Shown: positions 1 to 64,000, counted from the first letter of the stretch. The stretch is 64,000 nucleotides of DNA from Bacteroidota bacterium (GCA_029237775.1 JAQZBR010000006.1:194159-258158), one strand, 5' to 3'. A program made the numbers and translations. The notes: generated by a model from the letters alone, not told the origin.

Positions 1-1
1 T

Positions 2-325
2 AACAATAACGGAACAAACAATAACAATAAAAATTCAGGTACTAACAGTAAAGGCTCTACAACCGGAAATGGTGGTAATGGCTCAACTACAAACGGATCA
101 TCCACTAGTGGAGTAGATCAATCATCTACAAGCGGAAATGACGGATCTTCTACAAGCGGTAAGGATAGCTCGAAAAACAAAGGCGCTTCGACAAGCTCAA
201 CAGGATCTACTTCTTCCACTAAGAGCACGGGATCTACAAAAGGTACATCAGGTTCTTCAACCTCTTCAACATCATCCACTTCTTCAACATCATCTACAAG
301 TGGGACATCAACAACAATGAAGTAA
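2..325 (+). CDS. 3' end of an upstream gene, encoding a Ser/Thr/Asn/Gly-rich low-complexity C-terminal tail (5' partial)
   Basis: The frame open from position 2 reads NNNGTNNNNKNSGTNSKGSTTGNGGNGSTT...STSSTSSTSGTSTTMK and ends at TAA 323-325. It is absent from the ORF track because no start codon lies in the window. A hairpin terminator follows. Confidence 0.35.
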   Translation, partial: NNNGTNNNNKNSGTNSKGSTTGNGGNGSTTNGSSTSGVDQSSTSGNDGSSTSGKDSSKNKGASTSSTGSTSSTKSTGSTKGTSGSSTSSTSSTSSTSSTSGTSTTMK

Positions 326-348
326 TTGATAACGTTATAATTTAAAAT

Positions 349-380
349 AAAGCCATCTTCTGATGGCTTTATTTTTGTTT
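349..380 (+). terminator. Rho-independent terminator (stem aaagccatc/gatggcttt followed by a T-run)
   Basis: Inverted repeat 349-357/362-370 followed by atttttgttt, directly after the stop at 325. Confidence 0.5.
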
Positions 381-394
381 TAAAGGTTACACTT

Positions 395-1849
395 ATGAAA
401 TACCTAACATTTGATGTCAGGGCTCTGGCCTTCATGAGGATCTGTATTGCCACTGTGATCATGTTCGATCTTGGTATCAGGCTTACGGATCTTGAAGCAT
501 TTTATTCAGATACCGGAGTGGCTCCTTTGCCCATGCTTTTTGAGCATTCCTGGAACTCATACTATATTTCATTTCATTCAATGAACGGAATGTGGCAGTT
601 CCAGCTTTTACTCTTTATGTTTTCTTTCTTTTGTGCTATCATGCTGTTTATAGGGTATCGCACAAAATTATTCACGATTCTTTCATGGCTGATGATGTTA
701 TCCCTTCATAACAGGAATGGCTTAATATTGCAAGGCGGAGATGATCTTTTAAGAATGGTTTTGTTTTGGGGTATGTTTATTCCCTGGGGTGCACGTTATT
801 CATGTGACGCTTTAATGAATAATTATAATTTTCGCGAGCCGGTTATCATAACTGCGGCTACAATCGCTTATCTTCTCCAAATCTGTTATATATATACAGG
901 ATCTGCTTTGTTAAAAGGGCCGGAGTGGAGCCGGGATTTCACTGCAATGTACTATACTTATAGTCTGGACCAGATTGCTTATCCTGTCACTAAATATTTT
1001 TACTATCATCCGGATCTTTTGAGAAATTGCACGATCATCGCTTATTACTTTGAATTACTCGTTCCTATATTGTTTTTTATTCCTTTTAAACATCAATGGT
1101 TCCGGCTTGCCGGTGCGCTGACAATTATTATTTTCCATTGCATCAATTCTGCTACTTTACTTATAGGCTTGTTCCCGTTTATTGGAATGGCAACCGTTAC
1201 CGGGCTGCTGCCTTCTTTTTTCATGGATTGGTTTGATAGAATCACCTCCGGTATTAAAGAACACATTAAAAATTCGTTCAGAGGTATTGCTTTACTTACG
1301 TCCTACGTTAAAAAATGGAAGAAGCCGGTTTATAGTTACTCTTTATTCAGGGATAGATTTCGAACAGCCATACTTGTATTCCTGATTTTCTTTGTATTTG
1401 ATTGGAACTTCAGTAATCTTAGCTTTATTAAAAGTAAATTATCCGATAAGCTTCGAAGTATCGGGTATGGCTTAAGACTGGATCAAAACTGGGGAATGTT
1501 CGCTCCCGGTGTTTTTAAGGATGATGGCTGGTATATATTGGAAGGCATTACCACCGAAAATAAAGAAGTAGATGTTCTTAGCGGAAAAACACCTGACTAC
1601 AGAAAGCCTTTAGCGATTACTTCCATGTTTAAAAACGATAGGTGGAGAAAATATTCTGAAAATCTTATTTTTTCCGATAACGAATTTATGCGTGGTTATT
1701 ATTGTAATTATACAAAAAGAATCTGGAATGAGTCTCATCCTGACCAGCATCTGAAAACCTTACGAATTATCTATATGGCTGAATTTACATTGCCGGATTA
1801 TAAATACAGTTATCCGAAAAAAACATTGTTGTGGGAGTGTAATGAGTGA
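395..1849 (+). CDS. HTTM-domain (vitamin-K-dependent gamma-carboxylase-like) polytopic membrane protein
   Basis: Multi-TM N-terminal half with motifs HNRNG...QGGDDLLRMVLFWGMFIPWG typical of HTTM/SdpB-like proteins, and a long soluble C-terminal half. Confidence 0.5.
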   Translation: MKYLTFDVRALAFMRICIATVIMFDLGIRLTDLEAFYSDTGVAPLPMLFEHSWNSYYISFHSMNGMWQFQLLLFMFSFFCAIMLFIGYRTKLFTILSWLMMLSLHNRNGLILQGGDDLLRMVLFWGMFIPWGARYSCDALMNNYNFREPVIITAATIAYLLQICYIYTGSALLKGPEWSRDFTAMYYTYSLDQIAYPVTKYFYYHPDLLRNCTIIAYYFELLVPILFFIPFKHQWFRLAGALTIIIFHCINSATLLIGLFPFIGMATVTGLLPSFFMDWFDRITSGIKEHIKNSFRGIALLTSYVKKWKKPVYSYSLFRDRFRTAILVFLIFFVFDWNFSNLSFIKSKLSDKLRSIGYGLRLDQNWGMFAPGVFKDDGWYILEGITTENKEVDVLSGKTPDYRKPLAITSMFKNDRWRKYSENLIFSDNEFMRGYYCNYTKRIWNESHPDQHLKTLRIIYMAEFTLPDYKYSYPKKTLLWECNE

Positions 1850-1969
1850 TGTGGAATTAATTTCCGGATGAAGCTTTAAGACCCTTTTTATTATTTATTT
1901 TCCACGCTCTTTTACTTTGTTGACAGGTGGCATAATAATGTCATAAATAGACTTACAAGTCTCATTTAT

Positions 1970-4900
1970 ATGATCCTACTGTTACAACGTACATATAATA
2001 TTATCATTCGCCTCAGCTTCCTCCTCTTTACGGGCTATGTACTGCTTTGTAATAATGTGGCTTATTCCCAACCTACCTGGGTATGGGGAAAGGATGTCCA
2101 CACTGCAAGTGATGAATATGCAAATGCTGTTGCTATAGACCCAATAAGTGGAAATGCAGTTATCGCAGGCGTCTATAAAAGCAGTCTTTCCTCATTTTAC
2201 GGAAGTAATTTTACGGGTGCTACAATGGGTGCATTTGTAGCTAAATATGATCCTGAGGGAAATGTGATCTGGGGCTTTAAGGTTGGAGATAATCACGATA
2301 ATACATGCACTGGAATTGCCATAGATTCTTCAGGGAATATTTATGTTACCGGCTCTTTTTCACTCACCACCGATTTTAAAGGCACGCTTTCAACTTCCAC
2401 GAATCTGACGGCAACAGGAAGCAGCGATATTTTTCTGGCAAAATATAATTCTGCGGGCCAGCTTATCTGGGTTAGGAAGGCAGGAGGGTCCTCGGATGAT
2501 GCAGGGAATGCGGTGGCTGTCAATTCAAGCAAGGTTTTTATAACCGGGCACTTCAGTAATTCAGCGACTTTCGGCTCTTTTAGTTCTCATGTAAATAATT
2601 CTAATGATAATGTTTTTATTGCAGCGTACGATCTTTCCGGTAGCATCCAATGGATGATCGATGGCGCTTCAACTCAATCATCTTATGGAAGAAGTATTGC
2701 TGCAGACAATTCAGGTGTTTATATATGTGGTGAGTTTAAAGGTAGCCCACTCTCTATTTATAATCCGGCAGGCGCAATTGCCACTTCATTGACAAACCCT
2801 GTTACTTCAAAATCGGACGCTTATATATTAAGCGTTTCAACAAGCGGTTATTTTTATTGGAGTGGAAGCATAAGCAGTACTGAAGACGATAAAGCAAACG
2901 GGGTAAATTTAAATGGAAACAAATTATTTCTTACCGGTTCAATAAGGCAGAATGCTACTTTCCCGTTTTACGCTTCCAATCCTGTGACCTCTGGTGGAAA
3001 TACAGACCTTTATATTGCTTCCTTCTCAAAAAGCACGGGCGCTACCCAGTGGGTAAAAAGCGGCAGCAGCAGCGATCAGGGCGTTGGTAATGCAATCACG
3101 AGTGACGTGTTCGGAAATGTTTATGTGGCAGGTTACTTTAAGGCATCAATTGCTTTCAGCGGAGGGGCGACCATAAATAATGGCGGTGGAAACGTAGAAG
3201 ACATTTTTGTGGTGTCATATTCGTCAACGGGTAGCTATAGATGGTACCAAGAGGCGGGCTCGAACGGAAAAGATATGCCATACGGAATCGACTGTAATTC
3301 GCTGAATGAAGTATATGTTGCAGGTGAATACAAAAAAGATCCAATCTTCGGACCTACTCAATTGTTCGATGATAGTGGTAACAACGCTTTTCTGGCGAAG
3401 ATCGCATGTCCTGCTATTTTAAATAATATTGCAAACTCATCTCAAACCATTTGTCAAGGTTCTTTTGCAGCAACCATAAATGGAACTACACCAACCGGAG
3501 GGACAGCGCCTTTCACTTATTCCTGGGAACAGAGCACAGATGGGTTAAACTGGGTAACTGCGGGCGGCACAAGCAACCTTCAGAACTATTCACCCGGGGC
3601 AATAACATCAACTACATTTTACCGGAGAAGGGTTTATTCTGCAACCTCGTGTTACAATACATCTGTAAGCAACATTATTACTATAAATGTCGATCAGATG
3701 CCTACAACAGCCTCTGCCGGGCAAAATCAGCAAGTGTGCTCCTCTGCAATTCCGTTAACGCTGAATGGAAATACACCCGTAGTTGGAACGGGCATGTGGA
3801 CTGTTGTTTCAGGTTCGGCATCCTTCGCTAACGTTAATTCTCCATCATCTCTGGTTACAGCTATGGGTACAGGGCCGAATGTCCTGAAGTGGACCATTTC
3901 CAATGGTTCCTGTCCTTCTTCATCATCAACTGTGTCCATTACAGTTAATGCACTTCCGGTTGCAAATGCCGGGCCTGATCAAAACATTTGTATCACTTCA
4001 AACTCGGTAGTTTTAAATGCGGGCAGTCCTGTCAATGGAAATATTTCCTGGTCAACAGTTTCAGGTACGGGAAGTTTTTCTTCCACCACAGCCTCCAGCG
4101 TTACAGTAAGTAATCTGGCAATTGGTCCAAATATCTTTAAGCTTAATATTTCAAACGGTGTGTGTCCTGTATCGAGCGACATGGTTACTGTGGTTGTTTC
4201 TGCATTACCTACTGTGGCTTCTACCGGTGCTGATATGGTTATCTGCGCTTCGACTCCTCAGGTTACACTTACCGGTAATCTCCCTTTGATAGGAACAGGA
4301 AGCTGGTCTGTATATAATGGCTCCGGGATTTTTTCGGGTTCATCTTCTCCATCATCCTCTGTGAGTGGATACTCATTGGGCGTGAACACTTATTTGTGGA
4401 CAATTGCAAATGGAGTATGCCCTTCTTCAACGGCAAATATCAACATTGTTGTGGATGCCATGCCAACAGCTGCGGATGCAGGAACAGATAAGAGGGTGTG
4501 CATTTCTTCGCCATCAGTCATAATGAATGCAACCATTCCTTCGGTTGGTACGGGAACATGGTCACTGGTCACTGGGACTGGTATCCCGGATTCTGTTTCC
4601 GATGCTCACACTGCAATAAGCTCTTTAGGTTCCGGAGAAAATGTTTTTCAATGGAGTGTTTCAAATGGTGTTTGTCCTACTTCTTCTTCAACCGTTACTA
4701 TTACTACGGATACTCAGCCCGACACTGCATCGGCAGGAGCTGATATAGAAACGGATGTTCCCTATGTTCAATTACAAGCTAACGTTCCGCAAATTGGTAC
4801 AGGCAGGTGGATCTGGCTTAGTGGAATCGGTACAATGAATGATGCTTCCGACCCATCGACTGTTATTTCGTCTTTCCCGGTGGGGGAAAATGTTCTCAGA

Positions 4901-5227
4901 TGGGAAATAACCAACGGTGTTTGTCCAGCCAGTAGTGATGACGTTCACATTAAAATGAATCCTTTAAGAGTACCGAACGGCTTTTCACCCAATGGGGATG
5001 GATATAATGATACCTATGCAATCGAAGCGCTTGAATATTATCCCGGAGTGAGATTCAAGGCGTTCAACAAGTGGGGAAATATTGTATACAATAGTGATGA
5101 ATATCACAATGAATGGGATGGTACGAATTTAAAAAATGAAAAGTTGCCGGACGATACCTACTATTTTACTTTGGAGGTTTTGCCGGGGATGGAGTATAGC
5201 GGCTTTGTAATAATTAAAAGTAAATAG
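1970..5227 (+). CDS. T9SS type-B cargo: SBBP beta-propeller repeats, then ~6 Ig/PKD-like repeats, then a gliding-motility-associated C-terminal domain (type B CTD)
   Basis: Signal peptide. N-terminal repeats of the form GNxxAxDxxGNxYVTGxFxxTxDFG...KYDxxGNxxW (SBBP). ~80-aa repeats with a conserved Cys pair (VCSSAIPLTLNGNTP...WTISNGSCPSS). C-terminus PNGFSPNGDGYNDTYAIE...WGNIVYNS...WDG carries the hallmark 'FSPNGDGxND' of the type B sorting domain. Confidence 0.8.
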   Translation: MILLLQRTYNIIIRLSFLLFTGYVLLCNNVAYSQPTWVWGKDVHTASDEYANAVAIDPISGNAVIAGVYKSSLSSFYGSNFTGATMGAFVAKYDPEGNVIWGFKVGDNHDNTCTGIAIDSSGNIYVTGSFSLTTDFKGTLSTSTNLTATGSSDIFLAKYNSAGQLIWVRKAGGSSDDAGNAVAVNSSKVFITGHFSNSATFGSFSSHVNNSNDNVFIAAYDLSGSIQWMIDGASTQSSYGRSIAADNSGVYICGEFKGSPLSIYNPAGAIATSLTNPVTSKSDAYILSVSTSGYFYWSGSISSTEDDKANGVNLNGNKLFLTGSIRQNATFPFYASNPVTSGGNTDLYIASFSKSTGATQWVKSGSSSDQGVGNAITSDVFGNVYVAGYFKASIAFSGGATINNGGGNVEDIFVVSYSSTGSYRWYQEAGSNGKDMPYGIDCNSLNEVYVAGEYKKDPIFGPTQLFDDSGNNAFLAKIACPAILNNIANSSQTICQGSFAATINGTTPTGGTAPFTYSWEQSTDGLNWVTAGGTSNLQNYSPGAITSTTFYRRRVYSATSCYNTSVSNIITINVDQMPTTASAGQNQQVCSSAIPLTLNGNTPVVGTGMWTVVSGSASFANVNSPSSLVTAMGTGPNVLKWTISNGSCPSSSSTVSITVNALPVANAGPDQNICITSNSVVLNAGSPVNGNISWSTVSGTGSFSSTTASSVTVSNLAIGPNIFKLNISNGVCPVSSDMVTVVVSALPTVASTGADMVICASTPQVTLTGNLPLIGTGSWSVYNGSGIFSGSSSPSSSVSGYSLGVNTYLWTIANGVCPSSTANINIVVDAMPTAADAGTDKRVCISSPSVIMNATIPSVGTGTWSLVTGTGIPDSVSDAHTAISSLGSGENVFQWSVSNGVCPTSSSTVTITTDTQPDTASAGADIETDVPYVQLQANVPQIGTGRWIWLSGIGTMNDASDPSTVISSFPVGENVLRWEITNGVCPASSDDVHIKMNPLRVPNGFSPNGDGYNDTYAIEALEYYPGVRFKAFNKWGNIVYNSDEYHNEWDGTNLKNEKLPDDTYYFTLEVLPGMEYSGFVIIKSK

Positions 5228-5229
5228 AT

Positions 5230-6114
5230 TTGAAAAAACTACTATTCATATTTCTGCTAATGAGTCACTGGTGTTATGCACAACATAATGTGTTGTATAG
5301 CCAGTATTATTTTTCGGGAATCTTGATTAATCCTGCTTATGCAGGAAGTCAGAATGCTTTAAATTTCACTAGCATCTACCGGGATCAGTGGACGGGTATA
5401 GATGGGGCACCTAGAAATCTAAGCATAGGCCTACATACACCCCTTAAGAATGAAAAAGTGAATGCAGGCCTCGTTTTTCTGAATAACCGTTATGGTATTA
5501 CATGCGAAACAAGAGCGATGGGAGTGTATGCATACAAACTAAAGTTAGGTAAAGGAAGTTTAGCTTTTGGCTTACAGGGTGGTGTGGAATACTTTAAGAA
5601 TGATATCAGCAAAATTATATCAACAGATAATGGTGATCCTGTTTTTGAACAGGCCGTTGAAAAAAGCATAAGTGGAGTTGTCGGTGCAGGATTATTTTAT
5701 AAGTCAGAAAAAGTGATAGCCGGGATCTCTGCTCCGATTTTATACAGCACAAGAAAAAACTATGTGGTTGCTTATAGTCCGCTTATTCTTTCTGCAGGAT
5801 TTCTTGTTAACCTTAATGACGACCTTGTTCTTAAGCCGGCTGGTCTCGTCAGACATATTAAAAACTCCCCTGTTGGTTGGGATTTAACAAGTGCGATCTA
5901 TTATCGTGAGGCTATAGGGGTCGGATTAGGGTACAGGAGCAACGATGCGGCATACGGATATCTTGATATCCGTCTTAATGATCAATTCAGCATAGGCTAT
6001 TGTTATGATTACACCTTAAGCCATCTGAACACTTATTCAAATGGAAGCCATGAATTTATGCTTAGATATATTTTCAGCTATAAATTAAATACCAAGAGTC
6101 CGAGATATTTTTAG
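5230..6114 (+). CDS. PorP/SprF-family T9SS outer-membrane protein (predicted partner of the upstream type-B CTD cargo)
   Basis: Signal peptide followed by QYYFSGILINPAYAGSQNALNFTSIYRDQW, the family-defining N-terminal motif. Beta-barrel-like with a C-terminal aromatic (..HEFMLRYIFSYK). Likely TTG start 2 bp after the upstream stop. Confidence 0.75.
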   Translation: MKKLLFIFLLMSHWCYAQHNVLYSQYYFSGILINPAYAGSQNALNFTSIYRDQWTGIDGAPRNLSIGLHTPLKNEKVNAGLVFLNNRYGITCETRAMGVYAYKLKLGKGSLAFGLQGGVEYFKNDISKIISTDNGDPVFEQAVEKSISGVVGAGLFYKSEKVIAGISAPILYSTRKNYVVAYSPLILSAGFLVNLNDDLVLKPAGLVRHIKNSPVGWDLTSAIYYREAIGVGLGYRSNDAAYGYLDIRLNDQFSIGYCYDYTLSHLNTYSNGSHEFMLRYIFSYKLNTKSPRYF

Positions 6115-6116
6115 AA

Positions 6117-7679
6117 ATGAAGAAACTGATTCTATATATATTATTATTCGCACCTGTGCTTGATGTTTGTTCGCAGGCTGATGAAATTTTATATAAAGAA
6201 TTTAAAAACGTCTTTGATGTTACTCCGCTGAACATAAACAGTCAGGTAAGTGAGATGTCACCTTTTATGGCCGGAAAGAACCTTTATTTTGCCCGGAACA
6301 GGAAACCTCAACCTGCTTTAAACTATAATAACCCGGAATCTTCAGAACCGATGTATGATATATATACTGCTTCACGCATCGATTCAATCAATTTTTCAAC
6401 ACCTGCAGTCTCTCATAAATTCAGTTCGCTTTTTAATGATGGTCCTTTAAGCTTTACTGAAGATGAAACGGAAGCATTGATCACCTGCAATGAGAAAAGT
6501 TATGATTTTATTCTTCGTTCTCATGAAAAAGCCAAACAATTAAAAATTTACTATTCCTCTAATCTAAATGGAAAATGGTCTGTTCCTCAAATTCATCCCG
6601 TTTGTTCTGAAGAAGGGTCGTTCTGCCATGCGGTTTACTGTAATAACAAAAATGCAATGGTATTTGCTTCAGATATGCCGGGCGGATATGGCGGGATGGA
6701 TTTATACATCACGGAACTTAAAAATGGTGAATGGCAAAAACCCCGCAATCTCGGTAAGAAAATTAATTCAACCGCTAACGAAATTTTTCCGTTTATAAAT
6801 AAAACTGGCAATCTGTATTTTTCATCTGACAGGAAAAATGGTATGGGGGGACTTGATATTTATTCCATTATTCTTAAGGATACTTCAAGCACCAGTGCCT
6901 TATTGCTTGAAAGTCCTGTGAACAGTAAAGCAGACGATTTCGGGATCTGGACGAATGATGATGGCAGCTCAGGCTATTTATCATCTGACCGGCTAGCAAG
7001 TAAGGATGATAACATCTTTTACTTTTATAAGATAATTCCTGCTTTTAAAAATAAAGTGATTTCTAAAAGTAAATTCTGCTATACTTTTTTCGAAGAATCA
7101 TCACTATCTCAGGCCGATACTGCAGGCTTAACATATGAATGGGATTTTGGAAATGGAATTAAGAAAAGAGGTCTGGAGGTGAAACAATGTTTTGACAAAC
7201 CCGGAACATATCCGGTTAGCCTTAATGTAATTGATAAGTCTTCAGGACAACTGTTTTATAATGATCTGAACTATGATTTTGTTGTAGAGCAACCCCGGCA
7301 GATTTACATTGCCAGTGTAGACACTGTGGAAATCGGGAATCCGATAGAGTTGGATGGCTCGTCTTCAGTAATTGACGGTTACACGATTAAAAAATATTAC
7401 TGGACGTTCAATGATGGATGGTTTAGCCTTGGCAGCAAAGCGAGGCATGAATATTTTACTACAGGCTATCATACTGTGATACTTGGGGTGGTGGCGGAAT
7501 CAGACAGCACCTGCAAAGAAGATACATTTTATACAGTAAGAAAGATTTATGTTAAAGGCCTTGTAAAAGAAACGGGCTACAACAACGGAAAAAATAACTG
7601 GATTGAACCAAGCTTCGAATCTGATGCACAGCATGAGATTATTTTAGACAGTCAGAATAGTTCAGATACCGGAAAATAA
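6117..7679 (+). CDS. Secreted protein with PD40 (WD40-like/TolB-type) beta-propeller repeats and PKD domains
   Basis: Repeats of the form MPGGYGGMDLYITE.../FSSDRKNGMGGLDIY (PD40 signature), PKD-like YEWDFGNG and a second PKD-like block. No OmpA domain. Confidence 0.6.
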   Translation: MKKLILYILLFAPVLDVCSQADEILYKEFKNVFDVTPLNINSQVSEMSPFMAGKNLYFARNRKPQPALNYNNPESSEPMYDIYTASRIDSINFSTPAVSHKFSSLFNDGPLSFTEDETEALITCNEKSYDFILRSHEKAKQLKIYYSSNLNGKWSVPQIHPVCSEEGSFCHAVYCNNKNAMVFASDMPGGYGGMDLYITELKNGEWQKPRNLGKKINSTANEIFPFINKTGNLYFSSDRKNGMGGLDIYSIILKDTSSTSALLLESPVNSKADDFGIWTNDDGSSGYLSSDRLASKDDNIFYFYKIIPAFKNKVISKSKFCYTFFEESSLSQADTAGLTYEWDFGNGIKKRGLEVKQCFDKPGTYPVSLNVIDKSSGQLFYNDLNYDFVVEQPRQIYIASVDTVEIGNPIELDGSSSVIDGYTIKKYYWTFNDGWFSLGSKARHEYFTTGYHTVILGVVAESDSTCKEDTFYTVRKIYVKGLVKETGYNNGKNNWIEPSFESDAQHEIILDSQNSSDTGK

Positions 7680-7694
7680 TTATTAACGAATTAT

Positions 7695-8669
7695 ATGAAG
7701 CAAATGTACAGGAGATTTATCGTATCGATCATGCTCATACTGAATGTATATTTCGGTTGTGCACAGCAGGCGCCTTCAATGGAAGAAAATATTCCGTTCT
7801 TATGCACTTTTAGTAAAAATGCAGACAAAAGCTGGGGAGATGACGATAATGTTCAGATCATTTTTTTCGTAATGCCGGTAACAGAAAAAAATCCTGTTTA
7901 TATTAAAATCTTTGATCCTAATAACGGTGGAAAATACGATGAAGCTCACGGCCCGTTTAACAGTAAAACACGTTTTTCTGTTTTTGGAGGTGCAGGAGCG
8001 CACTCATCCGATGATGCTAAAAAACATGATCCGGTTGGGAACTATAAAAGCGGTGTGCAACTGGCCAGCAAAATTTTTGGTGAAGAAGCTGAATACGAAG
8101 ATAAATGGATCACTCTCGGTCCTTTCAATCCTGTGGAAGGTGAGCTGCAACCGGATGCAGGCGGATATGTTTTTAAAGTTGTAGTTGAAGGGACCGATGG
8201 AGATGATGGAAATCTATACAGACTTTTTATGTCTTCAAGTAAAACCGAAAATAAGCCGATTGAAGGTGGCAATATGTTTACTTACGAATATTCTTTCCGT
8301 TTATCAGATCAGAAAAACTCAGTGTCTCATTTATATCCTTTTATAACCTCCAATCTGGTTGCGGTAAAAGTAAATGTTTTTGATTTTGATAATGATGGGT
8401 TGATCAGATTAGTCTCTGTTGCTAAAAGAGGTGATATTGCCAAAACTTCCGGTGATGCTGAATGGACAGTAAACACGCATGAAGTGGTTCAACAGGAGTT
8501 CAACACGTCCTTTGATATTCAATTTATAAAGCAAAAGGATGCAAAGAATAACAATATTGTTGTTTTTATCACCAATCAGTACAATCAGCTAATGCCTTTT
8601 TATACCAGTCCGATCGGAGGGATTCCCAAGTATAAATATAAAATAGGTGTTAAGGTGGTGAATAATTAA
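7695..8669 (+). CDS. Hypothetical secreted protein or lipoprotein
   Basis: Signal peptide (..LNVYFGCAQQ) and no recognisable domain. Tightly packed in the same-strand gene string. Confidence 0.45.
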   Translation: MKQMYRRFIVSIMLILNVYFGCAQQAPSMEENIPFLCTFSKNADKSWGDDDNVQIIFFVMPVTEKNPVYIKIFDPNNGGKYDEAHGPFNSKTRFSVFGGAGAHSSDDAKKHDPVGNYKSGVQLASKIFGEEAEYEDKWITLGPFNPVEGELQPDAGGYVFKVVVEGTDGDDGNLYRLFMSSSKTENKPIEGGNMFTYEYSFRLSDQKNSVSHLYPFITSNLVAVKVNVFDFDNDGLIRLVSVAKRGDIAKTSGDAEWTVNTHEVVQQEFNTSFDIQFIKQKDAKNNNIVVFITNQYNQLMPFYTSPIGGIPKYKYKIGVKVVNN

Positions 8670-8680
8670 CTCTGAGGATT

Positions 8681-11600
8681 ATGCGTTTAAAAAATACTAT
8701 TATCATTGTTTTCTTTAATCTTCTTGCTTCAGCGGCCTGGTCTCAGATATATAACTTCAGAGTGTTCGGTGTGGATGAAGGACTTCCGCAATCCTATGTT
8801 TACTCAATTTCTCAGACTAAGACAGGTTTTATAAATGTTGCTACAGGTGAAGGGTTTTGTTCTTTTGAAGGCAGCAAGTTTAAAGTATTTAATACGAAAG
8901 ATCATCTTGCTGAGAATTTTGTCACTACACATTTCACAGATTCAAAAAATATTACCTGGCTTGGCCATTACCAGAAGGGGATAAGTTTCCTCCGGAACGA
9001 AAAATTTTCTTCTGTCAGGCAAACTCTGGATATAGCGTCCAAAGTGACGTGTATAGCAGAAGATCAAAAACATCATATCTGGTTCAGCACGCAAAGCAAA
9101 GGCTTATACAGACTAGATTCGCTTTTACATGTGGATGCTATTGATTCAAAGAATGAAGAAGGTTCTAATGCTATATGCTTTGATCATTCGGGGGCGTTGC
9201 TTGAAGGCTCTGACAGGGGCTTGTTTATATATACTCTGAGCAAGACCGGCAAGGTCCTTACTTTGAAGCAGGAGATAAAAGAATTGTCAGGCAAAAATGT
9301 TAAATGTATTGTGCCTGTTAATACCAGAAAAGGAGCCTTCTGGCTGGCTGTTGATGACTACGGAATTGTAGGAATTGAGAAAAATAATGGTAAGTATGAA
9401 GTTTTCGTAACCATAAAAAATGAGCTAAATCTGAAAGATTGCACATTTTCCTCGTTGTTTGTCGACCAGAAAGAGAACCTTTGGATAGGCGATTTCGGAG
9501 AGGGTATCCGTAAAATTTCTTTTTACGACAAAGCCAATAAAACAGCTTATTATGTTAACAAGATAGATGACCGGAATGGCCTTCCTAATGAATATATTCA
9601 ATCAATTTATGAAGATTATGAGGGCAATATGTGGTTTGGAAGTTTCGGTTCGGGCCTAGTTGAGCTGCCATTAGAAAAATTTGCTTTTTTTGAAGGTAAG
9701 AATGGTCTGAATTATAAAAATGCAACATGTATTTTTATTGACAGGGATGGCGGATTCTGGGTAGGTAATGATAAAGGTTTGTTTCAGTATAACATTGAAG
9801 CACCTGAATTAAGCCGACAGTTTGATGCAAAGGATGGTTTTGTAAGTTCTGAAGTAACAGCTATTGCGCAGGACAGATCAGGTTTGCTTTGGATAGGTAC
9901 AAAGGAAAATGGAGTTTATACTTTTGATAAAACGAAAAATTCTTTTCAGAATTTTTCCAAGCGTAAATCTTTGAATACTCCTAACATCAACTCTTTGATC
10001 GCAACTCTCGATAATAAAATAGTAATTGCTACTTCTGAAGGTGTTTATTTTTACGAGCAGGAAAGTGAGAGTCTAAAGCATTTGACCACACTTGACGGGC
10101 TTCTGCATAACAATGTGACCAAGGTTTTTGAAGATAATAAAAAGAGGTTGTGGTTTTGTTCCAATGGCGCGGGACCCTATTTTTTAAAGGATAATGAATT
10201 CAATGTTTTTAATAATATTCCTGAGCTTCGCTCATTCAGCATAACGTCTATCACCCAATCGGCCGATGGTAATGTGTGGATTGGCACGGAAGGAGATGGA
10301 GTATTCAGTTATAATGAAAGAGGTGGCTTTGTGAATTTTAAAGTAACAGAAGGATTACTATCCAACTATTGCTATTTTATCATTTCTGACAAGAATGGAA
10401 ATCTTTGGGCAGGCCATAAAAATGGGCTCAGTTATAAACCCGCACAATTGAAAACTTTCCGTTCATATGGGAAATCTGATGGTTTACTATTTACGGACTT
10501 TAATAAAAATTCCTGTTTCAGGGATGTCTCAGGGAACCTGTGGTTAGGTACAAGTAATGGTTTGGTAAAGTATAATGCTGAAGGCGAGAACAGGATCCAG
10601 GCCGAACCCAAAACAAATATTGCCGGTTTGATGTTAAATAATACCTTCTATCATCCGGAAGAAAGCATTGAGGTGCCGTATGATGATTATTCAGTGAAGG
10701 TTGATTATATAGCGATCTCTTTTACCGATCCCGCAAAAGTCAATTTCAAATATCGGTTGATCGGCCAGGATACGATCTGGAGATATACCAATTCCAAATT
10801 CATTGAGTTCCCGAAGCTCAACGATGGGGAATACACATTTCAGCTACTTGCAGCAAACAGTGATAACGTATGGAATTCAAAGCCTGCGCAGATAAGCTTT
10901 GTGGTTAAACCACCATACTGGAAACGTGTATGGTTCTATTCCATGGTTTTTCTTTTTATAGGTTCATTATCGTATTCAGTTACAAGGTATCGTACGCGGT
11001 CACTGGTGGAAGCTAAATTACTTCTGGAACAAAAGGTTAACGAAAAGACTGCTTTACTTCAGGAGGAGAAAGCAACTGTTGAAAAAATAAAATTCGAACT
11101 GGAGGTAAAGAATAAGAATGTTACAGACAGTATCAATTACGCTCAGAGAATCCAGGAATCGATCCTTCCTTCCAAATATTCCATATCCCAGGCCTTTAAT
11201 CAGTCCTTCATTTACTATAAGCCACGTGATATTGTGAGCGGGGATTTTTATTGGTTTGCGGAAACGGAGGATGATTACCTGATCGCTGCTGTAGACTGCA
11301 CGGGACATGGTGTTCCGGGTGCATTTATGTCTCTGGTCGGATCCACATTATTAAATGAGCTGGTGAGCAATAAAAAAATCACAAGGCCTTCCGCGATTCT
11401 AACGAAGCTGAATAGTTCGATCATTCGCGTATTGAGGCAAAAGTCAGATTATAACTCATCTCACGATGGAATGGATATGGCTGTTTGTGCCATCAGCAAG
11501 GATAAGAAGAGATTGCGTTTCAGTGGAGCATTGCGTCCTCTGTTTCATGTCAGGAATAAAAAGCTTACTGAACTGAAAGGGAATCCATTCTTTATCGGAG

Positions 11601-11872
11601 GTCATTATGAAGATCTTCATAAAAGTTTTGTTGATGAGGAAATTGATCTTTTGCCCGGTGATTCAATTTATATTTTCTCGGATGGTTTTACTGATCAGTT
11701 TGCTGAACATGTAGTTAAGAAATTCTCAACCAAACGCTTTAAAGCATTGTTGGCAGAAATCTCAGACAAAGATATGGAGGAGCAGCAACAGCTGATAGAT
11801 GAGGCCTTCAATGCCTGGAAAGGCAAAGAAGACCAGGTAGATGATGTTTTGGTGATGGGAATTAAATTCTGA
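8681..11872 (+). CDS. Two-component-regulator propeller (Reg_prop) + Y_Y_Y domain + TM + SpoIIE/PP2C-family serine phosphatase
   Basis: Multiple xWIGTxxGL/NMWFGSFGSGL propeller repeats, a Y_Y_Y-like block, a TM helix (VWFYSMVFLFIGSLSY), a coiled coil, and the PP2C/SpoIIE core SGDFYWFAE...DCTGHGVPGAFMS...DGFTDQ. Confidence 0.8.
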   Translation: MRLKNTIIIVFFNLLASAAWSQIYNFRVFGVDEGLPQSYVYSISQTKTGFINVATGEGFCSFEGSKFKVFNTKDHLAENFVTTHFTDSKNITWLGHYQKGISFLRNEKFSSVRQTLDIASKVTCIAEDQKHHIWFSTQSKGLYRLDSLLHVDAIDSKNEEGSNAICFDHSGALLEGSDRGLFIYTLSKTGKVLTLKQEIKELSGKNVKCIVPVNTRKGAFWLAVDDYGIVGIEKNNGKYEVFVTIKNELNLKDCTFSSLFVDQKENLWIGDFGEGIRKISFYDKANKTAYYVNKIDDRNGLPNEYIQSIYEDYEGNMWFGSFGSGLVELPLEKFAFFEGKNGLNYKNATCIFIDRDGGFWVGNDKGLFQYNIEAPELSRQFDAKDGFVSSEVTAIAQDRSGLLWIGTKENGVYTFDKTKNSFQNFSKRKSLNTPNINSLIATLDNKIVIATSEGVYFYEQESESLKHLTTLDGLLHNNVTKVFEDNKKRLWFCSNGAGPYFLKDNEFNVFNNIPELRSFSITSITQSADGNVWIGTEGDGVFSYNERGGFVNFKVTEGLLSNYCYFIISDKNGNLWAGHKNGLSYKPAQLKTFRSYGKSDGLLFTDFNKNSCFRDVSGNLWLGTSNGLVKYNAEGENRIQAEPKTNIAGLMLNNTFYHPEESIEVPYDDYSVKVDYIAISFTDPAKVNFKYRLIGQDTIWRYTNSKFIEFPKLNDGEYTFQLLAANSDNVWNSKPAQISFVVKPPYWKRVWFYSMVFLFIGSLSYSVTRYRTRSLVEAKLLLEQKVNEKTALLQEEKATVEKIKFELEVKNKNVTDSINYAQRIQESILPSKYSISQAFNQSFIYYKPRDIVSGDFYWFAETEDDYLIAAVDCTGHGVPGAFMSLVGSTLLNELVSNKKITRPSAILTKLNSSIIRVLRQKSDYNSSHDGMDMAVCAISKDKKRLRFSGALRPLFHVRNKKLTELKGNPFFIGGHYEDLHKSFVDEEIDLLPGDSIYIFSDGFTDQFAEHVVKKFSTKRFKALLAEISDKDMEEQQQLIDEAFNAWKGKEDQVDDVLVMGIKF

Positions 11873-11874
11873 GA

Positions 11875-12447
11875 TCAGACAAGATAGTTCGCGATCTCGT
11901 CAGGTTTTAAATAATTTCTATTGATCGCTTTTCTTTCTTCAGTATAACCCGGAATACTTCTGATATAAATTGCATGTTCAAGCAATTCCTGCCCAAGGCC
12001 ATGGATGATAGCTCCCATGTCGGCTGCTTTTTCAACTTTTTCCTGAAACTCGGGAATCATATAACACGCAAGAAATTTCAAGAGCTCACCTTTTTCAAGA
12101 GAGTTGTATTGAAGAACGTGAGAGATCTCATGACCGAATACTCCCACTTTTGCTTCAAAAGTTAAATTCTTGATAAGCGCATAGAACATTGGTGCTTTAG
12201 CTTTTTCAAGGATAGTGACCGTATACTCACGGTCTGCGGGTGCCGCGAAAATGCTGGGAAACGTTGGTGCAGTGCCATAAGGAACACTGTGTTTATCTTT
12301 AAGGACAAAGTTTATTCTTACTTCTTTTAGCTCCGGGTATTTGGATAGCGCTGTAAGTATGGCTGCTTCATATTTCTGCGGAATGCTTTTGTGTCTGCCG
12401 AATTCATTTCTTAACAATTCGATCTCTGTTTCATCTGGCTCATTCAT
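11875..12447 (-). CDS. Hypothetical protein with an HExxH (zinc-metallopeptidase-like) motif
   Basis: GHEISHVLQ motif. No other family recognised. Confidence 0.4.
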   Translation of the reverse strand: MNEPDETEIELLRNEFGRHKSIPQKYEAAILTALSKYPELKEVRINFVLKDKHSVPYGTAPTFPSIFAAPADREYTVTILEKAKAPMFYALIKNLTFEAKVGVFGHEISHVLQYNSLEKGELLKFLACYMIPEFQEKVEKAADMGAIIHGLGQELLEHAIYIRSIPGYTEERKAINRNYLKPDEIANYLV

Positions 12448-12515
12448 AAATAAAATTTTTGTTGATTTATGAAAGGCATGAAAAAAATATGCTAGGGCTT
12501 ATGATGTTGAAGATT

Positions 12516-13187
12516 TTACTCTAATCGGAGCGGACGCTGCCATTTGCTTTTGACATTGTGTGTAGCAAGAGCAGTTTTAAGCTCATAATGGCCATTCTCA
12601 TGTTTTTCCATCACCACGATCTGGCAATTTTTAGGATTTGCGATCACCTCAAAATCTTCAACGGTCCAATGGAACCATCGCATCAGGAATAATCTGATAG
12701 CCATACCATGTGTAATGATCACGGTGTTATCGGGATAGTTTTCTTTTTCAAAATCGCGATGAAGCGTTCCCAGAAAATCACTTACCCTGTCGTAAACATC
12801 AGCTGCTGACTCTCCGTCAGGAATCCGGAAATAAAAGGTGCCGTAAGCATCGCGGTCTTTTTCAATCAGGAGGCCTTCATCGGGACTGCGTAAGTGCCCC
12901 CATTCCTGTTCCCTGATCCTTGGTTCTTCAACCCATTGAATTTTTTCACGGTCAAAAAGTTTGGCGATGTGCTCAAATGTGCTGCGCGTACGCCAAAATG
13001 GAGATATATAAAAAAAGATGGATTCATTTTCAACTATTGCCCGAAGCTCAACACTTGCTTTGATTGCCTGAATCACTCCTTCCTCAGAAAGCTCCAGAGC
13101 ATAATCCGGCTTCTCATGGTAAACAGTCCTGCTGACATTTCCTTCTGATTCCCCGTGCCTGATAAGGATAATCCGTTTTGGTTTCAT
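12516..13187 (-). CDS. Histidine phosphatase superfamily (phosphoglycerate-mutase-like) protein
   Basis: N-terminal LIRHGESEGN catalytic RHG motif. Size ~220 aa. Confidence 0.75.
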   Translation of the reverse strand: MKPKRIILIRHGESEGNVSRTVYHEKPDYALELSEEGVIQAIKASVELRAIVENESIFFYISPFWRTRSTFEHIAKLFDREKIQWVEEPRIREQEWGHLRSPDEGLLIEKDRDAYGTFYFRIPDGESAADVYDRVSDFLGTLHRDFEKENYPDNTVIITHGMAIRLFLMRWFHWTVEDFEVIANPKNCQIVVMEKHENGHYELKTALATHNVKSKWQRPLRLE

Positions 13188-13284
13188 AGCTTTAAATTAC
13201 GAAATATTTTGTTTTTCAGATTTACTATTTTGCTTTAATAGCCATTTTCCATTACTTTTAACATTCACACAGAGAATCATTGTT

Positions 13285-15390
13285 ATGAATTATGGTGCGC
13301 TTAAAAAAGCTGTAATGCTTTTTATTTTTTTATTTACATTCTTTAAGGTACCCGCTCAAAATTCAACTCTTGATTCACTACTTGCCGAATTAAAAAGGCT
13401 GCAACACGGCCCGGCAGACATATCTGTTGATACCTCATATATCAATGCATGCTTTTCTATCGCTGATGAATATTATCATGCCGAAATGCAGGAAGAAGAA
13501 GAGTTCTATACTAATAAAGGACTTCATAAAATAGATTCTTTACTCTCAAAAGAAATATCAGATGAAGTTCTTAATGTTTGGTTGATCCATAAGCAGGGGA
13601 TAGGCTACGGTAATAAGGGAAATTATTACAGTGATATCGGTGATCTTCCTCAGTCCCTTGATTATTATTTTAAGGCATTGAGAAACGATGAGAAAATTAA
13701 TCACATCGAAGGGATGGAAAGACACCTGGGTAACATAGCAATTGTATATGACGACCTGGGTGATCATCAAAAATCGTTGAACTACTATTTCAGGGCACTG
13801 AAGTATGCGCATCTACGCAAAATGAAAAGTTCTGAGGCAGGCTTGTATGGTAATATAGCAACTGCCTACATGGATCTTCATGATAATAAAAGGGCTTTAA
13901 GCTATTGCTCAAAAGCGGTCGGGCTTTTTGAGGAGCTGAAGGATACTTCAGGAATTGCATATGTATTCGGAAACATAGGGTTGATATATAAAGATCTTGG
14001 GGATGAAAGGGCAGATGCAGGAACCGATGTTAAAGATGTGCCGGAGTACTATACTGCTGTTACCTATTTTAAAAAGGCGATTGAATTAAATGTTTTATCA
14101 GGTGGCGAAAAGTCGACTGAAGCAATTAACAAAGGAAGTCTTGGTTCTGTTTTCATGAGCATGAAAAAATACACAGACGCTGAAAAATATTTAAAGGAAT
14201 CTCTCGATATCTCAAAAAAAATAAATGATCTGTATGGTGTCATGTCTACCACAGAGCACTTGGGAGAACTATATGCAGAGATGGCCCGCCAAAAAGGGAT
14301 TAGTCAATCAGAGCAGATTCGTTTACTTCAATTGGCGAATAGTGAAATGCAGGAACACATGCTTGCCAAGGACTCCATTTTCAATCAGGATAAAACGAGC
14401 GATATTACAAGGAAGGAAATGAATTATGAATATGAGAAGAAAGAAGCTATCACAAAAGCTATAGCAGTCGCAGAAAAAAGGACACAGCATATTATTATTG
14501 GTTGTGTTATCGGTGGCCTGATTCTGTCACTTATATTCTTGTTGTTTATTTTCCGATCGTTACGCCTTACAAAAAAGCAGAAGATAATGATCGAATTGCA
14601 AAAGCGGGAAGTGGAAGAGCACCGCAAAGGTATAATCGATTCTATTACTTACGCGCGAAGGATTCAGGAAGCACTTTTAAAAGAAGAGGAACATGTTACG
14701 GCACATTTACCCGAACATTTTGTATTGTATAAACCGAAGGATATTGTATCAGGTGACTTTTACTGGAGTGTTGAAAAAAAAGGGTATTGGTTTATTTGTG
14801 TTGCAGATTGTACCGGCCACGGTGTTCCCGGAGCATTTATGAGCATGCTTGGCATTGCGTATCTTAACGAGATTATTTCTTCAGATCAGATACTTACTCC
14901 GGCAGATATCCTCAACCGGTTAAGAGAGAAGATCGTCAAAGAATTAAAACAAACCGGAGAAAGTGGCGAAAGCCAGGATGGTATGGACATATCAATGATA
15001 CGCTTTCATAAAGAGTCAGGTGAGACCTGTTGGGCAGGAGCAAATAATCCATTGTGGATTTCGGAGATTAAAGGTGGCATCCGGATGATAAAAGAAGTTG
15101 AACCCGATAAACAGCCTATTGGTTATACGTTTAATCCTGAACCATTCACAGATCATATCCTAAGCATTAAACAAGACGATATTGTTTATTTGTTCAGTGA
15201 TGGGTATGCTGATCAGTTTGGTGGTCCGAAGGGGAAAAAATTTAAGAGTAAAAATTTGCAGGCTGAGTTATTAAGGATTTGTAATGAACCACTGAATAAT
15301 CAAAAGGAAATTCTCGATTCAGTTTTCGAGGAGTGGCGCGGAAGCCTTGAACAGCTCGATGATGTTGCAATAATTGGAATAAGAATGTAA
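13285..15390 (+). CDS. TPR-repeat sensor + TM + SpoIIE/PP2C-family serine phosphatase
   Basis: Signal peptide/TM, several TPR-like repeats (..LGNIAIVYDDLGDHQKSLNYYFRALK..), a TM helix (IIIGCVIGGLILSLIFLLFIF), and the PP2C core SGDFYWSVEKKGYWFICVADCTGHGVPGAFMS...DGYADQFGG. Confidence 0.8.
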   Translation: MNYGALKKAVMLFIFLFTFFKVPAQNSTLDSLLAELKRLQHGPADISVDTSYINACFSIADEYYHAEMQEEEEFYTNKGLHKIDSLLSKEISDEVLNVWLIHKQGIGYGNKGNYYSDIGDLPQSLDYYFKALRNDEKINHIEGMERHLGNIAIVYDDLGDHQKSLNYYFRALKYAHLRKMKSSEAGLYGNIATAYMDLHDNKRALSYCSKAVGLFEELKDTSGIAYVFGNIGLIYKDLGDERADAGTDVKDVPEYYTAVTYFKKAIELNVLSGGEKSTEAINKGSLGSVFMSMKKYTDAEKYLKESLDISKKINDLYGVMSTTEHLGELYAEMARQKGISQSEQIRLLQLANSEMQEHMLAKDSIFNQDKTSDITRKEMNYEYEKKEAITKAIAVAEKRTQHIIIGCVIGGLILSLIFLLFIFRSLRLTKKQKIMIELQKREVEEHRKGIIDSITYARRIQEALLKEEEHVTAHLPEHFVLYKPKDIVSGDFYWSVEKKGYWFICVADCTGHGVPGAFMSMLGIAYLNEIISSDQILTPADILNRLREKIVKELKQTGESGESQDGMDISMIRFHKESGETCWAGANNPLWISEIKGGIRMIKEVEPDKQPIGYTFNPEPFTDHILSIKQDDIVYLFSDGYADQFGGPKGKKFKSKNLQAELLRICNEPLNNQKEILDSVFEEWRGSLEQLDDVAIIGIRM

Positions 15391-15401
15391 AATTAAAAAG
15401 G

Positions 15402-15432
15402 CCCCGCTAAATGCGGAGCCTTTTATTAATGA
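15402..15432. terminator. Bidirectional hairpin terminator between convergent genes
   Basis: aaaaaggccccgctaaatgcggagcctttt: a GC-rich inverted repeat flanked by A/T runs. Confidence 0.4.
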
Positions 15433-15441
15433 TCATTACGC

Positions 15442-17349
15442 TTATTCAATCACTAGTTTACTTACAGTTTTCTTTCCTGAATTGTCCTTTATCGCTACGA
15501 TATAAACACCTGCACTGAGGCCTTTATCTGCAATAAGATATTCGTCAGTACTTACCTCTTTGTCTTTTATGACACTCGCACCTGTAATAGAAACCACTTC
15601 AAGGGAGTAAGGATATTCTGCTCCCTTCACATGTAAAAGGTCACCGGATCTTAAAGGATTGGGATAGAAGCTGATCTTTTCAGTTTCACTCTTAGCTACA
15701 TCTGAAATGCCTGTCGTTAATCCTAATCCCGATTGATGAATACCGATGCTGGAGGCCATTGCATTGATCGGATTATTAAAATAATCATGCGGTCCTGCAT
15801 TTATACCAAACGTATTCATAAGGTTCACTCCACCGTTTATTGCAGGCGATCCTGCTGCCACCTTGTAGGCGTTCAACTGGGTTGTAAGGCCCGGATAGAT
15901 AATAGCACCGGTCGCAGCATTTAACAACATAGGGTCTGCATTTATACCTGTTGCAATACCATTCACCATTTCTTTTCCGGTCGCAGATCTGAAAGCGGAA
16001 AGACTGTTATAGTAGGTCCCATGGTAAGCTAGTTTCAGGTTACTTCCCGAAGACCAATATAAGTTACCTGCAAATGCTGCATCATATCCGTTAGGTACAA
16101 GGATCAGCTGTGTTCCTCCGCTACTCTGGAAGATATTATTATACACTTCAACCCCGTTGATTCCCGTATTCCATTCCGTCAATGTGAAAGCCGAAACACC
16201 GGTGTTGGTGGATGATGGACTCACATAAACAGTGTTGTTATAGATCTTTGCGCCATTCATGACAGCGTTTGAACCTTTGAACAGGGTGATCCCGCCTGAG
16301 TTTGTACGTCCATCGTTTTCACTGATGTTGTATCGCACCACATTGTTTGACCACGGCCTTGCATCACTATATTGGCCAAGCAAATAACCGGCTCCATCAT
16401 TATCGTGAGAGTAGTTATATTGCATCAATGAATTGGTAACGCCACCATCAAAGTCAAACCCTAAACCGTCACACCCTGAACCGCCTGAATTTTTGTAGCT
16501 TTCGCAATATTGTATTGTCAGGTTGTCACAATCCCATGCCCAGATTCCTCCCGGCCCGCCACAATGTGTATTAGCTGTACCATTATGATGAGCAACAGAT
16601 TTTTCAATCAGGGAATTACTTGCCTGTGCAAGGATGATCCCGCTTCCTCTATGCATTGATGCATCAGCATATCCCGGTACATGATCAACCTCGGTATTTC
16701 TGATCGTTATATTCTGATGAGCATAGCCGGTATGGGACTGCATGGTAAATCCTCTGGTTGTAATACCATTCTGTTTCACCTGGTAAACATGCACACCCTG
16801 AATTAATACATTCTTAAAGCCGGTGTTGCCGCTTGAAGACAAGATCGCGATTCCGTCCTTACCATAATTATGGACATCGGTATCAATAATATCTATTTTT
16901 CCAAGCTTAACGTTTCCGGAAAGAGTTGTAGATATAAAGATCCCATTTGTGGAATTGCCGGTCATGCCTGCGCCTTCAAAACTAAGATTGGCGATCTTGA
17001 AGCCTTTAGTATTTAAGGCTGAAAACCCCGCTGATGTACCGGAGCTGATGATTGCTTTCCCTGAGCCATATGTTGAAAACGTAACAACGTTCAATTCGTC
17101 ATTTGCATCCGATTGATCGATTGTAATTCCGCCAGTAAAGATTCCACCACCTTCAAACAAAACATTTGTTCCGGGAGGTAAAACCATATTATTTAATTTA
17201 GAAAGGGATTTCCACGCTGTTGTTGCAGAAGTACCGTTTGAATTATCACTTCCGTTCGGACTAAGGTAATAGGTCGTTGCCTGAAGGCTTGTACCTAAAG
17301 CTAATGCCGCAATCGAAAATATTAAACTTTTCTTAGAGTTTTTTTTCAT
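15442..17349 (-). CDS. Right-handed parallel beta-helix (pectate-lyase-fold) protein with a T9SS type-A C-terminal sorting domain
   Basis: Signal peptide, repetitive N/G/T-rich beta-helix coils, and a C-terminal ~80 aa KISFYPNPLRSGDLLHV...GVYIVAIKDNSGKKTVSKLVIE typical of the Por secretion CTD. Confidence 0.7.
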   Translation of the reverse strand: MKKNSKKSLIFSIAALALGTSLQATTYYLSPNGSDNSNGTSATTAWKSLSKLNNMVLPPGTNVLFEGGGIFTGGITIDQSDANDELNVVTFSTYGSGKAIISSGTSAGFSALNTKGFKIANLSFEGAGMTGNSTNGIFISTTLSGNVKLGKIDIIDTDVHNYGKDGIAILSSSGNTGFKNVLIQGVHVYQVKQNGITTRGFTMQSHTGYAHQNITIRNTEVDHVPGYADASMHRGSGIILAQASNSLIEKSVAHHNGTANTHCGGPGGIWAWDCDNLTIQYCESYKNSGGSGCDGLGFDFDGGVTNSLMQYNYSHDNDGAGYLLGQYSDARPWSNNVVRYNISENDGRTNSGGITLFKGSNAVMNGAKIYNNTVYVSPSSTNTGVSAFTLTEWNTGINGVEVYNNIFQSSGGTQLILVPNGYDAAFAGNLYWSSGSNLKLAYHGTYYNSLSAFRSATGKEMVNGIATGINADPMLLNAATGAIIYPGLTTQLNAYKVAAGSPAINGGVNLMNTFGINAGPHDYFNNPINAMASSIGIHQSGLGLTTGISDVAKSETEKISFYPNPLRSGDLLHVKGAEYPYSLEVVSITGASVIKDKEVSTDEYLIADKGLSAGVYIVAIKDNSGKKTVSKLVIE

Positions 17350-17632
17350 GCCTTTAGATTATACAGATCCTGTAGTGTATAATTATCTGCTGTGTATCAG
17401 ATAAAGATCACCTGTAGAAAATGCTGGTTCCTAAATAAAAATTAAGTTCTGTGTATGAACTCTAAGGTAAACGTAAGGAAGGCGAAGATATTAATGTTTG
17501 AACCGTCTTTTTAACATATTTTAATATTCAACACTACAATTTTTCGGTGAAATCGATATAATTGTCGATTAAAAGGGAGGAAGATGATTTTAATACAAAC
17601 TTTTAGTAGGGAATATTCAGTTAAATACCGTG

Positions 17633-18466
17633 TTATTTAGTTGCCAGCTGACGCAATAATTGGAGGTTTCTGATGTCAGCATTATTTTCATTAGGGGTTT
17701 CCAGCACTTTTGGGACATCCGGAAACATTTTCATTATGTATTCAAAGGGAATAGTTCCAATGAGGCCTTCGCTGATATGGGCATGGCGATCCAGTTTACT
17801 TCCTATTCCGCCTTTTGAATCATTGAGATGAAAGCAAAGCACTTTTTCAAGACCTATCCTTTTATCGATTTCTTTAAAGAATTGCTTAGTGCCTTTTACG
17901 GACCTGATGTCGTAACCGGCTGCAAATGCATGGCAGGTGTCAATACACAGACCTATGCGATCAGAATTAATGTAATCCAGAAGATCTGCTATATATTCTA
18001 TTTTTCCGCCAACACTAGTTCCCTGACCGGCAGTGTTTTCAATCAAAATTTTAACGGGATTATCATGTGTAGCGTTAAGTACAGTTTTAATATTATCCCC
18101 AATCTTTATTATCGCTTCTGTTCTGGATAATTTTCCTGCAGCTCCGGGATGAAGTACGGTGTGTGTTAGTCCTAAGGTTTTGCACCTCTGGACCTCCATT
18201 GCAAGCGAAAGAATAGATTTTTCGACTATTTCATCGTTCTCTGATGCGAGGCTGATAAGATATATAGTGTGCGAAAAGGCCTGCAAAATACCAGCTTCAA
18301 GACAAGCCTGTTTGAAAAGTTTTCCTTCAGCCTCATTCACCGTTTTCTCTTTCCACTGTTGCTGATTTTTAGTAAAGATCTGAATAGTGTTGATTGCAAG
18401 GCGTTGCGCTTCTTTAGCAGCATTTACATATCCTCCGGAAATTGAAACATGTGCACCTAATAACAT
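17633..18466 (-). CDS. nfo: Deoxyribonuclease IV / AP endonuclease family 2 (endonuclease IV)
   Basis: MLLGAHVSISGGYVNAAKEA... and overall TIM-barrel Nfo signature, 277 aa. Confidence 0.85.
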   Translation of the reverse strand: MLLGAHVSISGGYVNAAKEAQRLAINTIQIFTKNQQQWKEKTVNEAEGKLFKQACLEAGILQAFSHTIYLISLASENDEIVEKSILSLAMEVQRCKTLGLTHTVLHPGAAGKLSRTEAIIKIGDNIKTVLNATHDNPVKILIENTAGQGTSVGGKIEYIADLLDYINSDRIGLCIDTCHAFAAGYDIRSVKGTKQFFKEIDKRIGLEKVLCFHLNDSKGGIGSKLDRHAHISEGLIGTIPFEYIMKMFPDVPKVLETPNENNADIRNLQLLRQLATK

Positions 18467-18643
18467 ACGGAAATGATAAAAAAAACAGTGCCATATTTAT
18501 AAACGATTCCGTAAGTGGGTTGAGATTCACAGAATATAATAGTTATTACCATATTATATGCGTATCTTTAATTAGGTTATTCCGCGTTCCAATTTTCCTT
18601 TCGAGAATTCTCCCGCCAATCAGAAAATCACTGTTTTGCAATG

Positions 18644-18708
18644 TGTGAATTATGTAAGCTTTGAAAAGGTTTATGTAAGAGTTAAAGTAACGAGACCGTT
18701 ACATTTGT
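18644..18708 (+). promoter_or_regulatory. Copy A of a conserved upstream element (TGTGAAT-tATGTAAG...ATGTAAG...TTTG), before the AraC gene
   Basis: One of seven same-orientation copies of the element. It lies ~45 bp upstream of ATG 18753. Confidence 0.4.
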
Positions 18709-18752
18709 TTATATTATCTAATCCCACTAATTTGAAGTTATACATTAAATAT

Positions 18753-19307
18753 ATGGTAAGTGCCCGCTGTAAAGTTGCAGTGAAGGAAGAGCTGAAGAAG
18801 TTGGGCTTGCATTTTATTGTAGTTGATCTTGGTGAAGTTGATATTATGGAAACTTTAACCTCGGAACAGCGATTGCAGGTTGCTGATGCTTTATTTTCAG
18901 TCGGTTTTCAGTTGATGGACGATAAGCGCGCTGTTTTGATTGAAAAGATAAAGAACGCTATCATTGAAATGGTGCATCATTCTGATGAGGTGGTAAAGAT
19001 TAATTTCTCTAATTTTTTAAGTGAGAAGCTTGGACATAACTATACATATCTCGCGAATTTATTTTCAGAAGTGCAGGGAACTACCATTGAGCAGTTTCTT
19101 ATATCCCATAAAATTGAACGAATCAAGGAACTCATAATTTACGGTGAGCTGAACATAACGGAGATCGCGTGGAAAATGAATTATAGCAGTGTGGCTCACC
19201 TTTCAAATCAATTTAAAAAGGCAACAGGACTCTCTCCATCACATTTCAAAAATTTAAAAGACAAAAGAAGAAATCCGATCGAAGAGGTTGGAAATGTTCA
19301 GCCTTAA
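18753..19307 (+). CDS. AraC-family transcriptional regulator
   Basis: C-terminal AraC HTH (..ELNITEIAWKMNYSSVAHLSNQFKKATGLSPSHFKN). The start was moved to the internal Met (MVSARCK) because the conserved promoter element lies inside the longer ORF-track call (18636). Confidence 0.65.
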   Translation: MVSARCKVAVKEELKKLGLHFIVVDLGEVDIMETLTSEQRLQVADALFSVGFQLMDDKRAVLIEKIKNAIIEMVHHSDEVVKINFSNFLSEKLGHNYTYLANLFSEVQGTTIEQFLISHKIERIKELIIYGELNITEIAWKMNYSSVAHLSNQFKKATGLSPSHFKNLKDKRRNPIEEVGNVQP

Positions 19308-19328
19308 ATAAAAGTAAAAGCGTATAAA

Positions 19329-21353
19329 ATGGATACCATCATAACTCAGGAGTCGCAATATTCCAGAAGCCTAATCGAAGCCAGCCTCGATCCTTTAGTA
19401 ACGATCAACACCACCGGTAAGATCACTGATATGAATCAGGCGCTTGCTGATATTACGGGTATCTCGAGAGAGGAATTGACCGGTACGGATTTCTTTGATT
19501 ATTTTACCGAACCACAGAAGGCCAGGGAAGTTTATCAGGAAGTTTTTGCAAAAGGCTCTGTGGCTGATTCACCTTTAACGCTTCGCCACAACGAAGGTAA
19601 GCTTACTGATGTGTCTTTTAACGGTTCTGTATATAAGGACGCATTGGGTAATGTGCTGGGTGTTGTGATTGTTGCCCGGGATGTAACTGAGCAAAAGAGA
19701 ATTGCCAAAGAACTTACTGAGGCGAAGGTGTTTGCAGAACTTGCTGCAGTAATCGCGGAAGAAGCAAAGAGTAAAGCAGAAAGTGCAACGCTTATAGCAG
19801 AGGCTGCTGTTAAATCCAAGCAACAGTTTTTATCGAATATGAGTCATGAGATTCGTACTCCTATGAACGCTATCATTGGATTTACAAAAGTACTCCTGAA
19901 AACGGAACAGAACAGCAAACAGCTTGAATATCTTAATGCAATTAAGACTTCAGGGGACGCGTTGATTGTTCTTATCAATGATATTCTTGATCTTGCAAAA
20001 GTAGATGCCGGTAAAATGACTTTTGCTCATATCCCTTTTAAGCTTTCATCATCCATATCGGCAATGCTTCATTTGTTCGAAACACGGATCCACGAAAAGA
20101 ACCTGGAACTAATTAAAGAATACGATTCTGCAATACCGGATGTACTCGTTGGAGATCCTGTCAGACTCCACCAGATAATATTAAATCTTGTTGGTAACGC
20201 TGTTAAGTTTACTTCTGAAGGAAAGATCAATGTAAGTGTAAAAATGACAGAGGACGATGCTGAATCTGCAACCATTCAATTTGCAATTACTGATACAGGA
20301 ATTGGGATCTCGGAAAATAAGCTTGGTAATATCTTTGATGATTTCCAGCAAGCTACAAGCGGTACATCAAGATTATATGGCGGAACGGGACTTGGACTCG
20401 CAATTGTTAAGCAATTGGTTGAAGCGCAAGGTGGAACAATTAAAGTGAATAGTACTGTTGGCCAAGGATCTACATTTGCGTTCAGTCTACGATTTGTCAA
20501 GACCAAGGCGAAGGCAGAAATTGAAAATGAACCCGGTGTAGAGCTTGAATCAGGTTTAAAGAATGCTAAAATATTAGTGGTTGAGGATATTGTTCTCAAT
20601 CAGCTTTTGATGAAAACCTTATTGGAAGATTTTGGATTTGAGATGGACATTGCATCTAATGGAAAGATAGCTATCGAGAAATTGAAGGAGAATCACTATG
20701 ACATTATTTTGATGGATCTGCAAATGCCTGAGATGAATGGATTTGAAGCTACAGAGTATATCAGGAGCCAGATGAAATCCAAGATACCCATTATTGCACT
20801 TACAGCAGATGTTACAACCGTTGATGTTGAAAAATGTAATGCTGTGGGAATGAACGACTATATTTCCAAACCCATAGACGATAAACTTCTCTATACTAAA
20901 ATACTTAAATACCTTAAGGGCACTGATTACAAAAAAGAAATGAGCCACGTTGTTTCATTCATAGAAGAGGATAATGATGAAAAGTGCACAGATCTTAGTT
21001 ATCTCATGAAGAGGACGAAATCAAACCCTGTGCTGATGATGGAGATGATCTCTTTATATCTTGAGCAAACGCCCCACCTTGTAAATTCAATGAAACACAG
21101 TTTGAAGGCAAAAGACTGGAAGAAGCTACATTCATCTGTGCATAAAATGATTCCCTCATTTTCAATTATGGGCATGACCGTAGATTCCGAGAATATGGCC
21201 AAGAAAGTTCAATCTTACGCAGCGGCACAGGAGCTAACGGATGAGATCCCGGACCTTGTTTACCAAATTGAGAATGTTTGCAGCAAAGCATGTAAAGAAC
21301 TAAATATAGAATTAAACCTGATGAAAAGCCAATTAGATGAAAACAGAAACTAA
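19329..21353 (+). CDS. Hybrid sensor histidine kinase (PAS, coiled coil, HisKA, HATPase_c, receiver, HPt)
   Basis: PAS-like N-terminus, H-box SHEIRTPMNAIIGF, G-box ..DTGIGISE...GGTGLGLAIV, receiver ILVVEDIVLNQ...ILMDLQMPEMNG, and a C-terminal HPt-like HSLKAKDWKKLHSSVHKM. Confidence 0.85.
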   Translation: MDTIITQESQYSRSLIEASLDPLVTINTTGKITDMNQALADITGISREELTGTDFFDYFTEPQKAREVYQEVFAKGSVADSPLTLRHNEGKLTDVSFNGSVYKDALGNVLGVVIVARDVTEQKRIAKELTEAKVFAELAAVIAEEAKSKAESATLIAEAAVKSKQQFLSNMSHEIRTPMNAIIGFTKVLLKTEQNSKQLEYLNAIKTSGDALIVLINDILDLAKVDAGKMTFAHIPFKLSSSISAMLHLFETRIHEKNLELIKEYDSAIPDVLVGDPVRLHQIILNLVGNAVKFTSEGKINVSVKMTEDDAESATIQFAITDTGIGISENKLGNIFDDFQQATSGTSRLYGGTGLGLAIVKQLVEAQGGTIKVNSTVGQGSTFAFSLRFVKTKAKAEIENEPGVELESGLKNAKILVVEDIVLNQLLMKTLLEDFGFEMDIASNGKIAIEKLKENHYDIILMDLQMPEMNGFEATEYIRSQMKSKIPIIALTADVTTVDVEKCNAVGMNDYISKPIDDKLLYTKILKYLKGTDYKKEMSHVVSFIEEDNDEKCTDLSYLMKRTKSNPVLMMEMISLYLEQTPHLVNSMKHSLKAKDWKKLHSSVHKMIPSFSIMGMTVDSENMAKKVQSYAAAQELTDEIPDLVYQIENVCSKACKELNIELNLMKSQLDENRN

Positions 21354-21771
21354 AGTTAAGATCTTCCTTGTGGACGATGATGCAGTATTATTAAAATCCC
21401 TTGAGATCGACTTTCTTCAACATGACGATTATGAGATTAAAACTTTTGCCACTGGCGAGCTGTGTATGGAGAATATTTCAAGTAAGCCTGATCTGATTAT
21501 TCTTGATTATCACCTGAACGGAATCAACTTCGATGCTATGAATGGGATCAATACCTTGGACAAAATTAAAGAGTATGACCATAATATTCCTGTTGTTATG
21601 CTTTCGTCCCAGGATGACATTAACGTTGCGGTGAACTGTATGCATCATAAAGCATTTGACTACGTTGTAAAAAGTGAAACAGCCTTTCTCAGGTTGCAAA
21701 AAATAATTGCTGACATTCTTCAGATGAAGGATATGAAAAAACAATTAAACTGGTATATGGAAAGAGCGTAA
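21337..21771 (+). CDS. Single-domain response regulator (receiver only)
   Basis: KIFLVDDDAVLLKSL...LIILDYHL receiver motifs. It overlaps the kinase stop by 17 nt, consistent with translational coupling. Confidence 0.8.
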   Translation: MKTETKVKIFLVDDDAVLLKSLEIDFLQHDDYEIKTFATGELCMENISSKPDLIILDYHLNGINFDAMNGINTLDKIKEYDHNIPVVMLSSQDDINVAVNCMHHKAFDYVVKSETAFLRLQKIIADILQMKDMKKQLNWYMERA

Positions 21772-21793
21772 CGATGATTTCTCTTTTTCTATT

Positions 21794-21820
21794 AGCATTG
21801 CGATAGCAATGCTTTTTTTA
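21794..21820 (+). terminator. Rho-independent terminator (agcattgc-gata-gcaatgct-ttttttt)
   Basis: Perfect 8-bp stem with a 4-nt loop and a T7 run after the receiver gene. Confidence 0.55.
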
Positions 21821-21851
21821 TGCCCGTTTTTCCTTGATTCATGTTTTGGGG

Positions 21852-21917
21852 TGTGAATAATGCAAATCATCATTAGAGTTGTGTAACCGTTTCCGGTCCC
21901 TTTACAATCATCTTTGT
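21852..21917 (+). promoter_or_regulatory. Copy B of the conserved upstream element
   Basis: gTGTGAATaATGCAAatc...tgTGTAACcg...catcTTTGtatc, ~30 nt before ATG 21944. Confidence 0.4.
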
Positions 21918-21943
21918 ATCAAATTAAACTAATTATCGATAAC

Positions 21944-23914
21944 ATGAAATCAAGACTAATACTTTTAATATTGCTACTGAATATTTCCTCTTTTGCGGGG
22001 AAGAACCGAGACAACTCAAAATTTGAACGTGCGAACGAGACCTACAAGGCCGGGAATTTTTTTGAGGCTCTTCCTTTATATCTTGAGCTCTATAAAGCTG
22101 ATACCACTAATGCTAATATCAGTTATCTCGTTGGTGACTGTTATTTAAAAGGGCGGAACGGTAAGGCAAGTGCACTTCCATTTCTTATAAAAGCCACATC
22201 CTCGGTATCTCCAACATATAAATCCGGGAATGTTGAAGAAAGGAATGCTCCTGTGTTATCCTATAAGTTATTAGGAGATGCATACCACATCCATTCAAAC
22301 TTTGATAAAGCAATTGCTTCGTATGAAATGTACAAAGCTCAGCTAACCTTGAATCACGGAAAGGATAAATTGAATGTTATGGATGCAGATAGGAAGATCG
22401 CGATGTGTAAATCGGGGAAGAAATTGATGTCAACCCCTGTTCGGGTTAAAATTGAGAATCTTGGTAAAACAACCAATTCGGCCTTTGGCGATTACTCCCC
22501 TGTAATTACTGCTGATCAATCTGAAATGATATTTACTTCACGAAGGAAAGAAAGCACCGGTGGAAACACCTATGATGGCGGAAGGTATTATGAAGATATT
22601 TATATCAGCACCTATAAAGATGGTAACTGGACAACCGCTGAAAATATTGGAGCCCCCATCAATACTAATGAGAACGAAGCAACTGTAGGATTATCTCCTG
22701 ATGGCCAAGAAATATTGATCTATAAGGATGACAATGGTGACGGAAATATTTATTCTACAACCCTTGATGGTGATGTATGGTCAGTCCCCGTTAAAATGAA
22801 TTCAAATATTAATAGCAAGCATTGGGAACCCAGCGCTTTTATTTCTGCTGACGGGTTTTCAATATATTTTACAAGTGATCGTCCGGGCGGTTTTGGCGGA
22901 CGTGATCTTTACAAGAGCGAGCTTACCGAAAAAGGTGATTGGGGTAAGTCTGTTAATATGGGTGCCGAGATCAATACGCCATATGATGAGGATGCGCCTT
23001 TTATACATCCGGATGGGGTAACTCTGTTCTTCAGTTCTAACGGACATAATACAATGGGTGGATTTGATGTTTTCTACACTGCTTTGTCAGAGGACGGCAA
23101 GAAATGGTTAGCACCCGTGAATGTTGGATACCCTGTTAACTCACCGGATGATGACATTTTTTATGTAGTGTCGGCTGATAAGAAAAAAGCATATTACTCA
23201 TCATTCAAAGAAGGTGGTTTTGGCGAGAAAGACAATTACGTGATTACATTTCTCGATGAACAAAAAGCTCCCCTGGTTTTATTAAAAGGCTTTGTGAAAG
23301 ATTCAGACGGAAATGTACCTAAAGGTGTTTTGATTACAGTTACAAACAATGAAACAGGGAAAGTTGTCGGGACTTACAACCCAAATAAAAAAACAGGACA
23401 ATATTTATTTATTCTCCCTGCAGGAAAAAATTACAATATAGCTTATGAGGCTGACGGATATTTGTTTTATTCCGAAAACCGCGAGGTTCCTAAGAACACT
23501 AATTATTATGCAGTATATAAAGACATTCAGCTTCCTCCTGTTACTGTTGGGTCGCGGATTGTTCTGAACAATATCTTTTTTGATTTTGATAAAGCAACGC
23601 TCCGCACGACTTCTAACGTTGAGTTAAAGAACATCATGAAGTTCCTGAATAAATATCCTAAGGTTGTTGTTGAGATAGCCGGATTTACTGATTCTAAAGG
23701 TTCTGCAGAGTATAATTTAAAACTCTCAGAAGAAAGAGCAAAAGCTGTTGTTGCTTATCTGGCAGCTAAAGGAATAGACAATAAAAGAATGATCCCAAAG
23801 GGTTACGGTGAAGCATCTCCTGATGCAAAAAATAATAATGTTGATGGAACTGACAATCCTGAAGGTCGTCAGTTGAACAGAAGAGTTGAGCTGAAGATAG
23901 TGGATATTAAATAG
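21944..23914 (+). CDS. PorE-like OmpA-family protein (TPR + PD40 beta-propeller + carboxypeptidase-regulatory-like + OmpA_C)
   Basis: TPR-like N-terminus, PD40 repeats (FTSDRPGGFGGRDLYKS..), a CRD-like block (VLLKGFVKDSDGNVPKGVLITVTNNETGKVVG) and OmpA_C (FFDFDKATLR...AGFTDSKGSAEYNLKLSEERAKAVVAYL). ATG at 21944 was preferred over the upstream TTG. Confidence 0.7.
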   Translation: MKSRLILLILLLNISSFAGKNRDNSKFERANETYKAGNFFEALPLYLELYKADTTNANISYLVGDCYLKGRNGKASALPFLIKATSSVSPTYKSGNVEERNAPVLSYKLLGDAYHIHSNFDKAIASYEMYKAQLTLNHGKDKLNVMDADRKIAMCKSGKKLMSTPVRVKIENLGKTTNSAFGDYSPVITADQSEMIFTSRRKESTGGNTYDGGRYYEDIYISTYKDGNWTTAENIGAPINTNENEATVGLSPDGQEILIYKDDNGDGNIYSTTLDGDVWSVPVKMNSNINSKHWEPSAFISADGFSIYFTSDRPGGFGGRDLYKSELTEKGDWGKSVNMGAEINTPYDEDAPFIHPDGVTLFFSSNGHNTMGGFDVFYTALSEDGKKWLAPVNVGYPVNSPDDDIFYVVSADKKKAYYSSFKEGGFGEKDNYVITFLDEQKAPLVLLKGFVKDSDGNVPKGVLITVTNNETGKVVGTYNPNKKTGQYLFILPAGKNYNIAYEADGYLFYSENREVPKNTNYYAVYKDIQLPPVTVGSRIVLNNIFFDFDKATLRTTSNVELKNIMKFLNKYPKVVVEIAGFTDSKGSAEYNLKLSEERAKAVVAYLAAKGIDNKRMIPKGYGEASPDAKNNNVDGTDNPEGRQLNRRVELKIVDIK

Positions 23915-24036
23915 TATGAATAATGTAAATGATTAATAGAGTTATGTAATAGAAAAGGCTGTGATAAGATACACCTTTGTAACGTGAAATTTCACAACTG
24001 ACCGCCAGAAGCGGAAATAACAATAAGGATAAAATT

Positions 24037-24795
24037 ATGAAAACTAAAATATTAACAGTAATGACCATTCTTTCTATAGCGTTCGTTTCAGGATGTAAGA
24101 AAGATAAGGATACAGCACCAACGCCTTCGCCTTCACCGTCAACAAACACACAGCATATCCCTTTACAGACAACTTCACAGCCAACAGTTGCTATGGGAGC
24201 TGCAGCAACATTGGCAATTCTTGCAGGCTCAGCGATAAGCAATACAGGTGCAACACACATTACAGGAGATATGGGATTAAGCCCCGGTACATCTATAGGA
24301 GGCTTTCCTCCGGGAATACTTGTTGGGACACAGCATATCAATGATGCAATTGCAACTCAGGCAAAATTGGATCTGACTGCAGCTTATAATGATGCTGCAG
24401 GCAGAACTGCAACTGACATTGTAACCATCGCTGGAAATATTGGCGGATTGACGCTGACTCCTGGTCTTTATAAATCAACGTCTTCACTTGCTGTTTCATC
24501 AGGCGATGTGACCTTTGATGCAAAAGGTAACCCCAATGCAGTATTTATCATCCAGATTGCATCAACGCTTACAACCACTCCGGGTAGAAAAGTTATCTTA
24601 AGTGGCGGTGCTTTGGCTTCAAATATTTTCTGGCAAGTGGGAACATCTGCGACATTCGGGACAACCTCAGTATTTAAAGGTACGGTAATGGCGATGCAGT
24701 CAATTACCTTTAATACAGGTGCTACAATTGACGGAAGGGCTTTGGCAAGAAGCGGAGCGATTGTTATGGCAGGCAATACTATTGTTAAGCAGTAA
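24037..24795 (+). CDS. DUF3494 ice-binding-like family lipoprotein (single domain)
   Basis: Lipobox FVSGC, Pro/Ser/Thr linker, then MGAAATLAILAGSAISNTGATHITGDMGLSPG...DAKGNPNAVFIIQIAS...SNIFWQVGTSATFGTTSVFKGTVMAMQSITFNTGATIDGRALARSGAIVMAGNTI. This matches the IBP/DUF3494 beta-helix family. Confidence 0.7.
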   Translation: MKTKILTVMTILSIAFVSGCKKDKDTAPTPSPSPSTNTQHIPLQTTSQPTVAMGAAATLAILAGSAISNTGATHITGDMGLSPGTSIGGFPPGILVGTQHINDAIATQAKLDLTAAYNDAAGRTATDIVTIAGNIGGLTLTPGLYKSTSSLAVSSGDVTFDAKGNPNAVFIIQIASTLTTTPGRKVILSGGALASNIFWQVGTSATFGTTSVFKGTVMAMQSITFNTGATIDGRALARSGAIVMAGNTIVKQ

Positions 24796-24816
24796 CACTG
24801 CAATCATTAACGGGAA

Positions 24817-24849
24817 CGGGCAATGCTGTCGGCATTGTCCGTTTTTTTT
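24817..24849 (+). terminator. Rho-independent terminator
   Basis: cgggcaatgc-tgtcg-gcattgtccg followed by ttttttttc. Confidence 0.5.
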
Positions 24850-24862
24850 CTTTCAACCAATG

Positions 24863-24928
24863 TGTGAATCATGTAAGTTCTTTATGTAGTTGTGTAACAC
24901 ATTCGTCCATCTGTTGAAGCACCTTTGT
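24863..24928 (+). promoter_or_regulatory. Copy C of the conserved upstream element
   Basis: TGTGAATcATGTAAGttctttatgtagttgTGTAACac...caccTTTGtatc, ~35 nt before ATG 24964. Confidence 0.4.
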
Positions 24929-24963
24929 ATCGTGAAAATTAATTCACACCAAAAAATCTAAAA

Positions 24964-26571
24964 ATGAAATATAAATTACTTACAAAATTATCTGCTGCAA
25001 TGCTGCTTACAGTACCGGCTGTTAGCTTTGGTCAATCAATAAATCTGGGAACTGCAGCTAACTTCGCTTTGTTTTCTACGAATGGAGCAGTTGGAAATTC
25101 CGGGATTACACATGTTACTGGAAACGTTGGAACTAACAGCGGCTCAAGTACCGGATTCGGTAACGTAAATGGCCAGATGCACGATCAGGATCTTGTTAGC
25201 GCACAAGCTGCAGCAGACCTTTTGATCGCATACAATCAATTGAACAGTGCAACACCTACCTTTTTCCTTGCACCTTTGTTAGGAAACGGTGATACTTTAA
25301 CTCCGGGAGTTTACTCAGTATCCGGAGCAACTGTATTAAATTTAAATTTGTTTTTGAACGCGCAGGGTAATCCTAATGCTGTCTTTGTTTTTCAGATACA
25401 GGGTTCATTGTCTGCTAATGCCAATACCAAGATCAAACTGATCAACAATGCCAAAGCATGTAATGTGTACTGGAAGGTTGAAGGTCTTGTAAGTATAGCT
25501 GCTGCAACTACTATGAAAGGTACCATTATTGCAAATAATGCTGCTATTGAGATGAACACGAATGATTCACTTGAAGGAAGAGCCCTTTCTACAGCTGGAG
25601 CTGTTACCGTTGATGGAGTTCTTGTTTACACCCCAATTGGTTGTGGTAGCCCGACTTTAACCGGTCCTGCGGCTCCTGATCTTGCTTCTGTAGAATGTTA
25701 CGCAATATTCTCTTCTGACGGTGCAGTTACGAATTCAGGTGTTTCTTATGCAACAGGTGATATCGGAACAAATGTGGGATTAACGACAGGATTCAATTCA
25801 TTGAATGTATCAGGTAATGTTCACCCGATCCCTGATGGTTCTACTGCAGCTGCTGCATCCGATCTGTTAAATGTTTATACTTATCTGAATACATTACCTA
25901 CGGACATTGAGCTTTTATACCCTGCTCAGTTTGGTGCTGACCTTGTTCTTACTCCACATACATATCTTTTGAATGCTGCAACAGTATTTACTGATACATT
26001 ATATCTGGATGCTCAGGGAAACACAAATGCAATGTTCGTGATTAAGATCAACGGTGCACTTTCAACAAGTACATATGCAAATGTTAAGCTGATCAATGGT
26101 GCACAAGCAAATAACGTTTACTGGAAGGTTGACGGAGCTATTGAAATAAATGATTACTCCAAAATGGCTGGTACGTTCATCGCAAACAATGGTGCTGTTA
26201 ATGTTACTACAGGTGTAAATGTAAGAGGCCGTGTTTTATCTACTACAGGAACTGTTACAACAGAAGCAATTACTGCCAATGTTCAGACGATCTGTACACC
26301 AACAGGAATCAATGTTGTTGAAAAAACGGAACAGGTTATCAATGTATATCCAAATCCTTTCACAACATCTTTAACGATTAAGTTGGATGATAAATTCAAT
26401 ACATGTGAATTGCAGATCTTTAATGTGCTTGGAGCTGTTGTGTTTTCGAAAACACTTACAACCCAGAGCACAACTGTTTCAACAAACGATTTACCTGCAG
26501 GAGTCTATTTCTACAAGGTGATCACAAAATCTAACGTTATTCAATCAGGTAAGATTATCTCTCAGAATTAA
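24964..26571 (+). CDS. Tandem two-domain DUF3494 ice-binding-like protein with a T9SS type-A C-terminal sorting domain
   Basis: Signal peptide and two DUF3494 domains (LGTAANFALFSTNGAVGNSGITHVTGNVGTN... and CYAIFSSDGAVTNSGVSYATGDIGTN...), each with NAQGNxNAxFV..I and NVYWKV motifs. C-terminal VYPNPFTTSLTIKLDD...AGVYFYKVITKSNVIQSGKIISQN is a type A CTD. Confidence 0.75.
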   Translation: MKYKLLTKLSAAMLLTVPAVSFGQSINLGTAANFALFSTNGAVGNSGITHVTGNVGTNSGSSTGFGNVNGQMHDQDLVSAQAAADLLIAYNQLNSATPTFFLAPLLGNGDTLTPGVYSVSGATVLNLNLFLNAQGNPNAVFVFQIQGSLSANANTKIKLINNAKACNVYWKVEGLVSIAAATTMKGTIIANNAAIEMNTNDSLEGRALSTAGAVTVDGVLVYTPIGCGSPTLTGPAAPDLASVECYAIFSSDGAVTNSGVSYATGDIGTNVGLTTGFNSLNVSGNVHPIPDGSTAAAASDLLNVYTYLNTLPTDIELLYPAQFGADLVLTPHTYLLNAATVFTDTLYLDAQGNTNAMFVIKINGALSTSTYANVKLINGAQANNVYWKVDGAIEINDYSKMAGTFIANNGAVNVTTGVNVRGRVLSTTGTVTTEAITANVQTICTPTGINVVEKTEQVINVYPNPFTTSLTIKLDDKFNTCELQIFNVLGAVVFSKTLTTQSTTVSTNDLPAGVYFYKVITKSNVIQSGKIISQN

Positions 26572-26599
26572 TCTTTAAGTAAGTTTAGTTCGAGTGTCG

Positions 26600-26637
26600 G
26601 AACGTCCGCTGTGAAAACAGCGGGCGTTCTGTTTTTA
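26600..26637 (+). terminator. Rho-independent terminator
   Basis: gaacgtccgctg-tgaaaa-cagcgggcgttc followed by tgttttta. Confidence 0.5.
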
Positions 26638-26643
26638 TAGATG

Positions 26644-26708
26644 TGTGAATAATGCAAGTTATATGCTTAGTTCTGTAACATATCCGGAACTAAATAAAGG
26701 ACATTTGT
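26644..26708 (+). promoter_or_regulatory. Copy D of the conserved upstream element
   Basis: TGTGAATaATGCAAGtt...ttcTGTAACat...gacaTTTGttgc, ~35 nt before ATG 26743. Confidence 0.4.
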
Positions 26709-26742
26709 TGCTCAAATATTAATAATGATAAATCAATTTAAA

Positions 26743-29700
26743 ATGAAACGTAAAGCTCTCTTATTACTCACGGCCGCTATACTGCTCCTTCCGAAAATAA
26801 ACTTGGCTCAGGCTCCTGTTCTTGGAACAGCCGCTGATTTTGTGCTGTTTACTTCTGTTGGTGCATTAAGTAACACCGGCATATCGCAACTTACAGGAAA
26901 TGTAGGTTCCAACAGCGGTTCCAGTACCGGATTCGGAAACGTGAATGGTGTAATGCATAATAATAACGGTACTACTGCTGCTGCTGCTGCCGATCTTAAT
27001 CTGGGCTATAATCAGCTTAACAGTGCTATACCTACATTTTTTCCAGCCCCTTTGCTTGGTAACGGACAAACATTGAATGCAGGAGTTTATTCCATTTCAG
27101 GAGCATCAACGCTTAATCTTGATCTAACACTTGATGGACAGGGAAATCCTAATGCGATTTTCATTTTCCAGATTCAAGGACCTTTCTCTGCAAATGCCAA
27201 TGCAAAAGTAAAGTTGATAAATGACGCACAGGCCTGTAATGTGTTCTGGAAAGTAGAAGGACTTGTTAGTCTTGCTTCTGCCGTAACCATGAGAGGAACC
27301 ATTGTAGCAAACAATGCTGCAATTAATATGAGTACGAATGACACTCTTGAAGGCAGAGCCCTTTCAACTGCCGGGGCTATCACGATTGACGGAACTCTTG
27401 CTTATAAACCTATCGGTTGTGGAAGCGCTGTTTTAACAGGTCCATTAGCACCAACGCTGGGAGCTACAGCCTGTTACACTTTATTCACATCGATAGGTCC
27501 TGTTACTAATGCCGGTGTAACCAATGTTACCGGTGATATCGGAAGTGATAACGGAACAACTACGGGTTTTAATCCTTTGCTGGTGGTTGGTATGATTCAT
27601 GGAACTCCAGATGGTTCAACGGCTTTAGCTGCTTCTGACCTTATCAGCGTATATAATTATCTTAACGGGCTCCCTTACGATATTGAATTATTGTATCCCG
27701 CCCAATTCGGTAACAATCTGGTACTGACTCCACATACTTACCGGATGAATTCAGCTGCAACATTTACTGATACTTTGTATCTGAACGGAGAAGGAAATCC
27801 TAATGCTGTTTTTGTTATTCAAATCAACGGTGCACTTGCTACCAGTACCTATTCAAAAGTTAAACTGATCAATGGTACACAGGCGAAGAATGTTTTCTGG
27901 AAAGTAGAAGGTGCTGTAAGTATTAATGATTACTCTGTTTTCAGAGGAACCATCGTAGCTAATAATGGAGCTATAAGTATGACCACAGGGGTGTATCTTG
28001 ATGGAAGAGCATTAACAACAACAGGTGCAGTAAATACTGCAGCTATCACTGCTATTATGCCTCCGGGCTGCGGTGCTACTGCGACTTCTCCTGTTATTTC
28101 CCTTCAACCGAATGATCAGCTCGTATGTGCAGGTGATTCTGCCGGGTTTTCTGTAACAGCTGTCGGAACAGGCCTTTCATATCAATGGAGAAGAGGAACT
28201 GTTAATCTTGTGAACGGAGGAAATATTTCCGGAGCAACTTCTGCGGTGTTATCAATTAATCCGGTGTCGGCTGCCGATACAGCCTATAATTATAATGTAA
28301 TTGTGAGCGGAATGAGCTCACCTAATGATACTTCGGATAATGTTTCTCTTGGCATCACAAATGCTATTGCAATAACCTCGGAGCCTATGGGACAGACACT
28401 ATGCCCCGGAGACTCTGCATTTTTTACTGTTATGGCTCCTGGTTCAGGATTAACATATCAGTGGAGAAAAGGAAATGTTGACCTTATTAACGGAGGTAAT
28501 ATTTCGGGCGCAACTTCTGCCACTTTAACAATAGACCCTTCGTCAATAGCTGATACAGCTTTTAATTATAATGTAATTGTAACAGGGTCATGCGGAAGTG
28601 ATACATCAGTGTATGCTTTTTTAATGATCACCAATGGTGTAAGTATTACCTCTGAGCCAATGAATCAGATAAGCTGTCTTGGCAGCTCTGTAAGTTTTGC
28701 GACTGTTGCAAGCGGTTCAGGACTTACTTACCAGTGGAGAAAAGGGACAGTTAACATGGTCAATGCCGGAAATATTTCCGGTGTGAATACAGCAATGTTA
28801 TCTGTTAATCCTGTTACCGGTTCTGATGCGGCACTTAATTATAATGTTATCATTAACGGTTCATGCGTAAGTGATACATCAGTTAATGTTTCGTTAACGG
28901 TTGACAGTATCCGTATCACTACAGAGCCTTCAAATGAGTTTGTATGTATTGGAACACCTGCAAGCTTTTCAGCTGTTGCTGCAGGTTCCGGAATGTCATA
29001 CCAATGGAGAAAAGGTGCGGTTAATATGGTTAACGGAGGTAACATCTCCGGTGTGAACACGTCAGTTTTAACTATTAACCCTTCAACTATCTCTGATATT
29101 GCAACTAATTATAATCTTATAGTCACAGGAACTTGTGGGAATGATACTTCATTGAATGTTTCATTGAACATCGACAGTACACGTATAGTATCTGTGTCGC
29201 CAAATCAGTCTGTCTGTCTTGGAAACTCAATCGCTTTCTCTGTAAATGCACTCGGTTCAGGGCTTACTTACCAATGGAGGAAGGGTGCGGTTAATCTGGT
29301 TAACGGAGGTAATATCTCAGGTGCTACCACTTCGGTGTTAACTATTAACCCTGCAACAATCCTTGATAATGCAACCAATTACAATGTTATTGTTAGCGGT
29401 TCTTGTGGTAATGATACATCAGCAAATGTTACTCTTAATGTAGTAACGGCTCCTACAGCAACTGCCGGAAGTAATTCTCCGGTATGTACAGGAAGTGCTA
29501 TCAACCTTACCGCTGTAACTGTTTCAGGTGCCAATTACTCATGGTCGGGGCCGGCAGGATATTCATCTTCAACACAAAATCCTGTTATTCTTTCTGCATC
29601 ATTTTCTGATGCCGGCAACTATTCACTTACAGTGTCACAAGGTGGCTGTACTTCATTTCCTTCTGTAGTAGCAGTTGTTGTTAATAATTGTAATTCTGAT

Positions 29701-30330
29701 CTGAGTGTAATCAAATCGGTTAATACAGCAACGCCTTTCTTTGGAACACAAGTGACCTTTGTGATCACCGCAACCAATAATGGCAGTGGAACTGCAACAG
29801 GCGTAGTCGTAAATGATGTTCTTCAAAACGGGTATGTTTATGTTTCCTCTTCAGTAACTGCAGGTTCTTATGATGTACTGACAGGTGAATGGGTTGTCGG
29901 TAATATGATCGATAATTCAACTGAAACATTGACCATGACAGCAACTGTAGTTGAAGGTGGTAATTATGTTAACACGGCAATTATTTATGGAAATGAATCA
30001 GATCCTGATATGACAAATAATAATTCATCGGTGGAAACATTCCCAACCGATTTCTTTATCCCTGAAGGATTTTCTCCTAATGGTGATGGCATCAACGATC
30101 TTTTTGTGATCCGCGGGATCCGTAATTATCCGGAAAACACATTTGTGATCTTCAACCGTTGGGGTGATAAAGTTTTTGAGGCTAATCCATATACAAGTGA
30201 ATGGGATGGTAAATGTGGGAAGGGCTTAAGGCTCGGAGGTGAGCAGCTGCCTATCGGAACATATTTCTATATCCTTGACCTGGGTAATGATACTGACATC
30301 ATTAAAGGAACTATCTATCTGAACAAATAA
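26743..30330 (+). CDS. Large T9SS type-B cargo: two DUF3494 ice-binding-like domains, ~6 Ig-like repeats, DUF11, gliding-motility-associated C-terminal domain
   Basis: The N-terminal ~430 aa are ~70% identical to the 535-aa neighbour. Six ~95-aa repeats (..GSGLTYQWRKG(A/T)VN(L/M)VNGGNISG..NYNVI..GSCG.DTS). DUF11-like NSDLSVIKSVNTATPFFGTQVTFVITATNNGSGTATGVVVNDVL. C-terminus FFIPEGFSPNGDGINDLFVIRGI...WDG is a type B CTD. Start taken at MKRKALLLL (26743); the ORF-track start is 26725. Confidence 0.75.
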   Translation: MKRKALLLLTAAILLLPKINLAQAPVLGTAADFVLFTSVGALSNTGISQLTGNVGSNSGSSTGFGNVNGVMHNNNGTTAAAAADLNLGYNQLNSAIPTFFPAPLLGNGQTLNAGVYSISGASTLNLDLTLDGQGNPNAIFIFQIQGPFSANANAKVKLINDAQACNVFWKVEGLVSLASAVTMRGTIVANNAAINMSTNDTLEGRALSTAGAITIDGTLAYKPIGCGSAVLTGPLAPTLGATACYTLFTSIGPVTNAGVTNVTGDIGSDNGTTTGFNPLLVVGMIHGTPDGSTALAASDLISVYNYLNGLPYDIELLYPAQFGNNLVLTPHTYRMNSAATFTDTLYLNGEGNPNAVFVIQINGALATSTYSKVKLINGTQAKNVFWKVEGAVSINDYSVFRGTIVANNGAISMTTGVYLDGRALTTTGAVNTAAITAIMPPGCGATATSPVISLQPNDQLVCAGDSAGFSVTAVGTGLSYQWRRGTVNLVNGGNISGATSAVLSINPVSAADTAYNYNVIVSGMSSPNDTSDNVSLGITNAIAITSEPMGQTLCPGDSAFFTVMAPGSGLTYQWRKGNVDLINGGNISGATSATLTIDPSSIADTAFNYNVIVTGSCGSDTSVYAFLMITNGVSITSEPMNQISCLGSSVSFATVASGSGLTYQWRKGTVNMVNAGNISGVNTAMLSVNPVTGSDAALNYNVIINGSCVSDTSVNVSLTVDSIRITTEPSNEFVCIGTPASFSAVAAGSGMSYQWRKGAVNMVNGGNISGVNTSVLTINPSTISDIATNYNLIVTGTCGNDTSLNVSLNIDSTRIVSVSPNQSVCLGNSIAFSVNALGSGLTYQWRKGAVNLVNGGNISGATTSVLTINPATILDNATNYNVIVSGSCGNDTSANVTLNVVTAPTATAGSNSPVCTGSAINLTAVTVSGANYSWSGPAGYSSSTQNPVILSASFSDAGNYSLTVSQGGCTSFPSVVAVVVNNCNSDLSVIKSVNTATPFFGTQVTFVITATNNGSGTATGVVVNDVLQNGYVYVSSSVTAGSYDVLTGEWVVGNMIDNSTETLTMTATVVEGGNYVNTAIIYGNESDPDMTNNNSSVETFPTDFFIPEGFSPNGDGINDLFVIRGIRNYPENTFVIFNRWGDKVFEANPYTSEWDGKCGKGLRLGGEQLPIGTYFYILDLGNDTDIIKGTIYLNK

Positions 30331-30363
30331 CATCGATCTAATAACACAATTAAAATAAAGAAA

Positions 30364-31305
30364 ATGAAAACATTTAAAACAATAGGCATCGTGTTGATTT
30401 CGGCACTTGGCGGTATAACAGCCAATGCACAGCAAGCCCCGATGTACACTCATTACATGTATAACACACTTTCTGTAAACCCCGCATACGCAGGGAGCAG
30501 AGAAGCTCTGACTGTCACTGCCCTCCACCGTTCGCAGTGGGTTGATTTCAAAGGAGCTCCTGTTACACAAACCCTGACTCTTCATGCTCCTTTAAGAAAT
30601 GAGCATATTGGTGTCGGGCTGTCATTATCAAATGATAAAATTGGCCCCAATCACAATATTTCGGCTTTTGCAAACTTTGCGTACATAATGAAAGTTTCCG
30701 CAAAATCGAAGCTTGCCCTGGGATTGAGTGCTGGTGCCAATATCTTTCAATCAAATGTAAATTCGATTCAGTTGGAGGGACAGGAAACTGATCCTGTTTT
30801 TCAGACGAATATCAATAACCATGTGACACCTAATTTTGGTTTGGGTGCCTATTATTACAGGGAGCGGTTTTATGCGGGGATATCTGCACCAAATCTTCTT
30901 CAGAATAATTATTCAGTGATAAAGGTGGACGGAAACACTTTAATTGGTAAAGAGCAAAGACACTTTTTCCTGATTGCCGGGACTGTGATCCCTATTTCAA
31001 GCGACCTGGCTTTTAAACCGACAACACTCGTTAAAGTTACATCCGGTGCACCGGTTCAGGCTGATCTTACAGCATCTTTCGTTATCATGAAAAAACTTCT
31101 GATAGGTGCGATGTACCGCTCAGGTGATGCTTTCGGTGGACTGGTTGGTGTGGATATTACCGAACAATTTCATGTAGGTTATTCATACGATTGGTCTTAC
31201 GGATTAAAAACAGCCAAGTACAACCAGGGAAGTCATGAAATTGTATTAAGATACGATTTCATCTATCCAAGCAAGAAACAGATCCATTCACCCAGATATT
31301 TTTAA
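30364..31305 (+). CDS. PorP/SprF-family T9SS outer-membrane protein
   Basis: Signal peptide then QQAPMYTHYMYNTLSVNPAYAGSREALTVTALHRSQW (family motif). C-terminal ..HEIVLRYDFIY. It is a paralogue of the 5230..6114 gene. Confidence 0.8.
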   Translation: MKTFKTIGIVLISALGGITANAQQAPMYTHYMYNTLSVNPAYAGSREALTVTALHRSQWVDFKGAPVTQTLTLHAPLRNEHIGVGLSLSNDKIGPNHNISAFANFAYIMKVSAKSKLALGLSAGANIFQSNVNSIQLEGQETDPVFQTNINNHVTPNFGLGAYYYRERFYAGISAPNLLQNNYSVIKVDGNTLIGKEQRHFFLIAGTVIPISSDLAFKPTTLVKVTSGAPVQADLTASFVIMKKLLIGAMYRSGDAFGGLVGVDITEQFHVGYSYDWSYGLKTAKYNQGSHEIVLRYDFIYPSKKQIHSPRYF

Positions 31306-31323
31306 TACCATATAAGAAACAAA

Positions 31324-33261
31324 ATGAAGAAATTATATATACCATTAGTATTATTAACAGCGCTCTCCCTGAGTCTTAGCGCTCAGGAGAAATCACGGAA
31401 AGAACGTGAAGGTGATAAATATGCCTTTCGCTACTCTTTCGATAAAGCAATCGAATCGTATACTCATGCCAAGAATCTTAGTCCGGATGGGCAAAGAAGG
31501 CTCGCGGAAAGTTACAGTAAGATGGATCAGAATAAAGAAGCTGAAATCGTCTATGCAAAACTGATCGGTTCAGGCATCGGCCTCATTGCTGAAGATTATT
31601 ATAATTATGCAATGGTAATGAAAGCCAATGCGAAATATGATGAGGCTAATAAAACAATGGATAAATTCAGCGAGCAAAAGCCGGATGATCTGCGCGCAAA
31701 GAGTTATGCTGGTTCTAAAGCATCCTTTGCTGATTTGCTGAAAGATAATGGCAGCTTTAAAGTTGAAACCTTAAAGGTGAATACCGCTGCACAGGATTTC
31801 GGAACTTCTTTCTATAAAGACCAAATTGTATTCGCTTCCACAAGGTCAGCTGCCAAGATGGTTAAACGATCATATAACTGGAACGGTATGCCTTTCCTTA
31901 ATATGTTCGTTGCAGATAAGGATGGTACCCAGTTAAAAGATCCTAAAAGATTCGATAACAGCCTTAACGGTAAAATGCATGATGGCCCTGGCAGCTTTAG
32001 CAGAGATGCAACCTTTATGGCATACACTAAAAATCATTTTAAAGACAAAAGCAAAGATAAAGTCGTAGAGCTTCAGATTTGTTTCAGCACTTTCAGAGAC
32101 GGAAAATGGTCAGAGGAAGAGCCTTTTAATTATAATAATAATGAATATTCTGTAGGTCAGCCATTTCTGACTGAAGATGGTAATACAATGTACTTTACAA
32201 GTGATATGCCGGGCGGGTACGGAGGCAGTGACCTTTACAAAACCTCAAGAATGCCGGGTAGTGCATGGAACAAACCTGAAAATCTTGGCAATAGTATTAA
32301 CACTGAAGGGGATGAAATGTTTCCATTTGTGGAATCTGAAAAAGGTGTACTGTACTTCTCTTCCAATGGTTTATCCGGATTGGGCGGAACAGATATTTTT
32401 ACAAGTGTGATCACTAATGGTGGATATGGCTTACCTAAAAATTCGGGTAGCCCATTGAATACACAATACGATGATTTTGCATGTATCGTTGACAGCAAAA
32501 CACATAAAGGGTATTTTTCATCGAACAGGTCAGGCGGTAGCGGTGCTGACGATATTTACGGTGTTGAAGTTTTGAAGGTTGCTGATATTCAGAAGAGGAT
32601 CGAAGGCTTTGCACGAGACAGGAACTTAAAGGTTCTGGGCGGTGTATCAATAACACTTCTTGATGAATCGAATAAAGTACTGGATACAATTACTACTAAC
32701 GCGGATGGCTCATTCAGCTTCAAAGTTGCTTCGAATACCAATTATTTACTTACCGGTAAGAAAAAGAAATTCAATGACGGAAATAATGTTGCAAATACCA
32801 ATGGCAATGAAGCGGTTGTCAAAGCTGATGTCATCCTGCTCACTAAAGCGGAAGCCATTGCCTCTGAAATAAAGGAGGGAAAAGATCTCGCTGAACTTCT
32901 TGCTTTGAATACAATTTTCTTTGATTATGGAAAATCTGATATCCGTAAGGATGCGGAGCCTGATCTCGATAAGATCATTGAGATTATGAATGCGTATCCT
33001 GAAATGATTGTGGAATTTCGTTCATACACAGATTGCAGATCAACAAAAGAGTTTAATCAGTTATTATCAGAACGGAGAGCCAAAGCGTCTTCTGAATATG
33101 TAAGACAAAAGATCTCTAATCCTTCCAGGATCCATGGTAAAGGATATGGAGAACCTAAGCTCGCAAGTTTATGCCCTTGTGAAGGGCCTGTGCTTTCTGA
33201 ATGTTTAGAAGGTGAACACCAGAAGAACCGGAAAACAGAATTTATTATCGTTAAAAAATAA
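31324..33261 (+). CDS. PorE-like OmpA-family protein (TPR + PD40 propeller + CRD-like + OmpA_C)
   Basis: PD40 repeats (FTSDMPGGYGGSDLYKT.., FSSNGLSGLGGTDIFTS..), a CRD-like block (IEGFARDRNLKVLGGVSITLLDESNKVLDT), and OmpA_C (IFFDYGKSDIRKDAEPDLDKI...RSYTDCRS...SERRAKA). Confidence 0.7.
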   Translation: MKKLYIPLVLLTALSLSLSAQEKSRKEREGDKYAFRYSFDKAIESYTHAKNLSPDGQRRLAESYSKMDQNKEAEIVYAKLIGSGIGLIAEDYYNYAMVMKANAKYDEANKTMDKFSEQKPDDLRAKSYAGSKASFADLLKDNGSFKVETLKVNTAAQDFGTSFYKDQIVFASTRSAAKMVKRSYNWNGMPFLNMFVADKDGTQLKDPKRFDNSLNGKMHDGPGSFSRDATFMAYTKNHFKDKSKDKVVELQICFSTFRDGKWSEEEPFNYNNNEYSVGQPFLTEDGNTMYFTSDMPGGYGGSDLYKTSRMPGSAWNKPENLGNSINTEGDEMFPFVESEKGVLYFSSNGLSGLGGTDIFTSVITNGGYGLPKNSGSPLNTQYDDFACIVDSKTHKGYFSSNRSGGSGADDIYGVEVLKVADIQKRIEGFARDRNLKVLGGVSITLLDESNKVLDTITTNADGSFSFKVASNTNYLLTGKKKKFNDGNNVANTNGNEAVVKADVILLTKAEAIASEIKEGKDLAELLALNTIFFDYGKSDIRKDAEPDLDKIIEIMNAYPEMIVEFRSYTDCRSTKEFNQLLSERRAKASSEYVRQKISNPSRIHGKGYGEPKLASLCPCEGPVLSECLEGEHQKNRKTEFIIVKK

Positions 33262-33282
33262 AAATTCAATTTGAAATCAGAG

Positions 33283-33317
33283 CACCATCCCCAACAGGAT
33301 GGTGTTTTTGTTTTTAC
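33283..33317 (+). terminator. Rho-independent terminator
   Basis: caccatcc-ccaaca-ggatggtg followed by tttttgttttt. Confidence 0.55.
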
Positions 33318-33341
33318 GTTTCCCTGATTGTTTTCCCTTTG

Positions 33342-33406
33342 TGTGAATTATATAACTCTTCTCTGAATTGTATAACATTTACAGGTGATAAAAGACTCAC
33401 TTTTGT
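33342..33406 (+). promoter_or_regulatory. Copy E of the conserved upstream element (degenerate: TATATAAC/TATAAC variants)
   Basis: tTGTGAATtATATAACtc...tTGTATAACat...tcacTTTTGtatc, ~40 nt before ATG 33448. Confidence 0.35.
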
Positions 33407-33447
33407 ATCAGATTATAAACTGCCGGAAGGCTATAAATACAAAAAAC

Positions 33448-34053
33448 ATGAAATCAATAAGACTTATCATCGCATCTATTACCTTGCTTCTGGCAGGTTC
33501 ACTTCAAGCTCAGGTATCTGTTAACGTTAACATAGGATCGCCTCCGCAGTGGGGTCCGGCCGGGTACACTGATGTAAGATATTATTATTTGCCTGATGTG
33601 GAAGCATACTACGATGTCCAGTCGTCAATGTTCATCTATTTCGGTAATGGGATATGGATACACGAAAGATATCTTCCCGGTCCTTATCGCAATTATGATC
33701 TGTACGGAGGTTACAAAGTAGTAATGACAGATTACAGAGGCGACAGGCCATATGTGTATTTCGATGAATACAAAGTGAAATACAAAAAGGGATACAGAGG
33801 TAAGCCGCAAAAAAACATTGGACATAATCCCGGCAAAGGGAATTCTAATTCAGGTCACGGCCAGAAACATACTTCGAACCAGCAGCCGGGTAATAACGGC
33901 TCATCACATAAGGCAAACAATACTAAGCCTGCTAATAATCAACACCAGGAGAATCGTAAAGCAAGTCCTCAGCAAAATGGAGGGGGAGGCAATGATAAAT
34001 CTCACACCGGAGGAAAGCAAGGGGGCCATGGTGGCGGAGGTAAGAAAAAGTAG
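33448..34053 (+). CDS. Secreted protein with a ~110-aa Tyr/Pro-rich globular region and a Gly/His/Asn/Gln/Lys-rich disordered (hydrophilin- or dehydrin-like) tail
   Basis: Signal peptide MKSIRLIIASITLLLAGSLQAQ. C-terminal ~90 aa read ..GHNPGKGNSNSGHGQKHTSNQQPGNNGSSHKANNTKPANNQHQENRKASPQQNGGGGNDKSHTGGKQGGHGGGGKKK. Start moved to the internal ATG 33448 because the conserved promoter element lies inside the longer ORF-track call. Confidence 0.5.
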   Translation: MKSIRLIIASITLLLAGSLQAQVSVNVNIGSPPQWGPAGYTDVRYYYLPDVEAYYDVQSSMFIYFGNGIWIHERYLPGPYRNYDLYGGYKVVMTDYRGDRPYVYFDEYKVKYKKGYRGKPQKNIGHNPGKGNSNSGHGQKHTSNQQPGNNGSSHKANNTKPANNQHQENRKASPQQNGGGGNDKSHTGGKQGGHGGGGKKK

Positions 34054-34078
34054 CAGCGAAGGTGAATAAGAGTGAGTG

Positions 34079-34144
34079 TGTGAATCATGTAACATATTCA
34101 ATAAGTTCTGTAACACATCTGCATTCACGATAGTTCACCTTTGT
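34079..34144 (+). promoter_or_regulatory. Copy F of the conserved upstream element
   Basis: TGTGAATcATGTAACat...ttcTGTAACac...caccTTTGtcaa, ~40 nt before ATG 34184. Confidence 0.4.
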
Positions 34145-34183
34145 CAAAGTTAAATATTAAATCAGAATTTAAATTTTATAAAA

Positions 34184-34405
34184 ATGGAAGACAATACAAA
34201 AATCAAAGTTGATTGGGATGAAACAAAAGAGAAATTGAAGATGCAATTCAATAATCTGTCCTGTAATGACCTGCAGCAATTAGTTAACAAACAGGATGCG
34301 ATACTAGACAAGATCCAGCTAAAGATTGAAAAAACAAAAGAAGAGATCCAAAAACTTATTTCGGGGGATAGCTTTCCTGACATTATCATCAAGCCGATCA
34401 TTTAA
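34184..34405 (+). CDS. Small hydrophilic CsbD-like general-stress-type protein (hypothetical)
   Basis: 73 aa, highly charged, KVDWDETKEKLKMQFNNLSCNDLQ resembles the CsbD-family N-terminus (WDxxKGxxKQ..L.DDDL). Weak call. Confidence 0.35.
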   Translation: MEDNTKIKVDWDETKEKLKMQFNNLSCNDLQQLVNKQDAILDKIQLKIEKTKEEIQKLISGDSFPDIIIKPII

Positions 34406-34445
34406 AAACATTTAGAAACTTATAAACTTCAAAAAACTTAGAAAA

Positions 34446-35096
34446 ATGAAAAATAAATCCATAATTACCGCATTGTTCCTGTCTTGTGCAGCTATTGTAA
34501 ATGCACAGGAAAGTTCAAATGAAACCGATAACAGAGAAAAGCTGCAATTCGGAATAAAGGCAGGACTAAACTATTCAAATGTATATGATGAGAACAGTGA
34601 AGACTTCCGGGCTGATGCCAAATTTGGTGCTGCTGCCGGTGTTTCCCTCGCTATACCTTTCGGAAAATATCTTGGTTTGCAGCCTGAAGCTTTATTCTCT
34701 CAAAAAGGATTCAAGGGAAGCGGAATGATGCTTGGAAATGAATACAGTTTTACCCGCACCACGACTTATATTGATTTTCCTTTACAGTTAGCCTTTAAGC
34801 CGAGCGAGTTCTTTACTTTATTCGCAGGACCTCAGTATTCTTATCTGCTAAGTCAGCGCGATGTTTTTACGAATACATCTACCAGCTTTATACAGGAGAA
34901 TGAATTTAAGAATGATAACATCCGTAAAAACGTATTCGGTGCGGTAGGAGGATTGGATATCAATCTTAAGCATATCACATTGGGTGCAAGAGTAGGCTGT
35001 GATCTTCAAAACAATAATGGTGACGGAACATCCAGTACACCGCGTTATAAAAACGTATGGTTCCAGGGAACAGTAGGTTATGCTTTTTATAAATAA
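34446..35096 (+). CDS. Outer-membrane beta-barrel protein (OmpW/OmpA-like small barrel family)
   Basis: Signal peptide ..AAIVNAQ, alternating amphipathic strands, and a C-terminal ..WFQGTVGYAFYK aromatic terminus. Confidence 0.6.
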   Translation: MKNKSIITALFLSCAAIVNAQESSNETDNREKLQFGIKAGLNYSNVYDENSEDFRADAKFGAAAGVSLAIPFGKYLGLQPEALFSQKGFKGSGMMLGNEYSFTRTTTYIDFPLQLAFKPSEFFTLFAGPQYSYLLSQRDVFTNTSTSFIQENEFKNDNIRKNVFGAVGGLDINLKHITLGARVGCDLQNNNGDGTSSTPRYKNVWFQGTVGYAFYK

Positions 35097-35137
35097 CATA
35101 AAACATAAAACATAAACATAACATAAACACAAAAACA
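35095..35137. repeat. Short tandem repeat (CATAAAA/CATAAA)x~5
   Basis: aacataaaacataaaacataaacataacataaacacaaaaacac in the 44-bp gap between the two barrel genes. Confidence 0.5.
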
Positions 35138-35140
35138 CTT

Positions 35141-35719
35141 ATGAAAACAATATTTCTTTTAATTATACTATCCATTTCACTTTCCGCTGCAGTGAATGCT
35201 CAGGACAGACCCGCTCCTGAAAAGTATGGCAAAACCCTTAACCTTGGTGCGGGTGTTGGATATTACGGATATGTTGGGCATCCTTTACCAGTAGTGTCTA
35301 TGAACTTCGAATTTGACATAGCAAGAAATTTTACCCTTGCACCATTCATCGGAGCTTACACTTACAGGAACAGGTATTATTGGGGTAACCCGGGACAGCC
35401 TAAATATGACCCTTCATACAGATATTATTCATACCGCGTCACTGCGGTACCGGTCGGAATAAAAGGGACCTATTATTTTGATCAACTTTTTCATGCAAAT
35501 GAAAAATGGGATTTTTATGCAGCAGGCTCAGTAGGCTTTGTATTCAGGAGCGTTGTCTGGGATAACGATTACTATGGTGACAGGCATGTAAATCAAACCG
35601 CGAGTCCCTTATACCTGGATGCCCACGCAGGAGCTGAGTATCACTTCAGTACTAAAGCAGGCGTATTTCTTGACCTTTCTACAGGAGTGTCGACAATAGG
35701 AATTGCAATTCACTTTTAA
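35141..35719 (+). CDS. Outer-membrane beta-barrel protein (small porin-like)
   Basis: Signal peptide ..AAVNAQ, Tyr/Gly-rich strands, C-terminal ..IGIAIHF. Confidence 0.55.
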   Translation: MKTIFLLIILSISLSAAVNAQDRPAPEKYGKTLNLGAGVGYYGYVGHPLPVVSMNFEFDIARNFTLAPFIGAYTYRNRYYWGNPGQPKYDPSYRYYSYRVTAVPVGIKGTYYFDQLFHANEKWDFYAAGSVGFVFRSVVWDNDYYGDRHVNQTASPLYLDAHAGAEYHFSTKAGVFLDLSTGVSTIGIAIHF

Positions 35720-35732
35720 CATTAAACAAACT

Positions 35733-35924
35733 ATGAAAAAATTTAGAATCATTGCTGCTTTTGCATGCAGTATAATATTAATTGGATATTCATCCTGCCT
35801 GGTCGTAGTACCACATGGATCAAACAGTGGTAGTAAAAAAGGCTGGAACAAGAATTCAAATAACCCACATCATCCGAATACTACTAATCCGGGTCACACA
35901 AAACAAAAAAATAAGAATAAATAA
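35733..35924 (+). CDS. Small secreted/lipoprotein-like hypothetical protein with a basic Asn/His/Lys-rich tail
   Basis: MKKFRIIAAFACSIILIGYSSC... followed by GSNSGSKKGWNKNSNNPHHPNTTNPGHTKQKNKNK. Confidence 0.3.
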   Translation: MKKFRIIAAFACSIILIGYSSCLVVVPHGSNSGSKKGWNKNSNNPHHPNTTNPGHTKQKNKNK

Positions 35925-35947
35925 ACACAAAAAAACAACATACAAAA

Positions 35948-36100
35948 ATGGGAAACTTACTTTACACGATCGCAGTTATTCTTGTTGTTATCTGGGCCAT
36001 TGGGTACCTCGGATTTCAGACTGGCGGAATCATTCACATCCTGCTTGTAATTGCTGTCATTGCTGTGCTTTTTAGAGTAATAAGAGGCAATAGATTATAA
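35948..36100 (+). CDS. lmo0937-family small membrane protein (50 aa), absent from the ORF track
   Basis: Codon-by-codon translation gives MGNLLYTIAVILVVIWAIGYLGFQTGGIIHILLVIAVIAVLFRVIRGNRL*: two TM helices around a GGxIH motif and an RG(R/N) tail, as in the lmo0937/NF033488-type ~50-aa family. Confidence 0.55.
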   Translation: MGNLLYTIAVILVVIWAIGYLGFQTGGIIHILLVIAVIAVLFRVIRGNRL

Positions 36101-36159
36101 TTTAATTTATTAAAAAAGGATGTGTGACAGATACTGTTGCGCATCCTTTGTTTTTTCAC

Positions 36160-37320
36160 ATGAGCTTAAAACTATTTGTTATTTTAATTTCTCTGGTAGT
36201 AAATTTATCGGCCGCTCTTTACGGACAGGAGAACCCAGGGTCTGGTAAATCACCTTCCCGGGTAAGTGAAATTCCTCACCGAACCCCACGTGAATTATGG
36301 ATGTGGCCACACCGTGGGTTTGCCATGATCAGTACTCGTGAGCGAAAGATCAACTACGATACTGCTTATATTAAATCGTTCTATAAAAGGATTGTAATCA
36401 CAGTACCGGTGTCTACGCGTTTTTTAAAATTCACTCTCTCGGATCAGAAGACGGGAAATAAGTTAACCTTCGTGCCGAACCTTCAATATAATCTCGGCTT
36501 ATGTGTGAGCTCAAGATGGGCAAGTTTTATTTTGAATTCGGGAGTCAAGGTGCTTACAGGAGATTCAGTTAAAAAGGGAAAGACAACCTATCGTGATTAT
36601 CAGCTTCATCTGTATGGAAGGAAAATCAATACAGATTTGTTTGTACAGCAGTATAAAGGGTTTTATATCAGAAACTCTCAAACTTACTCTGCATACACAG
36701 GCGATAAGCCATACTCGGTCCGATCTGACGTTAAAGCTTTGAATATCGGTGCCAGCTCAGTATATGTAGTTAATCACAGAAGATTTTCTTACGGTAATGC
36801 ATTCGCCTTTGTTGAACAGCAGAAAAAAAGTGCAGGCTCACTCCTAATAGGAGTATATTATACCTATTTCGCTGCAAGCGGAGATCAATCAATGGTACAA
36901 CAACCTTTCAGGAACAGCTTTGATACCCTCTCCATAATTAAAAAAGGATATTCTCATAATGCAGGGTTGAATATCGGTTATATATATACAAGAGTGTTTT
37001 TTAAAAAATGGTACGCGACTGCATGTGTGACGCAAGGGGTAGGTGGTGAGAGCTCGGTTTATACAAGAGACGATAACACTCGTTATTCCCAGTTCTCCGC
37101 AGGTGCCGGAAAGTTAAGTGCTAGCTTCACATTCCGATATGACAATACCCGTTATTTCATAGGAACCATGGGTATGTTTGATGCCTTTCTTTTCAGAGGA
37201 AAAGTGAATTCGACATTTGATTATAGTTTTGGTAAGCTTATGATGTATGCAGGATATAGGTTCTCAGTTCTTAAAGCTGAAAAGAGGATATTGAGGAAGC
37301 TGAAGCTGATCGATTATTGA
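36160..37320 (+). CDS. Hypothetical secreted protein, possibly a beta-barrel OMP
   Basis: Signal peptide MSLKLFVILISLVVNLSAALYGQ, rich in Tyr/Gly/Ser alternations. The ORF-track start 36124 is a GTG, so the ATG at 36160 was preferred. Confidence 0.45.
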   Translation: MSLKLFVILISLVVNLSAALYGQENPGSGKSPSRVSEIPHRTPRELWMWPHRGFAMISTRERKINYDTAYIKSFYKRIVITVPVSTRFLKFTLSDQKTGNKLTFVPNLQYNLGLCVSSRWASFILNSGVKVLTGDSVKKGKTTYRDYQLHLYGRKINTDLFVQQYKGFYIRNSQTYSAYTGDKPYSVRSDVKALNIGASSVYVVNHRRFSYGNAFAFVEQQKKSAGSLLIGVYYTYFAASGDQSMVQQPFRNSFDTLSIIKKGYSHNAGLNIGYIYTRVFFKKWYATACVTQGVGGESSVYTRDDNTRYSQFSAGAGKLSASFTFRYDNTRYFIGTMGMFDAFLFRGKVNSTFDYSFGKLMMYAGYRFSVLKAEKRILRKLKLIDY

Positions 37321-37333
37321 ATCCGGATTAACC

Positions 37334-37385
37334 TGTGAATCATGTAAGAAATTTGCAGGATGCTGTAACAGGATACCTCCTTTGT
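37334..37385 (+). promoter_or_regulatory. Copy G of the conserved upstream element (short-spacer variant)
   Basis: TGTGAATcATGTAAGaa...tgcTGTAACagg...ctccTTTGttatc, ~45 nt before ATG 37429. Confidence 0.4.
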
Positions 37386-37428
37386 TATCTCATATTTGCA
37401 GAACATAATCAATATAAAAACAGCTATC

Positions 37429-37707
37429 ATGAGCAAGGAAAAGATATTATTTGGTGTATTGGCGGGAGCCGCTGCAGGAATGTTATTGGGGGTGCTGTTT
37501 GCGCCTGACAAAGGTTCAGAAACCAGAAAGAAGATCACGAAAAAAGGCCTGGATACGGCAGAAGATATTAAAGAAAAGATCGAAGATCTGCTTGAGAGCT
37601 TTTCAGAAACGTTAGAAACAGTGAAGCAGGATGCCTCGGCTCTCTATTCCGAAAAGAAAAGCTCCGCAGAAGATATTAATAGCAATCTAAACAAATCCGT
37701 CAACTAA
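37429..37707 (+). CDS. YtxH-domain protein (LEA-like general stress protein family)
   Basis: MSKEKILFGVLAGAAAGMLLGVLFAPDKGSETRKKITKKG: a glycine-zipper TM helix + APxKGxETR + charged helical tail, the YtxH signature. Start at the internal ATG. Confidence 0.6.
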   Translation: MSKEKILFGVLAGAAAGMLLGVLFAPDKGSETRKKITKKGLDTAEDIKEKIEDLLESFSETLETVKQDASALYSEKKSSAEDINSNLNKSVN

Positions 37708-38066
37708 TGCAGGATCAAAAGAATCAAATAGAGATCCTTGCTGAAAATGCTGAAATGTATGCGAAGACAAGCATCGATCTTCTAAAGCTGCAGGCTGTTG
37801 AAAAGACAGCTCTGGTAGGTTCTGCGGCTGTATCCCGCGGAGTCGTTATATTGATGATTTCCATGTTTATAATAATTGTAAACATTGCAGTCGGACTTTG
37901 GCTTGGCGACATTCTTGGAAAACTATACTATGGTTTCTTTTGTGTTGCAGGGTTTTATGGGCTTTTTGCATTTGTCATCTATTTCTTCTTCCATAACAGG
38001 ATCAAGGAGCGGGTGAGCAATTCTATTATTTCACAATTGCTTAACTGGTTTCCATGCATAAAATAA
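37707..38066 (+). CDS. Holin-X-like (putative holin superfamily III-type) small membrane protein
   Basis: 119 aa with an amphipathic N-terminal helix and two TM helices (VVILMISMFIIIVNIAVGLWLG / FFCVAGFYGLFAFVIYFFF). Its start overlaps the YtxH stop (TAATG). Confidence 0.45.
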   Translation: MQDQKNQIEILAENAEMYAKTSIDLLKLQAVEKTALVGSAAVSRGVVILMISMFIIIVNIAVGLWLGDILGKLYYGFFCVAGFYGLFAFVIYFFFHNRIKERVSNSIISQLLNWFPCIK

Positions 38067-38455
38067 ATACGACAATTGAATTGAAAAGTGCGATTGAAGT
38101 TCTTAGAATTCAGCAGAAAGAACGCGGATTGGAATTGAAAGTTCAGTTGAAAACTACTTTTGATAGCCTCAAGCCGGCCAACCTTATTAAAAGCACCATT
38201 ACGGATCTTGTTTCAGATTCGGAAATCAAAGGAAATTTTCTTGGTAAAGCATTGGGCTTTAGTGCAGGTTTCTTTTCAAAGAAATTATTAGTTGGTGCAA
38301 GTATGAATCCAGTTGTGAGTATTCTTGGTACTGTGTTACAAATGGGCATTAGCAGATTTGTAGCAAATAACGGTGAAAAAATAAAGGAAAAAGGGTTAAG
38401 CTTTATAAAAAATCTTCTAAGTAAAAAAAATCCAAAAGGCCAAAATGAAATCTGA
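38054..38455 (+). CDS. Hypothetical protein (third member of the YtxH/holin-like cluster)
   Basis: 133 aa with no recognised domain. Its start overlaps the upstream stop. Confidence 0.4.
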   Translation: MHKINTTIELKSAIEVLRIQQKERGLELKVQLKTTFDSLKPANLIKSTITDLVSDSEIKGNFLGKALGFSAGFFSKKLLVGASMNPVVSILGTVLQMGISRFVANNGEKIKEKGLSFIKNLLSKKNPKGQNEI

Positions 38456-39539
38456 TCTTAAATTTCCTTTCTATGCAAAGGCTTCTCTTGTATTTATAGG
38501 GCTCTTTTCATTTATCAGTATGTTATACATTGCACGGTCAATTATTGTCCCGGTGATTTATTCGGTTATCATTGCAATTGTCCTGACGCCTGTGGTAGAT
38601 TTTTTTGTCAAAAGAAAACTTAACCGGGTACTTGCTATCGGAATGACTCTGGCCCTTCTGATCATATTTACTATTGCCGCCATTGTATTATTATCATCAC
38701 AAATGATGGTGTTCAGTGATACTTTTCCAGACCTGGTCAGGAAGTTTCACGAACTGACAGCGCAAAGTATCGCATGGGTGTCTGAAAATTTTAATATCAG
38801 TACACGGAAGATAAATACATGGCTGGCAGAAAAGAATAAGTCAGCTATGACCGGGGCCGGTGCAGCACTTAATCAAACATTGATTAATACAGGAGGTGTG
38901 CTCATCATTTTGGTATTGATTCCGGTTTACACATTTATGATACTTTTTTATCAGCCATTGCTTATAGCGTTTATTCACAAGCTTTTTAAGGCTGTTCATA
39001 AGGATGAAGTTAATGCAGTGCTTGCTGCAACTAAAAAAATCATCCGGAGTTATCTCATTGGATTGCTGATCGAAGCGGCTATTATAGCAATACTCAATTG
39101 CAGCGCCTTGCTGATACTAGGAATAGATTATGCGATCTTACTTGGTGTTATCGGTGCTATGGTGAATGTTATTCCTTATATAGGCGGATTTATTGCTGTA
39201 GCATTACCAATGATCATAGCTTTAACAACAAAATCTCCTGCTGCAGCACTCTCGGTTTTTGGCGTTTATGTAATAATTCAGTTCATCGATAATCATTACA
39301 TTATTCCTAAAGTGGTTGCATCAAAAGTGCAGATCAATGCTCTTATGTCGATAGTTGTAGTGCTATGCGGTGGCGCTCTTTGGGGAGTGCCGGGGATGTT
39401 CCTTTCAATTCCGCTGATTGCTATTCTCAAGGTAATCTTCGATCATATTGAACCTTTGAAGCCCTGGGGATATCTCCTGGGTGATAGTATGCCGCCATTA
39501 TTGGGGAAGTACTCGCCTTTTAAAAAAGTAACCAATTAA
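38445..39539 (+). CDS. AI-2E family transporter (UPF0118/PerM-like permease)
   Basis: ~8 TM helices with motifs ..ARSIIVPVIYSVIIAIVLTPVVDFF.. and ..GVPGMFLSIPLIAILKVIFDH.. typical of AI-2E/PerM. Confidence 0.75.
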   Translation: MKSDLKFPFYAKASLVFIGLFSFISMLYIARSIIVPVIYSVIIAIVLTPVVDFFVKRKLNRVLAIGMTLALLIIFTIAAIVLLSSQMMVFSDTFPDLVRKFHELTAQSIAWVSENFNISTRKINTWLAEKNKSAMTGAGAALNQTLINTGGVLIILVLIPVYTFMILFYQPLLIAFIHKLFKAVHKDEVNAVLAATKKIIRSYLIGLLIEAAIIAILNCSALLILGIDYAILLGVIGAMVNVIPYIGGFIAVALPMIIALTTKSPAAALSVFGVYVIIQFIDNHYIIPKVVASKVQINALMSIVVVLCGGALWGVPGMFLSIPLIAILKVIFDHIEPLKPWGYLLGDSMPPLLGKYSPFKKVTN

Positions 39540-39552
39540 ATAAACTATAAAA

Positions 39553-39789
39553 ATGAAAAAAGTAGCAATTATCCTGTTTGCAGCATTAACATGCGGATTT
39601 ATGTCTTGCAGGAAAGACCGTGTATGTACCTGTACATATAATAAAGTCGGTTCTTCCAGCATTGAAACACAAATAACCACTTACGATAAAGTGACGAAGA
39701 AGTCTGCCTTGGCAACATGTTCTTCCGGGACAAGTTATAATCAGTCTGATCCTTCGAATACGGAGACGCGTACCTGCACTTTAAAATAA
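39553..39789 (+). CDS. Small Cys-rich lipoprotein (hypothetical)
   Basis: MKKVAIILFAALTCGFMSC lipobox-like signal. 78 aa. Confidence 0.4.
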   Translation: MKKVAIILFAALTCGFMSCRKDRVCTCTYNKVGSSSIETQITTYDKVTKKSALATCSSGTSYNQSDPSNTETRTCTLK

Positions 39790-39810
39790 TCCTGTGAAAA
39801 TTTAGAGAGA

Positions 39811-39843
39811 AACACCACGAAATTTCGTGGTGTTCTTTTTTTT
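39811..39843 (+). terminator. Rho-independent terminator (perfect hairpin aacaccacgaaa/tttcgtggtgtt followed by a T9 run)
   Basis: Perfect palindromic stem followed by cttttttttt. Confidence 0.6.
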
Positions 39844-39935
39844 ACAATGTCCCTCAGGCTTCAGTGTGCGATTTTGCAGTATTGATACCTGTTTACCGCT
39901 AAAATCTTATATTTGATAAAGCATAGCTGCATCTA

Positions 39936-40499
39936 ATGTCATTCTTTTCTTATCTATCCTCGCTGATCCATGTTTCAGACTCGCTAAAGGCGGAGCTCCT
40001 TTCTATTACGGAGGAGTTGAATGTTGGTCGCAACGAACCAATCGTTGAGATCAATAATCGTTGCAACGATCTTTTTTTTATTGAGAAAGGTTTAGTCAGG
40101 GGCTTTTATTATGAAGGCGGTAAGGAGATCACAAATTGGTTTGCGCAGGAAGGTGAATTCGCAACCTGCTTTTATTCGTTTATTGCAATCAAACCTGCAT
40201 TTGAGACTATTGAAGCACTTGAAGATTCTATCCTGATAAGGATTCCTCATGCCGGCCTTGAGAAATTGTATCTGAAATTTCCTGAAACTGAACGTGTCGG
40301 AAGAATTATTACGGAAGCATACTACATTAAGCTGGAAGAGCGTTTGTTGAGCTTACAGTTTAAAAACGCCAAAGAAAGATATCAGAATTTTGTTTTATCA
40401 AAGCCATCGTTGTTGCAGCGGGCTTCGCTCGGACAAATAGCATCCTACCTTGGGATTACTCAGGAAACCCTGAGTCGGATCAGAGCAGGCTCTCACTAG
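39936..40499 (+). CDS. Crp/Fnr-family transcriptional regulator
   Basis: cNMP-binding beta-roll (..FFIEKGLVRGFYYEGGKEIT..) and a C-terminal HTH RASLGQIASYLGITQETLSRIR. Confidence 0.75.
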   Translation: MSFFSYLSSLIHVSDSLKAELLSITEELNVGRNEPIVEINNRCNDLFFIEKGLVRGFYYEGGKEITNWFAQEGEFATCFYSFIAIKPAFETIEALEDSILIRIPHAGLEKLYLKFPETERVGRIITEAYYIKLEERLLSLQFKNAKERYQNFVLSKPSLLQRASLGQIASYLGITQETLSRIRAGSH

Positions 40500-40576
40500 T
40501 ACCGATTTTGATATTTGTCAAAAATATCTTCACAGCGCTAATTTAATTTTGTGTTATAATATTAAAACTCAAAATT

Positions 40577-40996
40577 ATGAAAAGACCATCAAATGCATTT
40601 ATTGCGGCCTCATGGGTTGCACTATTCACCGGTGCCATCGCCTTTAATGTTGGTTTGTGGAATGCCGATATGGAGTTAAATGAAAAAGGTTACTATTTTA
40701 CAGTACTCATGTTTGGCTTGTTTTCCGCGGTCTCCTTGCAAAAAGCGGTGAGGGATCAAATGGAAGGTATTCCTGTTACCGGACTTTATTATGGGATCAG
40801 CTGGTTCGCCACTATTTTAAGTATTCTTTTGCTTGTGATTGGACTATGGAATGCCGATCTGATGAGAAGTGAAAAAGGTTTTTACGGAATGTCTTTTATT
40901 CTCGCTTTGTTTTCTGCGGTTGCTGTTCAAAAAAACATCCGTGATTGCATGGCTGCGGAAAATTCTTCCTTGAAATCAACAGACAACCAGGCCTGA
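40577..40996 (+). CDS. YiaA/YiaB two-helix-domain inner-membrane protein
   Basis: Duplicated module [38 protein letters not shown] / [39 protein letters not shown]. Confidence 0.55.
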
Positions 40997-41007
40997 TTAA
41001 AACAATC

Positions 41008-41045
41008 TTAGAATTCCGGGCAGATTATTTCTGCCCGGAATTTTT
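41008..41045. terminator. Bidirectional hairpin terminator between convergent genes
   Basis: ttccgggcag-attatt-tctgcccggaa followed by ttttta. Confidence 0.5.
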
Positions 41046-41810
41046 ATTCAGTGACTTAGCGATTCCAATAAGAAAAGTGAGTGGCGCTGCGGCAGCTAAT
41101 AAATGTTTCAACGTGTGGCCGCTTATAAATGACAGGGAGTCGAAAATGCTGTGATCCAGTCTTTCTGAAATCTTTGAGGCAGCATAGAGCAAAAGCATTA
41201 TCCAGAGATGGGTTTTTGTAAGCCTGTTTGCTTTAAATACAGATAACATTACTGGTATAATTATCATAGGCAAGAATTGGACTATAATGTATAAGCGGAG
41301 GTCTCCCTGCCCGTTATATTCGGTGTAACACCAATATAGAACCGATAGAATCCCAATGGACAGTAAAGTGATAAGAAGAGATGCTTTTTTACTGAATTCC
41401 GTATACTCTATTATTATAATTGAGAAAAAGGACATAAAAGAGATTGTCATAGGGAGCCTGTCCCAAACTAGAGTTGAATTGTCAGGAGTTGTATGATAAT
41501 ATGCAGAGCCTATTCCGGTCAATGTGATACCTATAAAAAAAACAAAATAATTGGGTGTCTGTGACTTGATTAATGGATGCTGCCTCTTTAATAACACATA
41601 CAATATTCCTGTTATTCCAATCAATAAGAATGGCAGATTACTCACCACATTCCTGAAATTGGGTAAATTATAAAGTGTGGCTGAATCAGCGAAATGATGA
41701 TATGTCTGGTCTTGCGGAATCCGAGGCAATAAACAAAAAAGTATTGATGCTAAGAGAAGCAACAGAATCAGGAGTTGCGATGTTTCCGGTTTACTTTTTT
41801 TTGTTTTCAT
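41025..41810 (-). CDS. Ceramidase-family (alkaline-ceramidase-like) polytopic membrane hydrolase, putative
   Basis: 7-TM layout with conserved ..QTYHHFADSATLYNLPNFRNVVSNLPFLLIG.., ..GSAYYH.., ..WDRLPM.. and ..SGHTLKHLLAA.. motifs. Start at MKTKKSK (cat at 41808-41810). Confidence 0.45.
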   Translation of the reverse strand: MKTKKSKPETSQLLILLLLLASILFCLLPRIPQDQTYHHFADSATLYNLPNFRNVVSNLPFLLIGITGILYVLLKRQHPLIKSQTPNYFVFFIGITLTGIGSAYYHTTPDNSTLVWDRLPMTISFMSFFSIIIIEYTEFSKKASLLITLLSIGILSVLYWCYTEYNGQGDLRLYIIVQFLPMIIIPVMLSVFKANRLTKTHLWIMLLLYAASKISERLDHSIFDSLSFISGHTLKHLLAAAAPLTFLIGIAKSLNKNSGQK

Positions 41811-41915
41811 AAGGTTGTTTTTTTGACAAATTTCTGTAACACAATCTTCAATCCTTTTGATAAAAATCAAAAACGGGCGTTGTAAACCGCAATAAGAATT
41901 AGGTATATTTAGATC

Positions 41916-43451
41916 ATGATAAAGAAATCGTGTGCCTTGCTTTTTTTCGCAATTATTTTGTTGTCGGCCTGTTCAGGTTCAAAAGAAAAGCAGCCAGCAA
42001 CTATGGATTTTTGTTCTTTGATCCATTTTGATAAGCCGGTCGGATTATCTTCTAAGCTCGACCCGCTGAGATCTTTGATGAGCGCCAAGACAGGGGTGTT
42101 CCCTCTTGAGCATGGTGATGGCTCAATGATTTCAAGAGCGTGGCTTTGTGAGAATGCAGAAAGGACGATAGATGTACAGTATTTCATTTTCACAGCAGAT
42201 AATGTCGGCCTGATCGCGGTGGACTATTTGGTGCGGGCTGCGGACCGGGGAGTAAAGGTTCGCATTCTCGTTGACGATATAATGGTGGATTCGGATGAAG
42301 AAAAATTGTTAACGCTGGATGCACATAAAAATATTTCAATTAAAATATATAATCCGGGAACCAATGTCGGAAAGAACATCGCGGATAAGATCATTAATTT
42401 AAAATATGATTTCAGAGGCTCTAACCAACGGATGCATAATAAAACATTCACGGTTGATGGCGATGTGGTAATTACAGGCGGAAGAAATATAGCTGATGAA
42501 TATTTCGATTATGATCATGAATATAATTTTCGAGACAGGGATGTTCTTCTTATAGGAGGATGTGTTAAAGATATTCAGGCATCCTTCGCACAATTCTGGA
42601 ACAGCCCTTTGAGCAGAGAGGTGACCTTGCTGACGGATAAGTCAGATTATAAAATTGATGTGGCGTCTAAATTCGAGCAGTTACATCAATATGCTTGTGA
42701 TTCTAATAATTTCTGGCCTCAGGTTAGAGAAAATATTAAACAGATTCCTTTCGTTTTCGACAAAATCATTAAGAGTGGCGAGTTGCAATGGCTCGACAGT
42801 GTCGTATTTGTTAGTGATGTTCCCGGAAAAAATAATGGAAAGGAAGGCCTCGGAGGAGGGGGAAATACTACCACTGCGCTAATAGAGCTTGTGAAAAATG
42901 CAAAGAAGTCAATCGTAATTCAGTCGCCATATCTTATCACGACCAAAATCGGGAAAAATTTATTTCGCGATGCTGTTAATAGAGGTGTTAAAGTAACTAT
43001 AATGACAAATAGCCTTTCTTCAACAGATAACCTTGAGGCTTTCAGCGGATATCAGCGGGACAGGGATGAGTTGCTTCAAACAGGTGTCAGGATTTTTGAA
43101 TACAGGCCGGATGCTTCGATTCGGAAAAATATAATGACGGGCGGTCTGCAGAAGAAACTTGACTACACCCCGGTTTTTGGCTTGCATGCAAAAGGAATGG
43201 TAATCGATTCTTCTATCACTGTGATCGGAACATTTAACCTTGATCCAAGAAGCGCGAACCTTAATACAGAGTGCATCACAATAATTCATTCTGCAATAAT
43301 AAGTAGAGGGGTAATGCAAGGAATAGAGGAAGAGCTCAAGCCTGAAAACAGCTGGGAAACAACATTGAAATTTAATCCTGATGATTATGCCGGATATAAG
43401 AAAAACATGAAGGTGATGACGAGAAGGATAGTTCCGAAAGATATTCTATAA
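41916..43451 (+). CDS. Phospholipase D-family (two HKD motifs) lipoprotein
   Basis: Lipobox LLSACSG. HKD motif 1 is HNKTFTVDGDVVITGGRNIADEY and HKD motif 2 is LHAKGMVIDSSITVIGTFNLDPRS. Confidence 0.75.
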   Translation: MIKKSCALLFFAIILLSACSGSKEKQPATMDFCSLIHFDKPVGLSSKLDPLRSLMSAKTGVFPLEHGDGSMISRAWLCENAERTIDVQYFIFTADNVGLIAVDYLVRAADRGVKVRILVDDIMVDSDEEKLLTLDAHKNISIKIYNPGTNVGKNIADKIINLKYDFRGSNQRMHNKTFTVDGDVVITGGRNIADEYFDYDHEYNFRDRDVLLIGGCVKDIQASFAQFWNSPLSREVTLLTDKSDYKIDVASKFEQLHQYACDSNNFWPQVRENIKQIPFVFDKIIKSGELQWLDSVVFVSDVPGKNNGKEGLGGGGNTTTALIELVKNAKKSIVIQSPYLITTKIGKNLFRDAVNRGVKVTIMTNSLSSTDNLEAFSGYQRDRDELLQTGVRIFEYRPDASIRKNIMTGGLQKKLDYTPVFGLHAKGMVIDSSITVIGTFNLDPRSANLNTECITIIHSAIISRGVMQGIEEELKPENSWETTLKFNPDDYAGYKKNMKVMTRRIVPKDIL

Positions 43452-43452
43452 C

Positions 43453-44151
43453 CTAAGCGGGCACATTAAAGATAAAGCCGACACCAAAAACATTTCCAAT
43501 CGAAAGGTCTGCATCTTCCTTCAGGTATTTTCTGATCTTGGTTATGAAGACATCGAGGCTTCTTCCTGCGAAGTAATCATTCTCTCCCCACAGTTCTTTT
43601 AACATGTCTTCTCGTTTTATTAAAATATTCCGGTGGTCACAAAGATACTTCAGGATGCCGGCTTCCTTTTCAGTAATTCTCCTGGCTTTATGATTCAGTA
43701 CTAACAACTGCTGATCGAAGTCGAAGATGAATTTTCCAATTGAAATGATCTCTTGCTTACTTTCTATCTTTTGTTCCGGGATTCTACGTATGATCGCCTT
43801 TATTTTCCAGAGCAGCTCTTCTTCGTCAAACGGTTTGGTAATGTAATCATCTGCACCAAGGTCGTACCCTTTTAATTTATCCGGCTTTAAGGAACGTGCA
43901 GTAATAAATATTATGGGTATCTTTTTATTTGTTGCCCTTATCTCCCTGGCTAGTGAGAACCCATCCAACTTCGGCATCATAACATCCAGCAAACATAATT
44001 CAAATGGTTGTGATTGAAAGATCTTCAAAGCAATTTCTCCGTCTTTACAAAGTTTGACTGCAAAGCCTTCAGTCTCGAGATAATCAACTAAAAGTACACC
44101 CAGGTTAAGGTCATCTTCAGCCAGTAATATGCCGGGTTTGGGTTTAATCAT
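43453..44151 (-). CDS. OmpR-family response regulator (receiver + winged-helix)
   Basis: ILLAEDDLNLG...LCLLDVMMPKLDG receiver and a C-terminal trans_reg_C (..RRITEKEAGILKYL...VFGVGFIF). Confidence 0.85.
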   Translation of the reverse strand: MIKPKPGILLAEDDLNLGVLLVDYLETEGFAVKLCKDGEIALKIFQSQPFELCLLDVMMPKLDGFSLAREIRATNKKIPIIFITARSLKPDKLKGYDLGADDYITKPFDEEELLWKIKAIIRRIPEQKIESKQEIISIGKFIFDFDQQLLVLNHKARRITEKEAGILKYLCDHRNILIKREDMLKELWGENDYFAGRSLDVFITKIRKYLKEDADLSIGNVFGVGFIFNVPA

Positions 44152-45388
44152 TTGGTAAGGTTATTATCACTTTGGTTCCTTTGTCTTTCTCACTATCAAT
44201 TTCTACAGAACCTTTATGGAGGTCGATAATTTTTTTGATATAGGACAGTCCTAGTCCGAATCCTTTCACATTGTGTATGTCACCGGTTGGAATTCTGAAA
44301 AACATGTCGAACACTTTCGAATGATATTCTTTTTCAATACCAATTCCTTTGTCTGCAATTTCCAATACCAGCTTGTTCTGATGATTGTATGTCCTGATCA
44401 ATAGTTCCGGTTTTTCCGTTGAGTACTTTATTGAATTGTCAAGAAGATTACACAGTGTATTTGTTAAATGCATTTTATCACCGGTGACTATAGAATTCTG
44501 AGCATTAAGTTCCTGATTCAAAACTCCTGATCTGTTCTCAATTTGAACGCTCATAGATTTTGCGACATTCTCAATCAGTTCATGGATATTCAACTCTGTC
44601 ATTTGCAATGGGATTTCGCCTCTCTCCAGTGCAGTCATGCTTAATACCTGTTCAACCTGAAGCTTTAATTTTTCATTCTCAGCGAGAATAATGCCTGAGT
44701 AATGCTTGATTTTATCTTCGTTGTTACGGTTCGCGTCTCTGGTTATCATCTTTCCGGCAAGAGCAATGTTTGTCAGAGGTGTTTTGAATTCATGCGTCAT
44801 GTTATTAAGGAAGTCGGTAGTGTGTTCTGAAAGTTTCTTCTCGGCAATCAGTGACTTGGTGGTTCGCCAGAACATAAATAATACCAGGAATGTCAGAATT
44901 ACAGAAGTGACAAAGAGAGGTCCCATTTCAGCCATAATGAATTGTTTCTTATCGGGGAAATTCAATTTCAGTTGCCATTTATTTGTTTTGTTGATCTCAT
45001 CAAAGCTTGCAGAGTAGCATCCGGGTTGTGAAGTATAAAACTCGCTTGAAGAAATAGTATCATTTACCACGGTCCGAAAGGCGGGCTTAAAGATTTTAAA
45101 AGTGTAAGCAATGTGAAAATCATAGAAATTCATGTAATGCTTAAACAGGGAATCAATTCTTGTTGTGTCGCTTCGGCTTATTCCTGATTCCATACTCCTG
45201 CATATTTCCTGATCCGCAAGAAGGGCTTCGGTTGTTCTTGCAAGAACGATATTCGCCTTTTCGTTGAATAGCTCTTCTTTATCCTTAGCACTATCCAGAA
45301 TCCAGTTCACCTGGATCAGAAGTACTATAAGCAAGGCTAGTGATGAAAGAAGGATAAAGGAATTATTGCGATCGGGTTTCATTGTCAC
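44144..45388 (-). CDS. Sensor histidine kinase (TM, HisKA, HATPase_c)
   Basis: H-box MTHEFKTPLTNIAL, N/G boxes ..DKGIGIEKEY...GFGLGLSYIKK. It overlaps the downstream RR gene by 8 nt. Confidence 0.8.
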   Translation of the reverse strand: MTMKPDRNNSFILLSSLALLIVLLIQVNWILDSAKDKEELFNEKANIVLARTTEALLADQEICRSMESGISRSDTTRIDSLFKHYMNFYDFHIAYTFKIFKPAFRTVVNDTISSSEFYTSQPGCYSASFDEINKTNKWQLKLNFPDKKQFIMAEMGPLFVTSVILTFLVLFMFWRTTKSLIAEKKLSEHTTDFLNNMTHEFKTPLTNIALAGKMITRDANRNNEDKIKHYSGIILAENEKLKLQVEQVLSMTALERGEIPLQMTELNIHELIENVAKSMSVQIENRSGVLNQELNAQNSIVTGDKMHLTNTLCNLLDNSIKYSTEKPELLIRTYNHQNKLVLEIADKGIGIEKEYHSKVFDMFFRIPTGDIHNVKGFGLGLSYIKKIIDLHKGSVEIDSEKDKGTKVIITLPND

Positions 45389-45523
45389 AGTAAAATTAAG
45401 AATTTATATGCGCAAAAGATCTGCGTTAACAAGTCATTAACAAGACGATAACTACTCAATAACAGATATTCCATATTTATAGTTTTAAATTTGGATCAAT
45501 ATTAAATCTTAAAAAAGTGCAAA

Positions 45524-45946
45524 ATGGATGTGGTAAAAATTTGTTTGGCGACTGCTGTTTTAACTGTAGCAGGTGCATGTACCTCAACTAAAAAAAGTGC
45601 TTCATCTTCTGAAGTGAAAACAACCACTTCAACAGAAACTGTAACGTCCGATAATTCATACCTTTTTAATAAACCTACCGGAATAAAAGTTCCGGGTAAT
45701 GAGGACCTGTCAGCTATACAGCTACGTTATCCGGATGTGACATTACAAAAGCTAAGCGAGGGTCATGTCATATATTCCCAGGGAGCATGTGTAAGCTGTC
45801 ACGCTGCACAAAGTATTTACAATTATGGTGAAGAACAATGGAAAAAGATCATTGATGATATGTCGTTCAGGGCGAATATTAGCGATGAACAAAAGGATGC
45901 GGTCTATAAATATGTTATGGCGATGAAAGCCACGCAACCTAAATGA
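45524..45946 (+). CDS. Small lipoprotein with a CxxCH haem-c binding motif (putative mono-haem c-type cytochrome)
   Basis: Signal + Cys (..LTVAGACTS), Ser/Thr linker, then ..YSQGACVSCHAAQS.. Confidence 0.4.
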   Translation: MDVVKICLATAVLTVAGACTSTKKSASSSEVKTTTSTETVTSDNSYLFNKPTGIKVPGNEDLSAIQLRYPDVTLQKLSEGHVIYSQGACVSCHAAQSIYNYGEEQWKKIIDDMSFRANISDEQKDAVYKYVMAMKATQPK

Positions 45947-45986
45947 TCTGAAGAGTTTTTTTAAATATATAAAATCAGGAAATGAT

Positions 45987-46808
45987 ATGGGAAAGTACTT
46001 AATGATATTCTTTTTAGTATCTGGCTTACAGGGCTTCGGGCAGAATTCCAGATATCAATACACACCCAGATTTATTCCGGAAATCAAATCAGATAAGGTA
46101 AAGGAGGCAAGATTTCTTAATCAGATCATGCCTGAGTTTACGACACGCTTTGCGCTTCCTTACAATGAACATGAACAGTTCCGGGAATTAACATCTTTAT
46201 TCATAGCTCCCACAACGTATTATAATTATCCTCAGGGAAATTATTTACATATCCGCGAGAATTATGAAACCATTATTGAATATGTTGCAATAGAAATTGT
46301 CTGTCGGAATAATGGTAAGGAGGTGAGGGCAAAAAGTACCGATGATATCCTTACTACGGAACAGAAGAAGATCTTGAATTCTGCTGATTTAGGTGCTGAT
46401 ATCCTGATCAAAATAAAATTCAGATATAAAGGCTGGGTGAACGCAAAATATAAATCGGGAGAAGATATCAAAGAAGGATCTTATTCTGTTGTTATGGTAC
46501 CTGAAACAGAGGCTGAGTATCCCGGAGGGATAGATAAGCTATCATCTTTTTTAGGGCAAAACATATTTAATAAATTATCCTCTGGCAAACAAATATCAAA
46601 CTTCCTGAGGGCGTCCGTTAAATTCAATGTGAATGAAAATGGAGTTGTTGAAAATGTCAGGATCGAACAATCATCCACTGATAAAGCGATTGATAATTTA
46701 ATAAGAGACGCGATTAATAAGATGCCTGTCTGGAAAGCAGCGAAGGACTCCCAGGGTATAAAGGTTAATCAGGAATTTACTTTGAGTTTTAATGGAGGAG
46801 GTTGTTAG
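45987..46808 (+). CDS. TonB C-terminal-domain-containing protein (Bacteroidetes 'energy transducer TonB'-like C-terminus)
   Basis: C-terminal ..ETEAEYPGGIDKLSSFLGQNI...VKFNVNENGVVENVRIEQSSTDKAIDNLIRDAINKMPVWKAAKDSQGIKVNQEFTLSFNGG. Confidence 0.45.
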   Translation: MGKYLMIFFLVSGLQGFGQNSRYQYTPRFIPEIKSDKVKEARFLNQIMPEFTTRFALPYNEHEQFRELTSLFIAPTTYYNYPQGNYLHIRENYETIIEYVAIEIVCRNNGKEVRAKSTDDILTTEQKKILNSADLGADILIKIKFRYKGWVNAKYKSGEDIKEGSYSVVMVPETEAEYPGGIDKLSSFLGQNIFNKLSSGKQISNFLRASVKFNVNENGVVENVRIEQSSTDKAIDNLIRDAINKMPVWKAAKDSQGIKVNQEFTLSFNGGGC

Positions 46809-46813
46809 ACCGG

Positions 46814-47350
46814 CTAATTATTTTTTAGTTCGGAGATTTCACGCTTCAGGTTTGTTAACTCCAGATTTAGCTTCTTGTTTTTTTCTTCAAGAGTATTGAT
46901 CAGTTCCACTTTTTGCTCTTCAAGTTTTTTAAGATCTGATATATCTCTTGTAAAACATCTTGTGTGGACGAATTTGTCTTCTTTCCACAAAACGTTCGAG
47001 TTGATAAGCACAGGCTTTATATCACCGTTTTTACATTTCAGGTGTGCCGGATAATTGCGTAAAGTTTCTTTATTCATTAGTCTTCCGAGAATATCAGAAA
47101 TAGTCTCTTGGTCAGCATGAAAGTTGGAGATATGTTTACCAATATATTCTTCTTTTGAATACCCGAGCGAATCCAGTTCCGCTTGGTTTGCCCAGAGGAT
47201 GATTCCGCTTCCATTTACCCAGTGCAATGGGACTGAAGCGTTTTCAATGAAGTCAGTGAGTTCTTCAACGCGATTGGCTAATTCCGCGCGTTGTTTCTCA
47301 CATTCTTCTATGTTAGTTTTTGTTTCCAAATCCATGCGGTTCCTCGTCAA
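46814..47350 (-). CDS. Stand-alone PAS-domain protein with flanking coiled coils
   Basis: ..VPLHWVNGSGIILWANQAELDSLGYSKEEYIGKHISNFHAD... PAS fold, with charged heptad-like N- and C-termini. Confidence 0.55.
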   Translation of the reverse strand: MTRNRMDLETKTNIEECEKQRAELANRVEELTDFIENASVPLHWVNGSGIILWANQAELDSLGYSKEEYIGKHISNFHADQETISDILGRLMNKETLRNYPAHLKCKNGDIKPVLINSNVLWKEDKFVHTRCFTRDISDLKKLEEQKVELINTLEEKNKKLNLELTNLKREISELKNN

Positions 47351-47434
47351 ATATCATGCTGCTTTGATTTAGAATGGTTTTGGGAAAATAATACCTCAAT
47401 CTAAAAGATACAACACATTGACTACGTTGAGAGA

Positions 47435-48043
47435 TTAGCTATTAAAGATTTTTTTGCGTATCCGGCTGAGGGTTTCCGGGCTTATTCCGAGATAAGAAGC
47501 GATATAATGTTGCGGAACACGCTGAAAAAGTCTGGGTCTTTCTTTTAAAAGGTTCAGGTATCTTGTTTCACCGCTGAGCGTTTGCATTTCAGCCATCTTC
47601 TGTTGAAGCAATGATGCCCATCTCTGATAACCGGTTAGATGTGCCTGCGCCCACCACGAAAAGTCAGTAAATGCTTTTTCCCAGTTCTCCGGGGAGATAG
47701 TGAGGAGGCTGCATTCTTCAATGGCCTGAAAGTTAAAGACGCTTGGCGTTTTTGCGCGCATTGCGGGCAGGTCTCCTATCCAATGTCGTTCTTCAGCAAA
47801 GTATACTATTGATTCGTCACCGGCTTCATTAACAGTGTACTGTCGCAGGCAGCCTGCTAAGACAAATATTGAGAACTTTGGCGCTTCACCTGCATGTAGG
47901 ATGAATTCATTTTTTTTGAAAGTTTTAAATTCCCAAAGCCTGAGAAACTCTTCATATTTGGCTTGTGGAAGATCAACTCTCTTTTTTAATTCTTCAAAAA
48001 ACAAAGTGGGGTCAAAGCTGTATGTATTATTCTTGCCTGGCAT
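47435..48043 (-). CDS. Crp/Fnr-family transcriptional regulator
   Basis: cNMP-binding fold + C-terminal HTH ..VPQHYIASYLGISPETLSRIRKK. Confidence 0.7.
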   Translation of the reverse strand: MPGKNNTYSFDPTLFFEELKKRVDLPQAKYEEFLRLWEFKTFKKNEFILHAGEAPKFSIFVLAGCLRQYTVNEAGDESIVYFAEERHWIGDLPAMRAKTPSVFNFQAIEECSLLTISPENWEKAFTDFSWWAQAHLTGYQRWASLLQQKMAEMQTLSGETRYLNLLKERPRLFQRVPQHYIASYLGISPETLSRIRKKIFNS

Positions 48044-48078
48044 TCACTTTAAATATACAAAGTTTCGGTGTAAAAGGA

Positions 48079-48699
48079 CTATTCTTTTAGAAAGCTGCAA
48101 AACAGAAAGTTTTGATTTGTGTCAAAAGGAGTCTGGTGGTCAATTGTAGTACATGCTATTTTTCTGAATCCTTTTTTAAATAACTGTGAAATGGATTGTT
48201 CAGAGTATTGACGAACTTCGATTCCGCTGCATTTTGTCGGCCCGCTCTCGCTAAAGGTTCCAATTATAAGGGTACCTCCAGGGTTAAGGCTGTTGTATAC
48301 TGCAGAGAAATAATTTTTTATTTCTGAGTCATTAGTAAGGAAGTGAAATGCCGCTCTGTCGTGCCAAAGGTCATATTTTTCGTCCGGTGAGAAATTTCCT
48401 GCATCCCGAACGAGCCATTTCACCTTTGATGCTTTATTTCCAAGCCGTATTTTAGCTTTGTCTAATGCGGTTTCGGAAATATCAAGTACCGTAATATTTT
48501 TGTATCCCCTTTCTAAAAGTGCATCCACCAGGTAGCTGTCGCCACCTCCTATATCAATAATGTGTGAGTCTTTTGAGATTCCGCTGGATTCAATAAGTTC
48601 GAGAGATGTTTCCGGGATGGGCTGGTACCAGCTTACATTGTTGAGTTGTTTCGTCTGGTAGATGTTTTCCCAATGTCCTTTTTTATCAAAATTTTCCAT
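48079..48699 (-). CDS. Class I SAM-dependent methyltransferase
   Basis: Motif I IIDIGGGDSYLVDALLERG, motif II ..VLDISETAL.., post I/III. Confidence 0.75.
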   Translation of the reverse strand: MENFDKKGHWENIYQTKQLNNVSWYQPIPETSLELIESSGISKDSHIIDIGGGDSYLVDALLERGYKNITVLDISETALDKAKIRLGNKASKVKWLVRDAGNFSPDEKYDLWHDRAAFHFLTNDSEIKNYFSAVYNSLNPGGTLIIGTFSESGPTKCSGIEVRQYSEQSISQLFKKGFRKIACTTIDHQTPFDTNQNFLFCSFLKE

Positions 48700-48763
48700 A
48701 TTCTAAATATTTGGACAAAGTTATTCTGGTGTTAATGGATTGAATTTAACATATGTTAAATAA

Positions 48764-49327
48764 TCATTTGAGGCCGCGAATCCTGCTTAGACTCACCTGG
48801 GTAATCCCGAGATAGGAGGAGATATACTTGAGAGGGATTCTTTTGATTACATCGGGTGCTTGTCGGATCAACGTGTTGTAACGCTCTTCAGCTGTGTTAA
48901 ACTGGAGGCTTTCAATTCTATTTACAGTATTAACATACGAACTTTCAATAATTTTCCTGAATAGCCTTTCAAGTTCGGGGAACTGATCAAACAGCTGAAA
49001 TAGCTTTTGTGAATGAATTGCAACGAGTGATACGTTTTCTAAGGCCTGAATTCCCTTGCGTGACGGTTTCCCGGTAAAGAGGCTTTCGGCCCTTGCCACG
49101 AAAGAGTTTTCAAATTCAAAGCTTTCGGTGATGTCTGTGTCATTTTTAAAATAATAAACCCTGAGAGCTCCCTCTTGAACAAAATAGATGGTTTTGCATG
49201 TATGTCCGATCCGCTGCACATCCTCTCCTTTCAAAAGCTCCACTTCCCTGGAAATATTGACCAACGCCTTTTCGGCTTCGGCCGTGACAGGATGTATTGC
49301 TTTTATTTGAAGAAGAAGCTGATGCAT
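48764..49327 (-). CDS. Crp/Fnr-family transcriptional regulator
   Basis: cNMP-binding fold + C-terminal HTH ..IPLKYISSYLGITQVSLSRIRG. Confidence 0.7.
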   Translation of the reverse strand: MHQLLLQIKAIHPVTAEAEKALVNISREVELLKGEDVQRIGHTCKTIYFVQEGALRVYYFKNDTDITESFEFENSFVARAESLFTGKPSRKGIQALENVSLVAIHSQKLFQLFDQFPELERLFRKIIESSYVNTVNRIESLQFNTAEERYNTLIRQAPDVIKRIPLKYISSYLGITQVSLSRIRGLK

Positions 49328-49429
49328 TCATTAAAAATAACAAAAAGTTCCTCAACGTCAATTCTTTTATGCTGGCAGATAGTTAATCCTATAATGCAAT
49401 GAATATTTTATTAAAATTTTGTTAAAAAT

Positions 49430-49449
49430 ATATTTGATATATCAAATAT
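49430..49449. promoter_or_regulatory. Perfect 20-bp palindrome ATATTTGATATATCAAATAT in the MarR promoter region (candidate MarR operator)
   Basis: Its reverse complement equals itself. It lies 37 nt upstream of the MarR ATG. Confidence 0.45.
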
Positions 49450-49485
49450 TGATAAATCATTATTATATTTGTGCAAAATGCTGCA

Positions 49486-49920
49486 ATGGAACAATTAAAC
49501 AATGTCATCTTTTATACAATTGATAAATCGATACGCACTTATCGCCAGTACGCACAAAGACAGTTAAAGAATGCCGGATATTCCATAACTATAGATCAAT
49601 GGCTGGTAATAAAAACATTACTTGAGAACCCGGATATCAAGCAGCAGGAGTTGGGAGAAAAAATATTTAAAGATAATGCTTCAGTTACCCGGATCATTGA
49701 GTTACTCGTAAGGGCAAAATACCTTAAACGAAGAAACAACACGGAAGACAGAAGAAGGACCGGGCTTGAAGTAACTGAAAAAGGGAAAGAAACCATTGCA
49801 GACGTTCATAAGATTGTTTTAAAAAATCGGTCTGTTGCATTGGAAGGTATCAGTAAAACTGAACTTGAAACCGTAAAAAAGGTACTTATGAAAATAACTA
49901 AAAACTGCCAGGACGATTAA
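49486..49920 (+). CDS. MarR-family transcriptional regulator
   Basis: Winged HTH ..ITIDQWLVIKTLLENPDIKQQELGEKIFKDNASVTRIIELLVRAKYLKRRNNTEDRRRTGLEVTEKG. The ATG at 49486 was preferred over the GTG ORF-track start. Confidence 0.7.
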   Translation: MEQLNNVIFYTIDKSIRTYRQYAQRQLKNAGYSITIDQWLVIKTLLENPDIKQQELGEKIFKDNASVTRIIELLVRAKYLKRRNNTEDRRRTGLEVTEKGKETIADVHKIVLKNRSVALEGISKTELETVKKVLMKITKNCQDD

Positions 49921-50051
49921 TGAAAATAAATTAACATAATTAAAGGTATTGAATGGCAAACGGACGTGCTACAACAAGTTTGTCAGATCAATAAAAGGGA
50001 ATGGTTCGTAGCATTTCCATTCCCTTCTTTTAATTTTTAAAATTAACAACC

Positions 50052-52484
50052 ATGAAAAAAAACTTATTTATTGTAGCAATTCTGATTCTTCAATCCTTTA
50101 TGTGCTCAGCCATTGAAGGAGTAACCCTTAAAGGTCGCATCGTTGATCCGACCAATGTTCCCCAGCCATTTGCCACTGTTCTCTTAAAGTCTGGCATCGA
50201 TTCTTCCCTCTATAAGGGTGAAATCACTAACGATAAAGGCCAGTTCCTGTTTGAAAATTTAAAAGATGGTGACTATTATATTCAGATCCAGATCGTTGGA
50301 TATGAAAAAAATATAATCTCTCCCATTCATCTCGAATTAAGCAATCCTATGGTCGATCTTGGAACTATAAGGATGAAAGCCGGATCGAAGGAACTAGCGA
50401 CAGTGAATGTTCAGGCAGAAAAGCCTTTTATTGAGCAGCAGACTGATAAGACCGTTGTGAATATTGAAAACAGCATTATCCAGAATGGTTCTTCTATCAT
50501 GGAAGTTATGGAAAAGCTCCCGGGAATTATGATCGACCAGAATGACAAAATAAGCCTGAGAGGAAAACAGGGGGTTATAATCATGATTGATGGAAGACCA
50601 ACGGGAATGTCGGGCCAGGATCTGGCGACAATGCTCAAAGGAATCCCTTCCTCCAATATTCAAAAAATTGAGCTCATTACCAATCCGTCAGCAAAGTATG
50701 ATGCTGCCGGAAATGCCGGTATCATCAATATCGTAATGAAGAAAAATAAGCGGGAAGGGTTTAATGGCAGTGTAAGTACAGGGTTTGGCCAGGGGAGATA
50801 TTCAAAATACAATGGAAGCATGAGCCTTAACTATAAAAATAAAAACTATAACTTGTTTTTAAATTACAGTTATGCCAAACGTTTAGGATTTAATAATCTA
50901 ACGATTGACAGAAAATTTTACAATGCTAATGATAGCATCAATACAATTTACAGAACGGAGAATTATATTCTGTATCCTACCGAAAGCCACGCTCCACGCA
51001 TAGGTATTGATTTTTATTTGTCACCGAAAACAACATTATCATTATTGGGAAGCGGAGGGACGACTCAGTTTCGACCGAAAGGAGTCGATAACACTAAGAT
51101 CCTTGATGGTAATGAGCAAGTGATATACAGTTACGATTTTGTGAGTGATTCCAAAGACAATTGGTATAATTATTCCGGTAATGCTGAATTAAAGCATCAG
51201 CTCGATAGCATCGGTCAGGAAATTACGGTAGACCTCGACTATGCTAAATACTGGAACACAACCAATCAATCGTTTTTAACTACATATCACCATAGTGATG
51301 GAAGCTTTATGAGTGAAGATGACCTGCTCAATGAACAAAAGAGCGATCTCAGCCTTTACTCGTTGAAAGCCGACTACAGCAAGCCACTAAAAAAAGAATA
51401 TAGCTTTGATGCAGGTTTAAAATCAAGCTACGTTTCTTCGGATAATAACATTCTTTTTTATTCATTGATGAATAGCGAAGAAACATTTGACAGTGCGAGA
51501 AGCAGTCATTTCCTATATTCAGAAAACATCAATGCTGCGTATGTTAATCTGAAAAAGAATTATAAGAAAGTCTCGTATCAGTTAGGGTTGCGTTCTGAGC
51601 AGACTATAGCCAGAGGTAAACAACTGATGAATTTGAAAACTTTTAACAGGAGCTATATTCAGGTGTTTCCGACTGCGTACATTAATTTTAAGCCTTCGGA
51701 AAAACACAATTTAAATCTTAGCCTGGGAAGAAGGATTGACAGGCCGGCATACGAACAGATGAATCCATATCGCAGCCTGATCAATGCAACTACATACAGC
51801 GAAGGAAATCCTTACCTGTTACCACAATTGACCTATAACACTGAACTTTCATATTCCTATAACAATGCATTTTTTGCACAATTTACTTACAGCTTAACGG
51901 AAGATAACATCACTGATGTTTTGATCCAGGATTCTGAAACGCAAACCACTTCGCAAACAGTTGTGAACCTGAACAAGCTGAATTTCTACAGTGTTAATTT
52001 ATCCTACTCGAAAAAGCTGACAAAATGGTGGAGCACCAATACTAGTTTGCTCACGTACTACGGCATGTATAGCGGCACAATTAAAAACAATTATATCAGT
52101 CAGGGGACACCATCTATCTATCTCAACACAAGCAACAGTTTCTTCATTATTGACGGACTCTCGGCTGAGCTGAGTTTTCGCTACAGTCATAAAGCGCTTA
52201 ATGGGATCACCACCGAACTTACAACTTATAACCTTTCTGCAGGAATTCAGAAAACGGTGCTGAAGAAAAAGGGAACTATCACTGTGAATATGTCAGATAT
52301 TCTTTGGTCTGCATACCCAAGCGGGGTCACTGAGTTTGATAATGTTCGTGAAGACTGGACTGCAAAGCGTGATACACGTGTTCTCAATGTGAGCTTTGCT
52401 TATAAATTCGGAAAAGGAAAATCTGCCAAAATGAGGAAAAATACCGGTGCAGATGATGAGAAGGGACGCATTAAGGGAGGTTAA
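50052..52484 (+). CDS. Outer-membrane beta-barrel family protein (CarboxypepD_reg-like + plug + TonB-dependent-receptor-like barrel)
   Basis: Signal peptide, CRD-like LKGRIVDPTNVPQPFATVLL, plug-like ..ISLRGKQGVIIMIDGRP.., a long Tyr/Ser/Asn-rich barrel, and a C-terminal ..NVSFAYKFGKG. Confidence 0.7.
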   Translation: MKKNLFIVAILILQSFMCSAIEGVTLKGRIVDPTNVPQPFATVLLKSGIDSSLYKGEITNDKGQFLFENLKDGDYYIQIQIVGYEKNIISPIHLELSNPMVDLGTIRMKAGSKELATVNVQAEKPFIEQQTDKTVVNIENSIIQNGSSIMEVMEKLPGIMIDQNDKISLRGKQGVIIMIDGRPTGMSGQDLATMLKGIPSSNIQKIELITNPSAKYDAAGNAGIINIVMKKNKREGFNGSVSTGFGQGRYSKYNGSMSLNYKNKNYNLFLNYSYAKRLGFNNLTIDRKFYNANDSINTIYRTENYILYPTESHAPRIGIDFYLSPKTTLSLLGSGGTTQFRPKGVDNTKILDGNEQVIYSYDFVSDSKDNWYNYSGNAELKHQLDSIGQEITVDLDYAKYWNTTNQSFLTTYHHSDGSFMSEDDLLNEQKSDLSLYSLKADYSKPLKKEYSFDAGLKSSYVSSDNNILFYSLMNSEETFDSARSSHFLYSENINAAYVNLKKNYKKVSYQLGLRSEQTIARGKQLMNLKTFNRSYIQVFPTAYINFKPSEKHNLNLSLGRRIDRPAYEQMNPYRSLINATTYSEGNPYLLPQLTYNTELSYSYNNAFFAQFTYSLTEDNITDVLIQDSETQTTSQTVVNLNKLNFYSVNLSYSKKLTKWWSTNTSLLTYYGMYSGTIKNNYISQGTPSIYLNTSNSFFIIDGLSAELSFRYSHKALNGITTELTTYNLSAGIQKTVLKKKGTITVNMSDILWSAYPSGVTEFDNVREDWTAKRDTRVLNVSFAYKFGKGKSAKMRKNTGADDEKGRIKGG

Positions 52485-52537
52485 GAAATTGAATATACGT
52501 CAATGATGCTCTGACCACAGCAAAAAAGCAAAACATG

Positions 52538-52574
52538 AAAACGAGAAGCCTAACTGTAGACTTCTCGTTTTTTA
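52538..52574 (+). terminator. Rho-independent terminator (aaacgagaag...cttctcgttt followed by a T-run)
   Basis: 10-bp stem, 12-nt loop, ttttt. Confidence 0.55.
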
Positions 52575-52681
52575 ATTAATTGATCAATTACTGCGAGGTT
52601 GCATCACTTACAGATGAAAAAATAAAATCCTTCCTATTGAACCGGAAGGATTTTAATTTACACCCGTATTTACTTTTGCGC

Positions 52682-53170
52682 TTATGATTTTGCAAGCATT
52701 TCTGCCAGGTAATTTAACGTCATAGTAAATCCTCCCTGGAAGCCCATTTCAATCTGCTGTTCCATGCGTTCACGTGATTCATTAAAGATGGTGATGTTCA
52801 CTGTTGTGATCCCATCCTTTTCGCTGAAGCTCAGATCCCAATCAGATCCGGGTAAATTTGGATTACCATCTTTGTCTGCAAAAGCATTCAAATATTTAAA
52901 ATTAGTTTTTGGAGTAATGGAAGTGTATTCCTGAACAGAGTAGTGTTCCTGTCCTTCAGGGCCTACCATTGCATACAACCTTTTCCCGCCCACTTTAAAA
53001 TCCATGATCTTTGTTCTGGATTCCCACGGCTTAGGAGCCCACCATTGGTCGAGAATTTCTTTTTTTGTGAAAGCATCCCATACCAGTGGAAGCTCAGCAT
53101 CAAATTCGCGGTTTACAAAAACCGTTTTCTTTTCTATGTCTACGATAAAATCGAATAATAGATTGTTCAT
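52682..53170 (-). CDS. SRPBCC-superfamily (AHSA1/activator-of-Hsp90-ATPase-like) protein
   Basis: ..[60 protein letters not shown].. typical of AHSA1/SRPBCC. It overlaps the arsR-type gene by 4 nt. Confidence 0.7.
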
Positions 53171-53538
53171 TTTTTCTGTTTTTTAATTGTGGATAATACA
53201 TTGTCGAGTTGATTAAACCGGGTTTCCCAAAGCTTTCTGAATTGAGCCATCCATTTATCAATCTCTTTCATTTTTTCTACTTTAAGAGAATAATATATTT
53301 CACGCCCCTGTTGTTCCTGTTTTACTAACTCGCATTCAACGAGTATTCTGAGATGTTTGGAAACAGATTGGCGGCTAGTGTGAAAATTATCAGCAATGGC
53401 ATTGGGTGTCATTGCCTGTAAGGTGATCAAGGTAATGATTGCGCGTCTCGTGGGATCAGCAATTGCCTGGAAAATATCTCTTCTCATCATCTTAAAAAGT
53501 TTAGTTGTGAAACTAATCGGTTGCAAATATAAGCGCAA
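53167..53538 (-). CDS. ArsR/SmtB-family metalloregulator-type transcriptional regulator
   Basis: ..[51 protein letters not shown].. winged-HTH signature. Confidence 0.8.
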
Positions 53539-53574
53539 CCGTTTGGTTTCGCAAATTTATTTTTATCATCTGCG

Positions 53575-53612
53575 CTGCGAATGATGAGAAGGGCAGGATC
53601 AAGGGAGGTTAG
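53575..53612 (+). repeat. Orphan copy of the 3' end of an outer-membrane barrel gene (direct repeat of 52455-52492; encodes ..NDEKGRIKGG*)
   Basis: gaatgatgagaagggcaggatcaagggaggttag matches gatgatgagaagggacgcattaagggaggttaag at the stop of the 810-aa gene. Its short open frame translates to ..ANDEKGRIKGG* versus ..ADDEKGRIKGG*. Confidence 0.45.
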
Positions 53613-53711
53613 GAATTACTGCGCAATCCAAACTTTATTTAGAATTTTAAAATACTGTTTGGAAATTGAGTGCGGCATGCCGCGGAGCATTCTGTTCTTG
53701 TGCCTGTGCCG

Positions 53712-53775
53712 GGAAAAAAAAACCAAAAAATCTAAGAAAGTGCTTCAGCTCTCTCCCTTAGATTTTTTGGTAAAA
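53712..53775 (-). terminator. Rho-independent terminator for the 1535-aa gene (hairpin aaatctaag...cttagattt, followed by a T-run on the minus strand)
   Basis: On the minus strand: stem, ~22-nt loop, then ttttttggttttttttt, immediately 3' of the stop at 53816. Confidence 0.45.
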
Positions 53776-53815
53776 TGTAAACAGTACGCAACTACCCGAA
53801 CTTATCTAATTCAAT

Positions 53816-56800
53816 TTATTGGATAACAACTTTTTTATAAACTTTTGACTTAGTCGTTTCTATACATAAAGAATATAACCCTTTTGACAGCGATGTGAGA
53901 TCAAGAACGTTATTACCGGGTTCAATCTCTAATCTCTCACTAACTTTCTGGCCCAGCGAGTTATAGATGGTGATTGTATATTTTGATTTCAGGTCAGGCA
54001 GCAATACATTTAATAAATCATCAGCCGGGTTTGGCGAAACTGATATTAGATCAGAGAGAACATTTAATTCATCATAATCTGTAGCAAAGCCGCTGTTCTT
54101 GATGTTTGAACGGGTTGTATTTACAGTGGCACGTGTAGGGTTACAAATATTTCCGGAGAGCCAGTTCACATCCACACGGTATCTCGCATTTGGATAACTT
54201 GCATAGTTAACATCGGTAAATGAATTATTGCTGCCCGGTATGATCTGCAGAAGAACAAAATTTCCCGTGGCGTTGTCGTCCCTGTAAAAGTTGTATGACG
54301 CTACCTGGTTTGCTGTATTTTCGATTTCATAAAAAGTCCACTGGAAATTACCAAAGCTTAAGTATTGAAGATGTATGGAATTATGATATAAACCAAAGTT
54401 TCCAATAGATCCGCAAGTGTCCAGTACTTTTACTTTGTATTTGTAATTGGTGGAATTCGGATTAGCCGAAAAGTCGTTATACAGACTTAAAGAATCGCGG
54501 TGAACTGCTCCAATTTGCTGATAGTTACCAAGAGTTATTTCCCTGTAAATGACAAAACTGTCTATATTACTTACGTCTGCAGGCTTCTCCCATACTACAA
54601 TATTGTAGTTGCCTGTTGCCGAATCTGCTGTTACAACACAAATTTCCTGCAGAGGGATAAGGTTAAGGATAGAAACAGGAATTGTTTTAGTACAGCCTTT
54701 ATTATCTGTTACAGTTACAGTATAACTGCCGACAGCTAAATTGTTGGCAGAAGAATTTGTGCCGCCCGTTGGGGACCAATTATAAGTGTAAGGAGCTGTC
54801 CCTCCGGAAGCAGAGACGCTAGCACTTCCATCAGAAGAAGATGCGCATGTAACATTTACCACAGAGCTTACTACTCCCGATAATACCGGAGGTTGCGTTA
54901 TAGTGACCAGGGTTTGGGCTAAACAACCGTTCAGGTCATTCACTGTAACCGTGTATGTCGCTGCACTAAGATTTGAAGCCAGCGTGCCCGTTGTACCGAT
55001 CGGTGCCCACGAAAATGAATTTCCTCCTGAGCCACCTGTTGCAGTAACGCTGGCAGAACCGTTGTTGCCACCGAAGCAGGAAACATTCAGCTGAGAAGAA
55101 ACACTAATGTTAAGTTGAGATGGTTGCGAGATAACAAAAGGAACGGTCGACTGGCAGCCTTTTGAATCGGTAACTGTTACAGTGTACGAATTTGCAGTAA
55201 GCGTTGAAGACGAATTAGAGCTGCCGCCTGAAGGGCTCCATGAGTATGTGTACGGTGGAGTTCCTCCTGTCACGCCAATCGATGCAAATCCGTTACTTCC
55301 ACCAAAGCAGGTTACGTTTGACTGTGATAATAATGTAGCTGCCAATGGAGCAGAAGGTTGAGCGATAGTGATCGTCTGACTTACTGTAAGTCCAAAATTA
55401 TCCGTCACTGTGACTGTATGAGTTCCGCCTTCAAGATTTGTTGCAAGTGAATCTGTAATTCCGGATGGAGACCAGAGGTAAGTATAAGGAGGCTGGTTTC
55501 CATTTGGTGTAACATATGCGCTGCCATCAGTATCACCGTAGCAGGAAACAGAGCCGTTCACCAATGTAGTTGTTATAGTAAAAAAAGATTGTTGAAACTG
55601 CGATACAAAGAGATCCGAATTAGTACCTGCCGTGAGGTTTGTTTGAGTGAAATTATCGGGGTCAAAATCGGTGGTGCCTTCAAAGGAACCAACATAAGTT
55701 ACAACACCGGAGTTGTCGGTATAAATGGCATTGCCTTCATCTGTGCCGGCCGAACCAATACTTTTCGCAAAAATTATGTCCCCCGTTGAATTATAGCGCG
55801 CGATAAAAACATCTGAAGTTGCATTATTGGAGACCAGATAAAAGTTGCTTGAACCTGAAGGGTCAAAATCAACTGTACCTGAAAAAGTACCTGTCAGATT
55901 TACATTCCCGCTTCCGTCTACGCTCAGGCTGTTGGAAATGGTGCCTGCTATTGGGTTTGCATACGAATAATTTCCTGTTGATGTGTACTTCGCAAAAAAT
56001 GCGGAACTTCCAGAAACCGATGTTAAATTGGCCGTAGAAGAAGAAGGGTTGAAATCAGCGGTGCCAGAAAAGCTTCCGGTAATATATATATTACCTGAAT
56101 TATCAACCTTTAATTGTTTTCCGAGCTCGTTTGCTGAACCTGAGATCTGTTTCACAAAGATCAGTGTTCCTGAATTGCTGTATTTACCGAAATAGACATC
56201 CGAGCCTCCCGCAGAAGTAAGATTGCTTGTGCCACTGTTCGGGTCAAAATCTGCTGATGCAGAAAAACTTCCGGTGAGTATAAGATTGTTGGAGGCATCA
56301 AGCGTAAGAGAAGAACAATAATCATCTCCTGATCCTCCCAGTTGTTTCACATATGTTAAATTTCCAACATTGCTATATTTAGCGAAGTATGCATCATTTG
56401 TACCTGCATTCGAGACAAGGTATGCGGTTCCGGGAGAAGGATCAAAATCAGAAGTTCCCGAAAAATTACCGCCAGCATATATATTTCCTGAGACATCAAT
56501 TGAAATCGTATTTGATGTTTCGGTGCCAGCTCCCGTAATCTGCTTTACAAAAACATAATTGCCATTAACATCATACTTTCCGATGAATGCATCAATTGAT
56601 GCAGCGGTTATATTTACAACGGCCGTTGCCGGATCAAAATCAGGTGTTCCGGTAAATGTTCCTGTTACGTAGATATTGTTTGCGGCATCGCGGGCTATCG
56701 CTGTGGGAACAACACTTGTACCGATAACCTTGGCGAACTGGCATATCCCGGCTGAATTATATTTAGCGAAGAAGCCTGAGGTGCCTATGCCAGATTGAGT

Positions 56801-58423
56801 AACGAAACCAAGATCTCCACCAAAGTTCAGGGAACCTGTAAAAGTACCGGCCACATAAGTATTTCCGGCAGCATCTCTCGTCAGGCAAGTTGCTTTGTCG
56901 GTCCCGTTGGCCCCACCCCCAGCCACTGCATCCAGCGCCTGAGCTGAAACATACGCTCCCAGAGAATTGTATTTGCCGATAAAGCCGTTCCATTGAGATG
57001 GATCGGAGAGGTTTGAGGTAGTTGCATCGGGATCAAAATCAACAGTGCCGCTGAAATATCCTGTGATATAAATATTGTTGCTTGCATCAAGTGTAATGGC
57101 GGCCCCCTGTTCATATGAGTTTGAGGTTGGCGCCATGTGTTTGGCAAAAAGATAATTCCCGGAATTATCATATTTTGCAAAGAAGATATCGGCAATGCTC
57201 GAAACCAAATTAACAGTCCCGGCTCCCGGGTCGAAATCTGCCGTGCCCGTGAAAGCGCCAACTATATAAATATTGTTGCTCCCGTCAAGAAGGATCTGAT
57301 TTCCCATCTCCCATCCAGTGCCGGACGTTGTTGAAATTTGTTTGGCGAAAACATAAGCCCCCGATGAGTTATATTTAGCGAAGAAGATAGTTTGTGAAGA
57401 TGACACAAGGTTGCTGGTACCGGCACCCGGATCAAAGTCAACCGTTCCTCTGAAATAACCGGTGATATATGCGTTTCCGCTGGCATCTACGGTAATGGAA
57501 TTTGCACGCACATCGTTGAGAGCGTCTGATAATAACTTCGCATATACATAAGCACCCGTTGATGAATATTTCGCGAAGAACAAATCATCCTCTGTAGATC
57601 CCGCAGTTAATGTCGCTGTTCCGGCTGACGGATCAAAATCACCCGAGCCTCTCATGTATCCGGCAATATAAATATTACTGCTGGCGTCTACAGCTATTGA
57701 TTTTAGTCCTCTAATTCCCGCATTGCAAATTTCCTTGGCAAGGATATATCCCCAGGCAGAAGTATATTTAGCAAAGAATAAGCTTGTCCCGGAACCAGAA
57801 GCGGTACTTAAAGGCATTGATGCTGCGCCCGGATCAAAATCGGGAGTACCGCTGAAATATCCTCCGATATATAAATTTCCGGATGCGTCCATATTAAGAG
57901 CAGTTGCAGCTGCACCACCGCCACCGGTGGTTATATTTACAGCATCCACATAATTACCGTTCGCATCATATTTGGCCAGAAAAGCCGCACTCCCGGATCC
58001 AGCGTTTAAGGTAGCTGTAGCGGTCGAAGGATCAAAATCAAGCAGTCCCTGGTATCCACCTGCTACAATTACGTTACCGGCCGCATCTACGATTATATTT
58101 GTGATGATATCTACCGTATTCGATGAAGAGGCGATGGGTATCATGAACAGGAAATTTCCGGCTGCGTCATATTTTGCAATAAATCCATCTATAGTACCAA
58201 AAACGGAAGCTCTTTGCTGTGTGGCCGTTCCCGGATCAAAATCAACGGAACCTTTAAAAGTACCTCCAATCCAGGTGTTATTGCTTGCGTCATGTTGTAT
58301 AGAGGTTGGATACATTTCACCTCCGACATATTGTGTTGCATTCAAAGACCATTGGTGCAAAAGCTGTGAAAAGGAGTAGGAGCTGATAATACAAAAAAGG
58401 AGTAGTAGACTGGAGCGCTTCAT
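53816..58423 (-). CDS. Giant T9SS type-A cargo: ~20 SBBP beta-propeller repeats, SprB-type Cys-containing repeats, Ig/Fn3-like region, Por-secretion CTD
   Basis: Signal peptide. Reiterated ..GxFxGTxDFDPGAGTxNLxSxxxxDxFxAKYxxxGxYxFAK.. (SBBP). Five repeats of ..VSCYGDTDGSAYVTPNGNQPPYTYLWSP.. (SprB-repeat pattern). C-terminal ISVSPNPADDLLNVLLPD...GLYSLCIETTKSKVYKKVVIQ is a type A CTD. Confidence 0.8.
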   Translation of the reverse strand: MKRSSLLLLFCIISSYSFSQLLHQWSLNATQYVGGEMYPTSIQHDASNNTWIGGTFKGSVDFDPGTATQQRASVFGTIDGFIAKYDAAGNFLFMIPIASSSNTVDIITNIIVDAAGNVIVAGGYQGLLDFDPSTATATLNAGSGSAAFLAKYDANGNYVDAVNITTGGGGAAATALNMDASGNLYIGGYFSGTPDFDPGAASMPLSTASGSGTSLFFAKYTSAWGYILAKEICNAGIRGLKSIAVDASSNIYIAGYMRGSGDFDPSAGTATLTAGSTEDDLFFAKYSSTGAYVYAKLLSDALNDVRANSITVDASGNAYITGYFRGTVDFDPGAGTSNLVSSSQTIFFAKYNSSGAYVFAKQISTTSGTGWEMGNQILLDGSNNIYIVGAFTGTADFDPGAGTVNLVSSIADIFFAKYDNSGNYLFAKHMAPTSNSYEQGAAITLDASNNIYITGYFSGTVDFDPDATTSNLSDPSQWNGFIGKYNSLGAYVSAQALDAVAGGGANGTDKATCLTRDAAGNTYVAGTFTGSLNFGGDLGFVTQSGIGTSGFFAKYNSAGICQFAKVIGTSVVPTAIARDAANNIYVTGTFTGTPDFDPATAVVNITAASIDAFIGKYDVNGNYVFVKQITGAGTETSNTISIDVSGNIYAGGNFSGTSDFDPSPGTAYLVSNAGTNDAYFAKYSNVGNLTYVKQLGGSGDDYCSSLTLDASNNLILTGSFSASADFDPNSGTSNLTSAGGSDVYFGKYSNSGTLIFVKQISGSANELGKQLKVDNSGNIYITGSFSGTADFNPSSSTANLTSVSGSSAFFAKYTSTGNYSYANPIAGTISNSLSVDGSGNVNLTGTFSGTVDFDPSGSSNFYLVSNNATSDVFIARYNSTGDIIFAKSIGSAGTDEGNAIYTDNSGVVTYVGSFEGTTDFDPDNFTQTNLTAGTNSDLFVSQFQQSFFTITTTLVNGSVSCYGDTDGSAYVTPNGNQPPYTYLWSPSGITDSLATNLEGGTHTVTVTDNFGLTVSQTITIAQPSAPLAATLLSQSNVTCFGGSNGFASIGVTGGTPPYTYSWSPSGGSSNSSSTLTANSYTVTVTDSKGCQSTVPFVISQPSQLNISVSSQLNVSCFGGNNGSASVTATGGSGGNSFSWAPIGTTGTLASNLSAATYTVTVNDLNGCLAQTLVTITQPPVLSGVVSSVVNVTCASSSDGSASVSASGGTAPYTYNWSPTGGTNSSANNLAVGSYTVTVTDNKGCTKTIPVSILNLIPLQEICVVTADSATGNYNIVVWEKPADVSNIDSFVIYREITLGNYQQIGAVHRDSLSLYNDFSANPNSTNYKYKVKVLDTCGSIGNFGLYHNSIHLQYLSFGNFQWTFYEIENTANQVASYNFYRDDNATGNFVLLQIIPGSNNSFTDVNYASYPNARYRVDVNWLSGNICNPTRATVNTTRSNIKNSGFATDYDELNVLSDLISVSPNPADDLLNVLLPDLKSKYTITIYNSLGQKVSERLEIEPGNNVLDLTSLSKGLYSLCIETTKSKVYKKVVIQ

Positions 58424-58730
58424 TTTTTAAATTTTTAAGTCTGCAAAGATAAAAAAATATAAAATATAAAAAACTCCCAAGATTGCTGATATCACTGATG
58501 AAAGTTCAATAAAAGCGGTAGGATTTCAGAGGGATACCTTTAAGGCTGACGAGATCAGGGCGATCACTTCAACCTTTCAGTATTTTGTAAAAAATTAAAG
58601 AATGGGAACTAAAACTTCTGCTTTTTCTTTTGGTCTTAAAACAAAGAGAAACAAACTGAAATTTTTGTTCAGGGTTCACTGAAAAACAGGATTTACATTT
58701 TTTTTTATTCTGGCCAAAAAAGTAATTAAA

Positions 58731-59804
58731 TCATTTACTCCCAATAACAATCTCAACCCTCCTGTTCTCCTGTTTTCCTTTTTCACTATCATTTGAAGCA
58801 ACTGGCATCGTGCTGCCGTAGCCCTCATACTTGATACGAGATGCATCAATGCCTTTTAAAATTAGATAGTCAGCAACTGCTTCAGCACGCGTTTCTGAAA
58901 GTTCTTTATTTTGGTTTTCATTACCAATGTTGTCTGTATGTCCGTTGATGGTAATAGAATGAGTATTTCCCTTAAGATACTGCACAAGTTTATCCAGCTC
59001 AGAAAATGATGCAGGCAGTAATTCACTTTTGTTAGTGTCAAAGAAAATATTTTTCAATGTGAATCTTTCACCTGGCTTTGGTGCAAATGAGGAGGAGAGT
59101 GAGTCTTGTGGTTTTACAGTTTCAGCCGGTTCTGTTTTGTCTAAGGGTTGCGTCTTTTCTTCAATAAGAGTGACAGAAACGTCATCAATATAATAATGAG
59201 CAAAAATCCTCTGTCCATCCGGATGATCGTAATTGAAATATCCAATAACAACCACCTGCTCATCACCTTTTGCTCTGTAAACGCCAGACATCTTAGTCCA
59301 CTTCTTTTTGTTGCTGTATTTTTTTGTGCTGACAAAGTCAAGTGCCGGCTTAATGGGCATTCCCTGATTACTTGAACCGAGGATCAGCCTTCTTGTAAAG
59401 ATCACACCAAATTCATTAACGCTGCCGATAGATCTCTCAGCGCGACTGATATAATATTCCACCAGGTAATCTTCGTCTTTTACCAACGGCTCACTCAGCT
59501 TTGTTTCAAGGTATTCAATAAAATGTCTCCTGATACAGATACCGCCATACGCCTTACCACCGTGAGGTTTCTGCCTTCCGAAAATATTATGGGGAACACC
59601 GGCATGCCTTCCCGCGTCCTGATGATAATAATCACCGGCACCATTTGTCGAAGACCAGTTTTTTGTGCAGTAAATACTGTTATCGGCTTTCTGAGGGATT
59701 CTGCGCGGAGATTCAAATCCCGGATCTATGACAAGGTTCTGAGCTTGCCCCGCACAGTACATTGAATGGAAACTGAGTAAACATAAAAAGAGGATCTTGT
59801 TCAT
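58731..59804 (-). CDS. OmpA-family protein (N-terminal ~200-aa unknown beta-rich domain + OmpA_C peptidoglycan-binding domain)
   Basis: Signal peptide. C-terminal ..FTLKNIFFDTNKSELLPASFSELDKLVQYLK...INGHTDNIGNENQNKELSETRAEAVADYL...NRRVEI. Confidence 0.75.
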   Translation of the reverse strand: MNKILFLCLLSFHSMYCAGQAQNLVIDPGFESPRRIPQKADNSIYCTKNWSSTNGAGDYYHQDAGRHAGVPHNIFGRQKPHGGKAYGGICIRRHFIEYLETKLSEPLVKDEDYLVEYYISRAERSIGSVNEFGVIFTRRLILGSSNQGMPIKPALDFVSTKKYSNKKKWTKMSGVYRAKGDEQVVVIGYFNYDHPDGQRIFAHYYIDDVSVTLIEEKTQPLDKTEPAETVKPQDSLSSSFAPKPGERFTLKNIFFDTNKSELLPASFSELDKLVQYLKGNTHSITINGHTDNIGNENQNKELSETRAEAVADYLILKGIDASRIKYEGYGSTMPVASNDSEKGKQENRRVEIVIGSK

Positions 59805-59914
59805 TGGTGTCAGTTATGTATACTTTATAACGCAAAAGCTTTAATAAGATACACACAAAAAAAGCCCGCTGAAAAGTGATTTTTCAGCGGGCTTCCAAAC
59901 AAACATTTAATTTT

Positions 59915-62900
59915 TTATTCAACTACAATTCTGGAAGTATGCGTTGACGTTTCAGTTTTCACACTGATTATATAAACTCCTGCAGACAAATCACTGATAT
60001 CGATTTTAGCAGTGTTTCCATTTGTTTTTATTTCGATCAGTTTTTGTCCTAAAAGGTTCTGAACGCTTACAAAATTATCTGGCTTGCAATTAACGTTTAT
60101 ACAGTCGTTTGCAGGATTCGGATAAATCCTGATCTGATTGTTTTCTGCCAAGCTGTTGATTCCAACAGATGTAATCATGACACATGAAGATGTATCGACA
60201 CATCCGTTTGTTGTAACTTCTACAGCGTAGCTCCCATTCGCGGAAGCAGTAAAATTCTGGCTGTTCTCACCTGAGATTATCGCGTTTGCATTGTTACAAT
60301 CCAGCCATTGATATGTTGCTCCGGTTTCAGTAGCTGTGATTGTGATCCCGCTTGTGCTTGTTGCTACAGAAGGGAGCTGATTAACAGTGATATTAACTGT
60401 TTCAGTATCCTGGCATCCGTTTCCATCGGTTCCTGTTACGGTGTAGGTATGAGTAGAAGCCGGTGCAAAGCTGATGTTATTAATTACTCCGTCAGTCCAG
60501 CTGTAAGATACAGCTCCTGTCCCGTTTAAGGTAATGTCTGTTCCGGCACACACGGTAGTTGAGCTGGCATTGACCCCTACAACAGGTAAGGCATTTGCTG
60601 TGATAAAAGCGTTGTTGCTGTTAACACTGCAGTTAAACTGATTGGTAACTATTGCATGAATGTTATAGCCGTCCCACTGGTTTGTAAGTAACAACGGGAT
60701 AGTCATTGTATCGTTTGTGTAGCCAAGCTCTCCGAAGCTTCCCATGATCATTGCAGAATCAAAAGGCGCAACAGTGTTTACATAATACCATTGATAAGTA
60801 TTGCTACCTGCACTCGTAACAGTAAATGTTGCGGTTTCATCTCCGCAGGCATTCACATCTCCTGATGAAGCTGTTACGACCGGTTTTGGATTTACTGTAA
60901 GGTCAACCTGAGTGCGCGCTCCAGTGTAGCAGCCATTGCTGTTTACGGCATCCACATAATAAGTGTAGTTTCCCACAGGTGCATTCACCGCGTAAGTTGT
61001 ACCCGTGGCTATTGAACTGCCTCCGGTGAGTGCTGTATACCATTCAATTGTTTCTGGGCCTGAAGCAGTAGCATTCAGTACCGCGCCTGTTCCCTGACAT
61101 ACTGTTACATCGGGTGCGGATGTAATTGTGGGAAGTGCAGGAGTGGTAGCAGGGGCAAGATAATTTAAATACAGCGTTGAGAAATGGTTTCGTGCCAGGT
61201 TAAAGATATCTGGTTCTCCATCAGCATTGAAATCCGCAACTACAATTCCATTATCAGCAAAGCCTAGATTGTATTCACAGGAAGTCTGAAGAATAAGCGC
61301 ACACCCGTTGTTTAAATAGACTTTGCCTGTTCCACCCCAGTTTCCTAAAACTGCATCCAGGAGGCCGTCACCATTCAGGTCAGCCAACGCGAATTGGTTA
61401 GAGCTGGACGACTGTATGATTGGAGTCGATATAGGAGAAAAAACTCCGGAACCGTTATTCTTTGAAATTCTTAACCCAACATTGTTATAAGAATCATACA
61501 CCATTGCATCCATGTCTCCGTCCAGGTCCCAGTCAGCGAATTCTATCTGTGAGCTGTAGGTAACAGGGAATGTTCCCGGTGTGAACGTGCCGTTATTGTT
61601 ATTTAAAGAGAGTGATGGATACCAGCTTGGGCCTCCGGTAACAATATCCTTATCACCGTCATTATCAACATCGGCAACTGCTATTGTGCTTCTTGGTCCG
61701 AAGGTATTGTTCGATAATGCAGCAGTAAATGTGAATGCAGCATTTCCTGCTGTACCGGTGTTCATCCATACTTCATTATTATCACTTGCACCAAAACTGT
61801 TGTTACCAATGATGAGGTCAAGAAATCCGTCACCGTTAAGGTCAGCTAACTTTGTAACGCCTGCAGTTCCGGAACCGTTCATGGTAACATTTATGGGATT
61901 AAAAGTGGCACCCATATTGGAATTGATAAATACTTTTACAGTCGATTGGTCGTATGCCACGGAAAAATCTATATCTCCATCACCATCCACATCGCCTGAC
62001 GAAATCCTTCCGCCAAATCCTGTTGTGATCTGCGTGTAAGTTGTAAAATTACCCTGGCCATTATTCAGATAAAGTCTGATGTTTGCATTGTCATCTACTG
62101 CCATAAGATCGTTCAGTCCGTCTCCGTTGAAATCTGCCGCGATCCCTTGTCTGAGACGGTCCACATCTGACGTTCCTCCAATGGATGATTTCAGCGCAAG
62201 ATAATTGGTTCTTGCATCGGGAGCGAAATTGGAGACACCCCCGCTCAGACTGAAACCTGTCATGACACCGTTATAGCCATGTCCGGTTACATCGTGAATT
62301 GTAGTCGCGGAATTTGTGCCGTTAGCAATACCGTCATTGAAAGTATAATAAGCCAGCAGGCCGGTGCTTTCCTGATCAACAGTGCAACTCATCGCGGACT
62401 GGATCTCGGAGATGCTTCTCGCAACCGTCCAGATTCTTAATTCATCTATCGCTCCCATAAAATTCTCATTCATGGAATTGTAGCCAAGCTTAACATTGTT
62501 TGTACTGTTTGAAAAGCTGGCACCTGTAACACCTGCAGTCGTTGCCATTAACACTCCGTTGATGTAAATTTTCAGTTCCGAACCATTCCAGGTACCCGCA
62601 ACATGCTGCCATGTACCAGCGGCAACAGTTCCCGCCCCTGAAAATGCTGCATACCAGCCGGTACCATCATCAACCCAGAAGGAATATTGATCGCTGTCCC
62701 TCCTTAACAGAAACTGCATCTGCCCGTTATTGAAGTCCGAATTGTAATTCCCGGCAATGATGCCGTTTCCGGATAATGTGCTGGTGTTTGCCCATGCTTC
62801 AACAGTAATAGTATTCAGTGGGTCAAGAACGGTGTTAATACTGTTACCAAGATGAACAACATCGTCAAGGCCGTCAAAATACAAAGATGCATCCTGGCCT

Positions 62901-62992
62901 TTGAGGTTGCTCATGCTGCCTGTCAGTAAGGCAAGTGAAATAATTGAGAGTAGTTTCTTTTTCATAAAGGAAATAGTTTTGTGTATCGGCAA
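59915..62992 (-). CDS. T9SS type-A cargo: LamG/ConA-like lectin domain + FG-GAP/VCBS (integrin-alpha-type) repeats + Ig-like domains + Por-secretion CTD
   Basis: LamG signature ..LYFDGLDDVVHLGN...GAIDELRIWTVARSISEIQ. Repeated ..FNGDGLNDL.., ..GDVDGDGDIDF.., ..ADVDNDGDKDIV.., ..DWDLDGDMDA.., ..ADLNGDGLLDA.. (FG-GAP). C-terminal IRIYPNPANDCINVNC...GVYIISVKTETSTHTSRIVVE is a type A CTD. Confidence 0.75.
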   Translation of the reverse strand: MPIHKTISFMKKKLLSIISLALLTGSMSNLKGQDASLYFDGLDDVVHLGNSINTVLDPLNTITVEAWANTSTLSGNGIIAGNYNSDFNNGQMQFLLRRDSDQYSFWVDDGTGWYAAFSGAGTVAAGTWQHVAGTWNGSELKIYINGVLMATTAGVTGASFSNSTNNVKLGYNSMNENFMGAIDELRIWTVARSISEIQSAMSCTVDQESTGLLAYYTFNDGIANGTNSATTIHDVTGHGYNGVMTGFSLSGGVSNFAPDARTNYLALKSSIGGTSDVDRLRQGIAADFNGDGLNDLMAVDDNANIRLYLNNGQGNFTTYTQITTGFGGRISSGDVDGDGDIDFSVAYDQSTVKVFINSNMGATFNPINVTMNGSGTAGVTKLADLNGDGFLDLIIGNNSFGASDNNEVWMNTGTAGNAAFTFTAALSNNTFGPRSTIAVADVDNDGDKDIVTGGPSWYPSLSLNNNNGTFTPGTFPVTYSSQIEFADWDLDGDMDAMVYDSYNNVGLRISKNNGSGVFSPISTPIIQSSSSNQFALADLNGDGLLDAVLGNWGGTGKVYLNNGCALILQTSCEYNLGFADNGIVVADFNADGEPDIFNLARNHFSTLYLNYLAPATTPALPTITSAPDVTVCQGTGAVLNATASGPETIEWYTALTGGSSIATGTTYAVNAPVGNYTYYVDAVNSNGCYTGARTQVDLTVNPKPVVTASSGDVNACGDETATFTVTSAGSNTYQWYYVNTVAPFDSAMIMGSFGELGYTNDTMTIPLLLTNQWDGYNIHAIVTNQFNCSVNSNNAFITANALPVVGVNASSTTVCAGTDITLNGTGAVSYSWTDGVINNISFAPASTHTYTVTGTDGNGCQDTETVNITVNQLPSVATSTSGITITATETGATYQWLDCNNANAIISGENSQNFTASANGSYAVEVTTNGCVDTSSCVMITSVGINSLAENNQIRIYPNPANDCINVNCKPDNFVSVQNLLGQKLIEIKTNGNTAKIDISDLSAGVYIISVKTETSTHTSRIVVE

Positions 62993-63065
62993 AGTTATTT
63001 AAATTCGAAAATTAGTAATAGCCCGATAGGACGGAATTAGTATGAATCATTTGTTGATTTTCAAT

Positions 63066-64000
63066 TATGAATAAAAACGGTGCAGAAAAACAAAAAGTGC
63101 ATGAATTGAATCCGTTCAGCTACAAAGCGGGATTTTATGAAATGCCTTATCTGGTAAACACTCCGCAGCGGATGGTTGAGGCTTATAAGAAAATGCCGGC
63201 AGTAAAATTTGACGGGATAAAACAAAGTTTAAGCGCTAAAACTCCTGCATTGAATATTACGGTGCGTTATCGCGAAATTGAAGAGGAGCTCTTTTTAATA
63301 TATTCTGAAGTATTATTCAAAGCCAATGTTTGTTTCCGCAATTTTCAGGATAAATCAACCCCTTCAACGTATTACTGTTTGTCCTTACGCATCGATAATT
63401 ATTCTAAGATCAGTAATTCTCTCGCCAACGGAATTGGCTATACCGATAATTCCTGGCTGATCTTTAAGCCGGGAGCGAATGTTGACCATTATCATTTCAA
63501 GGGAACTAAAGGAAATTATTTCTCCCTGTATTTTACAAAGAAATGGATCAGAACATATTGCAAGCAACTCACGACAGAGGATAGGAAGATGCTGAATTTA
63601 TTTCTGAACTCGGATAGTGATCACCTGATCTGTCCCAACGTGAACGGACAGGCAATCTATAATTCGGCAAATCTCGGTAAACTTTTATTGGAAAGGAGCA
63701 ACAAAAGCAAAGCGTCATATTTAAAGAAGCTGAAGAAAGAGATACGAAATTTTTTATCCTTTTTTATTTGTAAAATGCATTCTGAAAAGATTACCGAGAG
63801 GCATTTTCGTGTGAGCAACCTGGAGCGGATCAAATTGTTGAAAGCAGAACAGATCATCAAAGCGAAGGTCTTCAAAAAATTTCCGGGAATTACGTTCATC
63901 TCAAAGGAAGCAGGCTTGTCGGGAACGAAACTCAAAGAGTGTTTCAGAGAGGTTTATGATCAAACACCATTTCAGTATTTCAGGGGACTGCAAATGGATG
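63066..64000 (+). CDS. AraC-family transcriptional regulator (3' partial, runs off the window)
   Basis: Open frame from ATG 63066 to the window end with no stops, absent from the ORF track. The C-terminal region ..ISKEAGLSGTKLKECFREVYDQTPFQYFRGLQM is an AraC-type HTH. Confidence 0.55.

Follow-up and report, generated by a model that had tools for sequence, protein, structure and literature searches.

A shared promoter module links a cluster of small stress- and envelope-type genes to a predicted regulon in Bacteroidota

Gene content of the cluster

Positions 33448-38455 of the window (the whole 64,000-nt stretch that was analysed) hold ten genes, all on the + strand, and the last operon runs on past 38455 to 39789 with an eleventh gene, encoding an AI-2E transporter, and a small lipoprotein ORF. 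The JGI gene calls for the source contig give the same genes. A first-pass annotation, made from the sequence alone, had proposed a Bacteroidetes host, and the genome is a Bacteroidota MAG (locus tags K0Q95_2799 to K0Q95_2802). The small stress-type genes that it placed on one strand are all present on the + strand with their coordinates unchanged; however, its list overlooked g7 (DUF4421, 386 aa) and left out the continuation of the last operon past g10. The 5-kb cluster comprises three transcription units: g1; g2-g6, with g7 behind an internal hairpin; and g8-g11 with the small lipoprotein ORF.

33279..33308, + strand: terminator-like hairpin and T-run at the 3' end of the preceding unit (IBP-PorP-OmpA)
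33448..34053, + strand: g1, secreted protein of 201 aa with a signal peptide
34184..34405, + strand: g2, divergent CsbD-family protein of 73 aa
34446..35096, + strand: g3, small OM beta-barrel, OMP_b-brl_2 (PF13568), E 6e-23
35141..35719, + strand: g4, probable small OM beta-barrel, from homologues, signal peptide and C-terminal Phe
35733..35924, + strand: g5, lipoprotein-like, 63 aa, with a basic N/K/H/P-rich tail
35948..36100, + strand: g6, lmo0937/DUF5670 membrane protein of 50 aa with two hydrophobic segments
36115..36149, + strand: terminator-like hairpin of 16 pairs with T-run, a few nt 5' of the g7 ATG
36160..37320, + strand: g7, DUF4421 protein with a signal peptide, E 1.8e-49
37429..37707, + strand: g8, YtxH (PF12732), N-terminal membrane anchor and charged helical region
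37707..38066, + strand: g9, probable YqjE-type (PF07332) membrane protein, two hydrophobic segments
38054..38455, + strand: g10, conserved 133-aa partner protein, 13-nt overlap with g9
38445..39539, + strand: g11, AI-2E family transporter, E 6e-51, 11-nt overlap with g10
39553-39789, + strand: Cys-rich lipoprotein-like ORF, 78 aa
39811-39834, + strand: terminator-like hairpin closing the g8-g11 unit

The g1 product combines its signal peptide with a conserved Tyr-rich N-domain and an 89-aa G/K/N/Q/H tail (residues 113-201), in agreement with the secreted protein with a low-complexity Gly/His/Asn/Gln/Lys tail described earlier, and the tail is predicted to be disordered (pLDDT about 50 or below). 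With 23.6% Gly and a GRAVY of -2.12 in the tail, and 16.8% Gly and -1.33 in the mature protein, g1 lies within the hydrophilin thresholds of Garay-Arroyo (Gly > 6%, hydrophilicity index > 1), which concern composition only, and its protective role is predicted. Profile searches returned no family match for g1, and its 3143 homologues likewise lack Pfam assignments; homology places g1 in a large uncharacterised Bacteroidota family.

The CsbD-like assignment of the 73-aa protein g2 failed its direct check, as g2 has no match to PF05532 (gathering score 40 bits) at E <= 0.1 and its sole family-model match is PRK10428 (E 0.002; 18 bits, where the cut-off is 113). The homology is reached only through a profile of a Bacteroidota CsbD-like cluster (11 sequences of about 61 aa), which matches residues 4-60 with 47.7 bits (E 6e-17) and whose median member passes PF05532 with 50.2 bits. 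Conserved Gly residues are lost in g2. Two small OM barrels had been proposed; g3 is well above the curated threshold (82.2 bits against a PF13568 gathering score of 27 bits), but g4 itself has no direct Pfam match, and PF13568 is carried by 3 among its top 120 homologues. The expected basic-tailed mini-lipoprotein is g5 (tail pI 10.4), which has homologues in 4 motif loci, and the lmo0937-type membrane protein g6 passes the curated cut-offs of both NF033488 (65.4 bits, cut-off 30) and PF18919 (50 bits, cut-off 23.5). The hairpin at 36115-36149 is likely an attenuation point within the g2-g7 unit.

In the last operon, g8 is a YtxH protein as called (67.1 bits against a PF12732 gathering score of 37.5), with a hydrophobic segment at residues 4-27 and a GRAVY of -1.08 over the rest. 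Its stop overlaps the next start as TAATG, and the further hypothetical gene said to overlap is g10, for which profile searches found no family match. The "holin-like two-TM protein" does have two hydrophobic segments, and g9 matches PF07332 (Phage_holin_3_6) at 23.4 bits (E 6.7e-5), below the gathering score of 28.4; in its family, 8/9 members match (best E 1e-8). The name holin is an artefact, however, since PF07332 includes E. coli YqjE (75.8 bits). A phage holin was rejected for g9, which has no PHROG match and is flanked by YtxH, g10 and the AI-2E transporter.

A 64-nt promoter module

A module of 64 nt, TGTGAATnATGTAAC, 13 nt, TnTGTAAC, 21 nt and [C/T]AnCTTTG, precedes the three units. 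It is made up of a 15-nt box, a TGTAAC box 21 nt on and a [C/T]AnCTTTG box at a fixed 21 nt. The last of these matches the Bacteroidota sigma-A -7 element (TAnnTTTG), with TTT at 0.99/0.97/0.79; its first base is C about as often as T, and it is off the TA consensus in about 38% of sites. The shared element that had been noticed in three promoters of the cluster was found at 33342, 34079 and 37334.

33342..33405, + strand: g1 module, TGTGAATTATATAAC, E 1.7e-7; second box GTATAAC, 1 nt nearer than usual; -7 box CACTTTTG at 33398-33405
34079..34143, + strand: g2-operon module, perfect core match, E 3e-13; -7 box CACCTTTG at 34136-34143
37334..37398, + strand: YtxH-operon module, E 2.4e-8; -7 box CATATTTG at 37391-37398

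The element core occurs 12 times in the window where 2.7 occurrences are expected, and a module profile built from foreign genomes only finds exactly 8 copies there (E 4e-15 to 2e-5; next best E 0.81). All eight lie within 18.6-37.4 kb, on the + strand and co-oriented with the downstream gene, 81-122 nt 5' of its ATG; the other 43 kb hold no copy. The abundance of the module in the window is far beyond chance. An RNA element was considered and rejected, as there is no Rfam match and the internal inverted repeat shows no pairing covariation.

The cluster is part of a 21-kb island

The cluster had been read as a stress/envelope island. Its family content and common promoter element support this in part, but it is not self-contained: it makes up the distal third of a larger, 21-kb block, whose eight units have one promoter type and include ice-binding-like proteins and a likely regulator. 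The island (18.6-39.8 kb) is organised by the eight module copies and holds three DUF3494 ice-binding-like proteins as well as an operon for an AraC-like protein, a PAS hybrid kinase and a receiver.

18644..21771, + strand: candidate regulator unit, with its module at 18644-18707
18756-19307, + strand: AraC-like protein, 183 aa
19329-21353, + strand: PAS-HisKA-HATPase-REC hybrid kinase, HPt-like C-terminus (read by eye)
21337-21771, + strand: REC-only protein
21852..23914, + strand: module and OmpA/PD40/TPR protein, ATG at 21944
23915..24795, + strand: module and DUF3494 ice-binding-like protein, 252 aa
24863..26571, + strand: module and double DUF3494 protein with T9SS sorting domain; GTGAAAATTAATTCAC at the predicted start site
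26644..33261, + strand: module, 1201-aa DUF3494/Ig/CHU_C surface protein, PorP/SprF and 645-aa OmpA-family protein

Distribution of the module across Bacteroidota

Scanning of reference genomes yielded at least 120 loci with the module, almost all of them from Bacteroidota; Lacihabitans, Maribellus and Carboxylicivirga are among the cultured carriers. Module positions outside the search pattern are 80-99% conserved, the -7 box keeps a fixed offset, and the distance from module to ATG has a median of 102 nt (80-150 nt at 112/133 sites). Except for g7 (DUF4421), the cluster genes have homologues in motif-bearing loci of other genomes, where the order YtxH-PF07332-g10-AI-2E is conserved and g10 is syntenic in 7-8 loci. 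The most enriched families in motif loci are DUF3494 (26 loci), OmpA (24), AraC-like (24) and OMP barrel (14), followed by Mla (10-11), AI-2E (11), YtxH (10) and Usp (10), and then by CbpA/CbpM, YceI, BON and CsbD. No sigma-factor family is enriched in the 120 motif loci, and a small sigma-like ORF is present in 3 only. Many module-bearing MAGs come from glacier-fed streams, permafrost fens, peat and Antarctic samples, and others from lakes, ponds, biofilms and sediments.

The stress/envelope reading of the cluster is partly supported, because the same families follow the same element in many other Bacteroidota, beside Usp, BON, YceI, CbpA/CbpM and CsbD genes; the stress function itself is suggested by family names and by parallels in other phyla. 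Most of the effector proteins have no biochemical function demonstrated in any organism.

A candidate AraC-type activator

The 183-aa AraC-like protein matches HTH_18 (PF12833, E 3.4e-17) and HTH_AraC (PF00165, E 2.8e-7). Its predicted structure has an AraC/MarA-type two-HTH domain (pLDDT around 90), and Foldseek matches it to AraT, YesN, MarA, SoxS and Rob. The small alpha/beta N-domain contains neither a ligand-binding cupin nor a receiver domain. The REC-only protein is paired with an AraC-like protein that has no receiver domain of its own. The sensor of the kinase is a plain cytoplasmic PAS domain.

Using the AraC-like protein alone, we retrieved 80 metagenome loci, in which 73 copies were evaluable; the module lies 113-142 nt upstream on the same strand in 60/73. 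Every AraC-anchored locus of at least 10 kb (29/29) has at least one site, typically 4-7. Across the 80 loci the AraC-like gene is followed by an orthologue of the kinase in 46 and of the REC protein in 39, and 12/13 DUF3494 genes in this regulator-anchored set are directly behind a site. The AraC-like protein co-localises with the motif in 23/120 loci, versus 0/120 for the other regulators encoded in the window. AraC-like relatives of 55-64% identity in motif loci have no detectable upstream site. The link between the protein and the module is one of guilt by association, and makes the protein a candidate activator.

Proposed mechanism and alternative explanations

In the mechanism that we propose, the housekeeping sigma factor would read the -7 box. 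A -33 element is missing, its place being taken by the proximal TGTAAC box, and transcription would therefore need an activator that occupies both direct-repeat boxes (about -75 to -38), in an arrangement like that of AraC/XylS/RhaS-type class II activators. The candidate for this role is the AraC-like protein (18756-19307), whose own gene is preceded by a module copy, implying positive autoregulation. This gene would be co-transcribed with those for the soluble PAS hybrid histidine kinase and the REC-only protein, and these two presumably gate the activity of the AraC-like protein via a phosphorelay, on some stress signal. The output is predicted to be a protective coat made up of envelope and cytoplasmic proteins: the periplasmic or secreted hydrophilin-like protein, the CsbD-like protein, the small OM barrels, the basic-tailed lipoprotein, the tiny lmo0937 membrane protein, an inner-membrane set of YtxH, YqjE-like protein and g10 with the AI-2E transporter and, elsewhere in the island, T9SS-displayed ice-binding-like proteins. 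Such a system would resemble the sigma-B and sigma-S regulons in function, but its driver would be a transcription factor and not an alternative sigma factor.

On balance, we favour a predicted phylum-wide stress/envelope regulon, which would be activated by an autoregulated AraC-type factor. The cluster units are rather probably members of a regulon that comprises eight units or more in this genome. It is a serious possibility, a little short of an even chance, that this module-defined regulon, under the AraC-type activator with its kinase and receiver, runs the general stress response of Bacteroidota across the phylum, with the island as its local core. To our knowledge, Bacteroidota have no RpoS, SigB or EcfG, and we found no description of such a regulon in the literature.

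Many of the loci are from cold or peat settings (glacier-fed streams, permafrost fens and Antarctic samples among the sources) and DUF3494 is the commonest cargo (26/120 loci; 12/13 directly behind a site in the regulator-anchored set), so the signal may be cold or freezing and not general stress. The regulon would then be a cold/freeze/ice response specifically, and the small cluster proteins accessories to the ice-binding proteins. We regard this as unlikely, as the module is also found in MAGs from lakes, ponds, biofilms and sediments, none of Usp, CbpA/CbpM, YceI, BON, Mla and CsbD is specific to cold, membership in DUF3494 is no proof that a protein binds ice, and the kinase senses through an ordinary cytoplasmic PAS domain.

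The module might also be the promoter of an alternative sigma factor, of ECF type or other, with TGTAAC as -35 and AnCTTTG as -10 and with the AraC-like/kinase operon a mere member. TGTAAC is indeed placed where a -35 element would be expected and looks like those of ECF promoters, which contain AAC, and the initial position of the -7 box, where C and T are about equally frequent and about 38% of sites depart from the TA consensus, would allow for a specialised sigma. This is nonetheless quite improbable: the downstream box fits the sigma-A -7 consensus through its conserved TTT (0.99/0.97/0.79), a sigma factor would not account for the 15-nt box, just as well conserved, that lies 21 nt farther 5', and the 120 loci show no enrichment of a sigma-factor family. 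That most members have no proven function would suit an ordinary run of constitutive small envelope genes behind a strong housekeeping promoter variant, but this is very unlikely given an element that is limited to 8 promoters in 21 kb (and absent from the window's other 43 kb), lacks a -33 element, is tied to the signalling operon in 60/73 independent loci and selects the same stress-type families across orders.

Comparison with known systems

The csbD gene and ytxH, of the ytxGHJ operon, are members of the sigma-B regulon, and the regulon proposed here resembles those of Bacillus and Listeria in having the CsbD, YtxH and lmo0937/DUF5670 families under one dedicated promoter type, and in its autoregulated regulator operon. 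In Listeria, lmo0937 is down-regulated by a sigma-B inhibitor (PMC3225968). Unlike in sigma-B regulons, the promoter combines repeat boxes further upstream with a -7 box of sigma-A type, partner-switching genes of the RsbV/W type do not accompany it, and OM barrels, lipoproteins and T9SS cargo make up many of the members because the host is a Gram-negative member of the Bacteroidota. PhyR-NepR-EcfG of Alphaproteobacteria controls a general stress regulon at phylum level, autoregulated and gated by a phosphorelay, with a promoter signature and CsbD-type genes. The proposed system would resemble it in these traits, but there is no sigma/anti-sigma pair and the output factor is AraC-type. A dedicated alternative sigma factor, which marks general stress regulons, was not found here, the -7 box being of sigma-A type with no associated sigma gene, and the likeness to such regulons (sigma-B/sigma-S/EcfG type) is one of gene content alone.

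The candidate regulator has the two-HTH AraC-type DNA-binding domain in common with the AraC/XylS/RhaS/MelR class II activators and with the monomeric MarA/SoxS/Rob. By comparison with XylS and AraC sites, the geometry is also alike: asymmetric 15-nt boxes form direct repeats about 21 bp apart, the proximal one over -35/-33. It differs from the AraC/XylS/MarA types in being only 183 aa long, with a small alpha/beta N-domain in place of a cupin or receiver, and in its pairing with a hybrid kinase and a separate receiver; its 78-88% identity across the phylum is unusual for the AraC family. Histidine kinase, receiver and AraC-type HTH modules are also found in the hybrid two-component systems (HTCS) of Bacteroides, and sequence comparison of the DNA-binding half puts PDB 12aw ('hybrid two-component system protein') among its closest matches. 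Whereas an HTCS is one polypeptide, three separate proteins carry the modules here, the soluble kinase has a PAS sensor and not a periplasmic sugar sensor, and the presumed targets are stress/envelope genes and not polysaccharide utilisation loci.

The g8-g10 genes resemble the sigma-S-controlled yqjD-yqjE-yqjK of E. coli, in which YqjD, like ElaB and YgaM, is a membrane-tethered ribosome-hibernation factor. In both sets three genes are tightly packed or overlap; they encode a charged helical protein anchored in the membrane, a two-TM protein of PF07332 (for g9 a probable assignment) and, third, a small protein. RpoS controls the production of YqjD, whose yqjE/yqjK neighbours are conserved (bioRxiv 10.1101/2024.08.16.608256), and the Pseudomonas homologues PA3040-3042 are part of the envelope stress response (PMC11302039). 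In contrast to yqjDEK, the first gene here encodes a YtxH protein (N-terminal anchor) and not a DUF883 protein (C-tail anchor), g10 has no detectable relation to YqjK (hhalign probability 0.2), and the AI-2E transporter gene is fused to the operon. The weak match of g9 to Pfam Phage_holin_3_6 could point to a prophage-derived holin/lysis cassette in g8-g10, but this is extremely improbable, as the chromosomal E. coli YqjE is in the same family (75.8 bits), g8-g10 lack PHROG matches, no phage genes were found nearby and the operon is kept beside the AI-2E transporter in many genomes.

Implications

Bacteroidota are abundant in soils, waters and guts and lack the stress sigma factors known from other bacteria; how they coordinate their defences against starvation, drying, freezing or osmotic shock is poorly understood. 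With a promoter signature and a candidate master regulator, the regulon could be predicted from any genomic or metagenomic sequence. Small proteins now called "hypothetical" would, in their hundreds, be given a physiological context, including the g1 hydrophilin-like family (> 3000 members), g10, DUF4421, DUF6600 and many DUF3494 proteins, and the reading of "ice-binding" DUF3494 genes in non-polar Bacteroidota would change. If true, the regulon would be a transcription-factor-based counterpart of the sigma-based stress responses in other phyla.

Gene content and transcription units of the cluster

All genes that the first-pass annotation had placed in the stretch 33448-38455 were found on the + strand, and they agree with the genes called by JGI on the contig of origin, Ga0456371_00000003 (metagenome 3300045996, 1.86 Mb). 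There g1 has a different start (222 aa), which explains why an exact look-up of g1 gave no match; such look-ups of three window proteins all came back empty. The same proteins are in NCBI under the MAG "Bacteroidota bacterium" (K0Q95_2799 and K0Q95_2802). The genes, numbered g1 to g11 in order, and their family matches are as follows.

Genes between 33448 and 39539 (+ strand) and what follows them
g1, hydrophilin-like secreted protein: no match in family tests
g2, CsbD-like protein, 73 aa: no match to the CsbD model (PF05532)
g3, outer-membrane barrel: OMP_b-brl_2, E 6e-23
g4, candidate outer-membrane barrel: no match in family tests
g5, lipoprotein-like: no match in family tests
g6, lmo0937 family: NF033488, 65.4 bits vs 30; DUF5670, 50 bits
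g7, 36160-37320, DUF4421 protein, 386 aa: E 2e-49
g8, YtxH: 67.1 bits vs cut-off 37.5
g9, probable PF07332 family: Phage_holin_3_6, 23.4 bits, below the cut-off of 28.4
g10, unassigned partner of g8 and g9: no match in family tests
g11, 38445-39539, AI-2E transporter, overlapping g10 by 11 nt
78-aa ORF downstream of g11, then a terminator-like hairpin at 39811-39834

Profile searches thus bore out the YtxH and lmo0937 assignments of the first-pass annotation. Its observation is confirmed. Its stress-island interpretation is supported in part; the scope was too narrow, as it took in neither the DUF4421 and AI-2E genes nor the full set of eight promoter elements described below.

The last hairpin and another at 33279-33308 bracket the three transcription units of the cluster. 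Between g6 and g7 lies a further terminator-like hairpin (36115-36149; 16 pairs and a T-run) that stops a few nucleotides short of the g7 ATG. The g7 gene must rely on read-through, and its expression is probably lower than that of g2-g6. An Rfam scan of 18-40 kb returned nothing relevant.

In g1, a signal peptide leads into a conserved, Tyr-rich N-domain, and the last 89 aa form a tail. Given the Gly content and GRAVY of the mature protein (16.8%, -1.33) and of the tail (23.6%, -2.12), it falls within the compositional definition of hydrophilins. Its 3143 database relatives are all "hypothetical" and lack Pfam domains. The AlphaFold model is of low confidence (pLDDT 59), with a small beta core as the only confident part and the tail left disordered. 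The CsbD-like label of g2 holds at one remove: the protein matches over its whole length the profile of a ~61-aa Bacteroidota CsbD-like cluster (47.7 bits, E 6e-17), the median member of which passes PF05532 at 50.2 bits. The g2 protein is a divergent CsbD in which the conserved glycines have been lost. Two small barrels had been proposed; g3 is matched directly, and g4 (1664 relatives) is probably one too, based on its signal peptide, its C-terminal Phe and the presence of PF13568 in three of its closest relatives.

The description of g9 as holin-like did not survive. PF07332 matches eight of the nine members of the g9 family and gives 75.8 bits for E. coli YqjE, which is chromosomally encoded, and g8, g9 and g10 match no phage protein family; thus, the holin reading is rejected as a naming artefact. 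No relative of g10 was found in Pfam, NCBIfam or PDB.

A promoter module shared across the island

The shared promoter element that had been noted is real: TGTGAATnATGTAA occurs in the three intergenic regions of the cluster, and the window has 12 matches against 2.7 expected. Alignment of all good matches extended it to a longer module, composed of TGTGAATnATGTAAC, 13 nt, TnTGTAAC, 21 nt and CAnCTTTG. All eight copies lie 81-122 nt upstream of the ATG of a + strand gene.

Module copies in the window
18644, 21852, 23915, 24863, 26644, 33342, 34079 and 37334, + strand: the eight copies, five of them outside the cluster
One copy outside the cluster: precedes the gene for an AraC-like protein and, after it, those for a PAS hybrid histidine kinase and a REC-only protein
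One copy outside the cluster: precedes an OmpA/PD40 protein
Copies outside the cluster: precede three DUF3494 "ice-binding-like" proteins, of which two carry T9SS sorting domains

Behind the largest DUF3494 protein come PorP/SprF and a member of the OmpA family. A second such trio at 1970-7679, consisting of a T9SS cargo protein (1085 aa, CHU_C), PorP/SprF (36% identical to that at 30364-31305) and an OmpA-family protein, has no module copy and is a paralogous surface-protein cassette outside the regulon.

A profile built from foreign sites alone recovers exactly the eight window copies (E 4e-15 to 2e-5; next best E 0.81). The inverted repeat inside the module could be read as an RNA hairpin, and this reading was rejected: pairing positions do not covary (C-G 31 vs C-A 36) and Rfam gave no match, so we take the module to act as DNA.

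A palindrome, GTGAAAATTnATTCAC, accompanies the module at 24932-24947 in the window and at 38 other sites in the module-bearing loci collected elsewhere (39 of 425 module sites). The genes behind it include IBP, CsbD, barrel, cupin and small secreted ones. Its offset from the module start is nearly fixed at 69 nt (range 64-72), about 5 nt past the -7 box, at the predicted +1. The variant GTGGA/TTCAC, which is G.U-compatible, was seen five times, the compensated GTGGA/TCCAC once, and GTGAA/TCCAC never, a pattern more suggestive of a hairpin at the 5' end of the mRNA than of an operator.

Conservation of the module in Bacteroidota

Scanning one genome per species for the exact pattern returned at least 120 loci; by our own arithmetic, roughly 36 chance matches are expected in the whole 596-Gb collection, over all phyla. 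Nearly all listed matches are from Bacteroidota (Bacteroidales, Chitinophagales, Saprospiraceae, Cytophagales, Flavobacteriales and Sphingobacteriales), and a few records carry only generic labels ("bacterium", "uncultured bacterium", "metagenome", "FCB group"). Two of the 120 are in bins labelled outside the phylum: a Chlorobiales MAG, in which the -7 box is absent, and a Syntrophales MAG, in which the module is perfect and a DUF3494 homologue is present, pointing to a contaminated bin or to transfer. Cultured carriers of the module include Lacihabitans sp. LS3-19 (L089), Maribellus sp. YY47 (L081) and Carboxylicivirga sp. RSCT41 (L035).

Across 141 sites, bases outside the search pattern are strongly conserved (A -39, 0.90; T -21, 0.82; A -11, 0.84; TT -9/-8, 0.85 and 0.82), as is [C/T]AnCTTTG at a fixed offset (A 0.89; TTT 0.99/0.97/0.79; G 0.66). 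The Bacteroidota sigma-A -7 element has the consensus TAnnTTTG (PMC9723704), and from its sequence we identify the conserved box as this element. The proximal TGTAAC occupies the position where a -33 element would stand. That an alternative sigma factor drives the module, a promoter with a sigma-A-type -7 box and no -33 element, is the main mechanistic rival to recognition by sigma-A with an activator.

Genes behind the module in other genomes

In the listed motif loci a co-oriented ORF follows 133 of 144 sites; the spacing between module start and ATG has a median of 102 nt and is 80-150 nt at 112 sites. Every gene of the cluster except g7, which had no match, has homologues in these loci (g1 in 2, g2 in 12, g3 in 11, g4 in 1, g5 in 4, g6 in 18, g8 in 10, g9 in 8, g10 in 7 and g11 in 13), and the order YtxH-PF07332-g10-AI-2E recurs. 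Counted over all ORFs of the 120 listed loci, the enriched families are kinases and receivers (35 loci), DUF3494 (26), OmpA/glycine-zipper proteins (24), the AraC-like protein (24), a 107-aa secreted protein (14), OMP_b-brl_2 barrels (14), a small cupin (13), MlaE/F/D (10-11), AI-2E (11), YtxH (10) and Usp (10). Rarer families include CbpA/CbpM, YceI, BON, DUF6600 and M48 peptidase. The main biological rival to a general stress regulon is one specific to cold or freezing.

DUF6600 proteins are recurrent first genes behind the module (L001 1884-3089, L018, L040 and others). They are built like g1: a globular N-domain runs into a low-complexity tail, which in DUF6600 is very long and rich in Q/P/A. 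This secreted type, folded at the head and hydrophilic and disordered in the tail, may be a recurring feature of the regulon. Other genes that recur in module-bearing loci (L010, L049, L081 and others) encode a GH130-like phosphorylase (seven loci) and a 748-aa GT4 glycosyltransferase (six), which possibly make compatible solutes or glycans, and a P-type ATPase whose N-terminus is rich in His/Lys/Glu (11).

A candidate regulator

The AraC-like protein encoded in the window has 183 aa from its true start at 18756 (MVSARCK...) and is 78-88% identical across orders. It co-localises with the module in 23 of the 120 listed loci. Where AraC-like genes of ~72-79% identity have a detected site in motif-anchored loci, it lies ~131-136 nt upstream in four, and 240 and 346 nt upstream in two more. 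As an independent reverse test, 80 metagenome loci (696 kb) were fetched via the AraC-like protein alone. They contain 186 module sites; the module stands 113-142 nt upstream of the AraC-like gene, on the same strand, in 60 of the 73 loci with sufficient upstream sequence, and each of the 29 loci that span 10 kb or more contains at least one site, typically 4-7. Downstream of the AraC-like gene are kinase orthologues in 46 loci and receiver orthologues in 39, and DUF3494 genes directly follow a site in 12 of 13 cases.

None of the other regulators encoded in the window co-localised with the module: the OmpR-type pair, the three Crp/Fnr regulators, MarR, ArsR and the two PP2C sensors were each found in 0 of the 120 listed module loci. 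A LytTR- or OmpR-type binder, considered for the direct repeats, and the Crp/Fnr neighbour at 39936, considered for the TGTGA motif, were rejected on this count. These neighbours lie as follows.

Regulatory genes flanking the island
8681-11872 and 13285-15390: two large SpoIIE/PP2C phosphatase sensors just upstream, one with Reg_prop/Y_Y_Y domains and one with TPR repeats
39936-40499, 47435-48043 (-) and 48764-49327 (-): three paralogous Crp/Fnr-type (cNMP-binding) regulators, at most 10 kb downstream
43453-45388 (-): OmpR-type two-component pair
46814-47350 (-): lone PAS protein

In other phyla, the SpoIIE/PP2C domain type is what drives stress pathways that work by partner switching.

In the structure model, the AraC-like protein begins with a small alpha/beta N-domain and, past a linker helix, ends in a two-HTH domain of AraC/MarA type that is modelled with confidence; a fold search returned AraC-type DNA-binding domains only, and none for the N-domain. 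The kinase is soluble, with the order PAS-HisKA-HATPase-REC and an HPt-like C-terminus read by eye from the translation and reported by no Pfam model. A LOV photoreceptor was rejected, as the PAS domain lacks an NCRFLQ-type motif by eye. Motif-bearing loci also contain a second AraC-like subfamily, with 55-64% identity to the protein of the window (L029 1-700, where it adjoins a 79%-identical copy; L099, L111, L042, L035 and others). Its genes have no detectable module upstream, and its members may be paralogues that regulate the same system.

Relation to known systems and proposed mechanism

The gene content behind the module is parallel to that of the sigma-B and sigma-S regulons. For one of the families, a sigma-B inhibitor lowered lmo0937 in Listeria (PMC3225968). 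By analogy, the closest studied parallel of g8-g9-g10 is the RpoS-controlled E. coli yqjD-yqjE-yqjK block. YqjD is a membrane-tethered ribosome-hibernation factor with yqjE and yqjK as conserved neighbours (bioRxiv 10.1101/2024.08.16.608256), and the Pseudomonas homologues PA3040-3042 are part of the envelope stress response (PMC11302039). The likeness is architectural: YtxH is not DUF883, and comparison of g10 with YqjK showed no relation.

The observed module, with its geometry, conservation, gene content and link to the operon of AraC-like protein, kinase and receiver, leads us to propose the following. Sigma-A holoenzyme would read the -7 box yet require an activator, because the module has no -33 element. 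The predicted activator is the AraC-like protein, binding two direct-repeat boxes ~21 bp apart with the proximal one overlapping -33, a layout like that of the class II activators XylS, AraC and RhaS. A phosphorelay would gate this activator, and the operon would be self-amplifying. The products would shield envelope and cytoplasm in growth arrest or under water, cold or osmotic stress.

We rate the cluster as belonging to a probable stress regulon under a putative AraC-type activator. The window proteins add new members to families already known or uncharacterised, and the promoter module and its regulator appear so far undescribed. We found no description of this motif or regulon in a literature whose subscription journals were partially covered, such that an earlier description is possible; the motif is also absent from the F. 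psychrophilum promoter atlas. The chance that the module regulon is the missing general stress response of Bacteroidota is substantial.
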